Both the position numbers and the translations under genes were made by a program. Shown here piece after piece: positions 1-64,000 of a stretch of DNA of 64,000 nucleotides; positions within the stretch are counted from its first letter, which is position 1; every line of letters begins with the position of its first letter. Under the pieces are notes generated by a model. That model was not told where the DNA came from, ran no database searches, and saw only the letters and a list, made by a program, of their open reading frames with translations. The DNA is taken from NCBI GenBank assembly GCA_044229845.1, contig JBGASG010000014.1, positions 9,047 through 73,046 of the forward strand, read 5' to 3'. The DNA comes from Candidatus Obscuribacteraceae bacterium. Its GTDB lineage: Bacteria > Cyanobacteriota > Vampirovibrionia > Obscuribacterales > Obscuribacteraceae.

Positions 1-2
1 TT

Positions 3-548
3 AAGGAAGACGATCCGACGATTCCCGTATCGCCGTATGGTGTCAGCAAACTGGCCGCGGAAAACTATGCGCGCGTCTATCACGATCTGCACCAGATACC
101 AGTGGTGGTGGCACGACCATTTTCAGTCTACGGACCCGGGCAGAAGAAACTTTTGATCTATGAGTTTCTCAATCAACTTCTGCAGAATGAGAAGGAAGTG
201 CATCTGCGCGGCGATGGCTCGCAGATGCGGGACTTCGTCCATATCGATGATTTGATCGAGGCACTGCTTCTGGTGGCAACCCAGGGCGACTTCACTGCCG
301 AGGCATACAACATCGCCTCCGGTGAATCGATCACAATCGCGCAGCTGGTTGACCTCTTGCTGGAAGTTACTCAGCAAAGCCGCCACGTAGTTTTCTCAGA
401 AGCAGCCGGTCCCGGCGAACCGCAGCGCTGGTCGGTGGACATATCAAAACTGGAAGCTCTCGGTTTCAAGTGCAACGTCTCACTCAGAGATGGACTGGAG
501 CGATTGAGTTCCGCATTTCTAGCCGCGTCAGAGAATGCTTATGTCTGA
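3..548 (+). CDS. NAD-dependent epimerase/dehydratase (extended SDR), 5' part outside window
   Basis: Frame open from window start: PVSPYGVSKLAAE (YxxxK), then RPFSVYGPG, GDGSQMRDFVHIDD, YNIASG. Confidence 0.9.
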   Translation, partial: KEDDPTIPVSPYGVSKLAAENYARVYHDLHQIPVVVARPFSVYGPGQKKLLIYEFLNQLLQNEKEVHLRGDGSQMRDFVHIDDLIEALLLVATQGDFTAEAYNIASGESITIAQLVDLLLEVTQQSRHVVFSEAAGPGEPQRWSVDISKLEALGFKCNVSLRDGLERLSSAFLAASENAYV

Positions 549-715
549 TGTGATGGCTCCCTGACGAACAACATGTTGACGACCGTGATCATATTGCGGC
601 AACACGGCAATTGTTGTGTAGCTAACACTTTCTCAAAAAACGCTAGGCAGAATCGGCAGTCCCGTGCATGATGGAGGTAACCTGCCGCAAACACTTCCCC
701 AGGAGAGTCGTATTG

Positions 716-961
716 ATGTCGACTCCGAGATTTGACCACATCCTGGACCTTGCCGTTCAGAGTGAAGACGCGCTTAACTTCGCTGAGGCCGAGGCGCATT
801 TGAATAGCGCAGTGACGGCAGCCATCAAAGGGACCAATAGCCATCAGTTGCTGGTAGCCTATTATAGATTCGGCGCCTACTTGCGCCGGCAGGGTCGTCA
901 CGAGGACGCTGATGCAATGGAAAAAATGGCTGAGGTTTGCGCAAAAAGTGTGAGCGGCTGA
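716..961 (+). CDS. Small helical, TPR-like hypothetical protein
   Basis: AGGAG at 701-705 before ATG 716 (inside ORF 668..961); AYYRFGAYLRRQGRHEDADAM looks like a TPR helix pair. Confidence 0.55.
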   Translation: MSTPRFDHILDLAVQSEDALNFAEAEAHLNSAVTAAIKGTNSHQLLVAYYRFGAYLRRQGRHEDADAMEKMAEVCAKSVSG

Positions 962-1172
962 TCTCGGCTCGGCTCGCTATTTGACTCGCCATCCTCGTCA
1001 TGCACGTCTCCGCCTCGGCGGGCAGCGCATTCATTCAACCCGCCACCATATATGATGCGCCGCGGCGAACGGAAGCGCCGAGGCGCTTCTCTCGAAATGT
1101 ATTCTGCACGACGTTCCAACAAGAACGATTGGAAAACAGGCACCGAAAAATAACGCAGACTGTGTAGTGTAG

Positions 1173-1628
1173 GTGTATGAGTCCGTCGAACCCTCCACAC
1201 AGGTCTGCCTACCTTCACTTGCTCTGCAGATGACCATTCACTCTGCCTTGATTTTGTCTTTTGCCAGCACCGCCGAGGATCTACCAGAGAGCCCGCTGGA
1301 ATTCCAGTTCGATTTGCATTACGCAGAGAGCCTGGAGGCGTGCTTCGTAATCGTTGCCGCCGAAGACGTCGACTTGATTTTGCTTGATGCCGACTCGTGT
1401 GGTGACAAGCTGTCGATTATCAGGCAGCTGCTTCAAATCAATGAATCGACAGCGCACATCCCCATTCTGCTTATGTCGTCTCACCCGGAGGAATTTCGGG
1501 ACGCAATGACTCAGCACGCAGTAGATGGCGTCCTATCGAGCCTACTACCGAAGCCCGAGATGGCGGAGCGCCTACGGGAGCTGTGCGCCTTGATCGAACG
1601 CGAAAGTCCGTCGCAGACAGAACAGTAG
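1173..1628 (+). CDS. Stand-alone, atypical response-regulator receiver domain
   Basis: VDLILLD, STAHIPILLMSS and VDGVL segments match the CheY-like fold; start uncertain. Confidence 0.65.
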   Translation: MYESVEPSTQVCLPSLALQMTIHSALILSFASTAEDLPESPLEFQFDLHYAESLEACFVIVAAEDVDLILLDADSCGDKLSIIRQLLQINESTAHIPILLMSSHPEEFRDAMTQHAVDGVLSSLLPKPEMAERLRELCALIERESPSQTEQ

Positions 1629-1905
1629 CCAGCAAAAGGACTGCTTGTTGGACACCACATTCTGCGCATCTGTTTTGCTGAGCGGAAATTAAAGCGCACT
1701 TTATAAAGCAGGCTGGAAGGATTGTTTGCGATCAGGACAACCGGCTGGTAAAAGGAATAGGCTGGAATTGCTGTGAGCAGCAGAATGATAGATTGCAGAT
1801 CAAAGCGTTGGAACCTCCGCCACATGCCGCGCCAAGCAACCAAGTTAGAAAGCGCGCTTCGATTCGCACCAGGCAGCGTAGCTCCGTCATCTTCGGAGGG
1901 CGGTC

Positions 1906-3084
1906 ATGGCTGAAAGGAAGAATTTGCGCGTAGGGATAAGAGTGACCGGCGGTAAGCAGTGGATAGCCGGATTTCACTATTTGAAAAATCTGTTTATAGC
2001 ACTTCGCAACGCAGGCGAAAACCTTGATTTGATCCTATACGCCGCACATGAAACCGATCCGACAGAATTACAAGTGTTTGCAGCGTACGCAAAGGAAATC
2101 ATTGAGTACGCAGAGTACAAGGACGACGAAGTGCGGCAGTTCTTGCAGAAGCAAAGCCTCGATTGCGTCTTTGCCACAGCCGACTATGGTGAGAGCCTGG
2201 GACTGCCCCTGCTTTCCTGGCTGTTCGACTTCCAACACAAAGACATGCCCGAGTTATTTCCCAAACGCGATCTGGACATTCGCGAGAGCATGTTTCAGCG
2301 CGTCTTAGAGCGCGCCGACATCGTCATCCTCAGCAGTGATCATTCGCAGTCGGCTTGCAGAAAATACTATCCACAGCACGTCCACAAGACTCGAGTGATG
2401 CCGTTCGTTGCCCACGTCCCGGGCGAGATGTTGAAAGTAGATCCGGCTGCGGTAGCCCGAAAGTACCACCTGCCCGACAGATTTATCTTCCTCCCCAATC
2501 AGTTCTGGAAGCACAAAAATCATGATGTTGTAATCGAAGCCGTCAAAAACGCCGTCAAGCAAGAACCATCACTGGTAGTGGCGTTGAGCGGAACGCCTGA
2601 AGACACCCGCGATCGCTTTTATGGTCCTTACCTTCGCTCAAAGATTCAATATTACGGATTGCAGAGCCATATCAAAATCCTCGGATTGATACCAGAAGAG
2701 GATGTCTTTGCGTTGATGCGCTCGTCACTGTGCATTTTGCAGCCATCTTTGTATGAGGGTTGGAGCACCGTAGTGGAACAGGCAAAGGCCCTAGGAAAAC
2801 CAATTTTACTCTCAGATTTGGCAGTCCATCGCGAACAGAATCCAGAAAAGGCAACCTATTTCGATGCTCTCGATCACCATCATCTTTCAAAATTGCTCGT
2901 TCAATTCATGCATGAAGGTTCCCCCGGGCCGCATCACGCTGCTGAGTCTGCGGCACTGAAAACGCTGCACGATCGCTCAGTGACTGTTGGACTCACATTT
3001 AGTCACCTGGTAACCGAGACCATTGAAAAATTTCACGAGCAGCTAGCTGACCGCACAGCTCAGTCTATCGATAAAATCAAATAA
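1906..3084 (+). CDS. Glycosyltransferase family 4
   Basis: DFQH, PNQFWKHKNH, PSLYEGWSTVVEQA (Ex7E-like), SDLAVHRE; GGAGG RBS upstream. Confidence 0.9.
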   Translation: MAERKNLRVGIRVTGGKQWIAGFHYLKNLFIALRNAGENLDLILYAAHETDPTELQVFAAYAKEIIEYAEYKDDEVRQFLQKQSLDCVFATADYGESLGLPLLSWLFDFQHKDMPELFPKRDLDIRESMFQRVLERADIVILSSDHSQSACRKYYPQHVHKTRVMPFVAHVPGEMLKVDPAAVARKYHLPDRFIFLPNQFWKHKNHDVVIEAVKNAVKQEPSLVVALSGTPEDTRDRFYGPYLRSKIQYYGLQSHIKILGLIPEEDVFALMRSSLCILQPSLYEGWSTVVEQAKALGKPILLSDLAVHREQNPEKATYFDALDHHHLSKLLVQFMHEGSPGPHHAAESAALKTLHDRSVTVGLTFSHLVTETIEKFHEQLADRTAQSIDKIK

Positions 3085-3120
3085 AGGCAGCACTTGAGAA
3101 TTGTCACGCCTTCGATATTG

Positions 3121-3375
3121 CTAGATGCAAGCAGCATGCGCCGAGAGAGGATCGCAATACAGAAGTTTACCGGAGCTGCGGACGCGAAAACGGCCAGATG
3201 CCACTCTGTCGACTTCCTGTCCATCCGTCAATCGCAGCCATTTGCGTCCTTCCACGATAGAGCGTCCACCAGCTACAGTCACCTCTAAAAGCTCAACGTA
3301 CAGATTCACCATCGAAAGCGTTTCATCACCGTCTAGTACTTCAAAGGACAGCCTATGTTGAACTTGCGTCTTCAT
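3121..3375 (-). CDS. Hypothetical protein (84 aa)
   Basis: ATG start 16 nt downstream of the 3392..4495 gene on the same strand; no motif recognised. Confidence 0.45.
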   Translation of the reverse strand: MKTQVQHRLSFEVLDGDETLSMVNLYVELLEVTVAGGRSIVEGRKWLRLTDGQEVDRVASGRFRVRSSGKLLYCDPLSAHAACI

Positions 3376-3391
3376 TACGTTCTTCCAAATT

Positions 3392-4495
3392 TCAAGGCAA
3401 TAGTGAGTTCACCGTCTTCATCTTCAAATCCAGGACATCAAACACCTGCATTTCGGCAATCTCTTCAAAGCGCTTGTCTGGACCGGCAAATGTCAGTTCA
3501 CCTTGAGCAGAACGTGCCTCTCTGAACTTTGCTTGGACAAACCGTGCGTTTTGAAGAAGTTGACCGGCAACTTTGTGCACATGGCTGTTACGAACGAAAT
3601 AGGCATTATTTCCTGCATTGTTGCAACCGACAAATGTATAACCTTTCTCTTCAGCCAAATTCATCAAAGCCCCAAGCGAAGCTCCCCAATAGAGATTGGA
3701 GTGATGGAAGCTCGTCCTTTGAAAGTCAGGCATGTAAGGTATGGTTACTGCGCTTCCTTCGCCGAAAGTACTGTTGAATTCGCAAATTACGACAACTGGA
3801 TCGACCGAATTTATTGCTCGCCATACCCAGTAGTCGTTGCCGTCAATATCTATGCTGAGCAGCCCAATTGGGCCGCTAAAACCGTTGTCTGTGAAAAGCT
3901 TGTTGATATTGTCGGCGTCGATGAAAGCGCAGACCGCAGTGAGATCGTGCCGCCAATAAAAGTCTTGCTTTCGTATCCACTCCAGGTTTTCTGGTGAACC
4001 ATCGATAATCAGCCCGCTCCAGTTTCGATGCTGCATGAGGAATCTGGTATTGGATTCCATGTAGCACTCGACGCCGAATTCGATGAATTTTTCTTGTTCG
4101 ATCTCCAAGGTCGAAACCAGATACTCAATTATTCCATCGTCACCGAATTGAGAAAACACCTTAAACTCGACATCTTGGAGCGAGTTTATGGCATGGGGGA
4201 TCTGACCGCATTTCACTTTGCCTGACGCAAATGTGACATGATCCAGATGCTGGTGCAGTGCATCGATTCGCAAATGCAGTGGGCGAAAGTCAGGTTCTAT
4301 AGGCGCCGGCAAATTCAGGACATCGACTTCCAGGCTAGTCAGTCGTTGATGCATGGAATCAATTTTGCGGTCGAGATTCTGCACGCCCTCAAGTAGCATG
4401 AGGACATGCGAGGGCGTGTGCAAGAGAATCTTCAACCAATGTCGTAGTTTCGTCAGCATCGAGCATATTTTACGAGCCCTGGTTTCCATGCGCAC
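3392..4495 (-). CDS. FkbM-like putative methyltransferase with N-terminal coiled coil
   Basis: SQFGDDGII, FIEFGV...ESNTRFL, WSGLIIDG, LLSIDIDGNDYWVW, GASL..L, NAYFVR. Confidence 0.75.
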   Translation of the reverse strand: MRMETRARKICSMLTKLRHWLKILLHTPSHVLMLLEGVQNLDRKIDSMHQRLTSLEVDVLNLPAPIEPDFRPLHLRIDALHQHLDHVTFASGKVKCGQIPHAINSLQDVEFKVFSQFGDDGIIEYLVSTLEIEQEKFIEFGVECYMESNTRFLMQHRNWSGLIIDGSPENLEWIRKQDFYWRHDLTAVCAFIDADNINKLFTDNGFSGPIGLLSIDIDGNDYWVWRAINSVDPVVVICEFNSTFGEGSAVTIPYMPDFQRTSFHHSNLYWGASLGALMNLAEEKGYTFVGCNNAGNNAYFVRNSHVHKVAGQLLQNARFVQAKFREARSAQGELTFAGPDKRFEEIAEMQVFDVLDLKMKTVNSLLP

Positions 4496-4600
4496 CCAGG
4501 ACTAACTCGAGTTAATTTAATGGACTGTCGAATGTAAAGCGGATTTAGAGTCCCGAACGCGTCCCTGTGTAATAATTCGGCTATCTGACGGGATTTTGAC

Positions 4601-5572
4601 ATGCCGATTACAAATAGCAGCAGAACGATTGTCACAGGCGGCGCTGGATTTCTAGGAAAAGCAGTGATCGCCAGATTGAATGAGTCTGGTTTCACCAACA
4701 TTTTTGTACCGCGCAGCAAGGACTTTGACCTCACTGAGCAGTCGCATGTGCGCAAGCTCTATAAGGAAAACAAACCAGACTTAGTGATTCACCTAGCCGC
4801 AGTCGTCGGCGGTATCGGCGCCAACCAACAAAACCCAGGGAAGTTTTTCTACGACAACTTGATGATGGGCGTGATGCTTATGGAAGAAGGCAGACGCGCC
4901 GGACTTGAGAAGTTCGTTGCAGTGGGAACGATTTGCTGCTATCCGAAATTCACTCCAGTGCCGTTCAAAGAAGACGATTTGTGGATTGGTTATCCGGAAG
5001 AGACCAATGCACCTTACGGACTGGCGAAAAAAATGTTGCTAGTGCAGTCGCAAGCTTATCGCGATCAGTACGGATACAACTCCATCTACCTTATGCCCGT
5101 GAATCTGTACGGTCCGGAAGACAATTTTGACGACAACTCGTCGCATGTAATTCCGGCCTTGATCAAGAAATGCGTGCAAGCCAAGGAGAGCGGATCGTCA
5201 TATATAGAACTCTGGGGAGACGGCAGCCCCACAAGGGAGTTTCTCTACGTGACCGATGCTGCAGATGGTATCGTCACTGGTGCTCTAAAGTTCGATTCAT
5301 CGCAACCCATAAATCTCGGTTCAGGGGAAGAAATCTCCATCAAGGACCTGGCTGAGCTAATTGCTCGTCAGGTTGGCTTTGAAGGAGAAGTGCGCTGGGA
5401 CACGACCAAACCTAATGGTCAACCGCGACGCAGGCTGGACGTTTCACGCGCCAAGAGCGAGCTGGGCTGGGAAGCGAAAGTAAAACTTGCAGAAGGCATT
5501 CAAAAGACGATCGACTGGTACACAACTAATGAAGCAACGGCTGAGAACAGAGCTCCTGCTGTAGCGCGTTGA
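4601..5572 (+). CDS. fcl: GDP-L-fucose synthase
   Basis: [77 protein letters not shown]. Confidence 0.92.
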
Positions 5573-5575
5573 AAC

Positions 5576-6454
5576 ATGAACACCGCAAGTTTACCGAGAG
5601 TATCGATAGTGACACCATCCTACAACCAAGGATGGTGCATCGAACGCACAATTTTGAGCGTGCTCAAACAAGACTATCCAAACATCGAATACATCGTTAT
5701 GGACTCGGCCTCAACCGACGAGACCGGGGCAATCCTAGAACGCTTCGCTGGACGAATTGACAAAATCTGTAGAGAGAAGGACAAGGGACAGTCGGATGCA
5801 CTAAACCGTGGGTTCAAGATGGCGACTGGACAGATCTTAGCTTATTTGAACTCAGACGATTGTTATGCGTCGAAAACCGTCGTCAGCGACGCCGTCAATG
5901 CTTTGACCAGCGATACCAACATCGATGCGGTTTACGGACGTCGCTACTTCATCGACAAGGATGGCTTTTTTACTCGCTCTTATCCCCATCGTGGCTTCGA
6001 TGCTGATCTCCTCAAAAAGTCTTGTTACCTTCCACAGGAATGCTGCTTCTGGACTCGCGAAATCTACGAGCGCGCCGGCGGATTTATTGATGAAAAATTG
6101 CGCTTCGCCATGGACTACGAACTATGGCTGCGTTTCTTAAAATATAACGGAAGATTCAAGTCATTAGACCAAGTTTATGGGCTATTTCGATGGCACGAGA
6201 ATCAAAAGTCGCAAGACCTCTGGAAACAGGTGGCATTACCCGAGATCGCTGGTTTGCATCAAAAGTACTGCGATCAGGTCATGCAAGAACTGGATATGCA
6301 AGACGTCCATGAGCAATATGATTTCGGTGTAAGCTTCAACACTAACTCGCGCGCCTTTCAGCTCGCCGTACGCCTTTTGCGGCACAAGAACGAATTCGCC
6401 CATGGTTCGCTTGCCGACACGCCTTTGGATTATTGGGTCTATGCAACTGTATGA
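5576..6454 (+). CDS. Glycosyltransferase family 2
   Basis: VSIVTPSYNQ, SVLKQDYPNIEYIV, GQSDALNRG, YLNSDD, MDYELWLR. Confidence 0.92.
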   Translation: MNTASLPRVSIVTPSYNQGWCIERTILSVLKQDYPNIEYIVMDSASTDETGAILERFAGRIDKICREKDKGQSDALNRGFKMATGQILAYLNSDDCYASKTVVSDAVNALTSDTNIDAVYGRRYFIDKDGFFTRSYPHRGFDADLLKKSCYLPQECCFWTREIYERAGGFIDEKLRFAMDYELWLRFLKYNGRFKSLDQVYGLFRWHENQKSQDLWKQVALPEIAGLHQKYCDQVMQELDMQDVHEQYDFGVSFNTNSRAFQLAVRLLRHKNEFAHGSLADTPLDYWVYATV

Positions 6455-6475
6455 AATTCGTGAACCATGAGATAA

Positions 6476-7030
6476 TTGCTTGACATGAAAGCTCTATTCA
6501 ACAAAATCTATTGGACTATCTTCGGCCCGGTGTATAACCGACTCTCGAGGGACGTGTCGCTGCGCATGCAAGAACTGGCACGAGTGCAGGTCGAGTTTCA
6601 GGAGAAGTGGTCCGTCACCATCTCAGATGAGATAATCGCTCTCAGTATGAAGGCTGGCGACCCGGGCAATGCTTTAGAACGCTCGCAACGAAATTATTCC
6701 CTATATGAAATAATTGACATAGCGGGACGGCTGCAGAAGTCCGGAGATCTGGTGCAGCTGAGCGAACAGCTAAGTATTCCACTGGACGAACTAGCGGCAC
6801 TCTACATGAAGTACGGTCACGTCAATCGGGCCGGTATCGCGCGCATTTTCGAACTCGAGCAACAAGTGAAAGAGCTGGGCCGCCTATCGACACCGGTATT
6901 GGCGGCTGTCGAACAGAGCGTCGGTCTGGTATCAAAACACCCCGGACACATGTACTCGCCTTTCTCGGCGAGCGGTTGTGGTGGTACGCACGGCGAATCG
7001 TCGCAGTCGCAAGCCATCGCAGGCGATTAG
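6476..7030 (+). CDS. Hypothetical protein with an IS3 OrfA-like HTH/leucine-zipper segment
   Basis: Fills the gap between two GT2 genes; residues 72-137 resemble the IS3/IS407 OrfA pattern (see findings); start may be ATG 6485. Confidence 0.6.
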   Translation: MLDMKALFNKIYWTIFGPVYNRLSRDVSLRMQELARVQVEFQEKWSVTISDEIIALSMKAGDPGNALERSQRNYSLYEIIDIAGRLQKSGDLVQLSEQLSIPLDELAALYMKYGHVNRAGIARIFELEQQVKELGRLSTPVLAAVEQSVGLVSKHPGHMYSPFSASGCGGTHGESSQSQAIAGD

Positions 7031-7036
7031 AATGCA

Positions 7037-7915
7037 ATGCCAGGCGAGCTGCCACGTGTATCGATAGTCACCCCTTCATTCAATCAGGGGGAGTTTATTG
7101 AGCGCACAATCCTCAGCGTCTTGCGACAGGATTACCCAAACATTGAGTACATAGTTTTGGATTCCTTGTCCGCCGACGGCACTGCGGAAATTTTGGACCG
7201 CTACAAACACAGGATCTCCAAGATTATTCAGGAAAAAGATGCCGGGCAGTCGGACGCGTTGCACCGCGGATTTGCCATGTCGACCGGCACGATCATGGCT
7301 TATTTGAATGCCGACGATTGCTTCGCCAATGCCAGCATCGTCAGCCACGCAGTCGAGCAGATCACGCGAGCCAGTGCCGATGTCATCTATGGCCGCCGTT
7401 ATCGGATTAGCTCGGAAGGGTATTTTCTGGACTGCTACCCCTACCGTCCTTTTGATGGCGAACTTCTTAGACAATTCAATCTAGTGCCACAAGAATGCAC
7501 CTTCTGGACGAGAGACATTTACGAGCGAGCGGGCGCCTATGTGGATAAAGACCTGCATTTCGTAATGGACTACGATATGTGGCTGCGATTCTTACAACAT
7601 GGAGCACGGTTCGAGTCGGTAGATAAGGTGTACGCGTATTTCCGTTGGCATGCGCAACAAAAGAGCCAGGTGATCTGGAGAGAAGTGTGCCTTCCCGAGG
7701 TGGAAAAAATACAACTCAGAGAAAGCGGTGATGCCACCAGCTGCGGTGAGATGGAAGTGTTGCATGAGTCGTTTTACTATGGTGCAGACGCAAAGACATT
7801 TCCTCACTCACACGCTATCGCTGAAGGGCTGTGGAAACAGCAATCACACTATGCGCGCCAAATGTTTGCCGACACTCCGCTGGATTGCTGGGTTTTCGCC
7901 AGCGGACTCGGGTAA
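7037..7915 (+). CDS. Glycosyltransferase family 2 (paralogue of 5576..6454)
   Basis: VSIVTPSFNQ, GQSDALHRG, YLNADD, MDYDMWLR; same length (292 aa) and shared ADTPLDxWV C-terminus. Confidence 0.92.
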   Translation: MPGELPRVSIVTPSFNQGEFIERTILSVLRQDYPNIEYIVLDSLSADGTAEILDRYKHRISKIIQEKDAGQSDALHRGFAMSTGTIMAYLNADDCFANASIVSHAVEQITRASADVIYGRRYRISSEGYFLDCYPYRPFDGELLRQFNLVPQECTFWTRDIYERAGAYVDKDLHFVMDYDMWLRFLQHGARFESVDKVYAYFRWHAQQKSQVIWREVCLPEVEKIQLRESGDATSCGEMEVLHESFYYGADAKTFPHSHAIAEGLWKQQSHYARQMFADTPLDCWVFASGLG

Positions 7916-7931
7916 CAGCACGGCGATTCCC

Positions 7932-9644
7932 TTACCGCTGTGATTGTCGATTGTGGTAGACGCAAAGCATTCCCCTCGGACTGTTTACCGCTTTCAGCGC
8001 CTTCCATCGCGAGTCTTGGCGTACCTGCTCTGAGACATAGATAGCAGTGCATTCGCTGTACGAATTATCGAATTTCCCTCTGGCCTCTTCTGGGCGGGCG
8101 AACACAGCAATCAGATCTACCGTTCGGCAAACTTCTTCGTATGCGGCCTTTGCCACATCGCTGGCAGACTTGTTGGGATAAAGACCCTTCATGTGATACT
8201 CGTGTATGCTGAAGCAAGCAGACTCAGGGCAGTAGATGCCATATTTGTAGAATGCCTCGAGTTGCGGGTAAATTGTTTGCGTGTCAAACTCAAGAAACGA
8301 TTTCGAGCCCGTCGAGGCGATCAATGAGGCCAACTCGACGTCAGTACTCTTCTGGAGTTGATGCTGACCGCCAGGATTATTGGTGATCCTGCGAAAGCGG
8401 TCGTATGAAAGAGCGGCGGAAGTAATGTTTAAGGCTAAGAGCGACAGACAAGTGCCTGCCACGAGCCAGCGACGAGAACCGTCTATCGGTCCAGGTACAA
8501 AAGCCATTATGGTCACAGCCGGCAGAAAATACGCAAGGGCGTGCTCGCCACCGGCAATGCGGCACACTAGACACGTCACGAGCACTAACGATAACGTAAA
8601 CCACAGACAGACGAACGCGGGTCTCCAATTTTCTCTGCGTCGATCCCAATTCGCCAGATTGATCACCGAAAGAGTCAGTAAGACGGCCAGGACAGGCAGT
8701 CCAAACATTGCGAGAAGAGACACAGCAGTCCACTGCACGGATTCGATAACCGTATGGTTAAGTGCGCAGCCTGCTACTTTGTAATAAGCCCACGAAGTCG
8801 GAAATGAGCTTATTGCAAATGCCATGCCGGGCAGCGCTCCCAGTAATGTGCATCCACAGGACAACACTCGCGCTTTCAGAGAAAGCTCTTTACGAGATAG
8901 CACCACGGGCAGTGCCAGGCACGAGAATGCCGCAACGTGAATAGTCGACCACCATCGGCAGAGAACGGTGGCCGACAAAAAGCAGCCGAAAGCGAACACC
9001 CAGCGCTTTTGACCGGTCTCATGAAAAAACAAGAGCGAAACCGCGGCACAGCCAAGCGCGAAAGCGGCGGTCAGGTCAAGCCAGAACGCGGCAATTCCGT
9101 GCATGGGATCGTAGAGAAAGGGCATTGCAATGAAGGTAGTCATGGCAGTCAGCGCGAACAGCACCGAAGCGGTGCGGCGAGCGACCAGTGCCCCGAACAA
9201 CACAAGGAGAGAAAACAAGAAAGGAATTTCTGTCCACAAATGTCCCGACTCTTCAATTAGCAATCGAGGAGCAAGCATAAGGTAGGGCAAGGTGCGCAGA
9301 GGGCAGCGATCATTAGATAAAAAATCGCTGCAGATAGTAGCCCAAGCGCCCTGCTGCAAGTACGCATGGTAGAGGGCAATATGCCACTTCAGATAAGCGG
9401 CGGCATCATAAAAATAGCCGTAATTCCGGACAAACAAGTTTTCCAGTCTGCAACATGACCAGACCAGCCACGCCGTAATAACAACGGCACACAGAAAAAT
9501 GCTGCTTCCGCGAACAATTCCCAGCGGCGGACAATCGGAAACAAAATTGGCAGACCCACTCAGGCCCGAGCCGCAGTGCTCGTCAGCTGTCCATTGTCCA
9601 TGTCTACGCAGCATCCCTCGCCTGCATTTTGAAGCGCTAAGCAT
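7932..9644 (-). CDS. Polytopic membrane protein, putative GT-C-fold glycosyltransferase (paralogue 1 of 5)
   Basis: Many hydrophobic segments then a soluble C-terminal domain; NYGYFYDAAAY, PLRTLPYL, FLYDPMHGIAAFWLD. Confidence 0.7.
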   Translation of the reverse strand: MLSASKCRRGMLRRHGQWTADEHCGSGLSGSANFVSDCPPLGIVRGSSIFLCAVVITAWLVWSCCRLENLFVRNYGYFYDAAAYLKWHIALYHAYLQQGAWATICSDFLSNDRCPLRTLPYLMLAPRLLIEESGHLWTEIPFLFSLLVLFGALVARRTASVLFALTAMTTFIAMPFLYDPMHGIAAFWLDLTAAFALGCAAVSLLFFHETGQKRWVFAFGCFLSATVLCRWWSTIHVAAFSCLALPVVLSRKELSLKARVLSCGCTLLGALPGMAFAISSFPTSWAYYKVAGCALNHTVIESVQWTAVSLLAMFGLPVLAVLLTLSVINLANWDRRRENWRPAFVCLWFTLSLVLVTCLVCRIAGGEHALAYFLPAVTIMAFVPGPIDGSRRWLVAGTCLSLLALNITSAALSYDRFRRITNNPGGQHQLQKSTDVELASLIASTGSKSFLEFDTQTIYPQLEAFYKYGIYCPESACFSIHEYHMKGLYPNKSASDVAKAAYEEVCRTVDLIAVFARPEEARGKFDNSYSECTAIYVSEQVRQDSRWKALKAVNSPRGMLCVYHNRQSQR

Positions 9645-9674
9645 ATCCGCTAGAATAGCTAGATCTGACTGCTC

Positions 9675-9745
9675 GGGTCTTTAGGCGGTTGTAATGAGAG
9701 CGCGGCGCTTTGTCAGCCACCCTCATTACAACAGGCTAAGGACTC
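9675..9745. repeat. Imperfect 24-bp inverted repeat between divergent paralogous genes
   Basis: Perfect core GTTGTAATGAG (9688-9698) / CTCATTACAAC (9722-9732); arms 9675-9698 and 9722-9745 pair at 20/24 positions (hand count). Confidence 0.85.
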
Positions 9746-9773
9746 TCTAATGCGTTAAAGCTATTGTTTCTGC

Positions 9774-11486
9774 ATGAATCAGGTTAGCGTTCTGACCGCT
9801 CAGAAGAGCCAAACACCCGACTCAGCTCGCGAGCGAGCGAGCCAGTCCAAGCAGGCGCCAAAATCGTCTAGGTGGGTTAAAGCCGAGCATTTTCTCTGCG
9901 TCTTGTTCGCCACCTCGATGACCGCTTGGTTGACCTACGCGTCGGTGCACATAGAGTCATTACATCTTGCCAACCATGGGTTCTTCTACGACCCGGCGAC
10001 TTATCATTTTCAACATATCGACCTGTACCGTGCGTGCATTCGCGACGGAGCTTGGCCGACTCTTCTACATGAACTATCTACTAACTCGCGCTGCTTGCTG
10101 CGCACAGTACCCTACCTGTTGTTAGCGCCCTCTGCATTGAAGTCAGTTTTTGCCCATTTGTACACGGAGGTGCCTTTCCTCTGGTCGTTTCTCCTTTTGC
10201 TCACGTTCACCTCCTATTGGCGAACGAAATCTGCTCTGTTGGGCATTTTGCCGGCTACATGTTTTTCGTGCTTGCCCTGTCTCTACAATCCACAGTCCGG
10301 GCTGGGGGCTTTCTGGCTGGATTTGACGGCGTCACTGTCCATGGGTAGCGCAGTCTTGTGCTTGATTCGGTTTGCTGAAACCAAACACGCACGTTGGATG
10401 CTGCTCTTTGGAATATTCGCCTCAGCCACAGCGCTTAGCAGGTGGTCGGCCGCCTCATACTTGCTGCTATACGCACTCGCCGCCGTACCGATAGCCCTAA
10501 TTCAACCGCAATTCCGCATTGGTAGTGTGATTAAGCCGCTCGCGCTGGCACTGCTGACTGCTCTACCTGGACTAGTTTTTACGTTCTACTGGTTCAAGGA
10601 GTGCACGAGTTACTATGCCCATTCCGGATATGCACTAAATTCACCAATCAGCGACTCGTTTGCTTGGGCGTTCCGGACTCTCCAGCTGCAATTGAGCCCA
10701 ATCGCCTCTCTTATCCTGGTTGTCCTAACGATGCTCCATTTAGGGCTGGCGTTCAGAAACCGCACAAATCGCCGAGTTACGCTCATTTCTGTCTGGTTTC
10801 CAGCCGCTGTACTACTCTTTGTTTGTGTCGTTTGCAGAGCGGTCGATGCTTTTCATGCCCTGTTCTACATGGCACCAGCTTTAGTCGTTTCAGCATTTGC
10901 ACCCATATCAAAGGAGCTGGCTGAACGCCATACCAAAGCACTGAAAATCTTTGCAGTCGCATTGATCGTCGGCTCAGTCGTCCTTATTAGTAATGCCTAT
11001 GATGAACAGCGGCGTTTCGCATCTTCGGTAGACCCAGCCAGAACGATCCGCAAGAAGGCCGATGTCGCAATGGCAAAGTTCATTGCCCAAACCCAGGCTC
11101 CCACTTTCATTGAGTTCGACACACAAACGATAATGCCGCATCTAGAGGCGTTTTATGCGCACGGCGTTTACTGTCTGCATCCGCACTGGTTTAGTGTTCA
11201 CCCATTCCACTTTACCGGTCTATATCCGAACAAGACGATCGACCAGATGGCGGCTCGCAACTACTCAGATGTGGACAGAGACGTGGCTCTGGTGGCAGTG
11301 TTTCATAACCCGAACGATGCCTTAGCTCCGGGCTTGTTCAACAATCCGTATAGCTCGCAGGTATCAGCGTATATTTCGGCTCGTGTGCCCAAAGAACACC
11401 AATGGCAGTTTTTAGGTTCGGTTGCTACACCCAATGGGTTGCTCGATGTTTACCACAATAGAGACTTTCGTGGGATAGGATTATGA
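9774..11486 (+). CDS. Polytopic membrane protein, putative GT-C-fold glycosyltransferase (paralogue 2)
   Basis: NHGFFYDPATY, LLRTVPYLL, LYNPQSGLGAFWLD, FIEFDTQT, GLLDVYHNR. Confidence 0.7.
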   Translation: MNQVSVLTAQKSQTPDSARERASQSKQAPKSSRWVKAEHFLCVLFATSMTAWLTYASVHIESLHLANHGFFYDPATYHFQHIDLYRACIRDGAWPTLLHELSTNSRCLLRTVPYLLLAPSALKSVFAHLYTEVPFLWSFLLLLTFTSYWRTKSALLGILPATCFSCLPCLYNPQSGLGAFWLDLTASLSMGSAVLCLIRFAETKHARWMLLFGIFASATALSRWSAASYLLLYALAAVPIALIQPQFRIGSVIKPLALALLTALPGLVFTFYWFKECTSYYAHSGYALNSPISDSFAWAFRTLQLQLSPIASLILVVLTMLHLGLAFRNRTNRRVTLISVWFPAAVLLFVCVVCRAVDAFHALFYMAPALVVSAFAPISKELAERHTKALKIFAVALIVGSVVLISNAYDEQRRFASSVDPARTIRKKADVAMAKFIAQTQAPTFIEFDTQTIMPHLEAFYAHGVYCLHPHWFSVHPFHFTGLYPNKTIDQMAARNYSDVDRDVALVAVFHNPNDALAPGLFNNPYSSQVSAYISARVPKEHQWQFLGSVATPNGLLDVYHNRDFRGIGL

Positions 11487-13171
11487 CCAGCACCACGATC
11501 TCACCGCAATCATCTCTGTCAGCGGAAAGCGAGCCCCGAGCAGCCGATCTTGTGACAAAGTCGCCTCTTGCCGGAACGGTTATGCTGGTGACTCTATCTG
11601 CAATGGCAACTATTTGGCTAACGTTCGCGGGAATCAAAATCGAAGGCGCATATCTGCACAACTATGGATTCTTTTTCGATCCGGCGGCATACTACCTGCA
11701 CAACATCGAAGTGTATCGGCATTATGAGTCCCAGGGGATTCTGTCCACCCTAGCCCATCAGATCGCGCACAACCCTCGAGACCCAGCGCGAATCGTCCCT
11801 CATTTGTTATTTGCACCGCAGTCGTTGATTAGCCTGTGGGGGCACATGTGGACACAGATGCCACTGGTCTTCGCCTTTCTCAGTTTGCTTTCAACAACAA
11901 CTTGGGCCCGTACGCGATCGCTACTTCTGAGTTGTGCGGCGATCGCAAGCTTTGCGTCTATGCCATTTTTGTACGATCCGATGCATGGAGTAGCGGCCTA
12001 CTGGCTGGACTTTACGCCAGCGTGCGCACTGGGTTGCCTTGCCCTTTGTCTTGTCAGATTCTTGATGCGGCCTCATCTCGGGTGGATGTTCTTCTTCGGG
12101 ATTTTTGCATCGCTAGCCGCGTTGAACAGATGGTCATCATCCTTCTACGTCATAGCCTTCGCCGCGTTGGCATTTCCACTTGCCTTAACCGCACAGAACC
12201 GCTCGCAATCAATCGTCAAATGCGTCCTCGTAGCATTCTTAGGAGCAGCACCAGGATTGCTGTTTCTGTTCGGCTTTTGGCAGGAAAACAGCTGGTACTA
12301 CAAAACGTTCGGTTTCGCGTTCGGGGCTCCAATTTCCCAATCGGTGTTATGGACAAGCAAAGCGATCGTCAAAATGATTGGAGCGCCTTTGTTATGCACA
12401 ATTCTAGCGATGTCACTTCTACATCTTAAGCGGCTTAAACAAGAGGCACGCGTAATCGCATTATGCTGGTGGCTTCCTATCTCGATACTGCTGTTTGTTT
12501 GCTGTGTTGTAAAAGCCGTAGACGGATATCATCCGCTCGTTTATTTTGGCCCAGCCCTTGCCGTTTCAGCATTCGGTGCACTTAGAACCCCATCAGAACT
12601 TACTGGGAAATGGCTAGGAGCAACCGTCGCCATCCTGGTGTTGTGCCTTGCTGTCGGAGTGCATTCGTATGAGGTTGCGCGAAAAATAGCCCATAACCCC
12701 TCGCCAGAAGAAACCTTGAAAAAGAAAGCTGACGCGGCTCTGGCCGGGCTCATTATCGAAACAAACTCTCGTTGCTTTACGGAGTTTGATACAGAATCAG
12801 TACGCCCGCAGATGGAAGTGTTCTTCTTTCATAAGCGTTTTTGCAACTGGGTCTCTTATTTCAGCATTCATGAGTCCTATCTAAAATTCATCTATGACAA
12901 TGCGACGCCGCCACAAATGGCAGACCGCGCCTTCAAGCAACTTAAGAACAAAGTGGAACTGGTGGCAGTCTTTGCCAATGCGAGCGATGCTCTCAAGCCG
13001 GGCGTTTTCAATAACCAGTATAGTGCGGCTGTATCAAAAGGAGTGGCGGAACAAGTGGCAACAGACCCGGATTTCCACCTCACGGGGCACGTGCAGGCTC
13101 CCGCCGGATTGCTGGCAGTTTACAAAAACAACGCCTACAAGACTCTAGGCACCACATTGAACCCTAAATAG
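11483..13171 (+). CDS. Polytopic membrane protein, putative GT-C-fold glycosyltransferase (paralogue 3)
   Basis: ATGA overlap with upstream gene; NYGFFFDPAAY, FLYDPMHGVAAYWLD, FTEFDTES, GLLAVYKN. Confidence 0.7.
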   Translation: MTSTTISPQSSLSAESEPRAADLVTKSPLAGTVMLVTLSAMATIWLTFAGIKIEGAYLHNYGFFFDPAAYYLHNIEVYRHYESQGILSTLAHQIAHNPRDPARIVPHLLFAPQSLISLWGHMWTQMPLVFAFLSLLSTTTWARTRSLLLSCAAIASFASMPFLYDPMHGVAAYWLDFTPACALGCLALCLVRFLMRPHLGWMFFFGIFASLAALNRWSSSFYVIAFAALAFPLALTAQNRSQSIVKCVLVAFLGAAPGLLFLFGFWQENSWYYKTFGFAFGAPISQSVLWTSKAIVKMIGAPLLCTILAMSLLHLKRLKQEARVIALCWWLPISILLFVCCVVKAVDGYHPLVYFGPALAVSAFGALRTPSELTGKWLGATVAILVLCLAVGVHSYEVARKIAHNPSPEETLKKKADAALAGLIIETNSRCFTEFDTESVRPQMEVFFFHKRFCNWVSYFSIHESYLKFIYDNATPPQMADRAFKQLKNKVELVAVFANASDALKPGVFNNQYSAAVSKGVAEQVATDPDFHLTGHVQAPAGLLAVYKNNAYKTLGTTLNPK

Positions 13172-13278
13172 CTAGTGCGGACGCGGCATAGCCGGAGTTG
13201 TGGTCTACAAATTCGTCCCAGCAGCACGCAACTACATTACAACCGGTTAAATAACTCTCCGTCGCAACTCGCTATGCT

Positions 13279-14592
13279 TTGGTTGGGAAATCAGTATGTG
13301 AGGTACGTGTGCAGCGCCCCGGCATCACTTATTGGCCGCAGCTGGATGGACTCAGAGCGTTGGCATTTCTGCTGGTCATGTTTCATCATCACTGGGCTCC
13401 TGCAAAGCTTTTTCCCTGGGACTTCATGCAAAAGTCGCTGGTTAAACTGGCTGAGTGGGGATGGCTGGGCGTTGATTTGTTCTTCGTGCTCAGTGCCTTC
13501 CTAGTCACACACTTACTGTGCGCGGAACTATCCCATAAGAGAGATATCTCGCTATCAAAGTTTTACTTACGCCGAGCTCTGCGTATCTGGCCGCTGCTTT
13601 TCCTTGTCTTGACGATCGTTTGTTTTGTCTGCCCACTGTTCGCGCCGCACAAAGCATCACATTTGTACGGCCTATTTCTCACCAACATCGCACTGCCTTT
13701 GTACACTTTCTCCGGTAACTTTGCCCTGTCGGTGCACTTTGGAGACATGCAGAACTATGCCACGGCGTCCGGATTGGATTTCATGTTGTTCGTTACGCTG
13801 TTGTGTCCCTTTTGGTCGCTTTGTATAGAGGAACAGTTCTATCTTTTTTGGGGACTGGTGGTGAAAGCAGTAGGCAACATCCGAACACTTGCTTTTGTGA
13901 CCGCGGCACTCATTGTAGTTGGTTTTTTTGGTCGCCTTTACTTGCTTATCAACCGCGGGGAAGCAGCCTTTACCTGGTACTACATGCATTCTCTTTGGCA
14001 CCTGGATACCATCATGTTTGGTGCCATGCTGGCAGTAGTTTTAAATCGGCGTCCACAGATTTTCAACTGTCTGCGCGCTGGTTGGCTGCCAGCGTTCTTG
14101 ACGGTCTTCGCTATTTCGACTTTTCTAGGTATCGTAAATTTCGCACCGGGCATTGACACTGGCAGTTACTGGTTGGCACCGGTGATGACGACCGTTTCTC
14201 TGACCGGGGCGCTAATGGTGGCATTGGTATTGCACTGGTCACCCCTCTCAAAGCTCATGTCTTCGAAATGGCTCACCGAAATAGGAAAGTTGACCTTCGG
14301 TATGTACGTCTTCCACTATGCGATTATTTGGTACGCGCGTACCTATTTGAACCTGACAGTGACTGGTCTTAACGGAATTTGGAGCCTGATCGTATCGTTT
14401 GCACTCATCTACGGCGCAGCACGTCTTTCTTGGGAAGTTGTTGAAAAGCCCATGCAAAACCTACGCCGCCGATTCGCTTCTGTAGAATACTCAGCGGAAC
14501 AAGCTCAGAACGACCCAAGCGCATCAATTGTGCCAGCCGCACCAAGCAACCAGCTCGAACAATTGGCTCTGAGTACTGGAACAACAAAGTGA
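13279..14592 (+). CDS. Acyltransferase family 3 (OafA-like) membrane O-acyltransferase
   Basis: LDGLRALAFLLVMFHH, GVDLFFVLS, FYLRRALRIWP, WSLCIEEQFY; no fused SGNH domain; start uncertain. Confidence 0.92.
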   Translation: MVGKSVCEVRVQRPGITYWPQLDGLRALAFLLVMFHHHWAPAKLFPWDFMQKSLVKLAEWGWLGVDLFFVLSAFLVTHLLCAELSHKRDISLSKFYLRRALRIWPLLFLVLTIVCFVCPLFAPHKASHLYGLFLTNIALPLYTFSGNFALSVHFGDMQNYATASGLDFMLFVTLLCPFWSLCIEEQFYLFWGLVVKAVGNIRTLAFVTAALIVVGFFGRLYLLINRGEAAFTWYYMHSLWHLDTIMFGAMLAVVLNRRPQIFNCLRAGWLPAFLTVFAISTFLGIVNFAPGIDTGSYWLAPVMTTVSLTGALMVALVLHWSPLSKLMSSKWLTEIGKLTFGMYVFHYAIIWYARTYLNLTVTGLNGIWSLIVSFALIYGAARLSWEVVEKPMQNLRRRFASVEYSAEQAQNDPSASIVPAAPSNQLEQLALSTGTTK

Positions 14593-14598
14593 CACCGC

Positions 14599-15318
14599 AT
14601 GAGTACGGGTATCATAACGGCATTCCGAACTCGGCTATGGAATTGGCTAAAGGGTGCCGAATCTGCGGTGCCACCTGCTAGCGCAGACATTGCTATCAAA
14701 ATTCGCGAGTTGGAAGCACGCTTGGATCAGGTTTCAGGCATTTCCTCTTGTAGGTGCGCAGCGACCAGGGACGTTGCGAATGACTGTGTCTTGGGCTCGG
14801 GCTCGGCGATCGCGCCCGAAGCAGCTATAGAAAATATTCGCAACGACAAAAAATATATCCGCATTGGCGAACACTCTTACATACGAGGTCGCCTTCTCAC
14901 ATACGGTCACGCTGGGGAAATTGACATCGGCGACTGGTGTTACATCGGAGCCCGCACCGAAATCTGGTCTATGTGCAAGGTGACAATCGGGAACCGAGTG
15001 TTAGTCTCACACGACGTCAATATCATAGATGGTTCGTCGCACTCTATGGATCCTCAAGAGCGTCACCAACATTTCAAAGCCATCTTGTTAAAGGGACATC
15101 CGTCGAATCCCTCGGAAGTCCCCGGGATTCAAGCAGCACCAATTGTTATCGAGGACGACGCTTGGATCAGCTTCGGGGTAACCATTCTAAAGGGTGTGAC
15201 TATCGGAGCGCGTAGCATCATCGCTGCTGGCTCAATAGTAACAAAGGACGTACCATCGGACTGCTTATACAGATCCCGGGTGGAACCGGTAATCACGCCA
15301 CTCAGCCAGAACAGATAG
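14599..15318 (+). CDS. Left-handed beta-helix (hexapeptide) O-acetyltransferase
   Basis: IRIGEHSYI, IDIGDWCYIG, VTIGNRVLVS, PIVIEDDAWI, GVTIGARSIIAAGSIVTKDVP. Confidence 0.9.
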   Translation: MSTGIITAFRTRLWNWLKGAESAVPPASADIAIKIRELEARLDQVSGISSCRCAATRDVANDCVLGSGSAIAPEAAIENIRNDKKYIRIGEHSYIRGRLLTYGHAGEIDIGDWCYIGARTEIWSMCKVTIGNRVLVSHDVNIIDGSSHSMDPQERHQHFKAILLKGHPSNPSEVPGIQAAPIVIEDDAWISFGVTILKGVTIGARSIIAAGSIVTKDVPSDCLYRSRVEPVITPLSQNR

Positions 15319-15319
15319 A

Positions 15320-17032
15320 TCAGATCTGCGCCTTGGTTTTAGGGTGCTGAAGTTCTGTGTTTTGGTAAACAGACAAAAGACCGGTAGGACTCGTTACGCA
15401 ACCGACAAATTTAAAACTCGGATCGGCAGCAACCTTCGCGGATACAGCCTGGGCAATGGCTGCACTCAAACGGCTGGGGAATGCACCGGGTTTAGTGGCA
15501 TCCTCTGGCTTAGCGAAAACAGCGACCAACTGAACATGCTTTTTGGTTTTCTTGTAAATGCTCTCGATCATGGCTGCGCGGTCCTGTCCCGGATACATTC
15601 CCTCGAGGTAAGCATCGTATCGGCTAAAGATAGGGAACGCAGAACAGGACCGCCCGGTCTTAAAAAATGACTCCAGGTGCGGGTTGACAGTTTCGTCATT
15701 GAACTGCAAAAACGACTTGGCGCCAGAGCTTACGATCAGGTTTGCCAGACTTTCGTCGCACCGCTTGGCAAGGCGCGCTGCAGGTGGAGCCGCATTTGCA
15801 AATTTGCGGCTGACATCATATGCAGCGGCAATCAAGAATGTTGAGCAGATAAGCAAGAGTGCACTCAGAGCATTAACCACTTTCTGATTCCAATGCCGAA
15901 AATCAATTGGAATCATCGCAGCTACAATTAGTGCCGGACCAAAGTAGACCAGCGGGTGCGTTCCGCTTACCGCTCTTACCACGAGGCAAACAAACAATGC
16001 CAAAGACATCGGTAGCCACAAAGCTATGGACTGCAACTTCAGCTGTTCTTTGTTTTTTGTTTGAACAACATTGACCACCATCAGTGTCAGTAGCAGCGTC
16101 AAAACAGGAACTCCCATAATCCGGACAATCGCTTGCATGGTCCACTCGATAGACTGGCTAAGGGGTGCGCCAAAAGCAAAGCCGTAGGTTTGGTAGTACG
16201 TTCGGTTCAATTCATAGAAAGCGAGAACAAAGACAAGCCCCGGCAATGCCCCGGCAAACATGACAAAGAGCGCTTTCAGCAGTTTCTTACCATCCAGCCC
16301 AAATACGCTCAACAGCGTTAACGGCAAAGCAGCGGCGAGAAAAGAGAGTAGATAGAACGCCGATGAAAATCTCGCGAGAGCAGTTGCCGAGAAAAAAGCC
16401 CCGGTTCCTAGCAGCCAAATCCAATGTCGTTGCTGGCTGTAAGTTATTAAACAGAGTGCAGCGGAACCTAAGCAACATGCAGCAGTGAAGTCCAGCCAGT
16501 ATGCCCCTAACCCCACTCCCGGATCGTATAGAAACGGTAATGCCGCAAACACTGTCATTGTGGAGAGCGAGAACAGCAAATTGCGCGTGCGCAAATAGGC
16601 GACTGAGGACAACAGCGCTAAGAACGCCCATAAGAATGGCGTCTGCGTCCACAGGTGTCCGTCCATACGGACCAGCAGGTCTGGTGCTACTAGCAAATAG
16701 GGCACTGTACGCAGTGGATGCCTGGCATTAAATTGCACTTCCTGCTGGATGGCAGCCCATGCACCGTTCGCTTTCGCATAATCGTGCAGATGGATGTTGT
16801 GGACATAGTATGCGGATGGATCGCAGAAAAATCCGTAGTTGCGCAGATACGTTGACTCAATACGCCACGGCGCGACTGTCAACCAAGTACTGATGATGGT
16901 GGCAACCACCAGAAGCAGGCTAATCACCAGCTTAGACACTGGCGCCGCTGATTCCGCATTTGTACACGATATTTGAGCCTGAGCTTTTGGCATGGCAGGC
17001 GCGAACAAGTGACTCATAGAACCTGTATCCAC
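15320..17032 (-). CDS. Polytopic membrane protein, putative GT-C-fold glycosyltransferase (paralogue 4)
   Basis: NYGFFCDPSAY, PLRTVPYLL, FLYDPGVGLGAYWLD, GLLSVYQN. Confidence 0.7.
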   Translation of the reverse strand: MDTGSMSHLFAPAMPKAQAQISCTNAESAAPVSKLVISLLLVVATIISTWLTVAPWRIESTYLRNYGFFCDPSAYYVHNIHLHDYAKANGAWAAIQQEVQFNARHPLRTVPYLLVAPDLLVRMDGHLWTQTPFLWAFLALLSSVAYLRTRNLLFSLSTMTVFAALPFLYDPGVGLGAYWLDFTAACCLGSAALCLITYSQQRHWIWLLGTGAFFSATALARFSSAFYLLSFLAAALPLTLLSVFGLDGKKLLKALFVMFAGALPGLVFVLAFYELNRTYYQTYGFAFGAPLSQSIEWTMQAIVRIMGVPVLTLLLTLMVVNVVQTKNKEQLKLQSIALWLPMSLALFVCLVVRAVSGTHPLVYFGPALIVAAMIPIDFRHWNQKVVNALSALLLICSTFLIAAAYDVSRKFANAAPPAARLAKRCDESLANLIVSSGAKSFLQFNDETVNPHLESFFKTGRSCSAFPIFSRYDAYLEGMYPGQDRAAMIESIYKKTKKHVQLVAVFAKPEDATKPGAFPSRLSAAIAQAVSAKVAADPSFKFVGCVTSPTGLLSVYQNTELQHPKTKAQI

Positions 17033-17209
17033 TCATTGCGGCTCGCGCAACGAAGTTTTCAAGGACTACAAAGGTAAGCTAGCGGGCTGCCCATGTCAAA
17101 TTTTATTGATCTAAGTGAAATTGAATTTCTGCATGGCTTAGTTAGAGATCAACCACCAGCCCAATGAAAATGTCTTTACTCGGAACTGCCGTACCACCTC
17201 CGAACTCGG

Positions 17210-17218
17210 TGATATCAT
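17210..17218 (+). promoter_or_regulatory. Putative extended -10 element (TGATATCAT)
   Basis: TG-N-TATCAT about 80 nt upstream of the SGNH gene; same motif at 46357 and 51154. Confidence 0.35.
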
Positions 17219-17298
17219 CATGCTTGTAAAGTGACGCGAATGCTGTTCGCCTCGTCCTGAACGCCCCCGCATTCGCGCGATTGGCGCCCTGAGTGATA

Positions 17299-18606
17299 AT
17301 GACCACAACGACGAAAACTAAGCCGCCGCTGAGAGCTGACACTGCAATTGGTGCGAGCCCAGAAGCACTCAGAAACACAACTCTAGTACAAGAGCCCGTG
17401 TTGGGTTTCGCTTGGCTTGGACGATTGTTTGCACCCAAGGCTTTTCTAGTTAGTGCAGTACTCGGGTTTGTGATTTGTTGCGGACTCGGCTACTTAACTA
17501 CTTTGAAAAATCAATATGGCGACATCCCTAGATTCGGCGTCTACGTCGGTCCACAGGCATCGCTTTTCCCAACCGCCAGCCAGCTTCTCGCGTACACCAA
17601 GGCGCATGCACGAGATGACCAAATTCTCGTCGTGGTGGGCGGTAGCTCTGTTATGAATGGCGTTGGACAGTCGAACGAGCAACTTTGGACGAAGAAACTT
17701 CAGCAACGCCTCGGCGACAAGTTTGCGGTTGTGAACTTAGCCATGAGGTCCTGCAGCACGTACGAAGTTGCTTGTTTTATCGCAGAAGCCATGCTCAAAG
17801 AGCACCGGAAAGTCATCTTTGTGACCGGTACTCAGGCAGCCTATGGCTGGAACGTCATTGGACGCCCGCCTTACGCGCACTATTATTGGGACGCCAAATT
17901 TCATGACTTATTGCTCGACTTTCCTGAACGCGACCAAGCGCTGAGAGATTCTGAGAAGGACCTGTCCAGCTTCGGCTGGACACCGGAAAGCCTCACCGAA
18001 CTCAAATTAGGCGAATGGCTAAATTCCAAGCTATATCAGTACGAACTCTGGAACACAGTAGGCTACAGATATTTCTTCACCAGCTACTCGGCAGTGGCAG
18101 CGGGTGCGACAGAACTCAAAGGCGTTTATTGGCCGCGAAAAAAGCTGCCCAAAAACATGGAAGCAGAGGAGACGTTCCCACTTCCGAGCGAAGAATTTGC
18201 AAAAAATTTCTTCCCAACTGTACTCTCGAAGTTTGTTGTCTGGAATGAAAAATCCAAGCAGTGGGAGAAGAAGGTCGACACTTGGAACGCAGCTGAAGAA
18301 ACGCTCCGCACCAATCTGGTGCGGCGGCTGCGCCCACACACGCTTTTGGTATTGAGCTATTACAGCCCATATTTCCGTCACAAGTACCTCACCAGACCAC
18401 AACAACTCAGTGAACAAAAGGCCTACAGTTTGACCCAAGATCTTTTCAAAAAAGAAGGTGTTCGCTCTATTCGTTCTGGAGACGCCTACGATGCAGCAGA
18501 TTTCCGAGATCCAATTCACCTGAGCCCAAGTGGCGGTCAGAAACTCGCGATTGATGTATCAAAAGAGGTCACGGAAATGGCAAAAGAGTTGGGGTATCTT
18601 AAATGA
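17299..18606 (+). CDS. Membrane-anchored SGNH-like protein (DltD-like acyltransferase)
   Basis: N-terminal TM segment, block I VVGGSSV, VVNLAM, C-terminal DFRDPIHL (DxxH). Confidence 0.7.
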   Translation: MTTTTKTKPPLRADTAIGASPEALRNTTLVQEPVLGFAWLGRLFAPKAFLVSAVLGFVICCGLGYLTTLKNQYGDIPRFGVYVGPQASLFPTASQLLAYTKAHARDDQILVVVGGSSVMNGVGQSNEQLWTKKLQQRLGDKFAVVNLAMRSCSTYEVACFIAEAMLKEHRKVIFVTGTQAAYGWNVIGRPPYAHYYWDAKFHDLLLDFPERDQALRDSEKDLSSFGWTPESLTELKLGEWLNSKLYQYELWNTVGYRYFFTSYSAVAAGATELKGVYWPRKKLPKNMEAEETFPLPSEEFAKNFFPTVLSKFVVWNEKSKQWEKKVDTWNAAEETLRTNLVRRLRPHTLLVLSYYSPYFRHKYLTRPQQLSEQKAYSLTQDLFKKEGVRSIRSGDAYDAADFRDPIHLSPSGGQKLAIDVSKEVTEMAKELGYLK

Positions 18607-18806
18607 GCCAAATTCAGGCAGCCGATACGAATTCAACCAGTCGGATGAACCGCGTAAGACCTGTTTTCTTCGCCCTCCCATCCAGCCATCGTTTTACCGG
18701 AATCGCCCTGTCCATAGCCTTAGGACTGGCGGTAGGAATACTCTCGCATTACATTTTATACAGACTCTCCCTACCAGCAAAGCCTTTCATATACGCCGCT
18801 TTCTAA
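18603..18806 (+). CDS. Single-TM microprotein with C-terminal FIYAAF (DltX-like acyl-shuttle candidate)
   Basis: ATGA overlap with the SGNH gene; TM FTGIALSIALGLAVGILSHYILY; ends PFIYAAF-stop. Confidence 0.75.
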   Translation: MSQIQAADTNSTSRMNRVRPVFFALPSSHRFTGIALSIALGLAVGILSHYILYRLSLPAKPFIYAAF

Positions 18807-18954
18807 AAGAAGCCGCAAAACTGCACCATCCCACTTATGAATCATTTCTGAACTCATCTGCATCCGCATAAGAGCAGTAAGACGTAGCTCATGAAAACCC
18901 CGAGATTTGCGATTACTCTCAGGTCAGTGCGCACACTAGTCCTCCGAGGTAGCT

Positions 18955-20520
18955 GTGAAACTTTTAATTTTTATAGTCGCATACAATGCGGAGAAGACAA
19001 TCACGTCAGTCCTTCGCCGCATTCCAGCCTCGCTGATGGAAGAACATGAGACAGAGGTATTGATCATCGACGATGCTTCGGCCGACAGCACGTTTGAGAC
19101 AGCCAACCACTTCAAAGCCCAAGAAGAGGGCGAATTCCCCTTCAGGCTGACGGTGCTTGCAAATCCGGTCAATCAAGGATACGGCGGCAACCAAAAACTG
19201 GGCTTTCTGTACGCCATTCGCAACGGCTTCGATGCCGTTGCTCTCGTGCATGGAGACGGGCAATACGCTCCTGAGGCATTGCCTATGCTCGTGCGTCCGA
19301 TCGCAGAAGGACACGCCGATGCTGTCTTTGGATCGCGAATGATGACGGCGCTAGGCGCATTGAGAGGTGGAATGCCGCTCTACAAGTACGTCGGAAACCG
19401 GATTCTCACTACATTCCAGAACGTAGTGCTCGGGCACCATCTCAGTGAATATCATTCAGGCTACCGAATCTACAGCACGTCCGCACTTAAAAGAATTCCC
19501 TTCGAATTGAATTCTAATGTTTTCCATTTCGACACCGAGATCATTATCCAGTTGATTTTCGCGAAGCTCAGAATCAAGGAGCTGTCCATCCCGACTTATT
19601 ACGGTGATGAAATATGTCACGTGAATGGCTTGCGATATGCGTGGGAGGTTTTCATCGCCACCATGGTGGCACGCCTGCAATCCTATTGCCTACTTTACCG
19701 AGCGCGATTCGACGTACAGCCTACACAAGTTGAAAGCCATTATGAGGCAAAACTTGATTTCGACAGTCCCCACACCAGAGCCATACAGGCTGTGCCGTCT
19801 GGGGCGGTGGTCGCAGACCTGGGATGCGCTTCGGGGTATGTCAGTGCTCCGCTCAAGAAAAAGAACTGTACGGTTATCGGCATCGATCAGTTTGACGCGT
19901 CGCAAAGCGGGACTTTCGATCAATTCGTTCAGCATGATTTGAACGAAGACCATCTGCCAAGCGAGATTCAAAACGCAGATCACGTTCTAATGCTAGATAT
20001 CATCGAGCATCTTCTGTCTCCCGAGAAGTTCTTGCGCAAGCTGTCTGCCGCAAGCAGTCCGGAAACGACCGTCATAATCTCCACTCCCAACATCGCGTTT
20101 ATAGTCGTCAGATTGATGCTGTTGATTGGCCAGTTCAACTACGGAAAGAAAGGCATTCTGGACTTGACGCACACGCGGCTATTTACTTTCGCAAGTTTGA
20201 AAGCCGTCTTGGAAGGAAACGGCTTCAGAGTCTTGAGCATGGATGGGATTCCGGCACCGGTGCCGATGGTTGTGAAAAACGCTTCTCTTGCGGCGCTGCT
20301 GCTACGCGTCAACCAAGTGCTGATAGCCCTCGCGCCCGGCTTGTTCTCTTATCAAATTTTCGCGCTTGCTAAACCGATTCCATCTATCAGCTGGCTCCTG
20401 GACCAGACTAACGATTACTCCAGCCAGCGCGCAGCCCTAAGTCCCGAGACTCTCGAGAGTCTGCAAGCTCACGCAAGCAACAACCTGCAAGTACTGCAAC
20501 CTACCGCTAAACAAGGCTAG
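18955..20520 (+). CDS. Fusion: DPM-synthase-like GT2 plus class I SAM methyltransferase
   Basis: IIDDASAD, NQGYGGNQK, HGDGQY, GSRM, SEYHSGYRIY, FDTEII, IPTYYGDE; C-terminal DLGCASG, LDIIEHL, STPN, GILDLTH. Confidence 0.88.
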   Translation: MKLLIFIVAYNAEKTITSVLRRIPASLMEEHETEVLIIDDASADSTFETANHFKAQEEGEFPFRLTVLANPVNQGYGGNQKLGFLYAIRNGFDAVALVHGDGQYAPEALPMLVRPIAEGHADAVFGSRMMTALGALRGGMPLYKYVGNRILTTFQNVVLGHHLSEYHSGYRIYSTSALKRIPFELNSNVFHFDTEIIIQLIFAKLRIKELSIPTYYGDEICHVNGLRYAWEVFIATMVARLQSYCLLYRARFDVQPTQVESHYEAKLDFDSPHTRAIQAVPSGAVVADLGCASGYVSAPLKKKNCTVIGIDQFDASQSGTFDQFVQHDLNEDHLPSEIQNADHVLMLDIIEHLLSPEKFLRKLSAASSPETTVIISTPNIAFIVVRLMLLIGQFNYGKKGILDLTHTRLFTFASLKAVLEGNGFRVLSMDGIPAPVPMVVKNASLAALLLRVNQVLIALAPGLFSYQIFALAKPIPSISWLLDQTNDYSSQRAALSPETLESLQAHASNNLQVLQPTAKQG

Positions 20521-20525
20521 TCGAA

Positions 20526-22484
20526 ATGGCTGTCCTATCAGATCGCAAAGATGCTCCGAAATCCCAGCCGGCTGCTTCGCCCACGCTGGGCGCAAAGGGT
20601 ACCAGTTTTCCTTCACTTGCCGGCTTAAGTTCAGCCTTCCGCAGCAAAACTCTCGCACGGCTGCTGACCAGCGACTGGTTTGCGCTGTTGATGCTGCTGG
20701 CGCTGCAACTCAGGCTGATGTGGGGCATTTGGGATTTCAAAGACATCTCGCTGGGAGATTCGCCATCGTATTTCCAGCTGGCTTCTGAGGGGCTCGAAAG
20801 CCATCGGGTTCACTTTGCCTGGTCACCACTTTACACCATAACTGGTGCGGTACTGCTTCACTTCCAGAACCATCCGCTGATGTTTACGACAGGTATGCGG
20901 TTGATACTGGTGGCACTCATCACCACCATGGTTTTCTCAATCATGCGCCGGTTGCTCCCACTGCCGGCGGCATGGTTGGCCTCCGCATGGTTCGCCAGCC
21001 TGCCCATATACTTCGACACTCTTTACGAAGTCCATCTGTTTGGCTGTTTGCCGACCCTGAGCGCCTGGCTCATTCTGCTCACCTTTCCGGGACGGTGGGG
21101 ACGCGGAATCGCTTTGGCAACTTTTGCCCTCGGGGCATGTCTCATACGCAATGAGCTGTCGATTCCATGTGCTATCTTCGGGACGTGTGTACTTGTGTAC
21201 GAACTCCTCCAGTACAGAGAGCTGAGACGCACAGACAAGCTATCGAACCGCTCCATCACCGGTTCGCGGCTACCAGGACTCTTGATACCGTATTTGGTAC
21301 CGCTTTTGGTCAGCGCGACGATTGTGGGAATCGTCTATGAGCGCTCGACCGCACACTTCCCACTGCTGTCAAAGCATTTCAAAATCAAGCACACTCTTAA
21401 CGTCTGCCAAATTTATGCTGCCAACTACCAGCAGCGTCATCCTGAGTGGACAAATGATCCCTGGACCGGCTATTCCGAACTCATGAAATCGACATTCGGG
21501 AAAGTACACGTGACCATGGGCGAGGCGATAGCGCGCAACCCGCGGGCAATGCTCGACTATTTTGCCTGGAACTCACACCTGATACCATCCGGACTGCAGG
21601 TTCTTCTGTTCAACGCTGCTTCCGGGAAGGACAACCCAGACTATGCTCAGGTCATCGTCGACGCTCCAAAAGCCATCACATTATCTTGTCTGGTCCTGGC
21701 AGCGTTGCTTTCAGGGGCGATCAAAATCTCGCAAGAATTGCCCGACGTAAAACAATGGCTCATAGATAGGCAGCGTTATTTTTGCGTGCTGGCCATGACT
21801 GCGAGCGCTTGTTGCTCGTTGTTTGTAATGCTGATGCAGCGTCCACGCCCGTCCTATATTCTTACTTTGGGAGTTTCAATCATTGCTCTGACAGCTTTCT
21901 GTTGCTGGCGCCTAGTTCGTAATCTCAAGTTACAACTGCCGGCCGCAATGCTTCCGACGGTGATGATTTGGATGGTAGTGTTCGCCCCGCCTTACTATGC
22001 GATGCTTAGCGCCAATCGCCGTGTCATGTTCGACTATTACACGTTTCTCGTCCCTTTCAAGCCATTATTCAAGCAGACTCAGGGCGCTATCGTGTTGCCT
22101 GACCACGGCATCGATATGGCTCTCTACGTGATAGGCGGCAAAGCCTGTGATCAATTCAAATATTGGCGCTCATTTTCTTCGCTGGGCGGTACGCCGAAAA
22201 GCGCCACCCAAATTTGCAACACTCTGGATAAAGAGTTCGCAAATTACGTGCTCTTCGCAGAAGACAACATCGATCAGCCGTCTGTCTCGGATTTCATGCG
22301 TAGAGCAAACTCCAAAGGCTGGAGAAATATCGGATTGCAGCGCACGCCGGGAAAGAGGTTTGCTCTCTTCCAGCGGATTGAGCCCGTCAACTTGTTTGTT
22401 TCTGCACCGGCAAAAAACACTCCCGTGAAAGCCGGTTCTGGCGCACCCAGAGATCCTGCGTCCAACCGGGCCGGGCAGCTATGA
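20526..22484 (+). CDS. Polytopic membrane protein, putative GT-C-like glycosyltransferase (distinct family)
   Basis: Multiple TM segments; GDSPSY in first loop, WSPLY, IRNE; large loop; follows the GT2-MTase gene. Confidence 0.6.
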   Translation: MAVLSDRKDAPKSQPAASPTLGAKGTSFPSLAGLSSAFRSKTLARLLTSDWFALLMLLALQLRLMWGIWDFKDISLGDSPSYFQLASEGLESHRVHFAWSPLYTITGAVLLHFQNHPLMFTTGMRLILVALITTMVFSIMRRLLPLPAAWLASAWFASLPIYFDTLYEVHLFGCLPTLSAWLILLTFPGRWGRGIALATFALGACLIRNELSIPCAIFGTCVLVYELLQYRELRRTDKLSNRSITGSRLPGLLIPYLVPLLVSATIVGIVYERSTAHFPLLSKHFKIKHTLNVCQIYAANYQQRHPEWTNDPWTGYSELMKSTFGKVHVTMGEAIARNPRAMLDYFAWNSHLIPSGLQVLLFNAASGKDNPDYAQVIVDAPKAITLSCLVLAALLSGAIKISQELPDVKQWLIDRQRYFCVLAMTASACCSLFVMLMQRPRPSYILTLGVSIIALTAFCCWRLVRNLKLQLPAAMLPTVMIWMVVFAPPYYAMLSANRRVMFDYYTFLVPFKPLFKQTQGAIVLPDHGIDMALYVIGGKACDQFKYWRSFSSLGGTPKSATQICNTLDKEFANYVLFAEDNIDQPSVSDFMRRANSKGWRNIGLQRTPGKRFALFQRIEPVNLFVSAPAKNTPVKAGSGAPRDPASNRAGQL

Positions 22485-24208
22485 AGACAGCGCCAGAACC
22501 GACCGCCGCAAACTGCCAGACTGCAACTTTTCCTTCAGCGACCACGTCCGGTATTCAGCAAGAGAATTGGAAGTGGCAAAACTTCGCCAGTCCGGCGCTA
22601 TTTGTTTGCCTGGGAGTGGCGCTGATCTGTATTGTGGGGCAAATCGGCTACCACGTCCAAACTCTGCACTTCGCCCACTATTCGTACATATATGATCCAG
22701 TTTCCTACATGTATATGAACGCAAAAACGTATTTGCGGCTTCAAGATCAGGGACTGATTAACACCATCGGTTACGAGTTGCAGAAAAGTTGCTACCCGTG
22801 GCGCACTATTCCATTGTTGCTCGTGGCACCAGGTCTTCTGGCAAAGCCACTTGGGCACATGGCCACAAGCCTGCCCCTAATGGGCTTCTTTGCCGCTCTG
22901 CTTGGCTGGACATCATATCGATTCGGCGGCAGCCGCTGGTACGCAGCCGCCGCAATGTTTGTCTTACTTGCTATTCCGGGTTTGTTCGATACCAAATTCG
23001 GGGTCGGACAAAATTGGCTGGACTTCGCGTCAGCCTGGACGGTGGGAGTGTGTTACCTGTGCGCACTCAATCATGAGCGAACCCTGAAAACGAGATGGCT
23101 TGTCTTGGCGGCAATAGCACTTACTCTGGGAGCGTGGTGCCGCTATGTCAGTTGCGTCTATGCTGTTTTAATTTGCGGACCGATGCTGGGATACAACTGG
23201 GTAACAGCGTGGCGCAGCCGAAGGCTAACTGCAAGCGCCACCGGCAAGCAAGTATTGACTCTTGTGCTGTCCACGGTCTTGCTCGCAGGTCCATTTGCAG
23301 TCAGCAGATTTGCCGGCATGTATGTCCGATACACAGAGGTAGGCTACGGACTCAACCAGACCGTTGAAGCAGCCTACATCGGGTTGAGCAGTGTCTTGCT
23401 GACAGCGCTTCTCACTGTGCCCTTTATCGCGTTCGTTGCCACCATCGCGCTGGCGATTCTTCTACTTACTCAGTTTCGCGTTACGGCTAGTTTGCTTGTA
23501 AATCGTGTGTGGCCAGTGGTGTCCGTGCCGCTTTTGCTTGTACTGGTGCTGCGAGCTCCCCAGAACGGCTATGTATTGTGGCATGAAATTCCTGTCCTAA
23601 TCGCGGCAGTAGTTGTTCCTTTGGGAGCGGTCAAGCACAGCCCCATCGTGCCTCGCATTCTGGCAACAGCAGTACTGGTGGGGACATCAGTGCTCTCCTG
23701 GAACAACATTCACCATCACTTGGAGACAGCCGCACATCCATCACTGGACGTTGCTGAGCTGAAACTTTTAGATCGGCAATTGGCTGATGAGATAGTCAAG
23801 CTTCCTGCCAATTCAACCTGGTCTCCATTTTTTGCCGAGTACCACGTAATACCAAATATGGTGGCATTCTATTCCGACCATAGACTGGCAAGCATTCCAG
23901 AGCCGGGACTCTTTACCGAGCACAAAGCATTCTGGGTGCAAGATTATAAAACAGACAATCCAGCCGTCATCAGCGCGCGTGTTCTGCAAGGTCTCGAGGC
24001 AAACTGCGCAATGGCTGTCGTCTACGATTCGCCGGAATTTATCGACCGCGCCCAGCAATTAGCTATCTTAGACAACGCGATCAGCATCGAAGTTTCGCGC
24101 CAAGTACTCAAGCACCTCGCTGGCAATCACAATTGGCAAAAAACATCTACGATTAATACCAAACGATTCGGGACGTTGGCAATTTACACGCGGAAAGACG
24201 GCCGGTAA
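22481..24208 (+). CDS. Polytopic membrane protein, putative GT-C-fold glycosyltransferase (paralogue 5, most diverged)
   Basis: HYSYIYDPVSY, PWRTIPLLLVAP, GHM, GLFDTKFGVGQNWLD, FGTLAIY. Confidence 0.65.
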   Translation: MKTAPEPTAANCQTATFPSATTSGIQQENWKWQNFASPALFVCLGVALICIVGQIGYHVQTLHFAHYSYIYDPVSYMYMNAKTYLRLQDQGLINTIGYELQKSCYPWRTIPLLLVAPGLLAKPLGHMATSLPLMGFFAALLGWTSYRFGGSRWYAAAAMFVLLAIPGLFDTKFGVGQNWLDFASAWTVGVCYLCALNHERTLKTRWLVLAAIALTLGAWCRYVSCVYAVLICGPMLGYNWVTAWRSRRLTASATGKQVLTLVLSTVLLAGPFAVSRFAGMYVRYTEVGYGLNQTVEAAYIGLSSVLLTALLTVPFIAFVATIALAILLLTQFRVTASLLVNRVWPVVSVPLLLVLVLRAPQNGYVLWHEIPVLIAAVVVPLGAVKHSPIVPRILATAVLVGTSVLSWNNIHHHLETAAHPSLDVAELKLLDRQLADEIVKLPANSTWSPFFAEYHVIPNMVAFYSDHRLASIPEPGLFTEHKAFWVQDYKTDNPAVISARVLQGLEANCAMAVVYDSPEFIDRAQQLAILDNAISIEVSRQVLKHLAGNHNWQKTSTINTKRFGTLAIYTRKDGR

Positions 24209-24327
24209 GTCAATTCACTAACCGCATCTCATAAGCCAGCCGTCTAATCGTGGTACCCTTGACTGCCCGGCGCGGTCCTTAGTCGGTCGGCGCCGGTAAG
24301 TGGAACCAAACTCATTGGAACCATCTA

Positions 24328-25107
24328 ATGAATTCAGCTACAGCTGACAATGTGGGCTTCGATCCCTCGCATTTTGCCAGGCTCGCTCGTGCGGAGGCTG
24401 GCAATTTCTGGTTTCGTGCCCGCAACAGGTTGATTCTGTGGTCGGTGGAAAAATTCGCCCCGTCAGCGGAAAATTTTCTGGAAATTGGCTGCGGCACGGG
24501 TTTTGTGTTGCAAGCGATTGCCGAGCGCTTTCCGAATATGTCGCTTTCCGGCAGCGAGCTGTTTGCAGAAGGACTGCCTTTCGCCTCAAAAAGAATTCCA
24601 CAAGCTAGTCTGCGGACGCTGGACGCCAAACAGCTCGACATCGAAAATGAGTTCGATGCCATCGGCGCTTTTGATGTAATCGAACACATCGACAACGATG
24701 TTCTGGTGCTGTCAAACTTGCATAAAGCCCTGAGAATAGATGGGCACCTCTTCATAAATGTCCCTCAGCACCAATTTCTCTGGAGTCAATCGGACGAGAT
24801 CGCCTGCCACTGCCGGCGATACGAACGCCAAGATCTTGTGAAGAAACTCGAATACGCCGGTTTTACAGTGGTCTTTGCCACATCCTTCGTAGCGCTCTTG
24901 CTGCCGATGATGCTCGTCTCGCGCTGGTGGTCAAATAATGTAGACCGCAGCCAATCCGTGCTTTCGGAGTTGGAGATGCGCGGTCCGCTGAACTTTCTGC
25001 TGGAGCAAATTTTGAACTTAGAGCTCGCGCTGGTTCGACTGGGCGTTCGTTGGCCCATGGGCGGCTCACTATATGTGGTGGCACGAAAGCAGAGGACCAG
25101 TCTGTGA
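24328..25107 (+). CDS. Class I SAM-dependent methyltransferase
   Basis: NFWFRARN, LEIGCGTG, FDVIEHI, VPQHQFLWSQSD...HCRRY. Confidence 0.9.
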   Translation: MNSATADNVGFDPSHFARLARAEAGNFWFRARNRLILWSVEKFAPSAENFLEIGCGTGFVLQAIAERFPNMSLSGSELFAEGLPFASKRIPQASLRTLDAKQLDIENEFDAIGAFDVIEHIDNDVLVLSNLHKALRIDGHLFINVPQHQFLWSQSDEIACHCRRYERQDLVKKLEYAGFTVVFATSFVALLLPMMLVSRWWSNNVDRSQSVLSELEMRGPLNFLLEQILNLELALVRLGVRWPMGGSLYVVARKQRTSL

Positions 25108-26093
25108 CGACTCTCGATGCCACAACGCCGTCAGCGCTTTGTCGCTGGAAGATGCTGCCCTTTGCCGCATCCAAAGAATGCCTGACTGAATTTAGCGAAA
25201 AGCTCTCCGGCAAAACCATCCGATTGACCGAAAACCCCAACGACTGGTGTGCGGGACTACGCTCTCTTACCTGGGAAACCGAATTTTTTGGATTCGCCAG
25301 CGGTCGCCTGGAGCCTTACATCCCGCCTACAGAACAAGATTTAAATCAGCCCGAGAGAGCAGCGCAATTCGCACTCAAGTGCAAACAAGAGGCGGCGCTA
25401 GCCAATCTCGCTCACGTCTCGGTACAGGTCCACGCATCTGACACGATTGCTCATCGTGGACTTCAGCAACAAGGCTTTTGCTTAGCTGACACGATAGTCG
25501 AGTACCGCAAGAATTTGATGCTAGAAGCGCTTCCTGAGCCGGAGATTGATATAACGGTGGCAACTGAAGACGACCGCGGCGCGCTGGCCAGAATCTCGGG
25601 AGAGTGTTTTAGCAGAGTTGACTTGAATGCCAATCGCTTTCTAAACGATCCCATTTTCCCAATAGCCAAAGTATCCGAAATGTACAGTCTATGGGCAACT
25701 CGTTCCTTAGACAAAGTGCTTGCGGACGAGGTATTGGTACACAGAAAAGATGGCGAAGCGGTGGGTTTCATAACCGTTTCTTTGCCGGGCAAATCAAATG
25801 ATTTTACCGGCTCAATACCGCTCAATGCGGTTGCTCCGACCTTTCACGGACAGGGAATCTACACAGAGTTAGTCAAAGCAGCCATGTTGTGGCTGCGCTC
25901 GCGCGATGCTCAGTATGTAGAAATCAGAACTCAGCTGCCTAATCAGGGCGTGCACAAAGCCTGGTCCAAGCTGGGAGCTTCATTCAGCATGGCCTTCCAC
26001 ACGTTTCACCTGAACTTGAGTAGCGCGCCGATAGACTTGGTAAGCCAAACCAGGAATGACGCATCTCCCACAAGCCAGACTGGGAGTAAGTGA
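25104..26093 (+). CDS. GNAT acetyltransferase, WecD-like (TDP-4-amino-sugar N-acetyltransferase)
   Basis: LTWETEFFG, NRFLNDP, MYSLW, NAVAPTFHGQGI, RTQLPN; GTG 25104 overlaps upstream TGA. Confidence 0.75.
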   Translation: MTTLDATTPSALCRWKMLPFAASKECLTEFSEKLSGKTIRLTENPNDWCAGLRSLTWETEFFGFASGRLEPYIPPTEQDLNQPERAAQFALKCKQEAALANLAHVSVQVHASDTIAHRGLQQQGFCLADTIVEYRKNLMLEALPEPEIDITVATEDDRGALARISGECFSRVDLNANRFLNDPIFPIAKVSEMYSLWATRSLDKVLADEVLVHRKDGEAVGFITVSLPGKSNDFTGSIPLNAVAPTFHGQGIYTELVKAAMLWLRSRDAQYVEIRTQLPNQGVHKAWSKLGASFSMAFHTFHLNLSSAPIDLVSQTRNDASPTSQTGSK

Positions 26094-26320
26094 TGAAGAG
26101 CCTGAGCGTGGCTATTCCAGCCTACCTGAGTCAAGATAGCCTACCCGATTTGGTCAACGAGTTGGCGCGTTTTCTGCCCCCTATTACTTCCGAGTTTGAG
26201 GTGACTGTCGTAGATAACGCCAGTCCCGATAAGGACCTCGTCGGTTGTGCAAGAATTTGCGGCAGCAAATCGTCCCGGGGATCCGAACCGCCACACAAAA
26301 TCGAGATGGATGCCACATAA
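26090..26320 (+). pseudogene. Truncated, frameshifted GT2 N-terminal fragment
   Basis: SLSVAIPAY...FEVTVVDNASPD parallels the start of the next GT2; similarity continues in another frame (TSSVVQEFAAAN) then stops. Confidence 0.7.
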
Positions 26321-27477
26321 TGACGCCAGATCAAAAAAGCAACACCCACATCTCCCATGCAATGCCTCCCTATGCGGTGAGCGCGGGTCTGCCGGCAGGC
26401 GCGCCACTGCGCAGTACAGACACGGAAGCGGGCACGCTGGATGCGAGCGGCCGCACCAGTATCAGTATCATCATCCCCGCCTACAACAGCGAAGCCAGCT
26501 TACCGCCTTTGATTGAGCGCCTGGCGGCAGTAATGCCTGCGATTGCACCGGTTTTTGAAGTGATCATCGTTGATGATGGCAGCCGCGACCGTTCTTGGTC
26601 AGTGATCTCGCAACTGGCATCGCACATGAGTTTTATCCGCTCTTTCAAGCTGATGCGTAACTTCGGACAACACAATGCGCTGCTGTGCGGTATCAGAAAT
26701 GCTTGGGGTGATGTGATTGTCACCATGGACGATGACTTGCAGCACCATCCAGAAAGCATCGAGACCCTGCTACGCCAGTTAGAACTGGGTTCTGATGTCG
26801 TTTACGGCTATCCGGAAAATCTCAAACATGGATTTTTACGCAATCTCGCTTCTGAGATCACCAAAGCCGTTCTTCAGAAAGCGATGGGAGCCGGCACCGC
26901 CAGACACATTAGCCCGTTTCGCGCCTTTCGCAGCGAGTTACGGGAGGCTTTCGCCGAACACGGCGGTCCGTTCGTAAACATCGATGTGTTGTTGAGCTGG
27001 TCCACTACCAATTTTAGCTACGTCCTTGTACCACATTCCCAAAGGGTCTGCGGCAAGTCAAGCTATACATTTTGGAAACTGGTCACACATGCCGTCAACA
27101 TGCTCACAGGATTCAGCATTCTGCCACTACAGCTAGCCACGATTTACGGCTTCATCTGCATGGCTTTCGGACTTCTGGCTCTCGCCTACGTCTTCGCCCG
27201 CTACTTCCTGGAAGGAGGTTCGGTTGCTGGCTTTCCCTTCCTGGCATCAATTATCATCATCTTCTCTGGTGCGCAACTTCTAACCCTGGGTATCATTGGG
27301 GAATACCTGGCTCGCATGTACGTGCGTATGTCAAACAGACCGGCGTATGTGGTGAAAAAGTCATCGACAACCGTCGCGGCACTACAGGCAGTGTCAAACG
27401 TCCAGCCGGGCGACCGAGTCCCGCCAATCAGAAACTTGCATGCTCAACAGCCAGACGCTAGTTTACTATCCAAATGA
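26320..27477 (+). CDS. ArnC/GtrB-like polyprenyl-phosphate glycosyltransferase (GT2, two C-terminal TMs)
   Basis: IIIPAYN, VDDGSRD, RNFGQHNALLCG, MDDDLQH, GIIGEYLARMY; start uncertain. Confidence 0.9.
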   Translation: MTPDQKSNTHISHAMPPYAVSAGLPAGAPLRSTDTEAGTLDASGRTSISIIIPAYNSEASLPPLIERLAAVMPAIAPVFEVIIVDDGSRDRSWSVISQLASHMSFIRSFKLMRNFGQHNALLCGIRNAWGDVIVTMDDDLQHHPESIETLLRQLELGSDVVYGYPENLKHGFLRNLASEITKAVLQKAMGAGTARHISPFRAFRSELREAFAEHGGPFVNIDVLLSWSTTNFSYVLVPHSQRVCGKSSYTFWKLVTHAVNMLTGFSILPLQLATIYGFICMAFGLLALAYVFARYFLEGGSVAGFPFLASIIIIFSGAQLLTLGIIGEYLARMYVRMSNRPAYVVKKSSTTVAALQAVSNVQPGDRVPPIRNLHAQQPDASLLSK

Positions 27478-28649
27478 ATTACAAAATTCCATTCAACAAA
27501 CCGCAATTTGTCGGCAGTGAACAAGAATACATAGCGCAAGCCATGAAGCTGGGCAAAGTATCGGGGGATGGCGAGTTTACGCGTCGGTGTAGCGAGCGCC
27601 TCGAGATGCTAGTCGGTGCCAAGAAAGCTCTACTGACGACAAATTGCACCCACGCGTTAGAAATGTCGGCAATCTTGCTCGACATTCTTCCCGGCGACGA
27701 GGTGATTATCCCATCGTTTACATTTGTCTCTACCGTCAATGCTTTTGTACTGCGCGGCGCCAAACCAGTTTTCATCGATGTACGCCCTGACACTCTAAAC
27801 ATGGACGAGAGGTTGCTTGAGGGTCTGATTACACCGAGGACACGAGCGATCGTGCCTGTCCACTACGCCGGTGTTGCATGCGAAATGGACACCATCATGG
27901 CAATTGCGACAAATCATGGGATTGCCGTAGTTGAGGACAATGCGCACGGACTTTTCGGTAAATACAGAGGAAGAAACCTGGGCACCTTCGGACGCCTATC
28001 CACGCAAAGCTTTCACGAAACTAAAAATATCCATTGCGGCGAGGGCGGCGCCTTACTAATAAATGATCAGTCGCTGATCGAGCGGGCTGAGATAATTCGC
28101 GAAAAGGGCACCAATCGCAGCCGCTTTTTCCGGGGACAGGTCGATAAGTACACATGGGTGGACTTGGGCTCCAGTTACTTGCCGTCAGATATGTTGGCCG
28201 CTTTTCTGTACGCCCAGCTCGAAAAATTTGACGTGATTCAGTCAGCCAGAAAGAAAATCTGGAGGCGTTACGAGAGCGAGCTGGCTGGCTGGGTTCATGG
28301 CATTGGAGCAACCATGCCGACTATACCGGTTTATTGCGAACAGCCATTTCACATGTTCTACCTGCTGATGCCGTCTCTGGCTGCAAGACAGGCGCTGATT
28401 GCTCACATGCGAGAGCTTGGTATTCTGGCTGTCTACCACTATATTCCTCTGCACTCATCCGAGATGGGCACTAAATACGGTGCAAAACCAGAAGATTGCC
28501 CCGTCACTAGCGACATCAGCGAGCGCCTGGTACGCTTGCCTCTCTATCATGGCTTGACCGATGAAGAGCAAGAAGCGGTGATTAGCGCCATCCAAGCATT
28601 TGATTGCCGCTCGCTATTAGCGCAGCCTAAGAAGATCAGCACTGCATAA
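27474..28649 (+). CDS. rffA: dTDP-4-amino-4,6-dideoxygalactose transaminase
   Basis: IPFNKP, CTHALEM, SFTFVST, PVHYAG, SFHETKN, CGEGG, REKGTNRSRFFRGQVDKYTW, GSSYLPS, HYIPLH. Confidence 0.92.
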   Translation: MNYKIPFNKPQFVGSEQEYIAQAMKLGKVSGDGEFTRRCSERLEMLVGAKKALLTTNCTHALEMSAILLDILPGDEVIIPSFTFVSTVNAFVLRGAKPVFIDVRPDTLNMDERLLEGLITPRTRAIVPVHYAGVACEMDTIMAIATNHGIAVVEDNAHGLFGKYRGRNLGTFGRLSTQSFHETKNIHCGEGGALLINDQSLIERAEIIREKGTNRSRFFRGQVDKYTWVDLGSSYLPSDMLAAFLYAQLEKFDVIQSARKKIWRRYESELAGWVHGIGATMPTIPVYCEQPFHMFYLLMPSLAARQALIAHMRELGILAVYHYIPLHSSEMGTKYGAKPEDCPVTSDISERLVRLPLYHGLTDEEQEAVISAIQAFDCRSLLAQPKKISTA

Positions 28650-28703
28650 CACCCGAGCCTGAATTCGGGAATTCGAGTACCATAGCGCTGGTCACCAAAG
28701 CGC

Positions 28704-29306
28704 TCAAGATACGGCAGCGCACGGATTCCCCAGTGCTGTGACCCCAGCGCCGACATCCTTGATCACCACGCTGCCAGCTCCTACTACTGCCCACTGTCCC
28801 ACTTTCGAGCCAGGTCTGCCGACCGAGCCAATGCCTACCAACGCTCCTTCTCCCACCTGGCACTGTCCACCTAACACCACGTGTGGTGCCAGGTGAACGT
28901 GATCACCGATCGCGCAATCGTGCTCCACTATCGCGCCAGTGTTAATGATTGCGTTTCTGCCGATGGTCGACTCAGCATTGATTATCACTCCGGCGCCAAT
29001 GTAAGACCCTGGCGCAACGTTTGCAGTCTTGGAAATCAATGCCTGTGGATGAATCGCCGAGCGAGCGATCCATCCATAGCCCAGTGCCGCTTCGAACAAC
29101 TTTTTGCGGAGCTGGTTATTTCCGATTGCGACTATAAATTCATGCTGCCCGGATAAAGAGGACTGGCAGGCGTGAACCGGCCGGTTGTAAAACTCTTTCC
29201 GCTCGGTCAGGGGATCGATGAACCCGTCAATGGCTACACTGGCGCTCGCAAAATTCTCTGCGACGACCTTCGCATGCCCACCGGTGCCAAAAACATATAG
29301 CCCCAA
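28704..29306 (-). CDS. NeuD/PglD-like sugar acetyltransferase (LegH-like role)
   Basis: GTGGHAKV, AIGNNQLR, IINTGAIVEHDC, GNPC. Confidence 0.88.
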   Translation of the reverse strand: MGLYVFGTGGHAKVVAENFASASVAIDGFIDPLTERKEFYNRPVHACQSSLSGQHEFIVAIGNNQLRKKLFEAALGYGWIARSAIHPQALISKTANVAPGSYIGAGVIINAESTIGRNAIINTGAIVEHDCAIGDHVHLAPHVVLGGQCQVGEGALVGIGSVGRPGSKVGQWAVVGAGSVVIKDVGAGVTALGNPCAAVS

Positions 29307-29321
29307 AGCGCAATCCTCAGC

Positions 29322-29987
29322 TTACATGTTCAAGAAATTTGTGAGCAACTTGAGTCCCACTTCGCCGCTTTTTTCGGGATGAAACTGACAACCGAAAACC
29401 ATGTCCTGATTTACTATCGCGGTGATACGTCGGCCGTTATAGTAGGAATCTGCCACGCGTACGCAGTTGTCGTCAGGCACTACGGAGTAAGAATGCACGA
29501 AATACACATGTGGAGACTCGCCCAAATTATGTAGCAGCGCCTCGCCCTTGTGGTTATCGGCACTGGGACGAGCGGCACACTCGGATGAGCGGTGCAAAGC
29601 ATTCCAGCCGACATGGGGAATCTTATGCCTGCTGCCATCGGTGCCCGTGTCCGGTATGGCAACGACTTTGCCTCGAATCAGATTGAGTCCTTCGTGGTCT
29701 CCAAATTCTTCTGCTGTCGATAGCAGAAGCTGCATGCCCAGACAAATGCCGAGGATCGGCCGGCCGCTTTTTGCATATTCTCGTAGAGGTTCCACCAAAC
29801 CGTTTTCGCGAAGTCCCTGCATGCCGTCGGCGAAGGCTCCTACGCCCGGAATAACTACTCGCTCTGCAGAGGCTATGTCGCTGGCAGCACTGGAAAGATG
29901 CACATCAGCCCCGCAAACCGTCAAAGCTCGCGTAACGCTCATAATGTTACCAAGCCCATAATCAACAACAAGAGCGCGTTTGCTCAT
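29322..29987 (-). CDS. HisH-like glutamine amidotransferase of the glycan cluster
   Basis: DYGLGN, PGVGAF, GICLGMQ, PHVGWN, YFVHSY, QFHPEKS. Confidence 0.9.
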   Translation of the reverse strand: MSKRALVVDYGLGNIMSVTRALTVCGADVHLSSAASDIASAERVVIPGVGAFADGMQGLRENGLVEPLREYAKSGRPILGICLGMQLLLSTAEEFGDHEGLNLIRGKVVAIPDTGTDGSRHKIPHVGWNALHRSSECAARPSADNHKGEALLHNLGESPHVYFVHSYSVVPDDNCVRVADSYYNGRRITAIVNQDMVFGCQFHPEKSGEVGLKLLTNFLNM

Positions 29988-30835
29988 GGCGTGCGCACCC
30001 TCAATCCGGCGCCGCGGGCAGTTTCTCGCAGCTCGGACAAGTTGCAGCGTCCGTAGTGCAAGGCGTCCGCAATGGCGACGGCATCGGCACAGCCTTCTTG
30101 AAACACTGCAACCAGATCGCCCGCTTTCCCCAAGCCGCCGCTGGCAATAACGGGCACCGGTACCGATGTGGCTACCGCCCGAGTCAGTTCGACATCAAAC
30201 CCTTTGCGTGTACCCTCTTGGTCTACAGAGGTCAGCAAAATCTCTCCGGCGCCCCGCTGCACCCCTTCTATAGCCCATTCGACAACACTGCGCCCTGTGC
30301 GATCTCTTCCATTGTTAACCAGCGCTTCCCAACCATCTCGTCTCCGTTTGGCTTCGATAGAAAGAACCACGCATTGGGAACCGTACGAGCGCGCAACTTC
30401 TTCTATCAATGCCGGATTTTCCGTGGCGGCAGTATTGATAGCCACTTTGTCGGCTCCTGCTCGTAAGAGAACACGAACATCATCGACCGAACGTATGCCA
30501 CCACCGACGGTTATGGGCACAAAGATGCTCTCAGCCGTGCGGCGAACTATTTCAACAAGATTGTTGCGTCCATAGAGACTAGCCACCGTATCGATATAGA
30601 CAATTTCGTCGATCCCCTGCTGGTAGTATTGCTGAGCGAATTCTTGCGGATCGCCGACGACACGCAGACCTTCCAGGTGCATCCCCTTGATTAAGTTCGC
30701 GCCTTTAACGTCGAGACGGGCAATGATCCGTAAAAGTGAACGGTTGGGCGACGACAATTTCGTTACTGGATCGCAACTAGTCGGATCGGTTTCCTCATTC
30801 AATCTGGGTTGCTGTTGATGCTCAAGAGACATCAT
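29984..30835 (-). CDS. HisF-like cyclase-fold protein of the glycan cluster
   Basis: RIIARLDVKG, EGLRVVGDP, VASLYGRN, TVGGGIR, GADKV, GAGEILLTSVDQEGT, IASGG. Confidence 0.9.
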   Translation of the reverse strand: MMSLEHQQQPRLNEETDPTSCDPVTKLSSPNRSLLRIIARLDVKGANLIKGMHLEGLRVVGDPQEFAQQYYQQGIDEIVYIDTVASLYGRNNLVEIVRRTAESIFVPITVGGGIRSVDDVRVLLRAGADKVAINTAATENPALIEEVARSYGSQCVVLSIEAKRRRDGWEALVNNGRDRTGRSVVEWAIEGVQRGAGEILLTSVDQEGTRKGFDVELTRAVATSVPVPVIASGGLGKAGDLVAVFQEGCADAVAIADALHYGRCNLSELRETARGAGLRVRTP

Positions 30836-31914
30836 TACACCGGTGAGAAGCTAGTTGCGCTTGGACCATCAGCCATGGTTTCTTGGAAAGATTGCCGAAC
30901 ACTCAAATAATCCTCCACCCTCCCAATATCGGCCCACTCTTCACGTACTGGAAATGCCGCAGTTGGCTGTCCATCGTCTATGAGCTGAGTAAAGAGGGTC
31001 GTCATATCGAGATTAGCACCCTGTTTGACGTATCTGAGTACCGACGGCTCGAGCGCGTATATACCGGCATTGACAAAGAAGTCCTGCATTGGCTTTTCGT
31101 CGATCTGTCGAATGCGCGTTCCGTCCATGCGCACCACCCCATAAGGGACCTGGAAATTGTACTTGAACACACACATCGTGGCTTCAACTTGCTGCTCTTT
31201 ATGAAACTGCAGTAGCTGCCTAAAGTTGACGCCGGTTACCAGGTCGGCATTCATAACGAGCAGGGTTTCTGTTGGCAAATCGGGTAACAGTCCTAGTGCG
31301 CCGGCGGTTCCCAGCTGGACGGGCTCGTCCAGATACTCGATTTGCACCCCCCATTTCTCTCCCGTGCCGAAATACTCTTTCACCATCTCAGCTTTGTAAT
31401 GCACGGTGACGAAAAATCTGTGAAACCCATGCTCGGCAAAGTTATCGATGATGCGCTCCAGGATTGGTTTGTTGCCCACCTCAAGCAGTGGCTTGGGCAC
31501 ATTTTCTGTGAGCGGCCTGAGTCGCGTTCCCAACCCGCCAGCCATGAGCATCACCCAATGCTCGCTGTTCTTGCTTTGCTTCAGTTCGTGCAGAAAACGC
31601 ACAGCCACCACACGATTAGAGGAGTCGACCACGGGAATCTGTCTGACAGACATGTTTTTCATTCTGCTCAAAATCGACAGATGAGGTTCGTTTTCCAGAG
31701 CGACAATCGGGTGATGATTCATCACTTCCTGAACATTGGCATCCGGTGTTATTCCGGACAACAGCGCTCGTCTGATATCGCCATCGGTAACGGTTCCGAG
31801 AAGTGTATTGTTGGGCCCGACGACCAGTGCAATCTGTTCTGCCCCGCGGTCAATGATTTCCAGGGCCGTGAGCACGCTTGCTTCCGGGCTAACACTAAAT
31901 GTTTTCCAGCGCAC
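30835..31914 (-). CDS. CBS-domain nucleotidyltransferase (PtmE/LegX-like)
   Basis: N-terminal CBS pair (GTVTDGDIRR); MAGGLGTRLRPLT...PKPLL, LGTAGAL, VMNAD, NAGIY, WADIG. Confidence 0.9.
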   Translation of the reverse strand: MRWKTFSVSPEASVLTALEIIDRGAEQIALVVGPNNTLLGTVTDGDIRRALLSGITPDANVQEVMNHHPIVALENEPHLSILSRMKNMSVRQIPVVDSSNRVVAVRFLHELKQSKNSEHWVMLMAGGLGTRLRPLTENVPKPLLEVGNKPILERIIDNFAEHGFHRFFVTVHYKAEMVKEYFGTGEKWGVQIEYLDEPVQLGTAGALGLLPDLPTETLLVMNADLVTGVNFRQLLQFHKEQQVEATMCVFKYNFQVPYGVVRMDGTRIRQIDEKPMQDFFVNAGIYALEPSVLRYVKQGANLDMTTLFTQLIDDGQPTAAFPVREEWADIGRVEDYLSVRQSFQETMADGPSATSFSPV

Positions 31915-31921
31915 CGGCAGA

Positions 31922-32995
31922 TTACTCCTCGCTCAAAGACTCATCTTCACTGTAACTCTTGGAAGCCGACCGGCCAATTAGTTTCCAATACATTAAGGGA
32001 CTTAGTCCGGTTTCCGGACGCTTTATTGCTACATTGTCAGCATGAAATTTTTCACCTTCCCGAATTGGTCTTTTAGCGACCAAGCCTTTTCTGGCAACGG
32101 CGCGAGTATCGAGCTCGTTGTCAACCGGAAACTTCCGAGTTGTTCCCAACGCCTTCTCGACATTGCGAATTAAGCTCGCCATGTACTGAAATTCGTCTGG
32201 TTCCAGCGATGCTTTGTGGTCGGGGCCTTCCTGCGAGCGGCTCATTGTGAAATGCTTTTCAATTACCTCGCTACCCATCGCTACTGCCGCTAGTGGAACT
32301 TCAATTCCCATGGTGTGATCGGAGTAACCTACCTTAAGCCCAAAGGCAGTTTTCAGCGTACGTAGACAATTCAGGTTTACGTCTTCGTACGGAGTCGGAT
32401 AAAGGCTTGTGCAATGCAGAAGAGTCACTCTTTCATCCAGAATGTCGAATTCCTCTCGATGTACAGTTTTATAGAATTCCGCAACTTCCGGGTGCGCCTT
32501 TCCTGTGCGATATCCATAAGCCATTACGGCCAGCGCGGTTTCAATTTCTCCCAGGTTTGCCATTCCAGTAGAAAGAATGCAAGGTAGGCCCGAAGCCGTT
32601 GCCTTTAACAGCAGAGGCGCGTTAGTTATCTCGCCCGAAGGGATTTTGAGTTGACGCACACCGCAAGCGAGCAACAGATCTACAGCAGTGACGTCGAATG
32701 GCGAGGAAATGAATTCAATGCCGCGTTCGGCACACCGCTCAGAGAGTTTGTTGTAATCAGAATCCTTTAGCTGCAATTTGGACAGCATTTGCAACTGCGA
32801 TTCACTTTTGCTTGTAAATTGTTTTTGATAAGTCGCTTTCGGGGCGGTTGTGGTTACCAGCGCCGCGGCATTGAACGTTTGAAACTTGATCGCATCAGCA
32901 CCAGCTGTGGCCGCGGCATCCACGAGTTGCAGCGCATTCTCCAGCGAGCCGTTGTGATTGACCCCGGCCTCGGCAATTATGAAAGTGTGTGGCAT
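31922..32995 (-). CDS. neuB: N-acetylneuraminate synthase family (LegI-like)
   Basis: IIAEAGVNHNG, KFQTF, KIPSGEITN, LSTGM, LHCTSLYP, GYSDHT, EKHFT, GPDH, C-terminal SAF domain. Confidence 0.93.
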   Translation of the reverse strand: MPHTFIIAEAGVNHNGSLENALQLVDAAATAGADAIKFQTFNAAALVTTTAPKATYQKQFTSKSESQLQMLSKLQLKDSDYNKLSERCAERGIEFISSPFDVTAVDLLLACGVRQLKIPSGEITNAPLLLKATASGLPCILSTGMANLGEIETALAVMAYGYRTGKAHPEVAEFYKTVHREEFDILDERVTLLHCTSLYPTPYEDVNLNCLRTLKTAFGLKVGYSDHTMGIEVPLAAVAMGSEVIEKHFTMSRSQEGPDHKASLEPDEFQYMASLIRNVEKALGTTRKFPVDNELDTRAVARKGLVAKRPIREGEKFHADNVAIKRPETGLSPLMYWKLIGRSASKSYSEDESLSEE

Positions 32996-34140
32996 AGCTG
33001 TGTCGGTTGATGGAATGTCTTGCGAAGTAGCGATTGGGGTTCAGGGAAACGTTTTAGAGTTTGAACGATCTTTTGTGATGCCGTACCATCTCCAAAGGGA
33101 TTTTCCACATTCCGGCAATCGAGTCCGATAGCGGTTCTTATGCCGGCAAGTATCTCTCCTGGAGTCGCCGGCACGTCAATAACGGATGATGCGCTCAATC
33201 GACCTTTCTGTCGATCGCCGATATTCACGGTTGCCGTTTGCAGAGCCGGTGCTTCGTACAGTCCCGATGACGAGTTACCGACAACGCAGTTTACTTCTGC
33301 CAACAGACTGAGATATTTCCGAGAGCCCAGATTCGAGCGCGCGATGACATTCGGTCTGTCTTCGACGAAATTGCGGATCATATCGCTGATTGCCTGTCCG
33401 CCGGGATCTATGTTTGGCAGCGTAAAGATAATTCCAGTTGTGGATCCCAGCTGATCCAAGGCTTCCAGCAATGCTGCAAAATTTTGCAGAGTATCTTTCT
33501 GCCGAGTTTCGGCATGAAAGGTAACCAGGATATTTTCAGAGAGGAAGTTAAAATTGAGCTCCCTCTCAAGCTCCGGCCTGGTCAGTCGAGAAATATTTAC
33601 AATGTAGTCGATTCCCGGACTACCAACTACGAACACGTGCTCAGGGTTTTCACCCACCTGAATAATGCGATCAGCCGAGACCTGGTTGGTTGGAAAATGA
33701 ATGTGAGCCATCTTTGTGAGGCAGTACCTGAACGTGTCATCAAATGCCCCCTCCGTAACGTCTCCGCCCGCTATGTGAGCAATCGGAATGTTCATAAGCA
33801 CTGCGGATTGGGCAGCCGCGAAGACCTCGAATCTATCTCCCAACAAGAGGATGAGGTCCGGTTTCAGAGACTGAAAGGATTCGGCAAAACCTATCGTCGC
33901 CATTGCGAGTGATTTGCATGCACCAATGGCGGTGTCGCTAGATAGGAGCATGTCTACATTCCAATCGATGGTCAATCCCTCGGCTTGGATTTCTTTGTAG
34001 GTGGTACCGTGGTGCGGGGAAAGATGACTTCCGGAGACTATGAGTTTGGTTGTGAAAAATGGATCGTCCAGCAGACGCCTAATAGGCCAATAGAGCAGCC
34101 CATAATCAGCTCGACTTGTTGTAACTACCGCTACTTTCAT
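32977..34140 (-). CDS. neuC: Hydrolysing NDP-sugar 2-epimerase (LegG-like)
   Basis: TTSRADYG, LGDRFE, HIAGGD, VTFH, VGNSSSG, NIGDRQKGR, NPFGDG; ATG 34140 overlaps upstream stop. Confidence 0.92.
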   Translation of the reverse strand: MKVAVVTTSRADYGLLYWPIRRLLDDPFFTTKLIVSGSHLSPHHGTTYKEIQAEGLTIDWNVDMLLSSDTAIGACKSLAMATIGFAESFQSLKPDLILLLGDRFEVFAAAQSAVLMNIPIAHIAGGDVTEGAFDDTFRYCLTKMAHIHFPTNQVSADRIIQVGENPEHVFVVGSPGIDYIVNISRLTRPELERELNFNFLSENILVTFHAETRQKDTLQNFAALLEALDQLGSTTGIIFTLPNIDPGGQAISDMIRNFVEDRPNVIARSNLGSRKYLSLLAEVNCVVGNSSSGLYEAPALQTATVNIGDRQKGRLSASSVIDVPATPGEILAGIRTAIGLDCRNVENPFGDGTASQKIVQTLKRFPEPQSLLRKTFHQPTQLCHTLS

Positions 34141-35372
34141 TTCTCTTGCCACAATCCGGGACTGCTGGGGATACAAAGCATGCTCGATGCCAGCTGCTCG
34201 GCCACCGGCGTTGGCATCTTCGGGGCATGTTCAAAAGCCGGCAATGTGTGCATGAGGTCCCAGGCTGGGCGCGTTTGGATCTGCCGTTCGTTCAAGACGG
34301 TCAATACCTCATCGAGCGTCGCTCCTGACTTGTCTTCCAGGATGAGCGTGTTTAACCAGTAGTTGCTTCTACAGTCTTTCGGCTCGATAAAAAATCTGGC
34401 ACCGTCCATGCCGTCAAACGCGTTTCTGTACTGCGCAGCCAGCTCTCTCTTCATGGCGATGAAACGGTCCAGTTGTTCGAGCTGGGCACATCCGAGCGCA
34501 GCGTTAATATTGGGTAGGCGATAGTTGAAGCCCACGCAGTCGTGATAAAAGCGCCACTTGTGCGGCACTTTCGCCGTAGTCGTTAGGTGCTTTGCTCTTT
34601 TGGCCAGCTCGCTGTTGTCCGTCAACAAAGCTCCGCCACCACCTGTAGTGATGGTTTTGTTGCCATTGAAGCTCAGTACCGCTATCTGCCCGAAACGGCC
34701 GGTATGCTTTCCTTTGTAGAGTGAACCGATTGATTCGGCGGCATCTTCAATCAGAGGCAGCTTAAACTCTTCGCTGACCGCAAGCATCTCATCGAGCTGG
34801 GCGGGATGTCCGAATGTGTGCATGACTACAAGCGCTTTAATGTGTCGACCGGTGAGACGGTTTACGAGTCCATCACTGTCTCTGACGGTCCTCTCTGACA
34901 AATAATCGCGTAGAGCTACTGGGTCTACTCCCAATGTCTGCTCAGATACGTCCACCAGGTGCGGTATCGCCCCTAGATAACTTACTGCATTAGCAGTGGC
35001 GACAAATGTAAGATCGGGAATCAGCACTTCATCGCCGGCGCCGACACCCAGGAGGAGCAGGGCAACATGCAGTCCCAGTGTGCCGTTAGCTGTGGCGATG
35101 CAAAATTGACTTCCTGTATAGGCAGCTAGTTGTTGTTCGAACCTATCGACGTATTTGCCTACCGATGAGACCCAGCCGGTGTCCAGGCAATCTTTCACGT
35201 ACGCCCATTCGTTGCCTTCGAAAAGTGGCGCGTGCAATTGGATCAGATCAGTTGTCTTGGGCAGACAGCGATCGAGCCGCTGGCAGATCTGTTCGGCTAT
35301 TCCGCTCTTTCGGTCGATGCTTAGACTCACTTCACTTTGCTTCCGTACGTTGTCAGTGAGCCATTGTACCAA
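34137..35372 (-). CDS. legC: LegC-family DegT/DnrJ aminotransferase
   Basis: GWVSSVGKYV, TFVATANA, MHTFGHP, EDAAESIGS, SFNGNKTITTGGGG, HLTTTAK, GFNYRLPNINAALG; start uncertain. Confidence 0.9.
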   Translation of the reverse strand: MVQWLTDNVRKQSEVSLSIDRKSGIAEQICQRLDRCLPKTTDLIQLHAPLFEGNEWAYVKDCLDTGWVSSVGKYVDRFEQQLAAYTGSQFCIATANGTLGLHVALLLLGVGAGDEVLIPDLTFVATANAVSYLGAIPHLVDVSEQTLGVDPVALRDYLSERTVRDSDGLVNRLTGRHIKALVVMHTFGHPAQLDEMLAVSEEFKLPLIEDAAESIGSLYKGKHTGRFGQIAVLSFNGNKTITTGGGGALLTDNSELAKRAKHLTTTAKVPHKWRFYHDCVGFNYRLPNINAALGCAQLEQLDRFIAMKRELAAQYRNAFDGMDGARFFIEPKDCRSNYWLNTLILEDKSGATLDEVLTVLNERQIQTRPAWDLMHTLPAFEHAPKMPTPVAEQLASSMLCIPSSPGLWQEK

Positions 35373-35394
35373 CGAGGCTCTCCCAACTCATAAG

Positions 35395-36411
35395 TTAAAT
35401 CGTGTAGGAAGCAGCTTTGGCAGCGTAGTCTTTGAGATTGCGAGTATCGGTGAACCAGGTGACTGTTTCCTCTAGACCGCGGGCTAATCCGTCGCGTCCG
35501 CCATAAGCCGGTTGCCAGCCTGTAAGAGCAGCCGCTTTCGTGTTGTCGCACCAGAGACGTTCGACTTCGCTGTCGGGCGGCCTGACACGTTCTTCATCCA
35601 GTGCGATTGTAGCGTCGATGTTCATGACGTCGGCAATCAATCGGGCCGTATCGGCGATGGAGATTTCAAAGTTGCTGCCGATATTTATCACTTCGCCGAC
35701 TGTCTGTTCAGTTTCAGCGATCGACACAAAGCCTCTGACAGTGTCGTTAACGAAATTAAAGTCTCGGGTTGGCGTGGTAGAGCCGAGTTTGATCGTACGC
35801 ATTCCGCTTGACAGCTGAGTGATCACGGTGGGGATGACAGCCCGAGCTGATTGTCGCGGGCCATAGGTGTTAAACGGGCGAATAATCGCCACTGGTGTTT
35901 CAAAAGAGCGATGGAAGGAGATGGCCAGCTGATCAGCGCCAATTTTGGAGGCCGAATAGGGCGATTGTCCCTGCAGCGGATGTTCTTCCGTGATTGGCAC
36001 GAAGCGCGCGGTGCCATAAACCTCACTTGTCGAAGTGTGGATGACTTTCTGTACACCGAGATCTCGCACCGCTTGCAGCACGTTCAACGTGCCATGAATG
36101 TTGGTATCGATATATGAAGCGGGCGATTGGTACGAGTATGGTATGGCGATAAGCGCAGCCAGGTGCATCACAACGTCACAACCCTTCACCGCTTGCGCGA
36201 CGCGAGAGGCATCTCGTATATCTCCCTGGAATATTTCGATGCTGTCTCGGGTCTCCGGGTTGGCAAATTCCAGACAACCATGCGAATTCATGGCGTTGTA
36301 CCAGATGAATGCCCTCACATCACATCCCAGCTTAACCAGGTAGTCGGACAGATGTGAGCCGATAAATCCATCGGCTCCCGTTATGAGAATTCTCTTTCCT
36401 GCAAGCTTCAA
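35395..36411 (-). CDS. legB: NAD-dependent 4,6-dehydratase, LegB family
   Basis: ITGADGFIGSHL, HLAALIAIPYSY, TSTSEVYG, QSPYSASK, RPFNTYGPRQSARA; TTG 36411 is the likely start within ORF 35395..36579. Confidence 0.9.
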   Translation of the reverse strand: MKLAGKRILITGADGFIGSHLSDYLVKLGCDVRAFIWYNAMNSHGCLEFANPETRDSIEIFQGDIRDASRVAQAVKGCDVVMHLAALIAIPYSYQSPASYIDTNIHGTLNVLQAVRDLGVQKVIHTSTSEVYGTARFVPITEEHPLQGQSPYSASKIGADQLAISFHRSFETPVAIIRPFNTYGPRQSARAVIPTVITQLSSGMRTIKLGSTTPTRDFNFVNDTVRGFVSIAETEQTVGEVINIGSNFEISIADTARLIADVMNIDATIALDEERVRPPDSEVERLWCDNTKAAALTGWQPAYGGRDGLARGLEETVTWFTDTRNLKDYAAKAASYTI

Positions 36412-36630
36412 TGTTCGCCCTGCGCTGTTGTGCCACTGCAAGCGGTGCTTGGACACGTTTAGAGTGTACAAGAGTTTCTGCCGTTCGTTTCTCGACTCTA
36501 TGATTTTGAACTCATCATCGAACTTAACAAAACCTACTCCAGACTGCGTTGGTGCTTGTAAGGATATAAGCAAAAGCAACGATAGAGCGTGCTAGAGTTC
36601 AGTATTCGAGCCGTAGTAAGGAGGCAAAAA

Positions 36631-37842
36631 GTGCAACCTCAGAAGAACCTGCTGTCAATGTACGGACTGCCGATCGATGTGAAGTTCTGCACGAAGTGCG
36701 TGGTGTCCAATCAACGTCCACGTATCAGTTTCGATGCTGAAGGTGTCTGCAGCGCCTGCCGCTATGCGGAAAGAAAAGCTAAGCAAATTGATTGGGCCAC
36801 ACGCGAAAAAGAGCTGGCGCAGCTGTGCGACAAGCATCGCAGCAAAGACGGCTCTTTCGATGTTGTGGTGCCTTGCAGCGGCGGAAAAGACAGCGCATTC
36901 GTGGCACACCAGTTGAAGCACGAATATGGAATGCATCCTTTGACGGTTACATGGGCGCCTCATATCTATACCGAAATCGGGTGGACAAACTTCCAAAACT
37001 TCATCAACTCCGGATTTGACAATATTCTCGGAACGGCCAATGGAAAAGTCCACAGGCAATTAACTCGCTTGGCCTTCGAACATCTGGGCGATCCGTTTCA
37101 GCCTTTCATTTACGGACAAAAGGCTTTCCCTATGCAGATAGCCACCACCTACAACATCCCGCTCATCATGTATGGTGAGAATGGCGAAGTGGAATACGGT
37201 GGAGATAGCAAAAACGAGAACAGTCCTAAGCATGACGTCAATGACGATTTGCTCAAACATTACTTTTCCGGAATCGGACCGAGCCACTGGTTGAAATATG
37301 GATTCTCGGAAAAAGATTTGCATTTCTACCAGCCCCCCGAACTCGAAAACATGCGAAAGGTCGGCATCGAATGCCATTTCTATGGTTATTACAAGCGTTG
37401 GATTCCGCAGGAGAACTATTATTACGCGGCTGAACATACGGGGTTTCAGGCCAATTCCGATGGACGCACTGAAGGGACTTACTCCAAGTACGCAAGCCTC
37501 GATGATCGGATCGACGGCTTTCACTATTACATGGCATACATCAAGTTTGGCCTCGGTCGGGCTACCTCTGATGCAGCCCATGAAATTAGAGACGGTCACA
37601 TAACCCGCGAAGAAGCCGTGGCGCTGGTGAAACGATTTGATGGCGAGTTTCCCAACAAATACTTCCAGGACTTTCTGACGTACACCGAGCTGACTGAATC
37701 TCGATTCTGGGAGATTGTTGAAACGTTCCGTTCGCCGCACCTCTGGGCAAAGAGCGGTAGCGACTGGAAACTCCAGCGCGCAGTGTATGACAGCGAGCCG
37801 TATTTTGCAGATTCCGCTGCCTCACAGTCAGTTAGCACCTAA
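36631..37842 (+). CDS. N-acetyl sugar amidotransferase (WbuX/PseA/PtmG family)
   Basis: AAGGAGG before GTG 36631; CTKC...RPRI...CSAC, PP-loop SGGKDS, SLDD, KFGLGRA, IRDGHITREEA. Confidence 0.9.
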   Translation: MQPQKNLLSMYGLPIDVKFCTKCVVSNQRPRISFDAEGVCSACRYAERKAKQIDWATREKELAQLCDKHRSKDGSFDVVVPCSGGKDSAFVAHQLKHEYGMHPLTVTWAPHIYTEIGWTNFQNFINSGFDNILGTANGKVHRQLTRLAFEHLGDPFQPFIYGQKAFPMQIATTYNIPLIMYGENGEVEYGGDSKNENSPKHDVNDDLLKHYFSGIGPSHWLKYGFSEKDLHFYQPPELENMRKVGIECHFYGYYKRWIPQENYYYAAEHTGFQANSDGRTEGTYSKYASLDDRIDGFHYYMAYIKFGLGRATSDAAHEIRDGHITREEAVALVKRFDGEFPNKYFQDFLTYTELTESRFWEIVETFRSPHLWAKSGSDWKLQRAVYDSEPYFADSAASQSVST

Positions 37843-37890
37843 ATGGCGATTTTGCTTTGCACCAGCAGTACTTAAAGCGAGGAGTCCGAG

Positions 37891-38091
37891 ATGTCGAATG
37901 TTTTGAAGGGCAATTTTCAACCAGAGAACGATGTCGTCTTGGACGAGAAAGACGAAACATTGCGCCAGAAAGAGGAGTTTGAACGCGCTGCGTTACGCCG
38001 CTTAGGAGGCAGCATTGCCTTTGCATCGCCGAAGAAAGGATTCATCTGGACTGGAGACGAAAAACATAACGAAAATGCCGACAAAAAGTAG
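37891..38091 (+). CDS. Small hypothetical protein (66 aa)
   Basis: GAGGAG before ATG; overlaps the start of the next ORF. Confidence 0.5.
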   Translation: MSNVLKGNFQPENDVVLDEKDETLRQKEEFERAALRRLGGSIAFASPKKGFIWTGDEKHNENADKK

Positions 38092-38467
38092 CTTGAGCCC
38101 CGTTGTTCATCAACTGGGGGAACAGCTTCATCAAGCGACTGCTCAGACCGCTGTTGAGAATGCGCACCTGAACCTTCCTTCTGTCAATCAGTCAGTACTG
38201 GCGCTCCGCGAGCTAAACTGGAAAAAAGATCACGCCGTCGTGGTGGCAGCCGGACCCAGTCTACACAGACAGGCAATCGCAGATAAGCTGAAGAGTAGTC
38301 GTTATGGAGGCATTCTCATCGCCACAGAGTCGCGGAACTGGAACATGTTGCATGGAATTGATTCCGATCAAGGAGCAAGCGCCGAATCAACAAAGGTCTC
38401 TGAATCAACAAAGGTCTCTCATGCAGTCGTCGGACCCAGCGCCTCCACCTCCAGCATGTCGATCTGA
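38075..38467 (+). pseudogene. Truncated Maf/DUF115-like gene
   Basis: AVENAHLN...HAVVVAAGPSL...ILIATES matches the DUF115 N-terminal signature, then degenerates. Confidence 0.6.
38384..38419. repeat. Perfect 18-bp tandem duplication GAATCAACAAAGGTCTCT x2
   Basis: Read directly at 38384-38401 and 38402-38419. Confidence 0.95.
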
Positions 38468-38469
38468 GG

Positions 38470-39183
38470 ATGATACACAATAAGAAAATCCTGGCAGTGA
38501 TTCCAGCTCGAGGAGGATCGAAAGGGCTTCCGCGAAAAAACGTTCTGCCCCTGGCGGGCAAACCTTTGCTGGCATGGTCAATTGATGAGGCGAAGCAGTC
38601 GCAGTATATAGATACTCTTGTAGTATCTTCTGAGGATCCGGAAATTCTAGAGGTCGCGCGTGCCTGGGGAGCCGAGACACCCTTCGTCCGTCCTGCGGAG
38701 TTGTCCAGGGACGACACACCTGGCATCGATCCGGTGATGCATGCTGTAAGCATGTTACCGGATTTTGATTATGTGGTCCTCTTGCAGCCTACCTCACCGC
38801 TGCGAACGGCAAAAGATATCGATGCATGTATTGAGCTGTGCTGCTCGCATAATTCTTACTCGGCTGTGTCAGTGACACTGACCGAGAAAAGCGCGTACTG
38901 GGCTTGTACCATAAGCGACACGGGAAGCATGAAGCTTCTCTTCGACGAAAGCGCGACACGTCAACGCCGGCAAGAACTCCCGGCAACATATGTGATTAAT
39001 GGTGCAGTCTACGTTGCTGACTGCAGATGGATGAAGGAGTCCAAGAAGCTAATGGATTCTGGGACGTTGTGCTACGTGATGCCGCGTGAGCGCTCAATCG
39101 ATATCGATAGCCAAATCGATATGGTAATCTGCGAGGCTCTGGTTCGGCTTGAAAGCAAGTCGCCCGACAAACTAATTGTCTAG
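38470..39183 (+). CDS. neuA: Acylneuraminate cytidylyltransferase (LegF-like)
   Basis: IPARGGSKGLPRKN, GKPL, PFVRP, LLQPTSPLR, NGAVY, SIDIDS. Confidence 0.93.
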   Translation: MIHNKKILAVIPARGGSKGLPRKNVLPLAGKPLLAWSIDEAKQSQYIDTLVVSSEDPEILEVARAWGAETPFVRPAELSRDDTPGIDPVMHAVSMLPDFDYVVLLQPTSPLRTAKDIDACIELCCSHNSYSAVSVTLTEKSAYWACTISDTGSMKLLFDESATRQRRQELPATYVINGAVYVADCRWMKESKKLMDSGTLCYVMPRERSIDIDSQIDMVICEALVRLESKSPDKLIV

Positions 39184-40893
39184 GAGCTTGATCTAAAAGT
39201 CTGGTGAGGTCTAAAACTCGGACCCAATCGGGATTTGCGGGCTCTAGTAAGTGTTAAGTGCGGTGAATTTTGCAATCTGATATCGAATACGGTATCAATA
39301 GTTGAAAAACTCTTTTCCTTGAACGATCATTTGGTTGCGAAACAGAATGATCCGAGAGGAGAAGAGTTTTTCTGATGCAAAACAATATCAGATTTTTGGA
39401 GTGTCCGCAATCGGCTGGCGGTGCGTCATGAGTAGGATTTTGCCTGCCAATACCGGTCAGTTGTGCCTGGTTCCAAGTGACGCTGGATGTTGGTTGCCCG
39501 AAGCTCATCCAGTCCGAGTTTTCAATGACATGGTCGAAAGAGTTCTCGAACTCGCGAAGTTCATTGAGCATCCGCTCACTACAGAAAAGCATGGAAGGCC
39601 GGGTTACGATCCGGTCATGTTGCTTAAGCTGGTGCTTTATGGCTACATGGTTGGATTGCATTCAAGCCGCGAGATGGCGGCCGCTTGCGTGGAGCGAATC
39701 GACTTTCGATTTCTAACCGGAGGATTGACACCAAGCTTCAGTACGATAACCAAGTTTCGGGCAGATCGGGCGGAAGCTTTAGCTGGATTGTTTTCGCAGT
39801 CGATATCGATGGCTCTGAATGACGAACTAGTCGAGATGCGAGACGTCGCCTTCGACGGGACGAAGATTCTCGCAAACGCCTCCAAGCATAAAGCCATGAG
39901 CTATGAGCGTATGTGCGGAAATGCGAAGCGGTATCACGAAGAAATCGAAGCGCTAAAAAAGGAACGGCGAGCGGCTACAGTCCGACGCAAGAAGGAGATC
40001 GAAGTGGAGATTGCGTTCAAGCGCGAACGTTTGGCAAACGTTCAAGAGCAAAAATTTGCTCTCGAAGATCAGCATATGGCGCATAGCGGAGAGTTACCCC
40101 AGGCGAAAGACCAGCGAAACTTTACCGATCCCGAATCGAGAATAATGAAGAGGGGCACCGCATTTGAACAGTGCTACAACGCGCAAGCAGCAGTTGACAA
40201 AAGTAATCAGATTATCCTGGCGGCGTATGTGACGCAAGCTAGCAACGATAAACAGCAGCTGGAACCTTTGGTCGAATGTCAGACAGCACAGGTTGGCCTT
40301 TTGCCGGATCGTGGGCTGGCGGACGCAGGCTACTTCAGCGACATGGTCGCCGCATCGCTAAAGCAGCGGTATGGATCAACTCAATGGCTCATCTCCCCTG
40401 GACGCCTTGCACATGGCTCAAACTCTGGCGCCTCGCCACGAGGACGCATTCCGCGAGACATCTCGCTTGCGGATTTGATGCGAAGAAAACTAGCGACAAA
40501 AGCCGGCAAGGCGGCTTACGCCCAACGCAAAGCAATCGTCGAACCGGCATTCGGACAGATTAAAGAAGCGAGCCTGGAGTTCCGTCGATTCTCATTTCGT
40601 GGTCTGAAAAGAGTTCAAGATGAATGGCTCCTTGTCTGCGCTGCTCACAATCTATTGAAGGTGATCCGCCACCGCCAGCGCGTTTCCTCTTACGTCTTAG
40701 AAAGAACCGCAGCGTAAGAAAATCCTTCGACTCCCAGCAACAAGCTCTTTCAGGGCTGTCGTTCATGCTGCGCAGTTGGCGCCGAGCCAGCAAGATGAAC
40801 ACCACCACATCCATGCTGGACACCACCCCGCCGACACCGCGCTTCAGAGGACCTCATGAAAACACTGATGACCGAGGGTTTTGACTCAAGCTC
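39184..40893 (+). mobile_element. IS1182-family insertion sequence with CTAG target-site duplication
   Basis: Left end GAGCTTGATCTAAAA; right end reverse complement GAGCTTGAGTCAAAA (12/15 match); CTAG at 39180-39183 and 40894-40897. Confidence 0.9.
39428..40717 (+). CDS. IS1182-family DDE transposase
   Basis: GRPGYDPVMLLKLVLYGY...SSR, FDGTKILANASK, NFTDPESRIM, YNAQAAVD, ADAGY, RKAIVEPAFGQIK, HNL. Confidence 0.92.
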   Translation: MSRILPANTGQLCLVPSDAGCWLPEAHPVRVFNDMVERVLELAKFIEHPLTTEKHGRPGYDPVMLLKLVLYGYMVGLHSSREMAAACVERIDFRFLTGGLTPSFSTITKFRADRAEALAGLFSQSISMALNDELVEMRDVAFDGTKILANASKHKAMSYERMCGNAKRYHEEIEALKKERRAATVRRKKEIEVEIAFKRERLANVQEQKFALEDQHMAHSGELPQAKDQRNFTDPESRIMKRGTAFEQCYNAQAAVDKSNQIILAAYVTQASNDKQQLEPLVECQTAQVGLLPDRGLADAGYFSDMVAASLKQRYGSTQWLISPGRLAHGSNSGASPRGRIPRDISLADLMRRKLATKAGKAAYAQRKAIVEPAFGQIKEASLEFRRFSFRGLKRVQDEWLLVCAAHNLLKVIRHRQRVSSYVLERTAA

Positions 40894-40898
40894 CTAGG

Positions 40899-42791
40899 CT
40901 ATGAACTGGAGATCGTTAGGACCGATTCGGGTGGAGCGCAAAATTGTGTTGGAACGAGTCTCTCTGCCGGATAAATGAACTCACTTCGATGCAAGATGCC
41001 GTTGCAGATTGTGTCCAACGCAGGACACTTGTCTCCCACTAGGTCTTCCAGAGCGTCTACGCTTACGCCCATGAACGGCCAGCCTTCGCGCGCGAAACTG
41101 TGCTCGATAGGAATACAGCGGCGCATATTGTAATGGTACGCATACATGAGGGCTCGCCTGGTCAACTCCCGGTTCATGCGAAACTCGGGGAAAGGTAACT
41201 TATCCAGAATGACGCGATATTCAGCCTCCGAATTTGCTTCGTAAGCAAATCCCTTGTTCCGTATCCAGGCTTGTCCAGTAACAATAATCGGAATTCCGCG
41301 AGCTGCCAGTTCCATTGCCATTGTGCTTCCATACACAATCACTGCCTGACACTGCTCCATGACGATGTAAGTATTAGCATTGCTTTCCGGAGGGATTACG
41401 AACACGTTCGGCGGCAAGACAGGGAAGGCGGCACTAATTACGTCCAGAGCGCGTTCCCTCGATTTGTTGGTGAACTTAACCTCCGCCGGATGTACGCGGA
41501 CAACCAGCTGCAGATCAGGTCTCGTGCCAAAGTAAGTGATCGTATTCAACAACCAGTCGACCATACTGCAGAAAGAATTTGCTGCATAACACACCGCACC
41601 ATCCCAGATGACATTGGTGCAAAGTCCTACTGTCGGCTTGCTGAAATCAATCTGTAATGTCTGCGAGAGGACGCTTAAGTCGCGTTGAGAGTCTCTCTGA
41701 AAAGGCATAATCCAGTCTTTGCTTCCGCTACCGGCCCTACTTTCCAAATAGTCGACTATTTCCCGTTCCATCCAATCGTGCCACTCCATGTTTTCCCACA
41801 AGGAGTTCGGCTCATCGATTCCGGTGAACACTTCTGATTTATCGTGGCTAAATACCGCGCACTGAGTGCGGTAGCTGAACGACCACGACACCAACCGCCT
41901 GTTCTGCTTGCTAGCGGCATCCGCCAATGTTCCATGTGGTACGTAAATTCCGTGATTGATCACAAGGCATTCGACTTCTATCGCGGAATATAACCTTTGC
42001 GCCACCATCACCGACAGAATGGCTGCTTCCAGATACCGCCTGACAACCGCCTCGGCGGCTGGCTCGCCATCGAAGCTACCGCGCACGAGAAAACGCAAAC
42101 ACGCAGCTTTTACCTGCACACCTACTTCGATTCCCTCGTAAACATAGGAAGTCAATTCGTCCGCAGGAATCGACCCCGCAAGCGTTGAGGCGACGGTTTT
42201 GTCTTCTACTGTCAGGTAGTCCGAGAATTTATGCAGTGTTACGCCTGGAATATCAAAGGCGAGCGTACCACTCTGAACGCAGCCTTCACAGAATTTGCGC
42301 TGCAGAGCACCGTCCAAGAACTCTTCGATGCTCGCAAACTCATCCCGAGTAATTTGCAGGCAAGCTGGCAAAACTCCATCGCAGAGCAGTACATGCACTT
42401 CCGCGCCTCGCATCTTTAAAGCTGCCGCCAACAGGCTCTCAATCGGCGTACATGCATCGTGGCCACCAGCTACGGTGGCAACTAGAATCTTTTTTCCCTT
42501 CGCAGGGCCCTCTCGGTGCTCCCATCTGTCTCCGTATTCTTCGACGAGCTTTCGCCAGTTCGGCAACCAATTCGGATGCGTACTAACTGGTGGCGGGCTC
42601 ACAGAGGTCTCGTCAGAAGGTGAAGCTGTTTGTGGTTCAGTTACGGTCACGAAGCGGTGCGACTCAGGCGTCGAGTCTGCCTGATAGCTTACCGTGTTCA
42701 CGTGCGAGTCTGCGGGCTGCCGAGACAGTCCGACTGATCGCAGTAGACGTTTGACGATTGCACGCAAATGCATGGTGCCGATTATCGCCAA
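40899..42791 (-). CDS. Capsule-biosynthesis (KpsS/LipB-like) protein, putative glycosyltransferase
   Basis: NHGIYVPHG, TNVIWD, LVVRVHPAE, NTY, YGSTMAMELA, C-terminal GT-B-like half. Confidence 0.7.
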   Translation of the reverse strand: MAIIGTMHLRAIVKRLLRSVGLSRQPADSHVNTVSYQADSTPESHRFVTVTEPQTASPSDETSVSPPPVSTHPNWLPNWRKLVEEYGDRWEHREGPAKGKKILVATVAGGHDACTPIESLLAAALKMRGAEVHVLLCDGVLPACLQITRDEFASIEEFLDGALQRKFCEGCVQSGTLAFDIPGVTLHKFSDYLTVEDKTVASTLAGSIPADELTSYVYEGIEVGVQVKAACLRFLVRGSFDGEPAAEAVVRRYLEAAILSVMVAQRLYSAIEVECLVINHGIYVPHGTLADAASKQNRRLVSWSFSYRTQCAVFSHDKSEVFTGIDEPNSLWENMEWHDWMEREIVDYLESRAGSGSKDWIMPFQRDSQRDLSVLSQTLQIDFSKPTVGLCTNVIWDGAVCYAANSFCSMVDWLLNTITYFGTRPDLQLVVRVHPAEVKFTNKSRERALDVISAAFPVLPPNVFVIPPESNANTYIVMEQCQAVIVYGSTMAMELAARGIPIIVTGQAWIRNKGFAYEANSEAEYRVILDKLPFPEFRMNRELTRRALMYAYHYNMRRCIPIEHSFAREGWPFMGVSVDALEDLVGDKCPALDTICNGILHRSEFIYPAERLVPTQFCAPPESVLTISSS

Positions 42792-42942
42792 CTTTGCAAC
42801 TCCTCAGGTGAACCAGGTTTAAGAGATGTCACGCAGCGTCTGGCAATGAGTACGATCAAATTAAAAGACCCTACCCGACGGGGTAACATAGGAGTTTAGG
42901 ACATTTTTTGATGATACCAGACTACCGAATGGCACGCTAACA

Positions 42943-44511
42943 ATGGACAGCAGCAAGCAGCAAAACACTATAGAGGGCTTCTACAAGCACCGGGAAGCGG
43001 AGGCGGATCCACGCGCAGTTCTTAGATCCTCAGCCCTATTCTACGTCGTTCAATCTGCAGAAGTACAAACGGACATTCTCTTGTTCAATTATTGGCTGCA
43101 CAAGAGGGGTTTAAGCGGATTAGATTTGCTGGTTACTCTAAGAGACGCAAGTGGAAACACCGTGTGTACTGAAGCAAGCGTTATCGATTTCCGGGGGGCT
43201 AAAACGCTACGAATTGAGCAACTCTTGCACAAGGCGAGCCTTCCTCCGCCCTTCGAGGGGTCTATTGAGATTGAGATTCTAAGTCGGGAAGATTTGACCA
43301 TTCCCTATCCGGCGGTTGTTATTCGTTATTACGGCCCAAATTGGCATAGCACCACCCATTCATACAGTCGGGTCTTGTCCGAATTGTCCGGAGATCGTCC
43401 GGATCGAATGGCAGCCTTCCAGAAAACCAGCGAAGGAAATTGGACGATTCATGAAGATCCCGGACTGGAGAGCTTTTTTGTTATCCACAACGGGCCTACG
43501 GCGGTACCAGCCCACTCCCTATCGATGACTCTAACCAATGCTCATGGCGAGTTGCTCAAAGCGGAAGTAGCGGACGTGTCCTTGATGCCCTACGAGACCC
43601 GTGTCTTCTATCCTCACCGCCTCATGGATGTTGGAGGACATCTTGGTGGTTCGCCGGGGTGCCTGGAGGTACAGGCGGTAGTCTGTGGAGTATTCCCGCG
43701 CATGCTGAGTGGCTCGCGACGTCTCAGCGATGGTGCGCTGGTTATTGATCACTCTAACTTCAATTACACCGGTGAAGCTGGCGGATTGGACACACTCTCC
43801 ACGGCCGACTCCGGGACAAAAAAACCACTGGGTTTCATCGTGCCTACAATTGCCGATCCGAATTGGCAATGCTTTACGGATTTTTATCCCACTTATCCAG
43901 ATCGTGACTACCAGGCCACTCTCAGAATTCGCACAGCCGATGGAGAACAATCAGATAAAGCTGAGATATCAATTGGGTCCCAGAAAGCCTCCGGGGTTAT
44001 CAGGGTACCCGTATCGGATATGGTGGGCAAACATGGCAGCGTCGGCGCTGTTGATTTTACTATTACTCATCAAACACGCGTTCCTACGCGCTTTCACATG
44101 GGTATCCACTATGCTCGCAAGGGCGGTTTGCCCGCTCATCTGATTGACGGACCAATGCCTTACGTGGCTAAGGGCATCAGAAGCCGCTGGTTCCCGGTCC
44201 TTTTGGATTCGGAAACAACCACTTACCTTTTTATTTCAAATCAGATTTTTGACACGGCCGCACCCGAAAACGTAATGTACAACGTTTGGGCTCATAACGC
44301 CCATGGCGATGCTCCGTTGACTACCGAATTTCAGCTGTTGGCTGGGGCTACCATGGCGTGTCCAGTGGAAGATATTGTCGCAGGACTTCGCGGCTTTATG
44401 GGAGAGGAACCTGGCTGGATATTTCTTCAAGCAGACAGGCCGACACTCAGTGTAGTTCACTATATTCTTCAAAAAGGGGAGGATTCTCTTGCCGTCGACC
44501 ACGCCTTCTAA
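42943..44511 (+). CDS. Hypothetical protein with repeated beta-rich domains
   Basis: 522-aa ORF at head of an operon; internal repeats visible (see findings). Confidence 0.75.
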   Translation: MDSSKQQNTIEGFYKHREAEADPRAVLRSSALFYVVQSAEVQTDILLFNYWLHKRGLSGLDLLVTLRDASGNTVCTEASVIDFRGAKTLRIEQLLHKASLPPPFEGSIEIEILSREDLTIPYPAVVIRYYGPNWHSTTHSYSRVLSELSGDRPDRMAAFQKTSEGNWTIHEDPGLESFFVIHNGPTAVPAHSLSMTLTNAHGELLKAEVADVSLMPYETRVFYPHRLMDVGGHLGGSPGCLEVQAVVCGVFPRMLSGSRRLSDGALVIDHSNFNYTGEAGGLDTLSTADSGTKKPLGFIVPTIADPNWQCFTDFYPTYPDRDYQATLRIRTADGEQSDKAEISIGSQKASGVIRVPVSDMVGKHGSVGAVDFTITHQTRVPTRFHMGIHYARKGGLPAHLIDGPMPYVAKGIRSRWFPVLLDSETTTYLFISNQIFDTAAPENVMYNVWAHNAHGDAPLTTEFQLLAGATMACPVEDIVAGLRGFMGEEPGWIFLQADRPTLSVVHYILQKGEDSLAVDHAF

Positions 44512-45178
44512 ACACGCGCGAGCTCCGGTTCCTGACGTGTTCCAGGAAGAAAACCGTTTTTATCATCACTGCGACCCAACTCGCATCGCAAAGTTTTTGG
44601 CACATGCCAAACTGTATGAAATGAGCCTGGGACTGCCGGGTCATTTCGCTGAAGCCGGCGTGTTCAAGGGCGCTTCATTCTGCCGTTTTCGTAAGCTTGG
44701 CAAACTGTTTCACCCGGATCACACACGCCGATTCGTAGGCTTTGATGTATTCGGAAAATTCCCGGATGCCGAGTATGGTCCAGATAAGTCCGTGCTCGCA
44801 ACCCAATGGGCATCAGACGGTGACACAGGTATTGGGCGGGACGCATTGTTAGAAATCCTCCAGTCTCAAGATCTAGCCGGCAACGTCGATCTGATCGAAG
44901 GAGATATACGCAAAACTCTACCCCAATTCATTCAAGATCACGCAGAAATGAGCTTCGCCATCGTCAACATTGACCTTGATCTGTACGAGCCTACATTGGC
45001 TGCCCTGGATCATCTATTCCCGCTCGTTGTACGCGGCGGTATCGTCATTCTGGACGACTATGAGGGATTTCCCGGCGCCAAAAAAGCAACGGAAGAGTAT
45101 TTGGCGGCCCATCGGAGGCCAGAGCATATTCACAAGTTTTCCTTTGCTCATTCGCCCTGCTATTTGGTCAAGCAATAA
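44489..45178 (+). CDS. TylF/MycF/NovP-like O-methyltransferase
   Basis: PGHFAEAGVFKG, GFDVFG, LIEGDI, NIDLDLYEPT, GGIVILDDY, FPGA. Confidence 0.85.
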   Translation: MPSTTPSKHARAPVPDVFQEENRFYHHCDPTRIAKFLAHAKLYEMSLGLPGHFAEAGVFKGASFCRFRKLGKLFHPDHTRRFVGFDVFGKFPDAEYGPDKSVLATQWASDGDTGIGRDALLEILQSQDLAGNVDLIEGDIRKTLPQFIQDHAEMSFAIVNIDLDLYEPTLAALDHLFPLVVRGGIVILDDYEGFPGAKKATEEYLAAHRRPEHIHKFSFAHSPCYLVKQ

Positions 45179-45264
45179 AAATGCGCACTGTGCAGCTTTG
45201 GCCTGAAGAATAATGTCGGAGATCTCGAAGCCTCGTTCCACAGACCCAACAATCACCTGCCCGG

Positions 45265-46260
45265 ATGCTCTTTTTCGAGGACTCAAACGTGCTTTCCCAA
45301 ATTCTGAAAGAACACCTTCCCATCGATGTCGCGAAAATGCGCAGTGCGGAGTTTACTAAATCGCAGCTGGCAATCGAGAACGCAAAACTTGAGAGAGTCG
45401 AGAAGGGGAGCGGTTGGAAGCAGATAAGCAATTGTCCTGTTTGCGAATCTTCTGATCACAAAGAAATCCTCGTCAAGTACGGAAGCCCTCTGGTGCAGTG
45501 CAATCGTTGTGAGCTCTGGTATCACTTGCGCGTGGCAGCAAATCCGGATGATGTCTACAAGGACGAAGCGTACGAGATATTCTCCACGGAAGAGACTTCT
45601 GAATTGTTTGAATACAAGAAGAACAGGTTCGGGCGTGAGCGGGTGTCACTTCTCGAAGAAATCTGTGGCCCGTTGCAAGACAAGAAGATTTTAGAAATCG
45701 GATGTGGCAATGGATATTTTCTGGCGGCGGCAAAGGAAGTCTGCGCGAATTGCTTTGGATCGGAATATTCGGTCAAGAACCAGCAAAAAGCGCGTCAGAA
45801 CACCGGCTTGCCGATTTATACAACCCCCCTGGAAGAATTTCCGGAGCGCGATTTTGATGTTGTTGTGGCGTTTGATGTGATTGAGCATGTGCACAAGCCC
45901 CTGTCCTTCATGGAAAACATCGGGCGTCTCATGCGACCCGGTGGACACCTTCTGTTCTACACTCCTAATTACGACAGCTTCAGTATTCGTCTACTTAGAG
46001 ATTTCTCTTCCTGTATCGACGTCACGGAGCACATCATCCTGTTCAATGCCGCGTCTTTAGAGTACCTTGGAAAAGTGACTGGGTTCACAACCGTCTACAG
46101 GGTAACGCGTGGACTGGACGTCAGCAATGTGAGCGCTTACCTGCAATATCAAGGACAGCCGGCGAACCCGTTTCTTATCGATCACGGAAATGAGCTGCAG
46201 GCAATGATTGATCACGCCGGCTGTGCGGACTCCATGAGAATAATCTTTCAGAAGAATTAG
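45265..46260 (+). CDS. Class I SAM methyltransferase with N-terminal Zn ribbon
   Basis: CPVC...CNRC, LEIGCGNG, FDVIEHV, PGG, TPN. Confidence 0.88.
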   Translation: MLFFEDSNVLSQILKEHLPIDVAKMRSAEFTKSQLAIENAKLERVEKGSGWKQISNCPVCESSDHKEILVKYGSPLVQCNRCELWYHLRVAANPDDVYKDEAYEIFSTEETSELFEYKKNRFGRERVSLLEEICGPLQDKKILEIGCGNGYFLAAAKEVCANCFGSEYSVKNQQKARQNTGLPIYTTPLEEFPERDFDVVVAFDVIEHVHKPLSFMENIGRLMRPGGHLLFYTPNYDSFSIRLLRDFSSCIDVTEHIILFNAASLEYLGKVTGFTTVYRVTRGLDVSNVSAYLQYQGQPANPFLIDHGNELQAMIDHAGCADSMRIIFQKN

Positions 46261-46356
46261 ACACAGCCCTGATGAACACTCGCTAATGTAGCGAGGGCAT
46301 TGGCATCGGTGCAGATGGCACATGTCCAGCCTCTCATGAGATCAGAAAAACTCTCG

Positions 46357-46365
46357 TGATATCAT
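46357..46365 (+). promoter_or_regulatory. Putative extended -10 element (TGATATCAT)
   Basis: About 45 nt upstream of the wzm-like ATG. Confidence 0.35.
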
Positions 46366-46407
46366 CTTGTAATCTGGAAATGCGCCCTACGGCTGTTTGG
46401 GGACCTA

Positions 46408-47283
46408 ATGACAGTACATCTCGAGTCTCGTCCGAGCAAAGTTGCGGACAAACAAAAAGACAACGAAACTGCATACGAGCATCACTATTTGAAGCCGGGG
46501 ATGTTTGGGCTCTGGTCGATGCGGCACCTGATCGCTGTCATGGTCAAGCGCGACATGCTTGGACGGTACAAGGGCTCCGTAGTTGGATTCTTCTGGACCA
46601 TCATCAATCCTGTGGGACACTTATTGCTCTACACCTTTTTGTTTTCGATTGTTCTCAAAGTTTCGTTCAACGGCAATGCCAGCACTGGCAATTTCGCCGC
46701 TAACTTGATGACCGGGATTCTGCCCTGGACATTCCTTTCTGATTCAATAACCAGATCTGTTACCTGTATTACAGAGCAACCAAATCTAGTCAAACGTGTT
46801 GTATTTCCCCTGGAGGTGCTGCCGCTTGCTGTGTCGATTTCGTCGCTTGTTAGTTTGGTGCTCGGGCTCTCGATTTTAGTGATCATTTTTACTGCCACCA
46901 GCCACTCACTACACTGGACCGTCTGTTTTATTCCAGTCCTTCTGGCGTCGCAATTCTTGCTGGTCACAGGACTGGGCTGGCTGCTGTCCAGCTTGGGAGT
47001 GTACATACAGGACTTGCGCCACATGCTGACTCTTGGGTTATCTATCTGGATGTACCTGACCCCGATTGTTTACCCGGCTGCTGCGTTGCCGAAAGAGCTA
47101 CAGTTCCTCAACTGGGTTAATCCCTGTTCGGGAGTGGTGGAAGATTACCGCCGGGTGATTCTCCAGGGCGTGATGCCTGATTGGCATATGTTTGCGACCT
47201 ACACCACCATTGGTGCTCTGTCCTGGTGCCTGGGCTATTACTTCTTCAACAAAACGAAGCGCTCCTTCGCGGATGTGGTGTGA
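46408..47283 (+). CDS. wzm: ABC-2 polysaccharide exporter permease
   Basis: RYKGSVVGFFW, LVKRVVFPLE, YLTPIVYP, NP, FADVV. Confidence 0.92.
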   Translation: MTVHLESRPSKVADKQKDNETAYEHHYLKPGMFGLWSMRHLIAVMVKRDMLGRYKGSVVGFFWTIINPVGHLLLYTFLFSIVLKVSFNGNASTGNFAANLMTGILPWTFLSDSITRSVTCITEQPNLVKRVVFPLEVLPLAVSISSLVSLVLGLSILVIIFTATSHSLHWTVCFIPVLLASQFLLVTGLGWLLSSLGVYIQDLRHMLTLGLSIWMYLTPIVYPAAALPKELQFLNWVNPCSGVVEDYRRVILQGVMPDWHMFATYTTIGALSWCLGYYFFNKTKRSFADVV

Positions 47284-47284
47284 G

Positions 47285-48061
47285 ATGGCACTGGTAGAAC
47301 TCAAAGACGTTTCGAAACGGTACAACATCTACAACCGACCTATCGATCGGTTGAAGGAAATGGCCTGGCGTAATCGCCGCTGTTTTCACCGCGAGTACTG
47401 GGCGATTCGCGACGTAAACCTGATCGTAGAACCGGGTTGCACCACAGCCCTAATGGGACCCAATGGAGCCGGCAAGTCGACAATTCTGCAGATAATTGCC
47501 GGCGTTGTGCAGCCCACAACCGGCACCGTCACGGTAAATGGTCGTCTGACTGCCATTCTGGAATTGGGAGCGGGTTTTCAAATGGATTATACAGGACGTG
47601 AAAACGTCCTTGTATATGGCATGATTCTCGGCATCAGCCGGGAAGAGATGTTAGACCGAATGGATGAGATTGCTGCGTTTGCAGAAATCGGCGATTTTTT
47701 CGATCAGCCGGTGAAGACATATTCCAGCGGCATGATTGTGAGGTTGGCTTTCGCTGCCTGTATCAATGTCGACCCTGAGATTTTGATTGTCGACGAAGCA
47801 TTAGCAGTGGGCGACATGCGCTTTCAAGATAAGTGCATCAGAAAAATTCTCGCGATGCAAGAAAGCGGTAAGACGATCATCTTCGTGCATCATAGCCCTG
47901 GCATCATCGAACAATTCTGCACGCGTGCAGTACTGATCAATGACGGGCGCATTGTGCAGCAAGGATTGGTAAAAGACATCATTCCGCTTTATGAGGAAAT
48001 GATGGAAGTTGGGGAGTTGACCCCCAAGCGTTTCACGGCACCTGGGGCAGTCCTAGGCTAG
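47285..48061 (+). CDS. wzt: ABC polysaccharide exporter ATPase
   Basis: GPNGAGKST, LELGAGF, TGREN, PVKTYSSGM, ILIVDEALAVGD, FVHH. Confidence 0.93.
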   Translation: MALVELKDVSKRYNIYNRPIDRLKEMAWRNRRCFHREYWAIRDVNLIVEPGCTTALMGPNGAGKSTILQIIAGVVQPTTGTVTVNGRLTAILELGAGFQMDYTGRENVLVYGMILGISREEMLDRMDEIAAFAEIGDFFDQPVKTYSSGMIVRLAFAACINVDPEILIVDEALAVGDMRFQDKCIRKILAMQESGKTIIFVHHSPGIIEQFCTRAVLINDGRIVQQGLVKDIIPLYEEMMEVGELTPKRFTAPGAVLG

Positions 48062-48124
48062 TCAGAGCAATACTCGATGCTCGTGAGCTGAACTGGATCG
48101 ATGTTAGTCGGCCGGTTTGCCTTA

Positions 48125-49354
48125 TCAAGCCTTCAAAAACATTCGTTCGAAGAGTTGTGTTACCCGCTGCACAGTGTCACGAGTGACGTGACGTCCATCA
48201 GATTCAAACGGAGTAGGGCTACAGTATGTGACTACCTCATAAGCAGGGAAGTAGGTTACTGCGTCTGCGTTGCGCCTGACGAATTCTTCAATTGCCACAC
48301 GCAGCGTGCTCTTGGAATGACAATTTGCTTGCACCACATGGCACTCATCGCCACGGAAGGTAGCGTAGAGAGGGACAGGTGAAAGAGTAACGATGAGTTT
48401 AACGTCCGGGTTGTGCGCCCGCCATATATCGAACATTCTCTGCAGCTCGGCGACGTTTTGCTCAACGCTGAGAATTTCTTTGTAGACCAGATAAGAAGCC
48501 AGGCTTCGAGGGTAACGGGCAATCACCCAATCATCTTGCTGTAAACGCCATACTTCATTCAAGCCGACAGTCATCACGAAGACTTTCGCTTCGGTTAGGG
48601 CCTTTCTTGCTGCAGGCAAATGCTGCTGCATGGACTGTTCATATTCCTCGATTGAATCAAAAATTATTTCCTCGCGGAACGGATCCCAGTACTGCGGCTT
48701 TCCGGTCTCGGATGACTTGAATAACAGCTTCGGGCGCTGACGAATACCAAAGGCGAACTCCATCAGTTGCCTAAAGGACGGTGTATTGTAGAGGTGTCCC
48801 CATGCAGCACAAGAGTGAATGTTGGGTTCCGCGAGAATGTAATTGAATCGATTTGACTTGAGATACTGCGCAATTTCGGTAGCGAAGCAGCTGCCAGCGG
48901 AGCCAATAGGTGTTTGCTGATCGATTAATGGTTTACGATGAACCAATAAATCCTCGTCACAGAGATTACGTCCGTGAGGCTCTGGAGCACCGGGATTCGG
49001 CCAATAGACAGCTTTCCAGTTTGGCTTCAAATGAGCTTTGTATGCCGCCTCGGAATCATCAGCGCGCAAAGAAACGAGCCGCAGGCGATTCAAGGCCGCT
49101 GAGACAGTGCCATGCGTGGTGGCATCGCTCTGCAGCAACTTCTGGAGAAGATGCTGCTCGCAGGCGATACAAATCTTGCGAAACGACTGATCGTTGTCCG
49201 AAGCCCGAAGCATCTCCAGAAGCTCAGCGGCGATAGGTCGAAAGCGTTCCTGATTGAAGATCGAGTTGACTACCATCGCCAGAGAGCGGGTCGTCCGGAT
49301 GTCCTCGTCTGTGCTTGCAACAACTACGGGTGAATTACAAACTGCTGAACTCAT
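48125..49354 (-). CDS. GSCFA-domain protein
   Basis: SAGSCFA, TVGLNEVW, TLSPVPL, NCHSKSTLR, YFPAYE, DGRHV. Confidence 0.88.
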   Translation of the reverse strand: MSSAVCNSPVVVASTDEDIRTTRSLAMVVNSIFNQERFRPIAAELLEMLRASDNDQSFRKICIACEQHLLQKLLQSDATTHGTVSAALNRLRLVSLRADDSEAAYKAHLKPNWKAVYWPNPGAPEPHGRNLCDEDLLVHRKPLIDQQTPIGSAGSCFATEIAQYLKSNRFNYILAEPNIHSCAAWGHLYNTPSFRQLMEFAFGIRQRPKLLFKSSETGKPQYWDPFREEIIFDSIEEYEQSMQQHLPAARKALTEAKVFVMTVGLNEVWRLQQDDWVIARYPRSLASYLVYKEILSVEQNVAELQRMFDIWRAHNPDVKLIVTLSPVPLYATFRGDECHVVQANCHSKSTLRVAIEEFVRRNADAVTYFPAYEVVTYCSPTPFESDGRHVTRDTVQRVTQLFERMFLKA

Positions 49355-50278
49355 TACTCAGTCCTATTATAATGGCAACTTTACTCTTTAGCAGCAGAAC
49401 TTAGTCTGCACGGAGGGTGAGCTACAGTCCCAGTTTTTTAGCACACTCAGCGCAACCGCCTTTGTAAGTGTTGACAGCGATCAAAGAGCGCGGAATGCCG
49501 GCGATCAGTGCGCACTGGGGAATCACACTGCCTATCGCTCATTCGCGACTCCGGTATCAAATATGGTGCAATCCGATGACTCGCTCATTGAGTAATCAAT
49601 CCAACCGGACAGATGTAACTGAATATTGGCTGCGCCCCATAGTTCCGCACTTTTTGGTCGCCGTCGACAATAAGCTCAATTATCGAACAGAATCGACTTT
49701 CTATCCAGTTCTACGAGTTCATTTAATCTATGGACACTCACAATTCCGTTCTGGATAAGCGTCACAGTAGAGGCGAGTAAGACTCGTTCAGACTCTCGCA
49801 CATCTGTGACAACGTCGAGCAGACGCGGAAATGCGGCGCGCGCGACAAAGCTCCAATCCTGGTTTTGCACCGCGCATCACGGAAGCTACGGTACGCGGTT
49901 TTTGGCAGTTGCAAAGACCTGCGGGGGCTTTCCCAAAACCCCATGCTCACCGTCTCCGACGGCGATTTCAGGAGCGGCTTTCAACAGGGGCGGAGCTGCA
50001 TCTTATCCCGCAGCATCGCGGCTCGTTACCGTGGATGGGCGAACAATCACGACGAACATGCGTCTTAGCCCCACGTAGATCGGCAATTGCCGACCCCATA
50101 TTACCAAGATCTTGTAAAGGTCTTCATAAACGGGGTTTCAGGACAGGGCACGGGCTTACTTCGCACAGCGCGAGAAAAACGAAGAATGCTATCGTCTAAG
50201 TAGCAAGGGGCACGATGGGTGGAAGAACATCAGGACCTCAGACTAAGTGGTCGGACCTCTGACGTAGGAAAACCAAGT

Positions 50279-50926
50279 ATGTTTAGCAAATTAATCGCTC
50301 TGACGATCGCGGTCTGGATGTTGCTCTCCGGGTATTCAGAACGCGCCGACGCAAAAAGTAACAATGCTCGCAAGGTCCGAACCCAGGGCGAATCTGCGGT
50401 ACCCGTCCAACCAGCGGGTACCGTACCGTCGGCCGGAGTATCGCCGACCGATTTGCAGCTGTCGCCTACCGAAGCTTACAGTCAAGGCGATGGTTATCTG
50501 CGCAGTAATGTGATTTTCAATGATCAAGGTTCTAATTATCGACTTTCTCGGCAGGGGGCGCCGAAACAGACAGGCGGAAGTGGTCTGCCGCCAGCAACCG
50601 GAGCACCACCGGCGGTGCCACCATCGTCAAAGCTTCAAAGCCAGACACCCATAAGCGACATGAGCGCCGCCCAGCAACTCCTCCAGCAGTCATTGGATGC
50701 GACTTTTTATGCTTGCGATTATCTAATCCTCACCGGTGTCAATTCACGGCAGTTAAGTGCTCAGGAAGAACTTGAGTTGCGAACAGAAATGGACGGAATT
50801 GCTGCACTCAACAAATCCTACGTGGTCAAAGGTTATACGAAAGATACCTTCAATGAAATACAGCGCAAGTTAGTCATTCTCCAGCTGCACATTTATACCT
50901 ACGGACAAAACGCAATCACAAGGTGA
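50279..50926 (+). CDS. Secreted hypothetical protein
   Basis: Signal-peptide-like MFSKLIALTIAVWMLLSG...ADA; Pro-rich linker; helical C-terminal domain shared with 60347..60967. Confidence 0.7.
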   Translation: MFSKLIALTIAVWMLLSGYSERADAKSNNARKVRTQGESAVPVQPAGTVPSAGVSPTDLQLSPTEAYSQGDGYLRSNVIFNDQGSNYRLSRQGAPKQTGGSGLPPATGAPPAVPPSSKLQSQTPISDMSAAQQLLQQSLDATFYACDYLILTGVNSRQLSAQEELELRTEMDGIAALNKSYVVKGYTKDTFNEIQRKLVILQLHIYTYGQNAITR

Positions 50927-51153
50927 AGATCAAGTTTTGCAGCCGACTGCCTATCACTACCGATGTTAGAGCGAAACACGATGGCAACGCTCCTGGATGC
51001 ACAAGACCGGCAGGTGTTTGACCATTGAAAATTATGTGGAAAAACCACTTTCGTTCATCTAAAGCGGATCTTATTTGACCGACCACCGCTCCTCCTTCTT
51101 GAGTCACATGAAAGAAAAAGCTAACCCTGGGTAATGTCTCCTAATGACACCCT

Positions 51154-51162
51154 TGGTATCAT
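51154..51162 (+). promoter_or_regulatory. Putative extended -10 element (TGGTATCAT)
   Basis: About 60 nt upstream of ATG 51222. Confidence 0.35.
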
Positions 51163-51221
51163 GCTTCCTTCTGAAGCTCTCAGGCTTCTTCAAGCTTTCG
51201 AACCGATGCGGAGCAAACGAC

Positions 51222-53564
51222 ATGCGAAGCACCAGACGTCCGTATGACCAGTCGAACGGGTCGAAGAACACTCGTTTGCAAGCGCAGGCGCCTGATTTTA
51301 CTAGACCCAGTGTTTTACACCTGATTGTAATTGCCACTCTGATCATTTCTCTCGTGAGCTGGTGTTATGCACCCGCAGTCGTGAACGGCTTTCACGGCGA
51401 CGATTTTCTGCACGTTCATTGGCTCACCCTGGCTGCCAATCATCCGTCGATGCTCTGGGACAACTTCACCGGACCCTGGCTGGGCTCAACCGACGTCAAG
51501 TTCTATCGCCCGCTAATTTCCGTGATCTTCTGGATTGAACATCAGCTCTGGGGATTCAATGCGGTCGGTTATCACCTGACCAACGTCGGCTTTCACTTGA
51601 GCGGCGTGCTCTGCTTGCTATTCATCGGGAAGCGCCTGGCACTGTTGGCTGGATTTGATGAAAAGGCATCGCGAACCGTCGGGATACTCGCCGCTACCCT
51701 ATGGGGAATTCATCCCCTGAACGCTGAAGTTGTAGCCTGGGTCACCGGGCGGGTCGATGCAACAGTCACGGCATTTTCTCTCGGCTGTCTTCTCGCGTAT
51801 CTAAAATGGCGCGAGTCCAAGAAACCAGCCACACTCGCAATCGGCCTGACACTCTTCATTTTGGCGTTGCTCTGCAAAGAAATGGCGGTCATTCTTCCAC
51901 CATTATTTGTTTGCCTCGACCTGATGTTCCACGATGGCAGCAAATTCGGCAGACTGCGAAGCCTACCCTTTTGGCTTGTCCTTAGCGGCTATTTTATGGT
52001 TCGTCAACTTACGATGGGCACCATGATCGGTGCTTATGACAATACATTGGATACTGACTGGAGATTGCTCTGGAAGAGGTTCAAAGGCGGACTGCCATTT
52101 TTGTTTTCACCTTTCAATCTGAACATATTTCAGCGGACCGATGTCGTGGTCAGAGTTTGGAACTGCGTGTTCGCCACGATATTGGGATTAGGGTTAGTGC
52201 AACTAGTAGCTACCCGAGCCAGACACTGGCGCTTGCATGCATTTTGCATACTCTGGTTCGGACTAGCACTTCTACCCGTCTACAAAGTATTTGCAGTCGC
52301 TCAGAACCTCGAGAGTTCGCGATACGCATATTCAGCGGTTTTACCTCTTTGCCTGTTGCTGTCCGTCCTTGCAACGCCGACGTTGAAACTGCGCTGGCTA
52401 GCAGGACTGCAAGGGGCGTTGGTTATTACGCTAGGCGGCATTGCGGCATTTGCGCTGCACACCCACGCGACAGTCTGGGGCGATGCAGGGAAGATAAGCA
52501 CCCGAATCGCTAACCAAATTTATCAACTGGTCAAGGATCGTTCAGTCCGTCCCACAGTGCTTATGATGGGACTTCCCGATAACATAAACGGGGCGTATGT
52601 AATGCGGAATGCCCTCCCGGGAATGGTGACGCCACCGTACTTCCCTAAAGAACTCGCGATGGCCCGGAACCTAGATCGATTTTGCGCCCTCTATCCTTTT
52701 GCTCTTTTCAGGGACAGCTGGGCGGAAGGCACGGACGCCACCGTCGTATGTTGGAACGACGAAAAGAAGCAGTTAGAACAGGCAAAGATTACTGCGTCAT
52801 CGTGGGCAGAAAAAAAGTCCGTCCTGCCGCTCCAAAATGTGAAGGTGGGAGGGGGCACAGGCCGCCTAACCGATCGGGGACTCGACATCAATGCGCTGCA
52901 GAAATATACGATTCTCGATTTGCGAGATTTAAACGCGGAATGCTCTGCGATAGATTTCGTCCAAGTGACTCTGAAGAATTGCCACGAGAATCTCGAGCCT
53001 TCAACCATGACGTACGTGAATCACCTTCATCCGAACGCCTATCCTACCTGGTCTTCCACCGTGCGACCAACGGTTGTTTCTGTGGCACCGAATGTGGTGC
53101 GGATGATGTTTCCCTTAAGGCAGCATCCCGAGTGGGTACTGGGGGAAAAGTGCACAGAGCTGGTATTCGGCATTCCTGCGTCCGATTACTCCGTCATGTC
53201 AATTGAGGCTACCACTGCTGCAAATGTGATACCGAGAGTTTCTTTGCCGACAACAGCGGTGGAGAGTTCCTCGCTGTCCCTTGGCGCTCAACCGGCGGAA
53301 GTGTCCGTCGCAGACAGAGGCGCCCGCAGTCTCGTTCTTGAGGTGTCTCCGCGCGGACAATACTTCGAAAAACAATATGCCTCGACGCCGAGAGCGCAGA
53401 GCGTCCTCAAACACTTCAAGCCGAACCAAAAGATGCTGTTGGACCAAACGATGTTTGACGCCGGAATGTATCAAGCACGTGTCTGGTGGGCGGGCACCAA
53501 CGGACAGCCCGAGGGGTTATCGTCTGATCACTTCAATATTGTTGTACCGTCCGGGACGCGGTAA
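51222..53564 (+). CDS. TMTC/PMT-like (GT-C) membrane glycosyltransferase with large C-terminal soluble region
   Basis: GDDF, FYRPL, YHLTNVGFH, HPLNAEVVAWVTGR, ALLCKE, RYAY. Confidence 0.8.
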   Translation: MRSTRRPYDQSNGSKNTRLQAQAPDFTRPSVLHLIVIATLIISLVSWCYAPAVVNGFHGDDFLHVHWLTLAANHPSMLWDNFTGPWLGSTDVKFYRPLISVIFWIEHQLWGFNAVGYHLTNVGFHLSGVLCLLFIGKRLALLAGFDEKASRTVGILAATLWGIHPLNAEVVAWVTGRVDATVTAFSLGCLLAYLKWRESKKPATLAIGLTLFILALLCKEMAVILPPLFVCLDLMFHDGSKFGRLRSLPFWLVLSGYFMVRQLTMGTMIGAYDNTLDTDWRLLWKRFKGGLPFLFSPFNLNIFQRTDVVVRVWNCVFATILGLGLVQLVATRARHWRLHAFCILWFGLALLPVYKVFAVAQNLESSRYAYSAVLPLCLLLSVLATPTLKLRWLAGLQGALVITLGGIAAFALHTHATVWGDAGKISTRIANQIYQLVKDRSVRPTVLMMGLPDNINGAYVMRNALPGMVTPPYFPKELAMARNLDRFCALYPFALFRDSWAEGTDATVVCWNDEKKQLEQAKITASSWAEKKSVLPLQNVKVGGGTGRLTDRGLDINALQKYTILDLRDLNAECSAIDFVQVTLKNCHENLEPSTMTYVNHLHPNAYPTWSSTVRPTVVSVAPNVVRMMFPLRQHPEWVLGEKCTELVFGIPASDYSVMSIEATTAANVIPRVSLPTTAVESSSLSLGAQPAEVSVADRGARSLVLEVSPRGQYFEKQYASTPRAQSVLKHFKPNQKMLLDQTMFDAGMYQARVWWAGTNGQPEGLSSDHFNIVVPSGTR

Positions 53565-54992
53565 ATGCTTTTCACCAGCTGCATTTTTCTCTTCCTTTTC
53601 TTGCCAGTCGTTATTGGTTCTTACTACTTGCTGCGATCAAACTTAGCGCGCAATTTTCTTTTGACAGTGGCCAGCCTGTTTTTCTATTCATGGGGCGAGC
53701 CTAGCTATTTCTGGGTGATGCTGTGCATGGTGGCACTGAATTATTCTGCGGCCATCGCCATCGAACGGCTTAAGAAGCCCAGGCGAACCTGGCTAATGAC
53801 GCTAACGGTGATAGCGAATATCTCTACTCTGGCGTGGTTTAAGTACAGCGGCTTTTTAGTGGATAACTTGAACGCGGGGCTTTTGGGGCTGCGCATGCCT
53901 CAGATCGATTTTGCTGGAGTGCACCTGCCGCTAGGGATTTCCTTTTTCATCTTTCACTCATTGTCCTACGTCATAGATGTTTTTAGAGGAGTCGCCCCGG
54001 CGCAGCGCAATCCTCTAAACATGGCTTTGTACATTTCACTGTTTCCCCAGCTTATAGCTGGGCCAATAGTACGCTATCACGAGATTAACGAGCAACTTCT
54101 AAACAGAACCGAATCGCTTGAGAAATTCGCGGAAGGGATCCGTCGCTTCACGGTCGGGCTGTCCAAGAAATTACTGATTGCCAATGCTATTGCGGTCCCA
54201 GCCGATGCAATTTTTGGTGTGCCGGCGAATCAACTCGGAATTGGAACAGCCTGGCTGGGCGCAATCTGTTATATGTTGCAGATTTATTTTGACTTCTCAG
54301 CCTATTCTGACATGGCAGTCGGACTGGGTTTGATGTTCGGATTTAGGCTACCCGAGAATTTCAACTATCCATATGCTGCAACATCAATCCGAGACTTCTG
54401 GCAACGCTGGCACATGTCTTTGTCTAATTGGTTTCGCGATTATCTATACATTCCCTTGGGTGGCAATCGCGTTTCTGCATCACGTGTATGTTTGAACTTG
54501 ATGCTGGTGTTTTTGCTCTGCGGTCTGTGGCACGGAGCCAGTTGGCAATTCATAGCATGGGGTGCGTATCATGGCACTTTTCTTGGAGCCGAGCGCGCAT
54601 TCCTGGGTAGAACATTAGAGCATCTGGGCGCACCGCTCAGGCATGCTTACGCGCTGCTTGTTGTGCTTTTCGGATGGGTGCTGTTTAGAGCCGATAATAT
54701 CACTCATGCAGCGTCCTACTACTCGGCAATGCTTGGTGCGAATAACCATTCCTCAGACATACCCTTGCTTGACCCGCGATATTTGTCGAACGAGTTCTTT
54801 GTCGTATCAACGGCAGGGGTGCTGCTCTCTTTCGCCGCATATCCGAAAACCCGCAGTCTGCTAGCTCTGCATCCACGAATTGGCAGATTCCACTTATCAG
54901 TGCGCACCGCGGTCTATCTAGCGCTGATGGGGGTTTGCGTCTTGGAGTCCGTCGCGAGCACATATAATCCATTCATCTACTTCAGGTTTTGA
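53565..54992 (+). CDS. algI: MBOAT O-acyltransferase, AlgI/PatA-like
   Basis: LPLGISFFIF, FPQLIAGPIVRY, QIYFDFSAYSDMA, PENFNYPY, FWQRWHMSLS, GLWHGA, C-terminal PFIYFRF. Confidence 0.93.
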   Translation: MLFTSCIFLFLFLPVVIGSYYLLRSNLARNFLLTVASLFFYSWGEPSYFWVMLCMVALNYSAAIAIERLKKPRRTWLMTLTVIANISTLAWFKYSGFLVDNLNAGLLGLRMPQIDFAGVHLPLGISFFIFHSLSYVIDVFRGVAPAQRNPLNMALYISLFPQLIAGPIVRYHEINEQLLNRTESLEKFAEGIRRFTVGLSKKLLIANAIAVPADAIFGVPANQLGIGTAWLGAICYMLQIYFDFSAYSDMAVGLGLMFGFRLPENFNYPYAATSIRDFWQRWHMSLSNWFRDYLYIPLGGNRVSASRVCLNLMLVFLLCGLWHGASWQFIAWGAYHGTFLGAERAFLGRTLEHLGAPLRHAYALLVVLFGWVLFRADNITHAASYYSAMLGANNHSSDIPLLDPRYLSNEFFVVSTAGVLLSFAAYPKTRSLLALHPRIGRFHLSVRTAVYLALMGVCVLESVASTYNPFIYFRF

Positions 54993-54996
54993 TCCG

Positions 54997-56598
54997 ATGG
55001 TCAGCGCATCAAAGTCCCCAGTGGTGGAAGTACGGACAAGTCCTTCATGCGAGGGAAAGAGTTTCGATCGCCAAAACAAAGTCCATAAGTCAGATCTCTT
55101 TCTTGTGTTCGGATTTTGCTCGGTGATTGCGATCGTCGCAGTGCTGACGTGGCTGTTATCTCCTGAACAAGTTTCGGACGCTGAGAATCGAGAACTCGTT
55201 CAATTTCCAAAATTGCACCGAAAAAAGATCGCGGAATTTCCGCCTCAATTTGAAGCCTATTTGAATGATCGTATCGCATTCAGGCAGACGCTTGTGCAGA
55301 CGAGAAATCTTCTGAAGTACAAACTATTCAACGTCTCTACCGGCTCAGACGTCGCCATTGGCAAGAATGATTTCCTCTTCTTTCTAGGCGAGGGGATGGA
55401 GCGCTTGTGCAAGGTAGAACATCCATTGACTAGCGCCGAAGTCGATGACTGGGTCACCGCGATAATCGAAAGGCAGCGTTCGCTAAAAGCCAGCGGCATC
55501 AAGTATCTATTCGTTGTCGCACCAGAAAAACCTTCAGTCTACCCTGAGTTATTGCCGCCCATATTGTCCCCCTTGCGTGCTACTTCATGCGTCGACCAGA
55601 TTAAGCTAGCCCTTGAGAAAAGAGGATTTGTCGATTTGGTAGATTTGCGCGCCCCGTTACTCAATGCGAAAAGGACGAAGCTCGTTTATTTGAAGACAGA
55701 CACTCACTGGAACGACTACGGCGCATTAATTGGCTACCAGTGCATTATCAACAAGCTAAGTCGCTGGTTTCCAAACTTGGAACCAAGCCTGACTGAGCGG
55801 CAGGTCGCAATGCAAATGCTGCCTCACACTAACGGCGACTGTCCCAAACTGATGGGGCTTGCCCGGCTCGTCACAGAAATGGCACCCAAAATCGGTCCAG
55901 AATTTCGCAACTCGTGCCCTGCAGAACTTTTGGACAGCCAGGTTGTGCAGACAGACCACGAGCGCACCAAAACCGGCGACAGCAGTCTTCCGAGCGCTTT
56001 GGTACTGCACGATTCCTTCGGCTTTGCCCTGAAGCCATACCTCTACAGACATTTTAAGCAAGTGCACTTCCAGCGGGAAACCGCCTATTCATGTGACGGC
56101 AAGCTAATCGAAAAATACAAACCAGATGTGGTCGTTCAAATTCTCGTTGAGCGGCGCTTGCTGAATGATTTACCATTTCACAGCAGAGATTGGAGAAGCT
56201 GGCTCAAACGATCGATTTCGCATTCTGCGGGGACGAGCCGCGAGTGGCTGAGCATCTTACCCAATGACAAGCGCTTCAATGTTCATGCCTTGGAGCGGCT
56301 TGATTTAGGTCCCTCTGTCAATCCCACAACCGTCCGATTACACACCAAATCTGGTGATGAAGTGAGATTCACCGCCGAGAGTGCGCTGTGGTTCGAATGG
56401 TATCTACTGAAAGATGGGAATCAAGGGTCCTCATTCGCCAGTGAGTCGTCGAAACGAGCGTACGGACAATTGCAAGACTTCGTTCGGTTCAGCGGGCACT
56501 TCAGGAAGGCCGGGGAGTTTGTCTTGCCCAACAAGGAGATTCTGCACTTGTATAAGCGGAATGCGCCGAACGCGACGAGCTCACACAGTGCCAACTAG
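54997..56598 (+). CDS. AlgJ/AlgX-like SGNH acetyltransferase
   Basis: N-terminal TM, ENR, PEKPSVYPE, YLKTDTHWN, HDSF, VER; follows the MBOAT gene. Confidence 0.85.
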   Translation: MVSASKSPVVEVRTSPSCEGKSFDRQNKVHKSDLFLVFGFCSVIAIVAVLTWLLSPEQVSDAENRELVQFPKLHRKKIAEFPPQFEAYLNDRIAFRQTLVQTRNLLKYKLFNVSTGSDVAIGKNDFLFFLGEGMERLCKVEHPLTSAEVDDWVTAIIERQRSLKASGIKYLFVVAPEKPSVYPELLPPILSPLRATSCVDQIKLALEKRGFVDLVDLRAPLLNAKRTKLVYLKTDTHWNDYGALIGYQCIINKLSRWFPNLEPSLTERQVAMQMLPHTNGDCPKLMGLARLVTEMAPKIGPEFRNSCPAELLDSQVVQTDHERTKTGDSSLPSALVLHDSFGFALKPYLYRHFKQVHFQRETAYSCDGKLIEKYKPDVVVQILVERRLLNDLPFHSRDWRSWLKRSISHSAGTSREWLSILPNDKRFNVHALERLDLGPSVNPTTVRLHTKSGDEVRFTAESALWFEWYLLKDGNQGSSFASESSKRAYGQLQDFVRFSGHFRKAGEFVLPNKEILHLYKRNAPNATSSHSAN

Positions 56599-59063
56599 TG
56601 AAGCGGTTTGCTCGTTTGCCTATACTTCTGGATATCCAGGTCAATTCCCACTCGCAGTTGGGCGATACTAGGTGAACTAGACGGCGCGTTTTGCACCAGC
56701 GAAGATGCTTGACTGAGGAATAAATCCGCTTCCGACTTTCGACTTTCGGCCTTGAAGACGCAGGATGTCCGAAAGTACCCAGGTGCACTGTGCAAGTTCT
56801 GGAGTATGTGACTCACCGTTGGAGAGAAGATGGATGCATTTTCGTGCAGCAACTTCGGCGGTTCTGTAGTCCTTAGGCTGGACGGCTGAACCTATTTCTG
56901 AATTGAGATCCAAGATCTTAGCGTGTAAGGCACTTTCAACAATTTGTTTCTCCAAGTCCGCATGAGCGGTGCTTTTGGAAGTGCTGGCGATGATCTTGCG
57001 GGCCCGACGGAATGCGCTTTCGGCCTCTAAATATTTTTGCTGTCCACTCAGCGCATTACCAAGCATCCAGTATGCATTGGCACGGTCCACCGGCGATGTC
57101 GGCGAGCCTTTGCTAAGCCATAACGCTTCTTGTGAAAAAGCGCGTTCTGCAGCGGCATAGTTTCCTGCCAAGAATCTTGATTGTCCCACTGCACGATATG
57201 CCTCTGTCAGGCGCGGCACGTCCGGCTTCGTTTGCGTCCTTAAAGCGCTAACATAGTCATCGTATGATACCGCTGCTTTCTGATAGTCTTTTGCACGAAG
57301 GTAGCAATCTGCAATGCCTCGCTTCAACTCCAACCCTTGCTCAATTCCTGGCGATGTCATAGAAAGTTGCATCTCCATGTAATGAGCGGCGAGTGTCTCC
57401 TTACCAGCGCTGCGAGCCGTTGCTGCGGCGATATTTAGGTATTCGACGCGTTTCAGCTCCCTCGCATCGCGCACGGCCGCATCAGCATATTTCTGTGATT
57501 CTATCCAGCGATTGTTTCTGGCGCAAAGGCTGGCCACAGCTAAGAGAGTCTCCGCTTGCGTAGATTTATCGCCAACATGTGCAAGAGCCAATAGCGCCTG
57601 CTGAGCCTTGTCCCCATCGCCAGCGCTCTCGAGCGCCGCACTCAGTTCTTGCGCAGTTCGTACCGCGCCTGAGGGCTCCAGCATTGCATAGTCCTGCAGC
57701 GCTGATGCGCTCACTCTAAAGAGTCCGGCATCTAACTGCTTTGCCGAAGCCAACCGCAGAAGATCCGAAAATGCCTTGTCGAAATAATTGCGAGCCAGCT
57801 TGCGACGATTCTGTTTTACCGCTGCCTCAGCGAGAAGTACGAAGCTCCGCGCTCGTTCAGCTCCAGCACTTGAGTCGTCAACCAGCTGAGCCGCCTCCTG
57901 AAACAGTTGCTCTGCGGCCTGCTCGTCCCGATGTGTATGCCGAATCTCGGCAAGGACCATCGCAGCGTCCAACTTATCGCGACCATGACCAAATTGGTAA
58001 AGCAGACTTGCCTGTAGTCCCTTCCAATCAGAGATTCATTGGCACGGAGAGCCATCGCTCCGAGGAAAGCGATCGCGATAGCGACTATCGCTCCAGTCAC
58101 AAGAGAAATCTTCAGCGGCAGGCGTTGCGACTTGTTTTTTCTGCGCTTCGGCACAGCGACTTTCATATCTGGCGAAGCAACAAATTTGGTCAAGGCCTCA
58201 GTTATGTCCGCAAAGGACTCGTACCGATCACCTCTGTCCTTTGACAGGGCGATGAAGGTGATCGCTTCTAAAGCCTCCGGCACTTCTCGCTCTGGCGCGA
58301 ATGGCAGTGCGTCTTCTTCCAATTGTTTTTGCATGATGGCAACGGGATCGGCCGCGTTAAAAGGTATCATTCCCGTCAGCAGCTCATACATGAGGCAGCC
58401 GAAAGAATACACGTCAGAACGCTCATCCAGCAGATCGCCTCTACACTGCTCAGGACTCATGTAGCGGGGGTCTCCTACAACCTCGCCAGTGCGAGTGAGC
58501 CGCTGCCCTGGAATGCCGTCTACAAGCTTGGAGAGCCCGAAGTCGATAACCTTTGCGACAGGGGGACTACCCGGTTCATCGATGATCATGACATTGTCTG
58601 GTTTCAAGTCTCGATGCAATACGCCATTGGCATGAGCGTGCGCCATGGCAGAGCAGATCTGTAGAAGCAAATGAACTGCCTCAGAATGCGGAATCGCTCC
58701 TCGTGCATCAATCACGAGCCAAGCGACCGCCCCCGCACAAATTCCATTGCCAAATAGACAAGCCCGTCGACGCCACCAAACGAATACATGGCGAGAATGT
58801 TTGGATGATGCAAGCTTGAGATGATTTGCGCTTCCCGCTGAAATCGTTTTACAGCATCAACATTGGAGCAGTAACGAGGATGCAGAACCTTGATGGCGGT
58901 ATCTCTACCGACTTCGAGATGCCTGGCTTTATACAACTGCGCCCATACCACCGCACCCTAGATAGGCGATGATCTCGTAGCGTTCATCCAATACTGCACC
59001 CGACTGCAGCGGCGAGAACTGCCGCGGTTGTAGTTGTTCAGTTAAGGAATCTCTTTGAGTCAT
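56595..59063 (-). pseudogene. Ser/Thr protein kinase-TM-TPR gene disrupted by four frameshifts
   Basis: Pieces in different frames: RYEIIAYLGCGGMG / YKA..AIKVL..RFQREA..HPNI / HRDLKPDN, DFG, YMSPEQ, SDVYSFG, TM / TPRs; shifts near 58934, 58716, ~58030 and a 7-bp duplication at 56733-56746. Confidence 0.85.
56733..56746. repeat. 7-bp tandem duplication CGACTTT x2
   Basis: Read directly; removing one copy restores LQGRKSEADLFLSQA...PLH-stop on the minus strand. Confidence 0.85.
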
Positions 59064-59173
59064 TCAGGAGCCCGAGACTAAATATCCACCTTTATTCCCG
59101 TCATCTGGACGTTGATAGCATGTAGTATTTACCGAATCGTTCGTCGTAGGTGGCTGATTCTCCCGAGGATTAA

Positions 59174-60328
59174 ATGCGTCAACTGGCAACTATCTTGATA
59201 TTTGCGGCGATTCTCACGAGTTTCTGGTCGACCGGTCCGCTGCAGGCGCAAAGTAACGTTCCGACCATGGTGAATAACCCGCAAAAGACCTGGGTCTTTA
59301 TCGTTGGGGTTCTGGAATGGCAGAAAGGTGCAGGGCTCAAATCCTTCTCGGTCAAGAACCGCCGCGACCAGGGGCTGCGCGACTGGTTTGTCCAAGCAGG
59401 CGTACCCTCCGACCATATTGTCTATTTATCAGATTCGGCTGCCACCTTGAGAGCAATCCGCTCGAGTCTCGACGTGATGATGGAGAAAACTCAAGCCGGA
59501 GATACATTTTTCTCCTATTACTGCGGACACGGCTGGGTCACCGACGGCAAGGCGTATTACGGCAATTATGATTGCAGCGATGATCCCAGCACTTATTGGA
59601 GCGTCAAGTCGTACGCGAAAAATGTTGCTGAAAAGTTCAAGGGGTCTAAAGCAATCTTCACCGCGGATTGCTGCCACTCTGGAGCACTAGGAGAGGAACT
59701 CTCAAAAGCCAACCCACCTTTTGCTTATGGGGTTGTGACGTCAGCCATGTCTGCAATTTCGTCAACCGGCAATTGGACTTTTACTCAGTCGATTCTGGAC
59801 TGCCTAACCGGACATCGCTATGCCGACTTCAATAGCGATGGCACCATCACATTCGACGAGATGTGCCGATACGTTAACGCAGAAATGTCCGCACTCGAAC
59901 GCCAAAAAGCATTCGCCACGCGCAACATTAGTTTCTCCGCCGAAACGGTGGTGGCGCAAGTAGCATTCCCCGAAGAAACTCTACCCGAGCGCGCTGAAGT
60001 GAAGTGGCAGGAGAAGTGGTATCCGGCCAAAATTCTGGACCGCAAAGACGGACAGTCAAAAGTGCGGTGGGTAACCATCGGATGGGACACTGCCGCCAGT
60101 GATGAATGGGTGGACGATAGCCGAATCCGCAAGGGTGCACCCGCGAACGAAGAACTGCCTGTATCTACATCGGCTCAATGGGCTCCTGGTGCCAAAGTAA
60201 AAGTGAAGTGGGGCGACGACTGGTACGCCGCTGTGGTCAGAAAGTATTCCAACGGACAGTACTTTGTGCACTACGAGGGCTATGAGTCCTCCGATGACGA
60301 GTGGGTAGAGCCCTCCGCCATTAAATGA
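59174..60328 (+). CDS. Secreted caspase-like (clan CD) peptidase with two C-terminal Tudor/Agenet-like repeats
   Basis: Signal peptide; YYCGHG and ADCCHSG dyad motifs; DFNSDGTITFDE EF-hand-like loop; VKW..KWYPAKI...SDEWV and VKW..DWYAAVV...YFVHYEGY..DDEWV. Confidence 0.85.
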   Translation: MRQLATILIFAAILTSFWSTGPLQAQSNVPTMVNNPQKTWVFIVGVLEWQKGAGLKSFSVKNRRDQGLRDWFVQAGVPSDHIVYLSDSAATLRAIRSSLDVMMEKTQAGDTFFSYYCGHGWVTDGKAYYGNYDCSDDPSTYWSVKSYAKNVAEKFKGSKAIFTADCCHSGALGEELSKANPPFAYGVVTSAMSAISSTGNWTFTQSILDCLTGHRYADFNSDGTITFDEMCRYVNAEMSALERQKAFATRNISFSAETVVAQVAFPEETLPERAEVKWQEKWYPAKILDRKDGQSKVRWVTIGWDTAASDEWVDDSRIRKGAPANEELPVSTSAQWAPGAKVKVKWGDDWYAAVVRKYSNGQYFVHYEGYESSDDEWVEPSAIK

Positions 60329-60346
60329 ACGTGAGAGGGCTCAGCG

Positions 60347-60967
60347 CTATCTGTACGAACGGCGCGTAGCGCGACGATAATCGTTGTCGAGACTTCTTCT
60401 GAGGTCTGCGATTTGTCGCGAGAGCCTGCGCTGTTCTCTAGGAGAGATGTATGGACTGGAAGCGTTCAGATGTGCCTCGAGAGCATTAATCTGATTGATT
60501 TTCGCCTGAATCTGGGCACCATTCGAGGGGCGGATTCGACGATTTTGAATATCTAGATTCAGTTGATCCTGCCAGGAATTCGTATAGGGTGGCACATACG
60601 GAGCAGCGGCAACGGGGATCGGTCGATTGACACCATTGTTCAGCATAGTCATAAGCATCGAGCTGACGTTGTCCAATTGGGCTTGCAATCCTTGGAGCTC
60701 TTGGACGGTATATCCATCGGTGTTTGCAGCATTGCGCATGGATTCGATGCGATTGAGCTCGGCGCGCAAGGCAGCCTCTTCTTCGGCGGTCAGTTGATTC
60801 GTACCAGCTCCTGTAGTCACTTGCGTTGACAACTCATGGAGCCGAGTACTAACTACCGAGGCCTCCAAATTCGATACCGTTTGTGCGGAAACCGGCGCCA
60901 CTGCCACCAAATACACCAGCAACGATGCACAAGCAGCTGTCCGACCCATTTTTCCTGTGCTCTTCAT
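60347..60967 (-). CDS. Secreted helical hypothetical protein
   Basis: Signal-peptide-like N-terminus ending VSA-Q; QLTAEEEAALRAELNRI and ISPREQRRLSRQI helical repeats. Confidence 0.75.
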   Translation of the reverse strand: MKSTGKMGRTAACASLLVYLVAVAPVSAQTVSNLEASVVSTRLHELSTQVTTGAGTNQLTAEEEAALRAELNRIESMRNAANTDGYTVQELQGLQAQLDNVSSMLMTMLNNGVNRPIPVAAAPYVPPYTNSWQDQLNLDIQNRRIRPSNGAQIQAKINQINALEAHLNASSPYISPREQRRLSRQIADLRRSLDNDYRRATRRSYR

Positions 60968-61206
60968 AGAATCCCCCTTGCCATAGACGGCTTAGGTTCA
61001 ACGACGTTTGTAAAGCTCAAGAGTTCCTAGCTGTGGTATCAGGAGGAAGGGCGCTACGCGTCGGAGGAAGAAGCCTTCGATCGTGCACTGGCAGTCGATC
61101 CATCCAGAGAATGTCGACGCCAATCAAAAGAAAATGCTTCACCAACTACCCGCGCAAGGATTTGTTCGTGCCGACAGCATACCCGCGCCCTTGTTGCATG
61201 GGCGGG

Positions 61207-61431
61207 TGGATAAGCATTGGATGGGACACCGCAGCCAGCGATGAATGGGTGGATGATAGCCGCGTGCGTAAAGGTGCGGCCAGCCAACGAGGATTTGCGT
61301 TGCCTGCGCTGATCCCTGCTAGATGGGCACTCGGTGCCAAAGTACAAGTGAAATGGGGCGACGCCTGGTACGCGGCTGTAGTCAAAAAATACTCAAACGA
61401 GAATATTTTGTGCACTACGAAGGCCATGATT
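61207..61431 (+). pseudogene. Degenerate copy of the Tudor/Agenet-coding 3' end of the caspase-like gene
   Basis: WISIGWDTAASDEWVDDSRVRKGA vs WVTIGWDTAASDEWVDDSRIRKGA (from 60068); frameshift after KYSN hides YFVHYEGH. Confidence 0.85.
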
Positions 61432-61469
61432 TGATTTAACGCTCAGAAGCCCGTTGCCAAGGAGCCACA

Positions 61470-62504
61470 ATGTGTCTCCACTCATGCGCGCAACCTTGGC
61501 TACAGTTAGACTTTCGGCACTTTGCTTGTGGGGGATCTTTGCCGCCAGCCCAGATTAGTATTGTCGTGCCTGTTTACAACGAGGTACCAGCCAATCTCGC
61601 TGCCTTGCTACAAAGGTTGGCTATAACTTTAGACCCTTTGGCTCTCCCTTACGAGGTAGTTTTCGTAGATGATGGCAGCCTGGCAACGACCGCCGACTAC
61701 TTGAAAGAGTGCGCAGCCGCCCATACTCATGTCCGCTTGGTCGTCCTCAGTCGCAATTTCGGCGAACAGGCTGCCATCATCGCCGGGCTCTCACATGCCC
61801 GCGGTGCAGCCATCATCAACATGGACTCAGATTTACAGGATCCACCCGAACTTCTGCCCACCATGATCCAATATTGGCGAGAAGGCAACGACATTGTCTT
61901 TACTCGTCAAACAGAGCGCAGCGACGCCTTCGTCCGCAGACTAGCAACCGAGCTGTATTACTGGATTCTCAACAAAAGCTCGCCCGTGACTATTTCGCAT
62001 GCTGGTGAATTCCGTCTACTCAGCAAACGCGCCGCCCAGGCGGTAATCGGCATCGCTGACTCTTCGCCGTTTTTGCGTTCTTTGGTCCCATGGGTGGGGT
62101 TCAAGCAAGTGGTGATTCCATTCAAACGTGACCGACGCACGCAGGGCAACAGCAGCTACTCCTTCGCTAAGCTATTCAGAGTCGGCTTGTCTGGTCTCTT
62201 CTCGTCCAATCCTTTCGTAGTGCTGGCAGTGCCGGTTTTCGGCTCGTTCCTGATCGTAGTCGCCACCGTGATCGCGCTGCTCTATTGGCACAACAGCATC
62301 ACGGTCGCATTGATCTCACTTCTGGTTGGTTTCATCAATCTGCTGTCCACGTTCTCGCTTACTCTATACCTCGGCTTTGTGGTCATCGAATTGCGCAAGC
62401 GCCCGCTCTATATTGTGGCAGCGGTAGTTGAAAGAAATGCTCAGCTTGATCTGGTATCCAGCACCACCCCTGGTACCAAGAATTCCGAATGGCAAGCACG
62501 CTGA
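61470..62504 (+). CDS. GtrB/ArnC-like polyprenyl-phosphate glycosyltransferase (GT2)
   Basis: ISIVVPVYNE, FVDDGS, LSRNFGEQAA, MDSDLQDPP, GEFRLL, WVGFKQ, two TMs, RPLYIV; start may be TTG 61539. Confidence 0.9.
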   Translation: MCLHSCAQPWLQLDFRHFACGGSLPPAQISIVVPVYNEVPANLAALLQRLAITLDPLALPYEVVFVDDGSLATTADYLKECAAAHTHVRLVVLSRNFGEQAAIIAGLSHARGAAIINMDSDLQDPPELLPTMIQYWREGNDIVFTRQTERSDAFVRRLATELYYWILNKSSPVTISHAGEFRLLSKRAAQAVIGIADSSPFLRSLVPWVGFKQVVIPFKRDRRTQGNSSYSFAKLFRVGLSGLFSSNPFVVLAVPVFGSFLIVVATVIALLYWHNSITVALISLLVGFINLLSTFSLTLYLGFVVIELRKRPLYIVAAVVERNAQLDLVSSTTPGTKNSEWQAR

Positions 62505-63251
62505 TTAGACTCGCTTGCGTGCTACAGCCAAAATTCCGATTCCGAGGGGACAATTGATGCCGGCGGAAATCAGACTCTTTTCGACGCCACAAAAGGCTTT
62601 CATTGCTTCGTTGATAATCGGGTTGGTTTCACCAATAGCCGACTTACCACGTTGCTGATCGACTGGATTGCCATCGTCCAGTCTGGCTTTCACCCAAGCC
62701 GGAAAAAAGAGCCCCCACTGGCAATGAGTGATACGCAAAATTTCAAACTGGCTCGCGATCAACTTTTCACGCAACTCGATTTCAGTGTACCGTCTGGCAG
62801 ATTGAACGCAGCGGTCGTGATTGGAAAAGAGGCGCGGGTTGGCTGGCACGCGTATGACGAACAGTCCTCCATCCTTGAGGACACGACTGATTTCTTGCAG
62901 CGCGCGAAGATCATCGCGGACGTGCTGATGGTAGATGACATCGACACTGACAGCCATGTCGAAGTGATTGTTGGTAAAGGGCATTGACTCAACCGAACTG
63001 TCGACGATATGCACACCTCGTTCCGCTGAGATACGCAGCGCCTCCGGTGCTACATCGACGCCCGTGACACGTCCGTACTTCTCAAGTTTCTTCGCTAAGC
63101 TGCCTGTGCCGCACCCGGCGTCAAGAATCTCCAACTTGTCCGAGGGATTACTGAACTCTTCAATGAAATGGAGAATCAGATCGTGTACTGCGACATAGTA
63201 AAAGTGTTTCTCTTCGTGGTCTGCGATGTTCTGGTATTCAGCTGTTTCCAC
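62505..63251 (-). CDS. Class I SAM-dependent methyltransferase (same family as 24328..25107)
   Basis: EEKHFYY, LDAGCGTG, DVIYH, VPANPRLFSNHD...RRY. Confidence 0.9.
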   Translation of the reverse strand: METAEYQNIADHEEKHFYYVAVHDLILHFIEEFSNPSDKLEILDAGCGTGSLAKKLEKYGRVTGVDVAPEALRISAERGVHIVDSSVESMPFTNNHFDMAVSVDVIYHQHVRDDLRALQEISRVLKDGGLFVIRVPANPRLFSNHDRCVQSARRYTEIELREKLIASQFEILRITHCQWGLFFPAWVKARLDDGNPVDQQRGKSAIGETNPIINEAMKAFCGVEKSLISAGINCPLGIGILAVARKRV

Positions 63252-63293
63252 CGCTCTGTCCTAGTTGGTGATATGCGCCCAATCAAATTACCA

Positions 63294-63998
63294 TCAAGGG
63301 TACCATTGCCTTGCTACAGACTTCGAGACGCCAAATTGCGTGTCATCCCTCTCCGCAAGATGACGAAGAGCCATGGAACTCGGGATCGGGAGCACCAATC
63401 CTGACTGCGGCACCAGTCCATACAAACTGTCAAAAGGCAGTTTTGCTACTTCTCGTCCGTTTCGGCGGTCTACGAGGCAACCAGGTTCGACAACAAGGTA
63501 ATCAGACAGCACTGTGCCGTGCAAAGACTTTCCGGTCGCCACCTGCATCATTGCTTCGAAGTCCCAAGTACCGTCAAAGACAGGAGCCCAAAGGCAATAT
63601 CGAGGGCAGTTAAGCAACAAAACACCGTCACCGTCCCTGAAGACCGAAGCATGTCTACGGGCGATCTCAAACACTCGTCGCTGCACGATCGTAGAGGCCA
63701 TCCAGGGCCGAGACAGCACAATATCAGCTAAAGAGAAGAGCGCCAAGAGTCCGGTCAAGATGCCGACAATCAACACGTGTGCAAATTTGCCGGAACGGAA
63801 CTGCCCCCAGGGAAACTGAGAAATGAACCGGATTAGCGGCCGTCTGATGGCAAATGTGATGGCTGCGATCACGATCGAACCGCCGACACTTGCTCCGAGA
63901 TTGACCCGGTTAATAGGAGTTAAAAGCAGGGGAGCATACTCGGGATTCAATCCGTAAACGACAAGGGAGACTGTTGCAAACAAAAATCCGAGTGCGAT
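63294..63998 (-). CDS. C-terminal part of a membrane protein, probably GT-C-like; 5' end outside window
   Basis: Frame open to window end; TM segments around NRVNLG followed by a soluble domain (LLLNCP), laid out like the end of the TM region of 51222..53564. Confidence 0.6.
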   Translation of the reverse strand: MALGFLFATVSLVVYGLNPEYAPLLLTPINRVNLGASVGGSIVIAAITFAIRRPLIRFISQFPWGQFRSGKFAHVLIVGILTGLLALFSLADIVLSRPWMASTIVQRRVFEIARRHASVFRDGDGVLLLNCPRYCLWAPVFDGTWDFEAMMQVATGKSLHGTVLSDYLVVEPGCLVDRRNGREVAKLPFDSLYGLVPQSGLVLPIPSSMALRHLAERDDTQFGVSKSVARQWYP

Positions 63999-64000
63999 CA

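Follow-up and report, generated by a model that had tools for sequence, protein, structure and literature searches.

The SGNH-fold protein and the 67-aa microprotein encoded side by side in the window (the whole stretch of 64,000 nucleotides analysed here) are read as forming the outer part of an acyl relay of three proteins whose MBOAT would be encoded in trans, on contig C3 of the same genome (labelled G000). In relatives, the genes for a tail-less MBOAT, an SGNH protein and a microprotein normally form one cassette, which is real and conserved, and the missing neighbour MBOAT is, on the sequence evidence, a rearrangement in this genome and not the architecture of the family. The full mechanism, in which an acyl-CoA-fed MBOAT, a free Tyr peptide and an SGNH enzyme acting on a surface glycan would be completed in trans, is considered probable; its chemistry, donor and acceptor we infer by analogy with DltX and PatA, as presented in the available part of PMC12148441.

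The SGNH gene (17299..18606, forward strand) encodes a membrane-anchored protein of 435 aa from the ATG at 17299, or of 437 aa from a GTG at 17293; the ATG is the likely start, since the closest homologue (P0001) begins likewise, and SGNH residue numbers are counted here from 17293. Its predicted nucleophile, a role assigned from the SGNH fold, is Ser119, the second Ser of the GGSS motif (codon at 17647..17649, forward strand), and the predicted triad also includes Asp406 and His409 of the DPIH (DxxH) block (18508..18519, forward strand). The microprotein ORF (18603..18806, forward strand), a predicted free acyl shuttle with a single helix, begins with an ATG that overlaps the SGNH TGA as ATGA and ends in the hexapeptide FIYAAF (18786..18803, forward strand), an FXYXXF acyl-shuttle motif as defined in the available part of PMC12148441, within which Tyr64 (codon at 18792-18794, forward strand) is the predicted acyl carrier. 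One hydrophobic helix was found per protein, spanning residues 34-52 in the microprotein and residues 50-68 in the SGNH protein. The sequence-only reading had described a 67-aa, single-helix ORF ending in FIYAAF-stop and overlapping by ATGA a membrane-anchored protein with GGSS and DPIH motifs, as well as an MBOAT ending in FIYFRF at 53565..54992 (forward strand), and all of this was confirmed in the sequence. The latter MBOAT groups in the tree with tailed MBOATs, outside the tail-less clade, and forms a separate conventional fused-shuttle system with its own partner, an AlgX-family gene located directly behind it (54997..56598). When the six MBOATs of the genome were compared with the window by tblastn, no MBOAT remnant was detected near the SGNH/microprotein pair, the only meaningful E value being obtained at 53565-54989, and a scan for promoters and terminators gave matches at chance level only.

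In the 5.16-Mb genome, F-x-Y-x-x-F ends are carried by ten of the 118,183 stop-to-stop frames of at least 25 aa, namely five MBOAT tails, the microprotein, its paralogue, and three unrelated frames. When the last 32 codons of microprotein homologues were compared with the window copy, the median pN was 0.28 and the median pS 0.84, with pN below pS in all 86 comparisons, and homologues are present in 84 of 97 related loci. Judged from these sequences, the microprotein is a real, conserved gene that is syntenic with the SGNH gene, two points that the earlier reading had set as checks. A profile of 67 members recovered it in 29 of the 107 genomes of the order (all 28 that have the SGNH gene, and one match at a contig edge); as a motif pattern was used to choose the members, F, Y, and F are necessarily invariant in them, which does not apply to their presence beside the SGNH gene. 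The family has the signature HYxLYR...P...PFIYxxF, and this gene of 38-90 codons is covered by no family model: the DltX family of Pfam (presumably PF12459) was listed for none of the 67 members at E values up to 1, and neither of the two microproteins tested matched NCBIfam. What it has in common with DltX is that it is a small single-helix membrane protein ending in FXYXXF. Only the positive-inside rule favours an N-in/C-out topology, which would place the C-terminus outside (net positive charge before the helix in 64 of 82 microproteins vs. 30 of 82 when the last 13 residues are scored).

No match to the window SGNH protein was found in Pfam or NCBIfam; the DltD model PF04914 matched neither this protein nor anything else in the genome, and a PDB sequence search returned TesA only (E 0.13). 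It belongs to an unnamed SGNH family with 497 representatives at E ≤ 0.001 and 385 at ≤ 1e-10, and its nearest named look-alike clusters are LB_356 (33%) and DUF1574 (17%), the latter an SGNH family whose activity is given as not known in the available part of PMC9487903. The AF2/AlphaFold model (pLDDT 88.5) had DltD on top when compared with solved structures using Foldseek (E 2e-5), and re-alignment of Foldseek's top 1000 chains with VIA-align gave Z 15.2 for DltD 3bma (rmsd 4.3 over 295 residues, 10% identity), the next non-DltD entry reaching Z 10.9. Ser119, Asp406, and His409 are shared by all 34 sequences of one alignment, and in a wider alignment of 170 proteins (the members of 340-460 aa among 178 collected) they are retained in 170, 165, and 167, respectively, an SGNH fold with a Ser plus DxxH triad. 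The window protein is thus predicted to be DltD-like over about 290 residues and to act as the final acyltransferase; the SGNH fold that had been supposed for the gene upstream of the microprotein was in this way borne out by the DltD match and the conserved triad. The idea that DltD-like means Dlt-derived was dropped, because weak DltD matches occur at other sites in 65 of the 107 genomes of the order.

The 97 related loci comprise 20 regions around 20 of 33 order-wide matches, 77 loci obtained by scanning GTDB with a pattern biased towards the GGNS subtype, and two metagenome loci, minus the duplicates L127 and L130. A tail-less MBOAT is present in 87 of them, the microprotein in 84, both in 78, and a tailed MBOAT in one; where at least 1.5 kb upstream and at least 0.4 kb downstream were available (n = 71), both MBOAT and microprotein were found in 66, and the order MBOAT-SGNH-microprotein is kept in 68 of the 97. 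Within the order, the SGNH gene occurs in 28 of 107 genomes, and those same 28 contain the microprotein and the tail-less MBOAT (one of them frameshifted); these co-occurrence counts are patterns and not statistics, because kin are not independent samples. Cassette hosts belong to Obscuribacterales, Verrucomicrobiota, and Planctomycetota, the record titles naming mostly Opitutaceae along with Chthoniobacter and Planctomycetota; among them is the genome of an isolate, Gemmata algarum JC673 (NZ_JAXBLV010000144.1, L140). No strong SGNH match outside G000 was found in 401 genomes drawn phylum-wide, and a metagenome scan with the single SGNH protein yielded no relatives among 201 pattern matches, while the scan repeated with an alignment yielded the two loci. 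Departures from the standard arrangement include lone SGNH genes (L097, L102, L113, L114) in assemblies that each have a cassette, complete or truncated at the end of a contig, at another locus, a solitary microprotein gene within a glycan locus (L178) of genome G479, which has its cassette elsewhere, and repeated modules behind one MBOAT (L131, L136, L140; L136 being MBOAT-SGNH-microprotein-SGNH-microprotein). Short genes of about 400 aa called AlgI in Verrucomicrobiota, Planctomycetota, and Obscuribacterales are not truncated; they need the separate small gene of 38-90 codons.

For the loader of the window peptide, the evidence supports the tail-less C3 MBOAT as the candidate. Six MBOATs are encoded in the genome, five with a FIYxxF tail; the sixth (G000:C3:2269-3468, 399 aa) is tail-less and directly followed by a second microprotein copy, so that a motif-less MBOAT elsewhere in the genome, which had been put forward as one of two possible loaders, was indeed found. 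It matches the MBOAT family (PF03062, 119 bits vs. 27), its catalytic His321 is invariant in 67 of 67 sequences and aligned with DltB His336, and it lies outside the fused-shuttle PatA/AlgI type, FIYxxF being absent from all 120 of its closest homologues. Genomes of the order mostly have several MBOATs each; in 27 of the 28 SGNH-bearing genomes a member of the tail-less clade is found at 549-658 bits, and the remaining one has a frameshifted member. No other MBOAT match across the order exceeds 385 bits, and the C3 gene is the only member of the clade in G000. Tailed MBOATs are found in 104 of the 107 genomes, and the SGNH/microprotein pair only where the tail-less clade occurs. The other tailed MBOATs of the genome (C3, C10, C15, C16) adjoin SGNH-like genes weakly related to the window SGNH. 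Co-folding of the C3 MBOAT with the window microprotein gave a score of 0.12 vs. a mark of 0.32 and is counted neither in favour of this pairing nor against it. Another loader could be missing from the assembly, because the genome is 88% complete.

In a congener (G472), the C3-type locus consists of a tailed MBOAT, a short MBOAT, an SGNH gene, and a microprotein. The C3 locus of G000 has the same arrangement with the SGNH gene excised between two short similar stretches, the ATG of the microprotein being lost as well, and the scar with the start-less microprotein copy lies at L008:2051-2268 (G000:C3). This deletion is not an assembly error, because contigs from two further studies (X5, X6) bridge the junction with at most one letter different (X1 may be the source sample). 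In a further run (X7), one contig has other sequence at the junction, with one side too short to count, and perhaps represents a strain that keeps the SGNH gene. The C3 microprotein copy also carries a Gly-to-Asp change in the helix, found in one of 87 copies, and as this rare change comes on top of the loss of the original ATG, the C3 locus may be decaying. Between the C3 MBOAT and that of the congener there are 79 synonymous and three non-synonymous codon differences, a constraint that is not proof of present activity because the span includes time before the SGNH deletion. In RNA runs, 5-9% of the C3 words were present. The only strong match to this SGNH family in the assembly is the window copy. 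One piece of the genome thus has the MBOAT and a microprotein with the SGNH gene deleted (C3), the other has the SGNH gene and a microprotein without an MBOAT (the window), and the two loci therefore sum to one full set.

In the proposed relay, the C3 MBOAT, which has the length of DltB, would pick up an acyl group at its cytoplasmic face, most probably that of an acyl-CoA, and load it through His321 onto Tyr64 at the outward-facing FIYAAF end, where an acyl ester is predicted by analogy; the group would then be passed from the microprotein to Ser119 of the DltD-fold SGNH protein, which would O-acylate a surface glycan assembled outside the inner membrane. A split, Dlt-style shuttle with a DltD-like SGNH partner in a non-teichoic-acid glycan locus had been anticipated by the sequence-only reading, and it gains support from the conservation of the cassette and the DltD fold match. 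The donor is most likely acyl-CoA, with acetyl as the default, and the AcpP of fatty-acid synthesis is a possible unlinked donor. The same three-part relay could also be fed by a carrier (AcpP or an unlinked ligase/carrier pair) and would then be a closer functional copy of Dlt, which we regard as unlikely. Consistent with it are the DltD-like SGNH protein, the joint clade of tail-less MBOATs and DltB, which was not rejected (p-AU 0.76), and the MBOAT model, which among solved structures best matches DltB (TM 0.73), a match that is uninformative on the donor because no solved tailed bacterial MBOAT was in the structure search. In one cassette (L077:4689-9530, an Opitutae bin, CAJAKX010000371.1), the MBOAT is immediately preceded by an ACP-like ORF and a gene for an enzyme resembling acetate-CoA ligase. 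It is the only such case: the other 96 of the 97 loci have no ligase or carrier in the 1.49 Mb of flanking DNA examined, with 5 kb on both sides available for 57 of the 97 loci (two plasmid controls were included in the carrier profile and are thus positive by construction). L077 is also alone among 67 MBOATs in having the loop replaced by a longer, GG-less segment, a single case that suggests a local switch, possibly of the donor. In DltB, DltC docks on Met302-Arg317 according to the available part of PMC11035591; in an alignment to 6bug/8jem, with the docking residues placed by counting from His289 and His336, the DltC-docking helix gives way in the C3 MBOAT to a four-residue gap and a shorter YIPLGG-type loop, which is common to tailed MBOATs and HHAT. 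On the DltB model TIGR04091, three of three tail-less MBOATs (180, 173, and 156 bits) fall below the cut-off of 375, and the 180 bits of the C3 MBOAT are similar to the scores of tailed paralogues (188, 174). The best match to DltA (TIGR01734) in the 88% complete G000 reached 132 bits vs. a cut-off of 560, and none of five other cassette-bearing genomes had DltA over the cut-off. The carrier search of G000 gave an AcpP, which lies in a fatty-acid gene cluster (the neighbours were identified by eye), together with a weak match and a domain of a 2944-aa frame.

Another reading is that the system is decaying, C3 having lost its SGNH gene and the window pair having come with a variable glycan locus, so that the two halves do not work together. 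The deletion is real, the C3 microprotein copy is damaged, the window SGNH has only about 50% identity to the SGNH type that accompanies the C3 MBOAT in other genomes of this kinship, and the GC content of the window is about 51% vs. 55-56% for most contigs; however, all three window and C3 genes are full length with intact catalytic residues, the conserved part of the window microprotein has 74% identity to the copy in the congener's cassette, and an SGNH protein with 60% identity (P0003) and a tail-less MBOAT with 85% identity (P0194) are each found on a 19,960-base JGI contig, to judge from the length probably the same one, which makes decay improbable. The other loader that had been suggested, as a speculation, the stand-alone AT3 acyltransferase at 13279..14592 (forward strand; PF01757, E 4e-27), would imply a hybrid AT3-shuttle-SGNH pathway. 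It lies 2.7 kb upstream of the pair on the same strand, and AT3 domains form acyl-Tyr intermediates in OatA (PMC12148441, available part); nevertheless, a hexapeptide-repeat gene and an opposite-strand gene stand between it and the pair, homologues of it or of a second genomic AT3 occur in the examined flanks of only five of the 97 loci, all five also with a tail-less MBOAT, compared with 87 of 97 loci for the tail-less MBOAT itself, and the genome has this dedicated MBOAT, which accompanies the pair in all 28 genomes. We therefore judge the AT3 to be outside the system and its role as loader very unlikely. Just as remote is direct acylation of the free peptide or the SGNH protein by a tailed MBOAT such as 53565..54992: this is the nearest MBOAT, in the same glycan region, and a free acetyl-FIYANF peptide is a PatB donor in vitro (PMC12148441, available part), but it ends in a tail and has an AlgX-type partner of its own, and tailed MBOATs, near-universal in the order, are accompanied by the pair only alongside the tail-less clade.

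The cassette is alike to Dlt (DltB-DltX-DltD) in its short tail-less MBOAT, its free single-helix FxYxxF microprotein, and its membrane-anchored, DltD-fold SGNH protein with a Ser/Asp/His triad. It differs in that no DltA was found over the cut-off (six genomes tested) and a linked carrier at one of 97 loci only, the cassette proteins have no match to the DltX, DltD, and DltB family models, the YIPLGG-type loop takes the place of the DltC-docking helix of DltB, and the microprotein has its own signature as given above. The cassette most likely works like DltB-X-D, by analogy, yet fails the tests for Dlt membership. Its hosts are diderm lineages that are not known to make teichoic acids. DltX is treated as a Gram-positive feature in the available part of PMC13653941. 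On an Enterobacter plasmid (NZ_CP071862.1), an IS-flanked dlt-like operon was observed with the order dltD, a 40-aa ORF, an MBOAT, an AMP-binding protein, and an ACP, in which the 40-aa "hypothetical protein" between dltD and the MBOAT ends in FEYQKF (L163:3572-3694) and is very likely the DltX equivalent. This Gram-negative operon has in common with the cassette a free microprotein, a short MBOAT, a DltD-type enzyme, and a diderm host; unlike the cassette, it has a ligase, a carrier, and a DltB-type docking segment, its MBOAT groups with DltB and not with the tail-less clade, and the two microproteins do not align.

With PatA/PatB, AlgI/AlgJ/AlgX, WssH/WssI, and PatA1/PatB1 the cassette shares an AlgI-type core with the YIPLGG loop, the hexapeptide, and a presumed acyl-CoA donor and glycan acceptor, and JGI names many of the tail-less MBOAT homologues AlgI. 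It differs from these fused-shuttle pairs in that its MBOAT (397-410 aa) is without the last helices and the motif, the motif being on a separate gene, and in that its SGNH protein is DltD-like (with DUF1574/LB_356 look-alikes) and not of the AlgX, PatB, or DHHW type. The available part of PMC12148441 (2025) describes MBOAT/SGNH pathways other than Dlt as having the motif fused, with no DltX-like microprotein and no carrier protein. A mirror combination, a fused shuttle with a carrier, was seen on Sinorhizobium pSymB (L162:3731-8765), where a tailed MBOAT is followed by an ACP and a HAD-family gene. In a tree of 31 rows, whose backbone is unresolved, DltB falls outside the single clade (99/100) that unites the tail-less MBOATs; a joint clade with DltB was not rejected (p-AU 0.76, the constrained tree being 14 log units higher), after which an independent origin from Dlt was dropped. 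The tail-less MBOAT may have arisen by fission from a tailed MBOAT or by shared descent with dltXBD; the profile comparison between the microprotein and the tailed MBOAT end aligned the last 12 residues only (probability 17), which does not establish fission. No description of the three-gene cassette was found in the literature searched, although loci of this kind may be listed in the primary source on DltX, Schultz et al. 2023, or its supplements. As far as the available parts of the cited papers go, teichoic-acid D-alanylation is the only pathway for which a separate acyl-shuttle carrier has been described to date, and, if the relay is correct, a free shuttle without a linked carrier would uncouple two traits that are paired in PMC12148441. 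The surprise is limited, because the chemistry would be the known acyl-Tyr relay, and the cassette offers a testable case of the shuttle as a swappable part and of what sets the donor, CoA or carrier. More tentatively, with somewhat less than an even chance of being right, it may represent a third MBOAT architecture, CoA-fed like PatA/AlgI and with a free Tyr shuttle like Dlt, in which one loader serves shuttle and SGNH genes scattered over different glycan loci in trans, with this genome as a natural complementation experiment, and a swap of a single cytoplasmic loop (seen once, in L077) turns the MBOAT to a carrier donor.

The acceptor we infer to be an extracytoplasmic glycan, probably one made by the glycosyltransferase locus around the pair. 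As a surface-glycan locus, the window has GT2- and GT4-type transferases, nonulosonic-acid synthesis, and an ABC-2 exporter, and epimerases, heptose-type enzymes, and ABC-2 exporters also lie near Verrucomicrobiota cassettes. No single glycan gene recurs next to the cassettes: the genes adjoining the pair in the window have matches at 0-2 of the 97 loci, so that the prediction goes no further than an extracytoplasmic glycan. Five membrane proteins that are paralogues of one another (562-575 aa, 22-41% identity) are encoded at 7932..13171, 15320..17032, and 22481..24208; none has a Pfam match over the cut-off, and the look-alike clusters of one include PMT_2/PMT (GT-C). The nonulosonic cluster (28704..39183), which we take to be of legionaminic type, encodes a dehydratase, an aminotransferase, a 2-epimerase, NeuB, nucleotidyltransferases, a HisH/HisF-like pair, and an acetyltransferase, and a transposase (DUF772 and DDE) is located inside the glycan locus at 39335..40717. 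A protein of the GSCFA family, an SGNH family without known function according to the available part of PMC9487903, is encoded at 48125..49354. Finally, an 806-aa membrane protein (51144..53564) precedes the tailed MBOAT of the window, and a homologue with 46% identity immediately follows the microprotein in the second cassette of the congener (L048).
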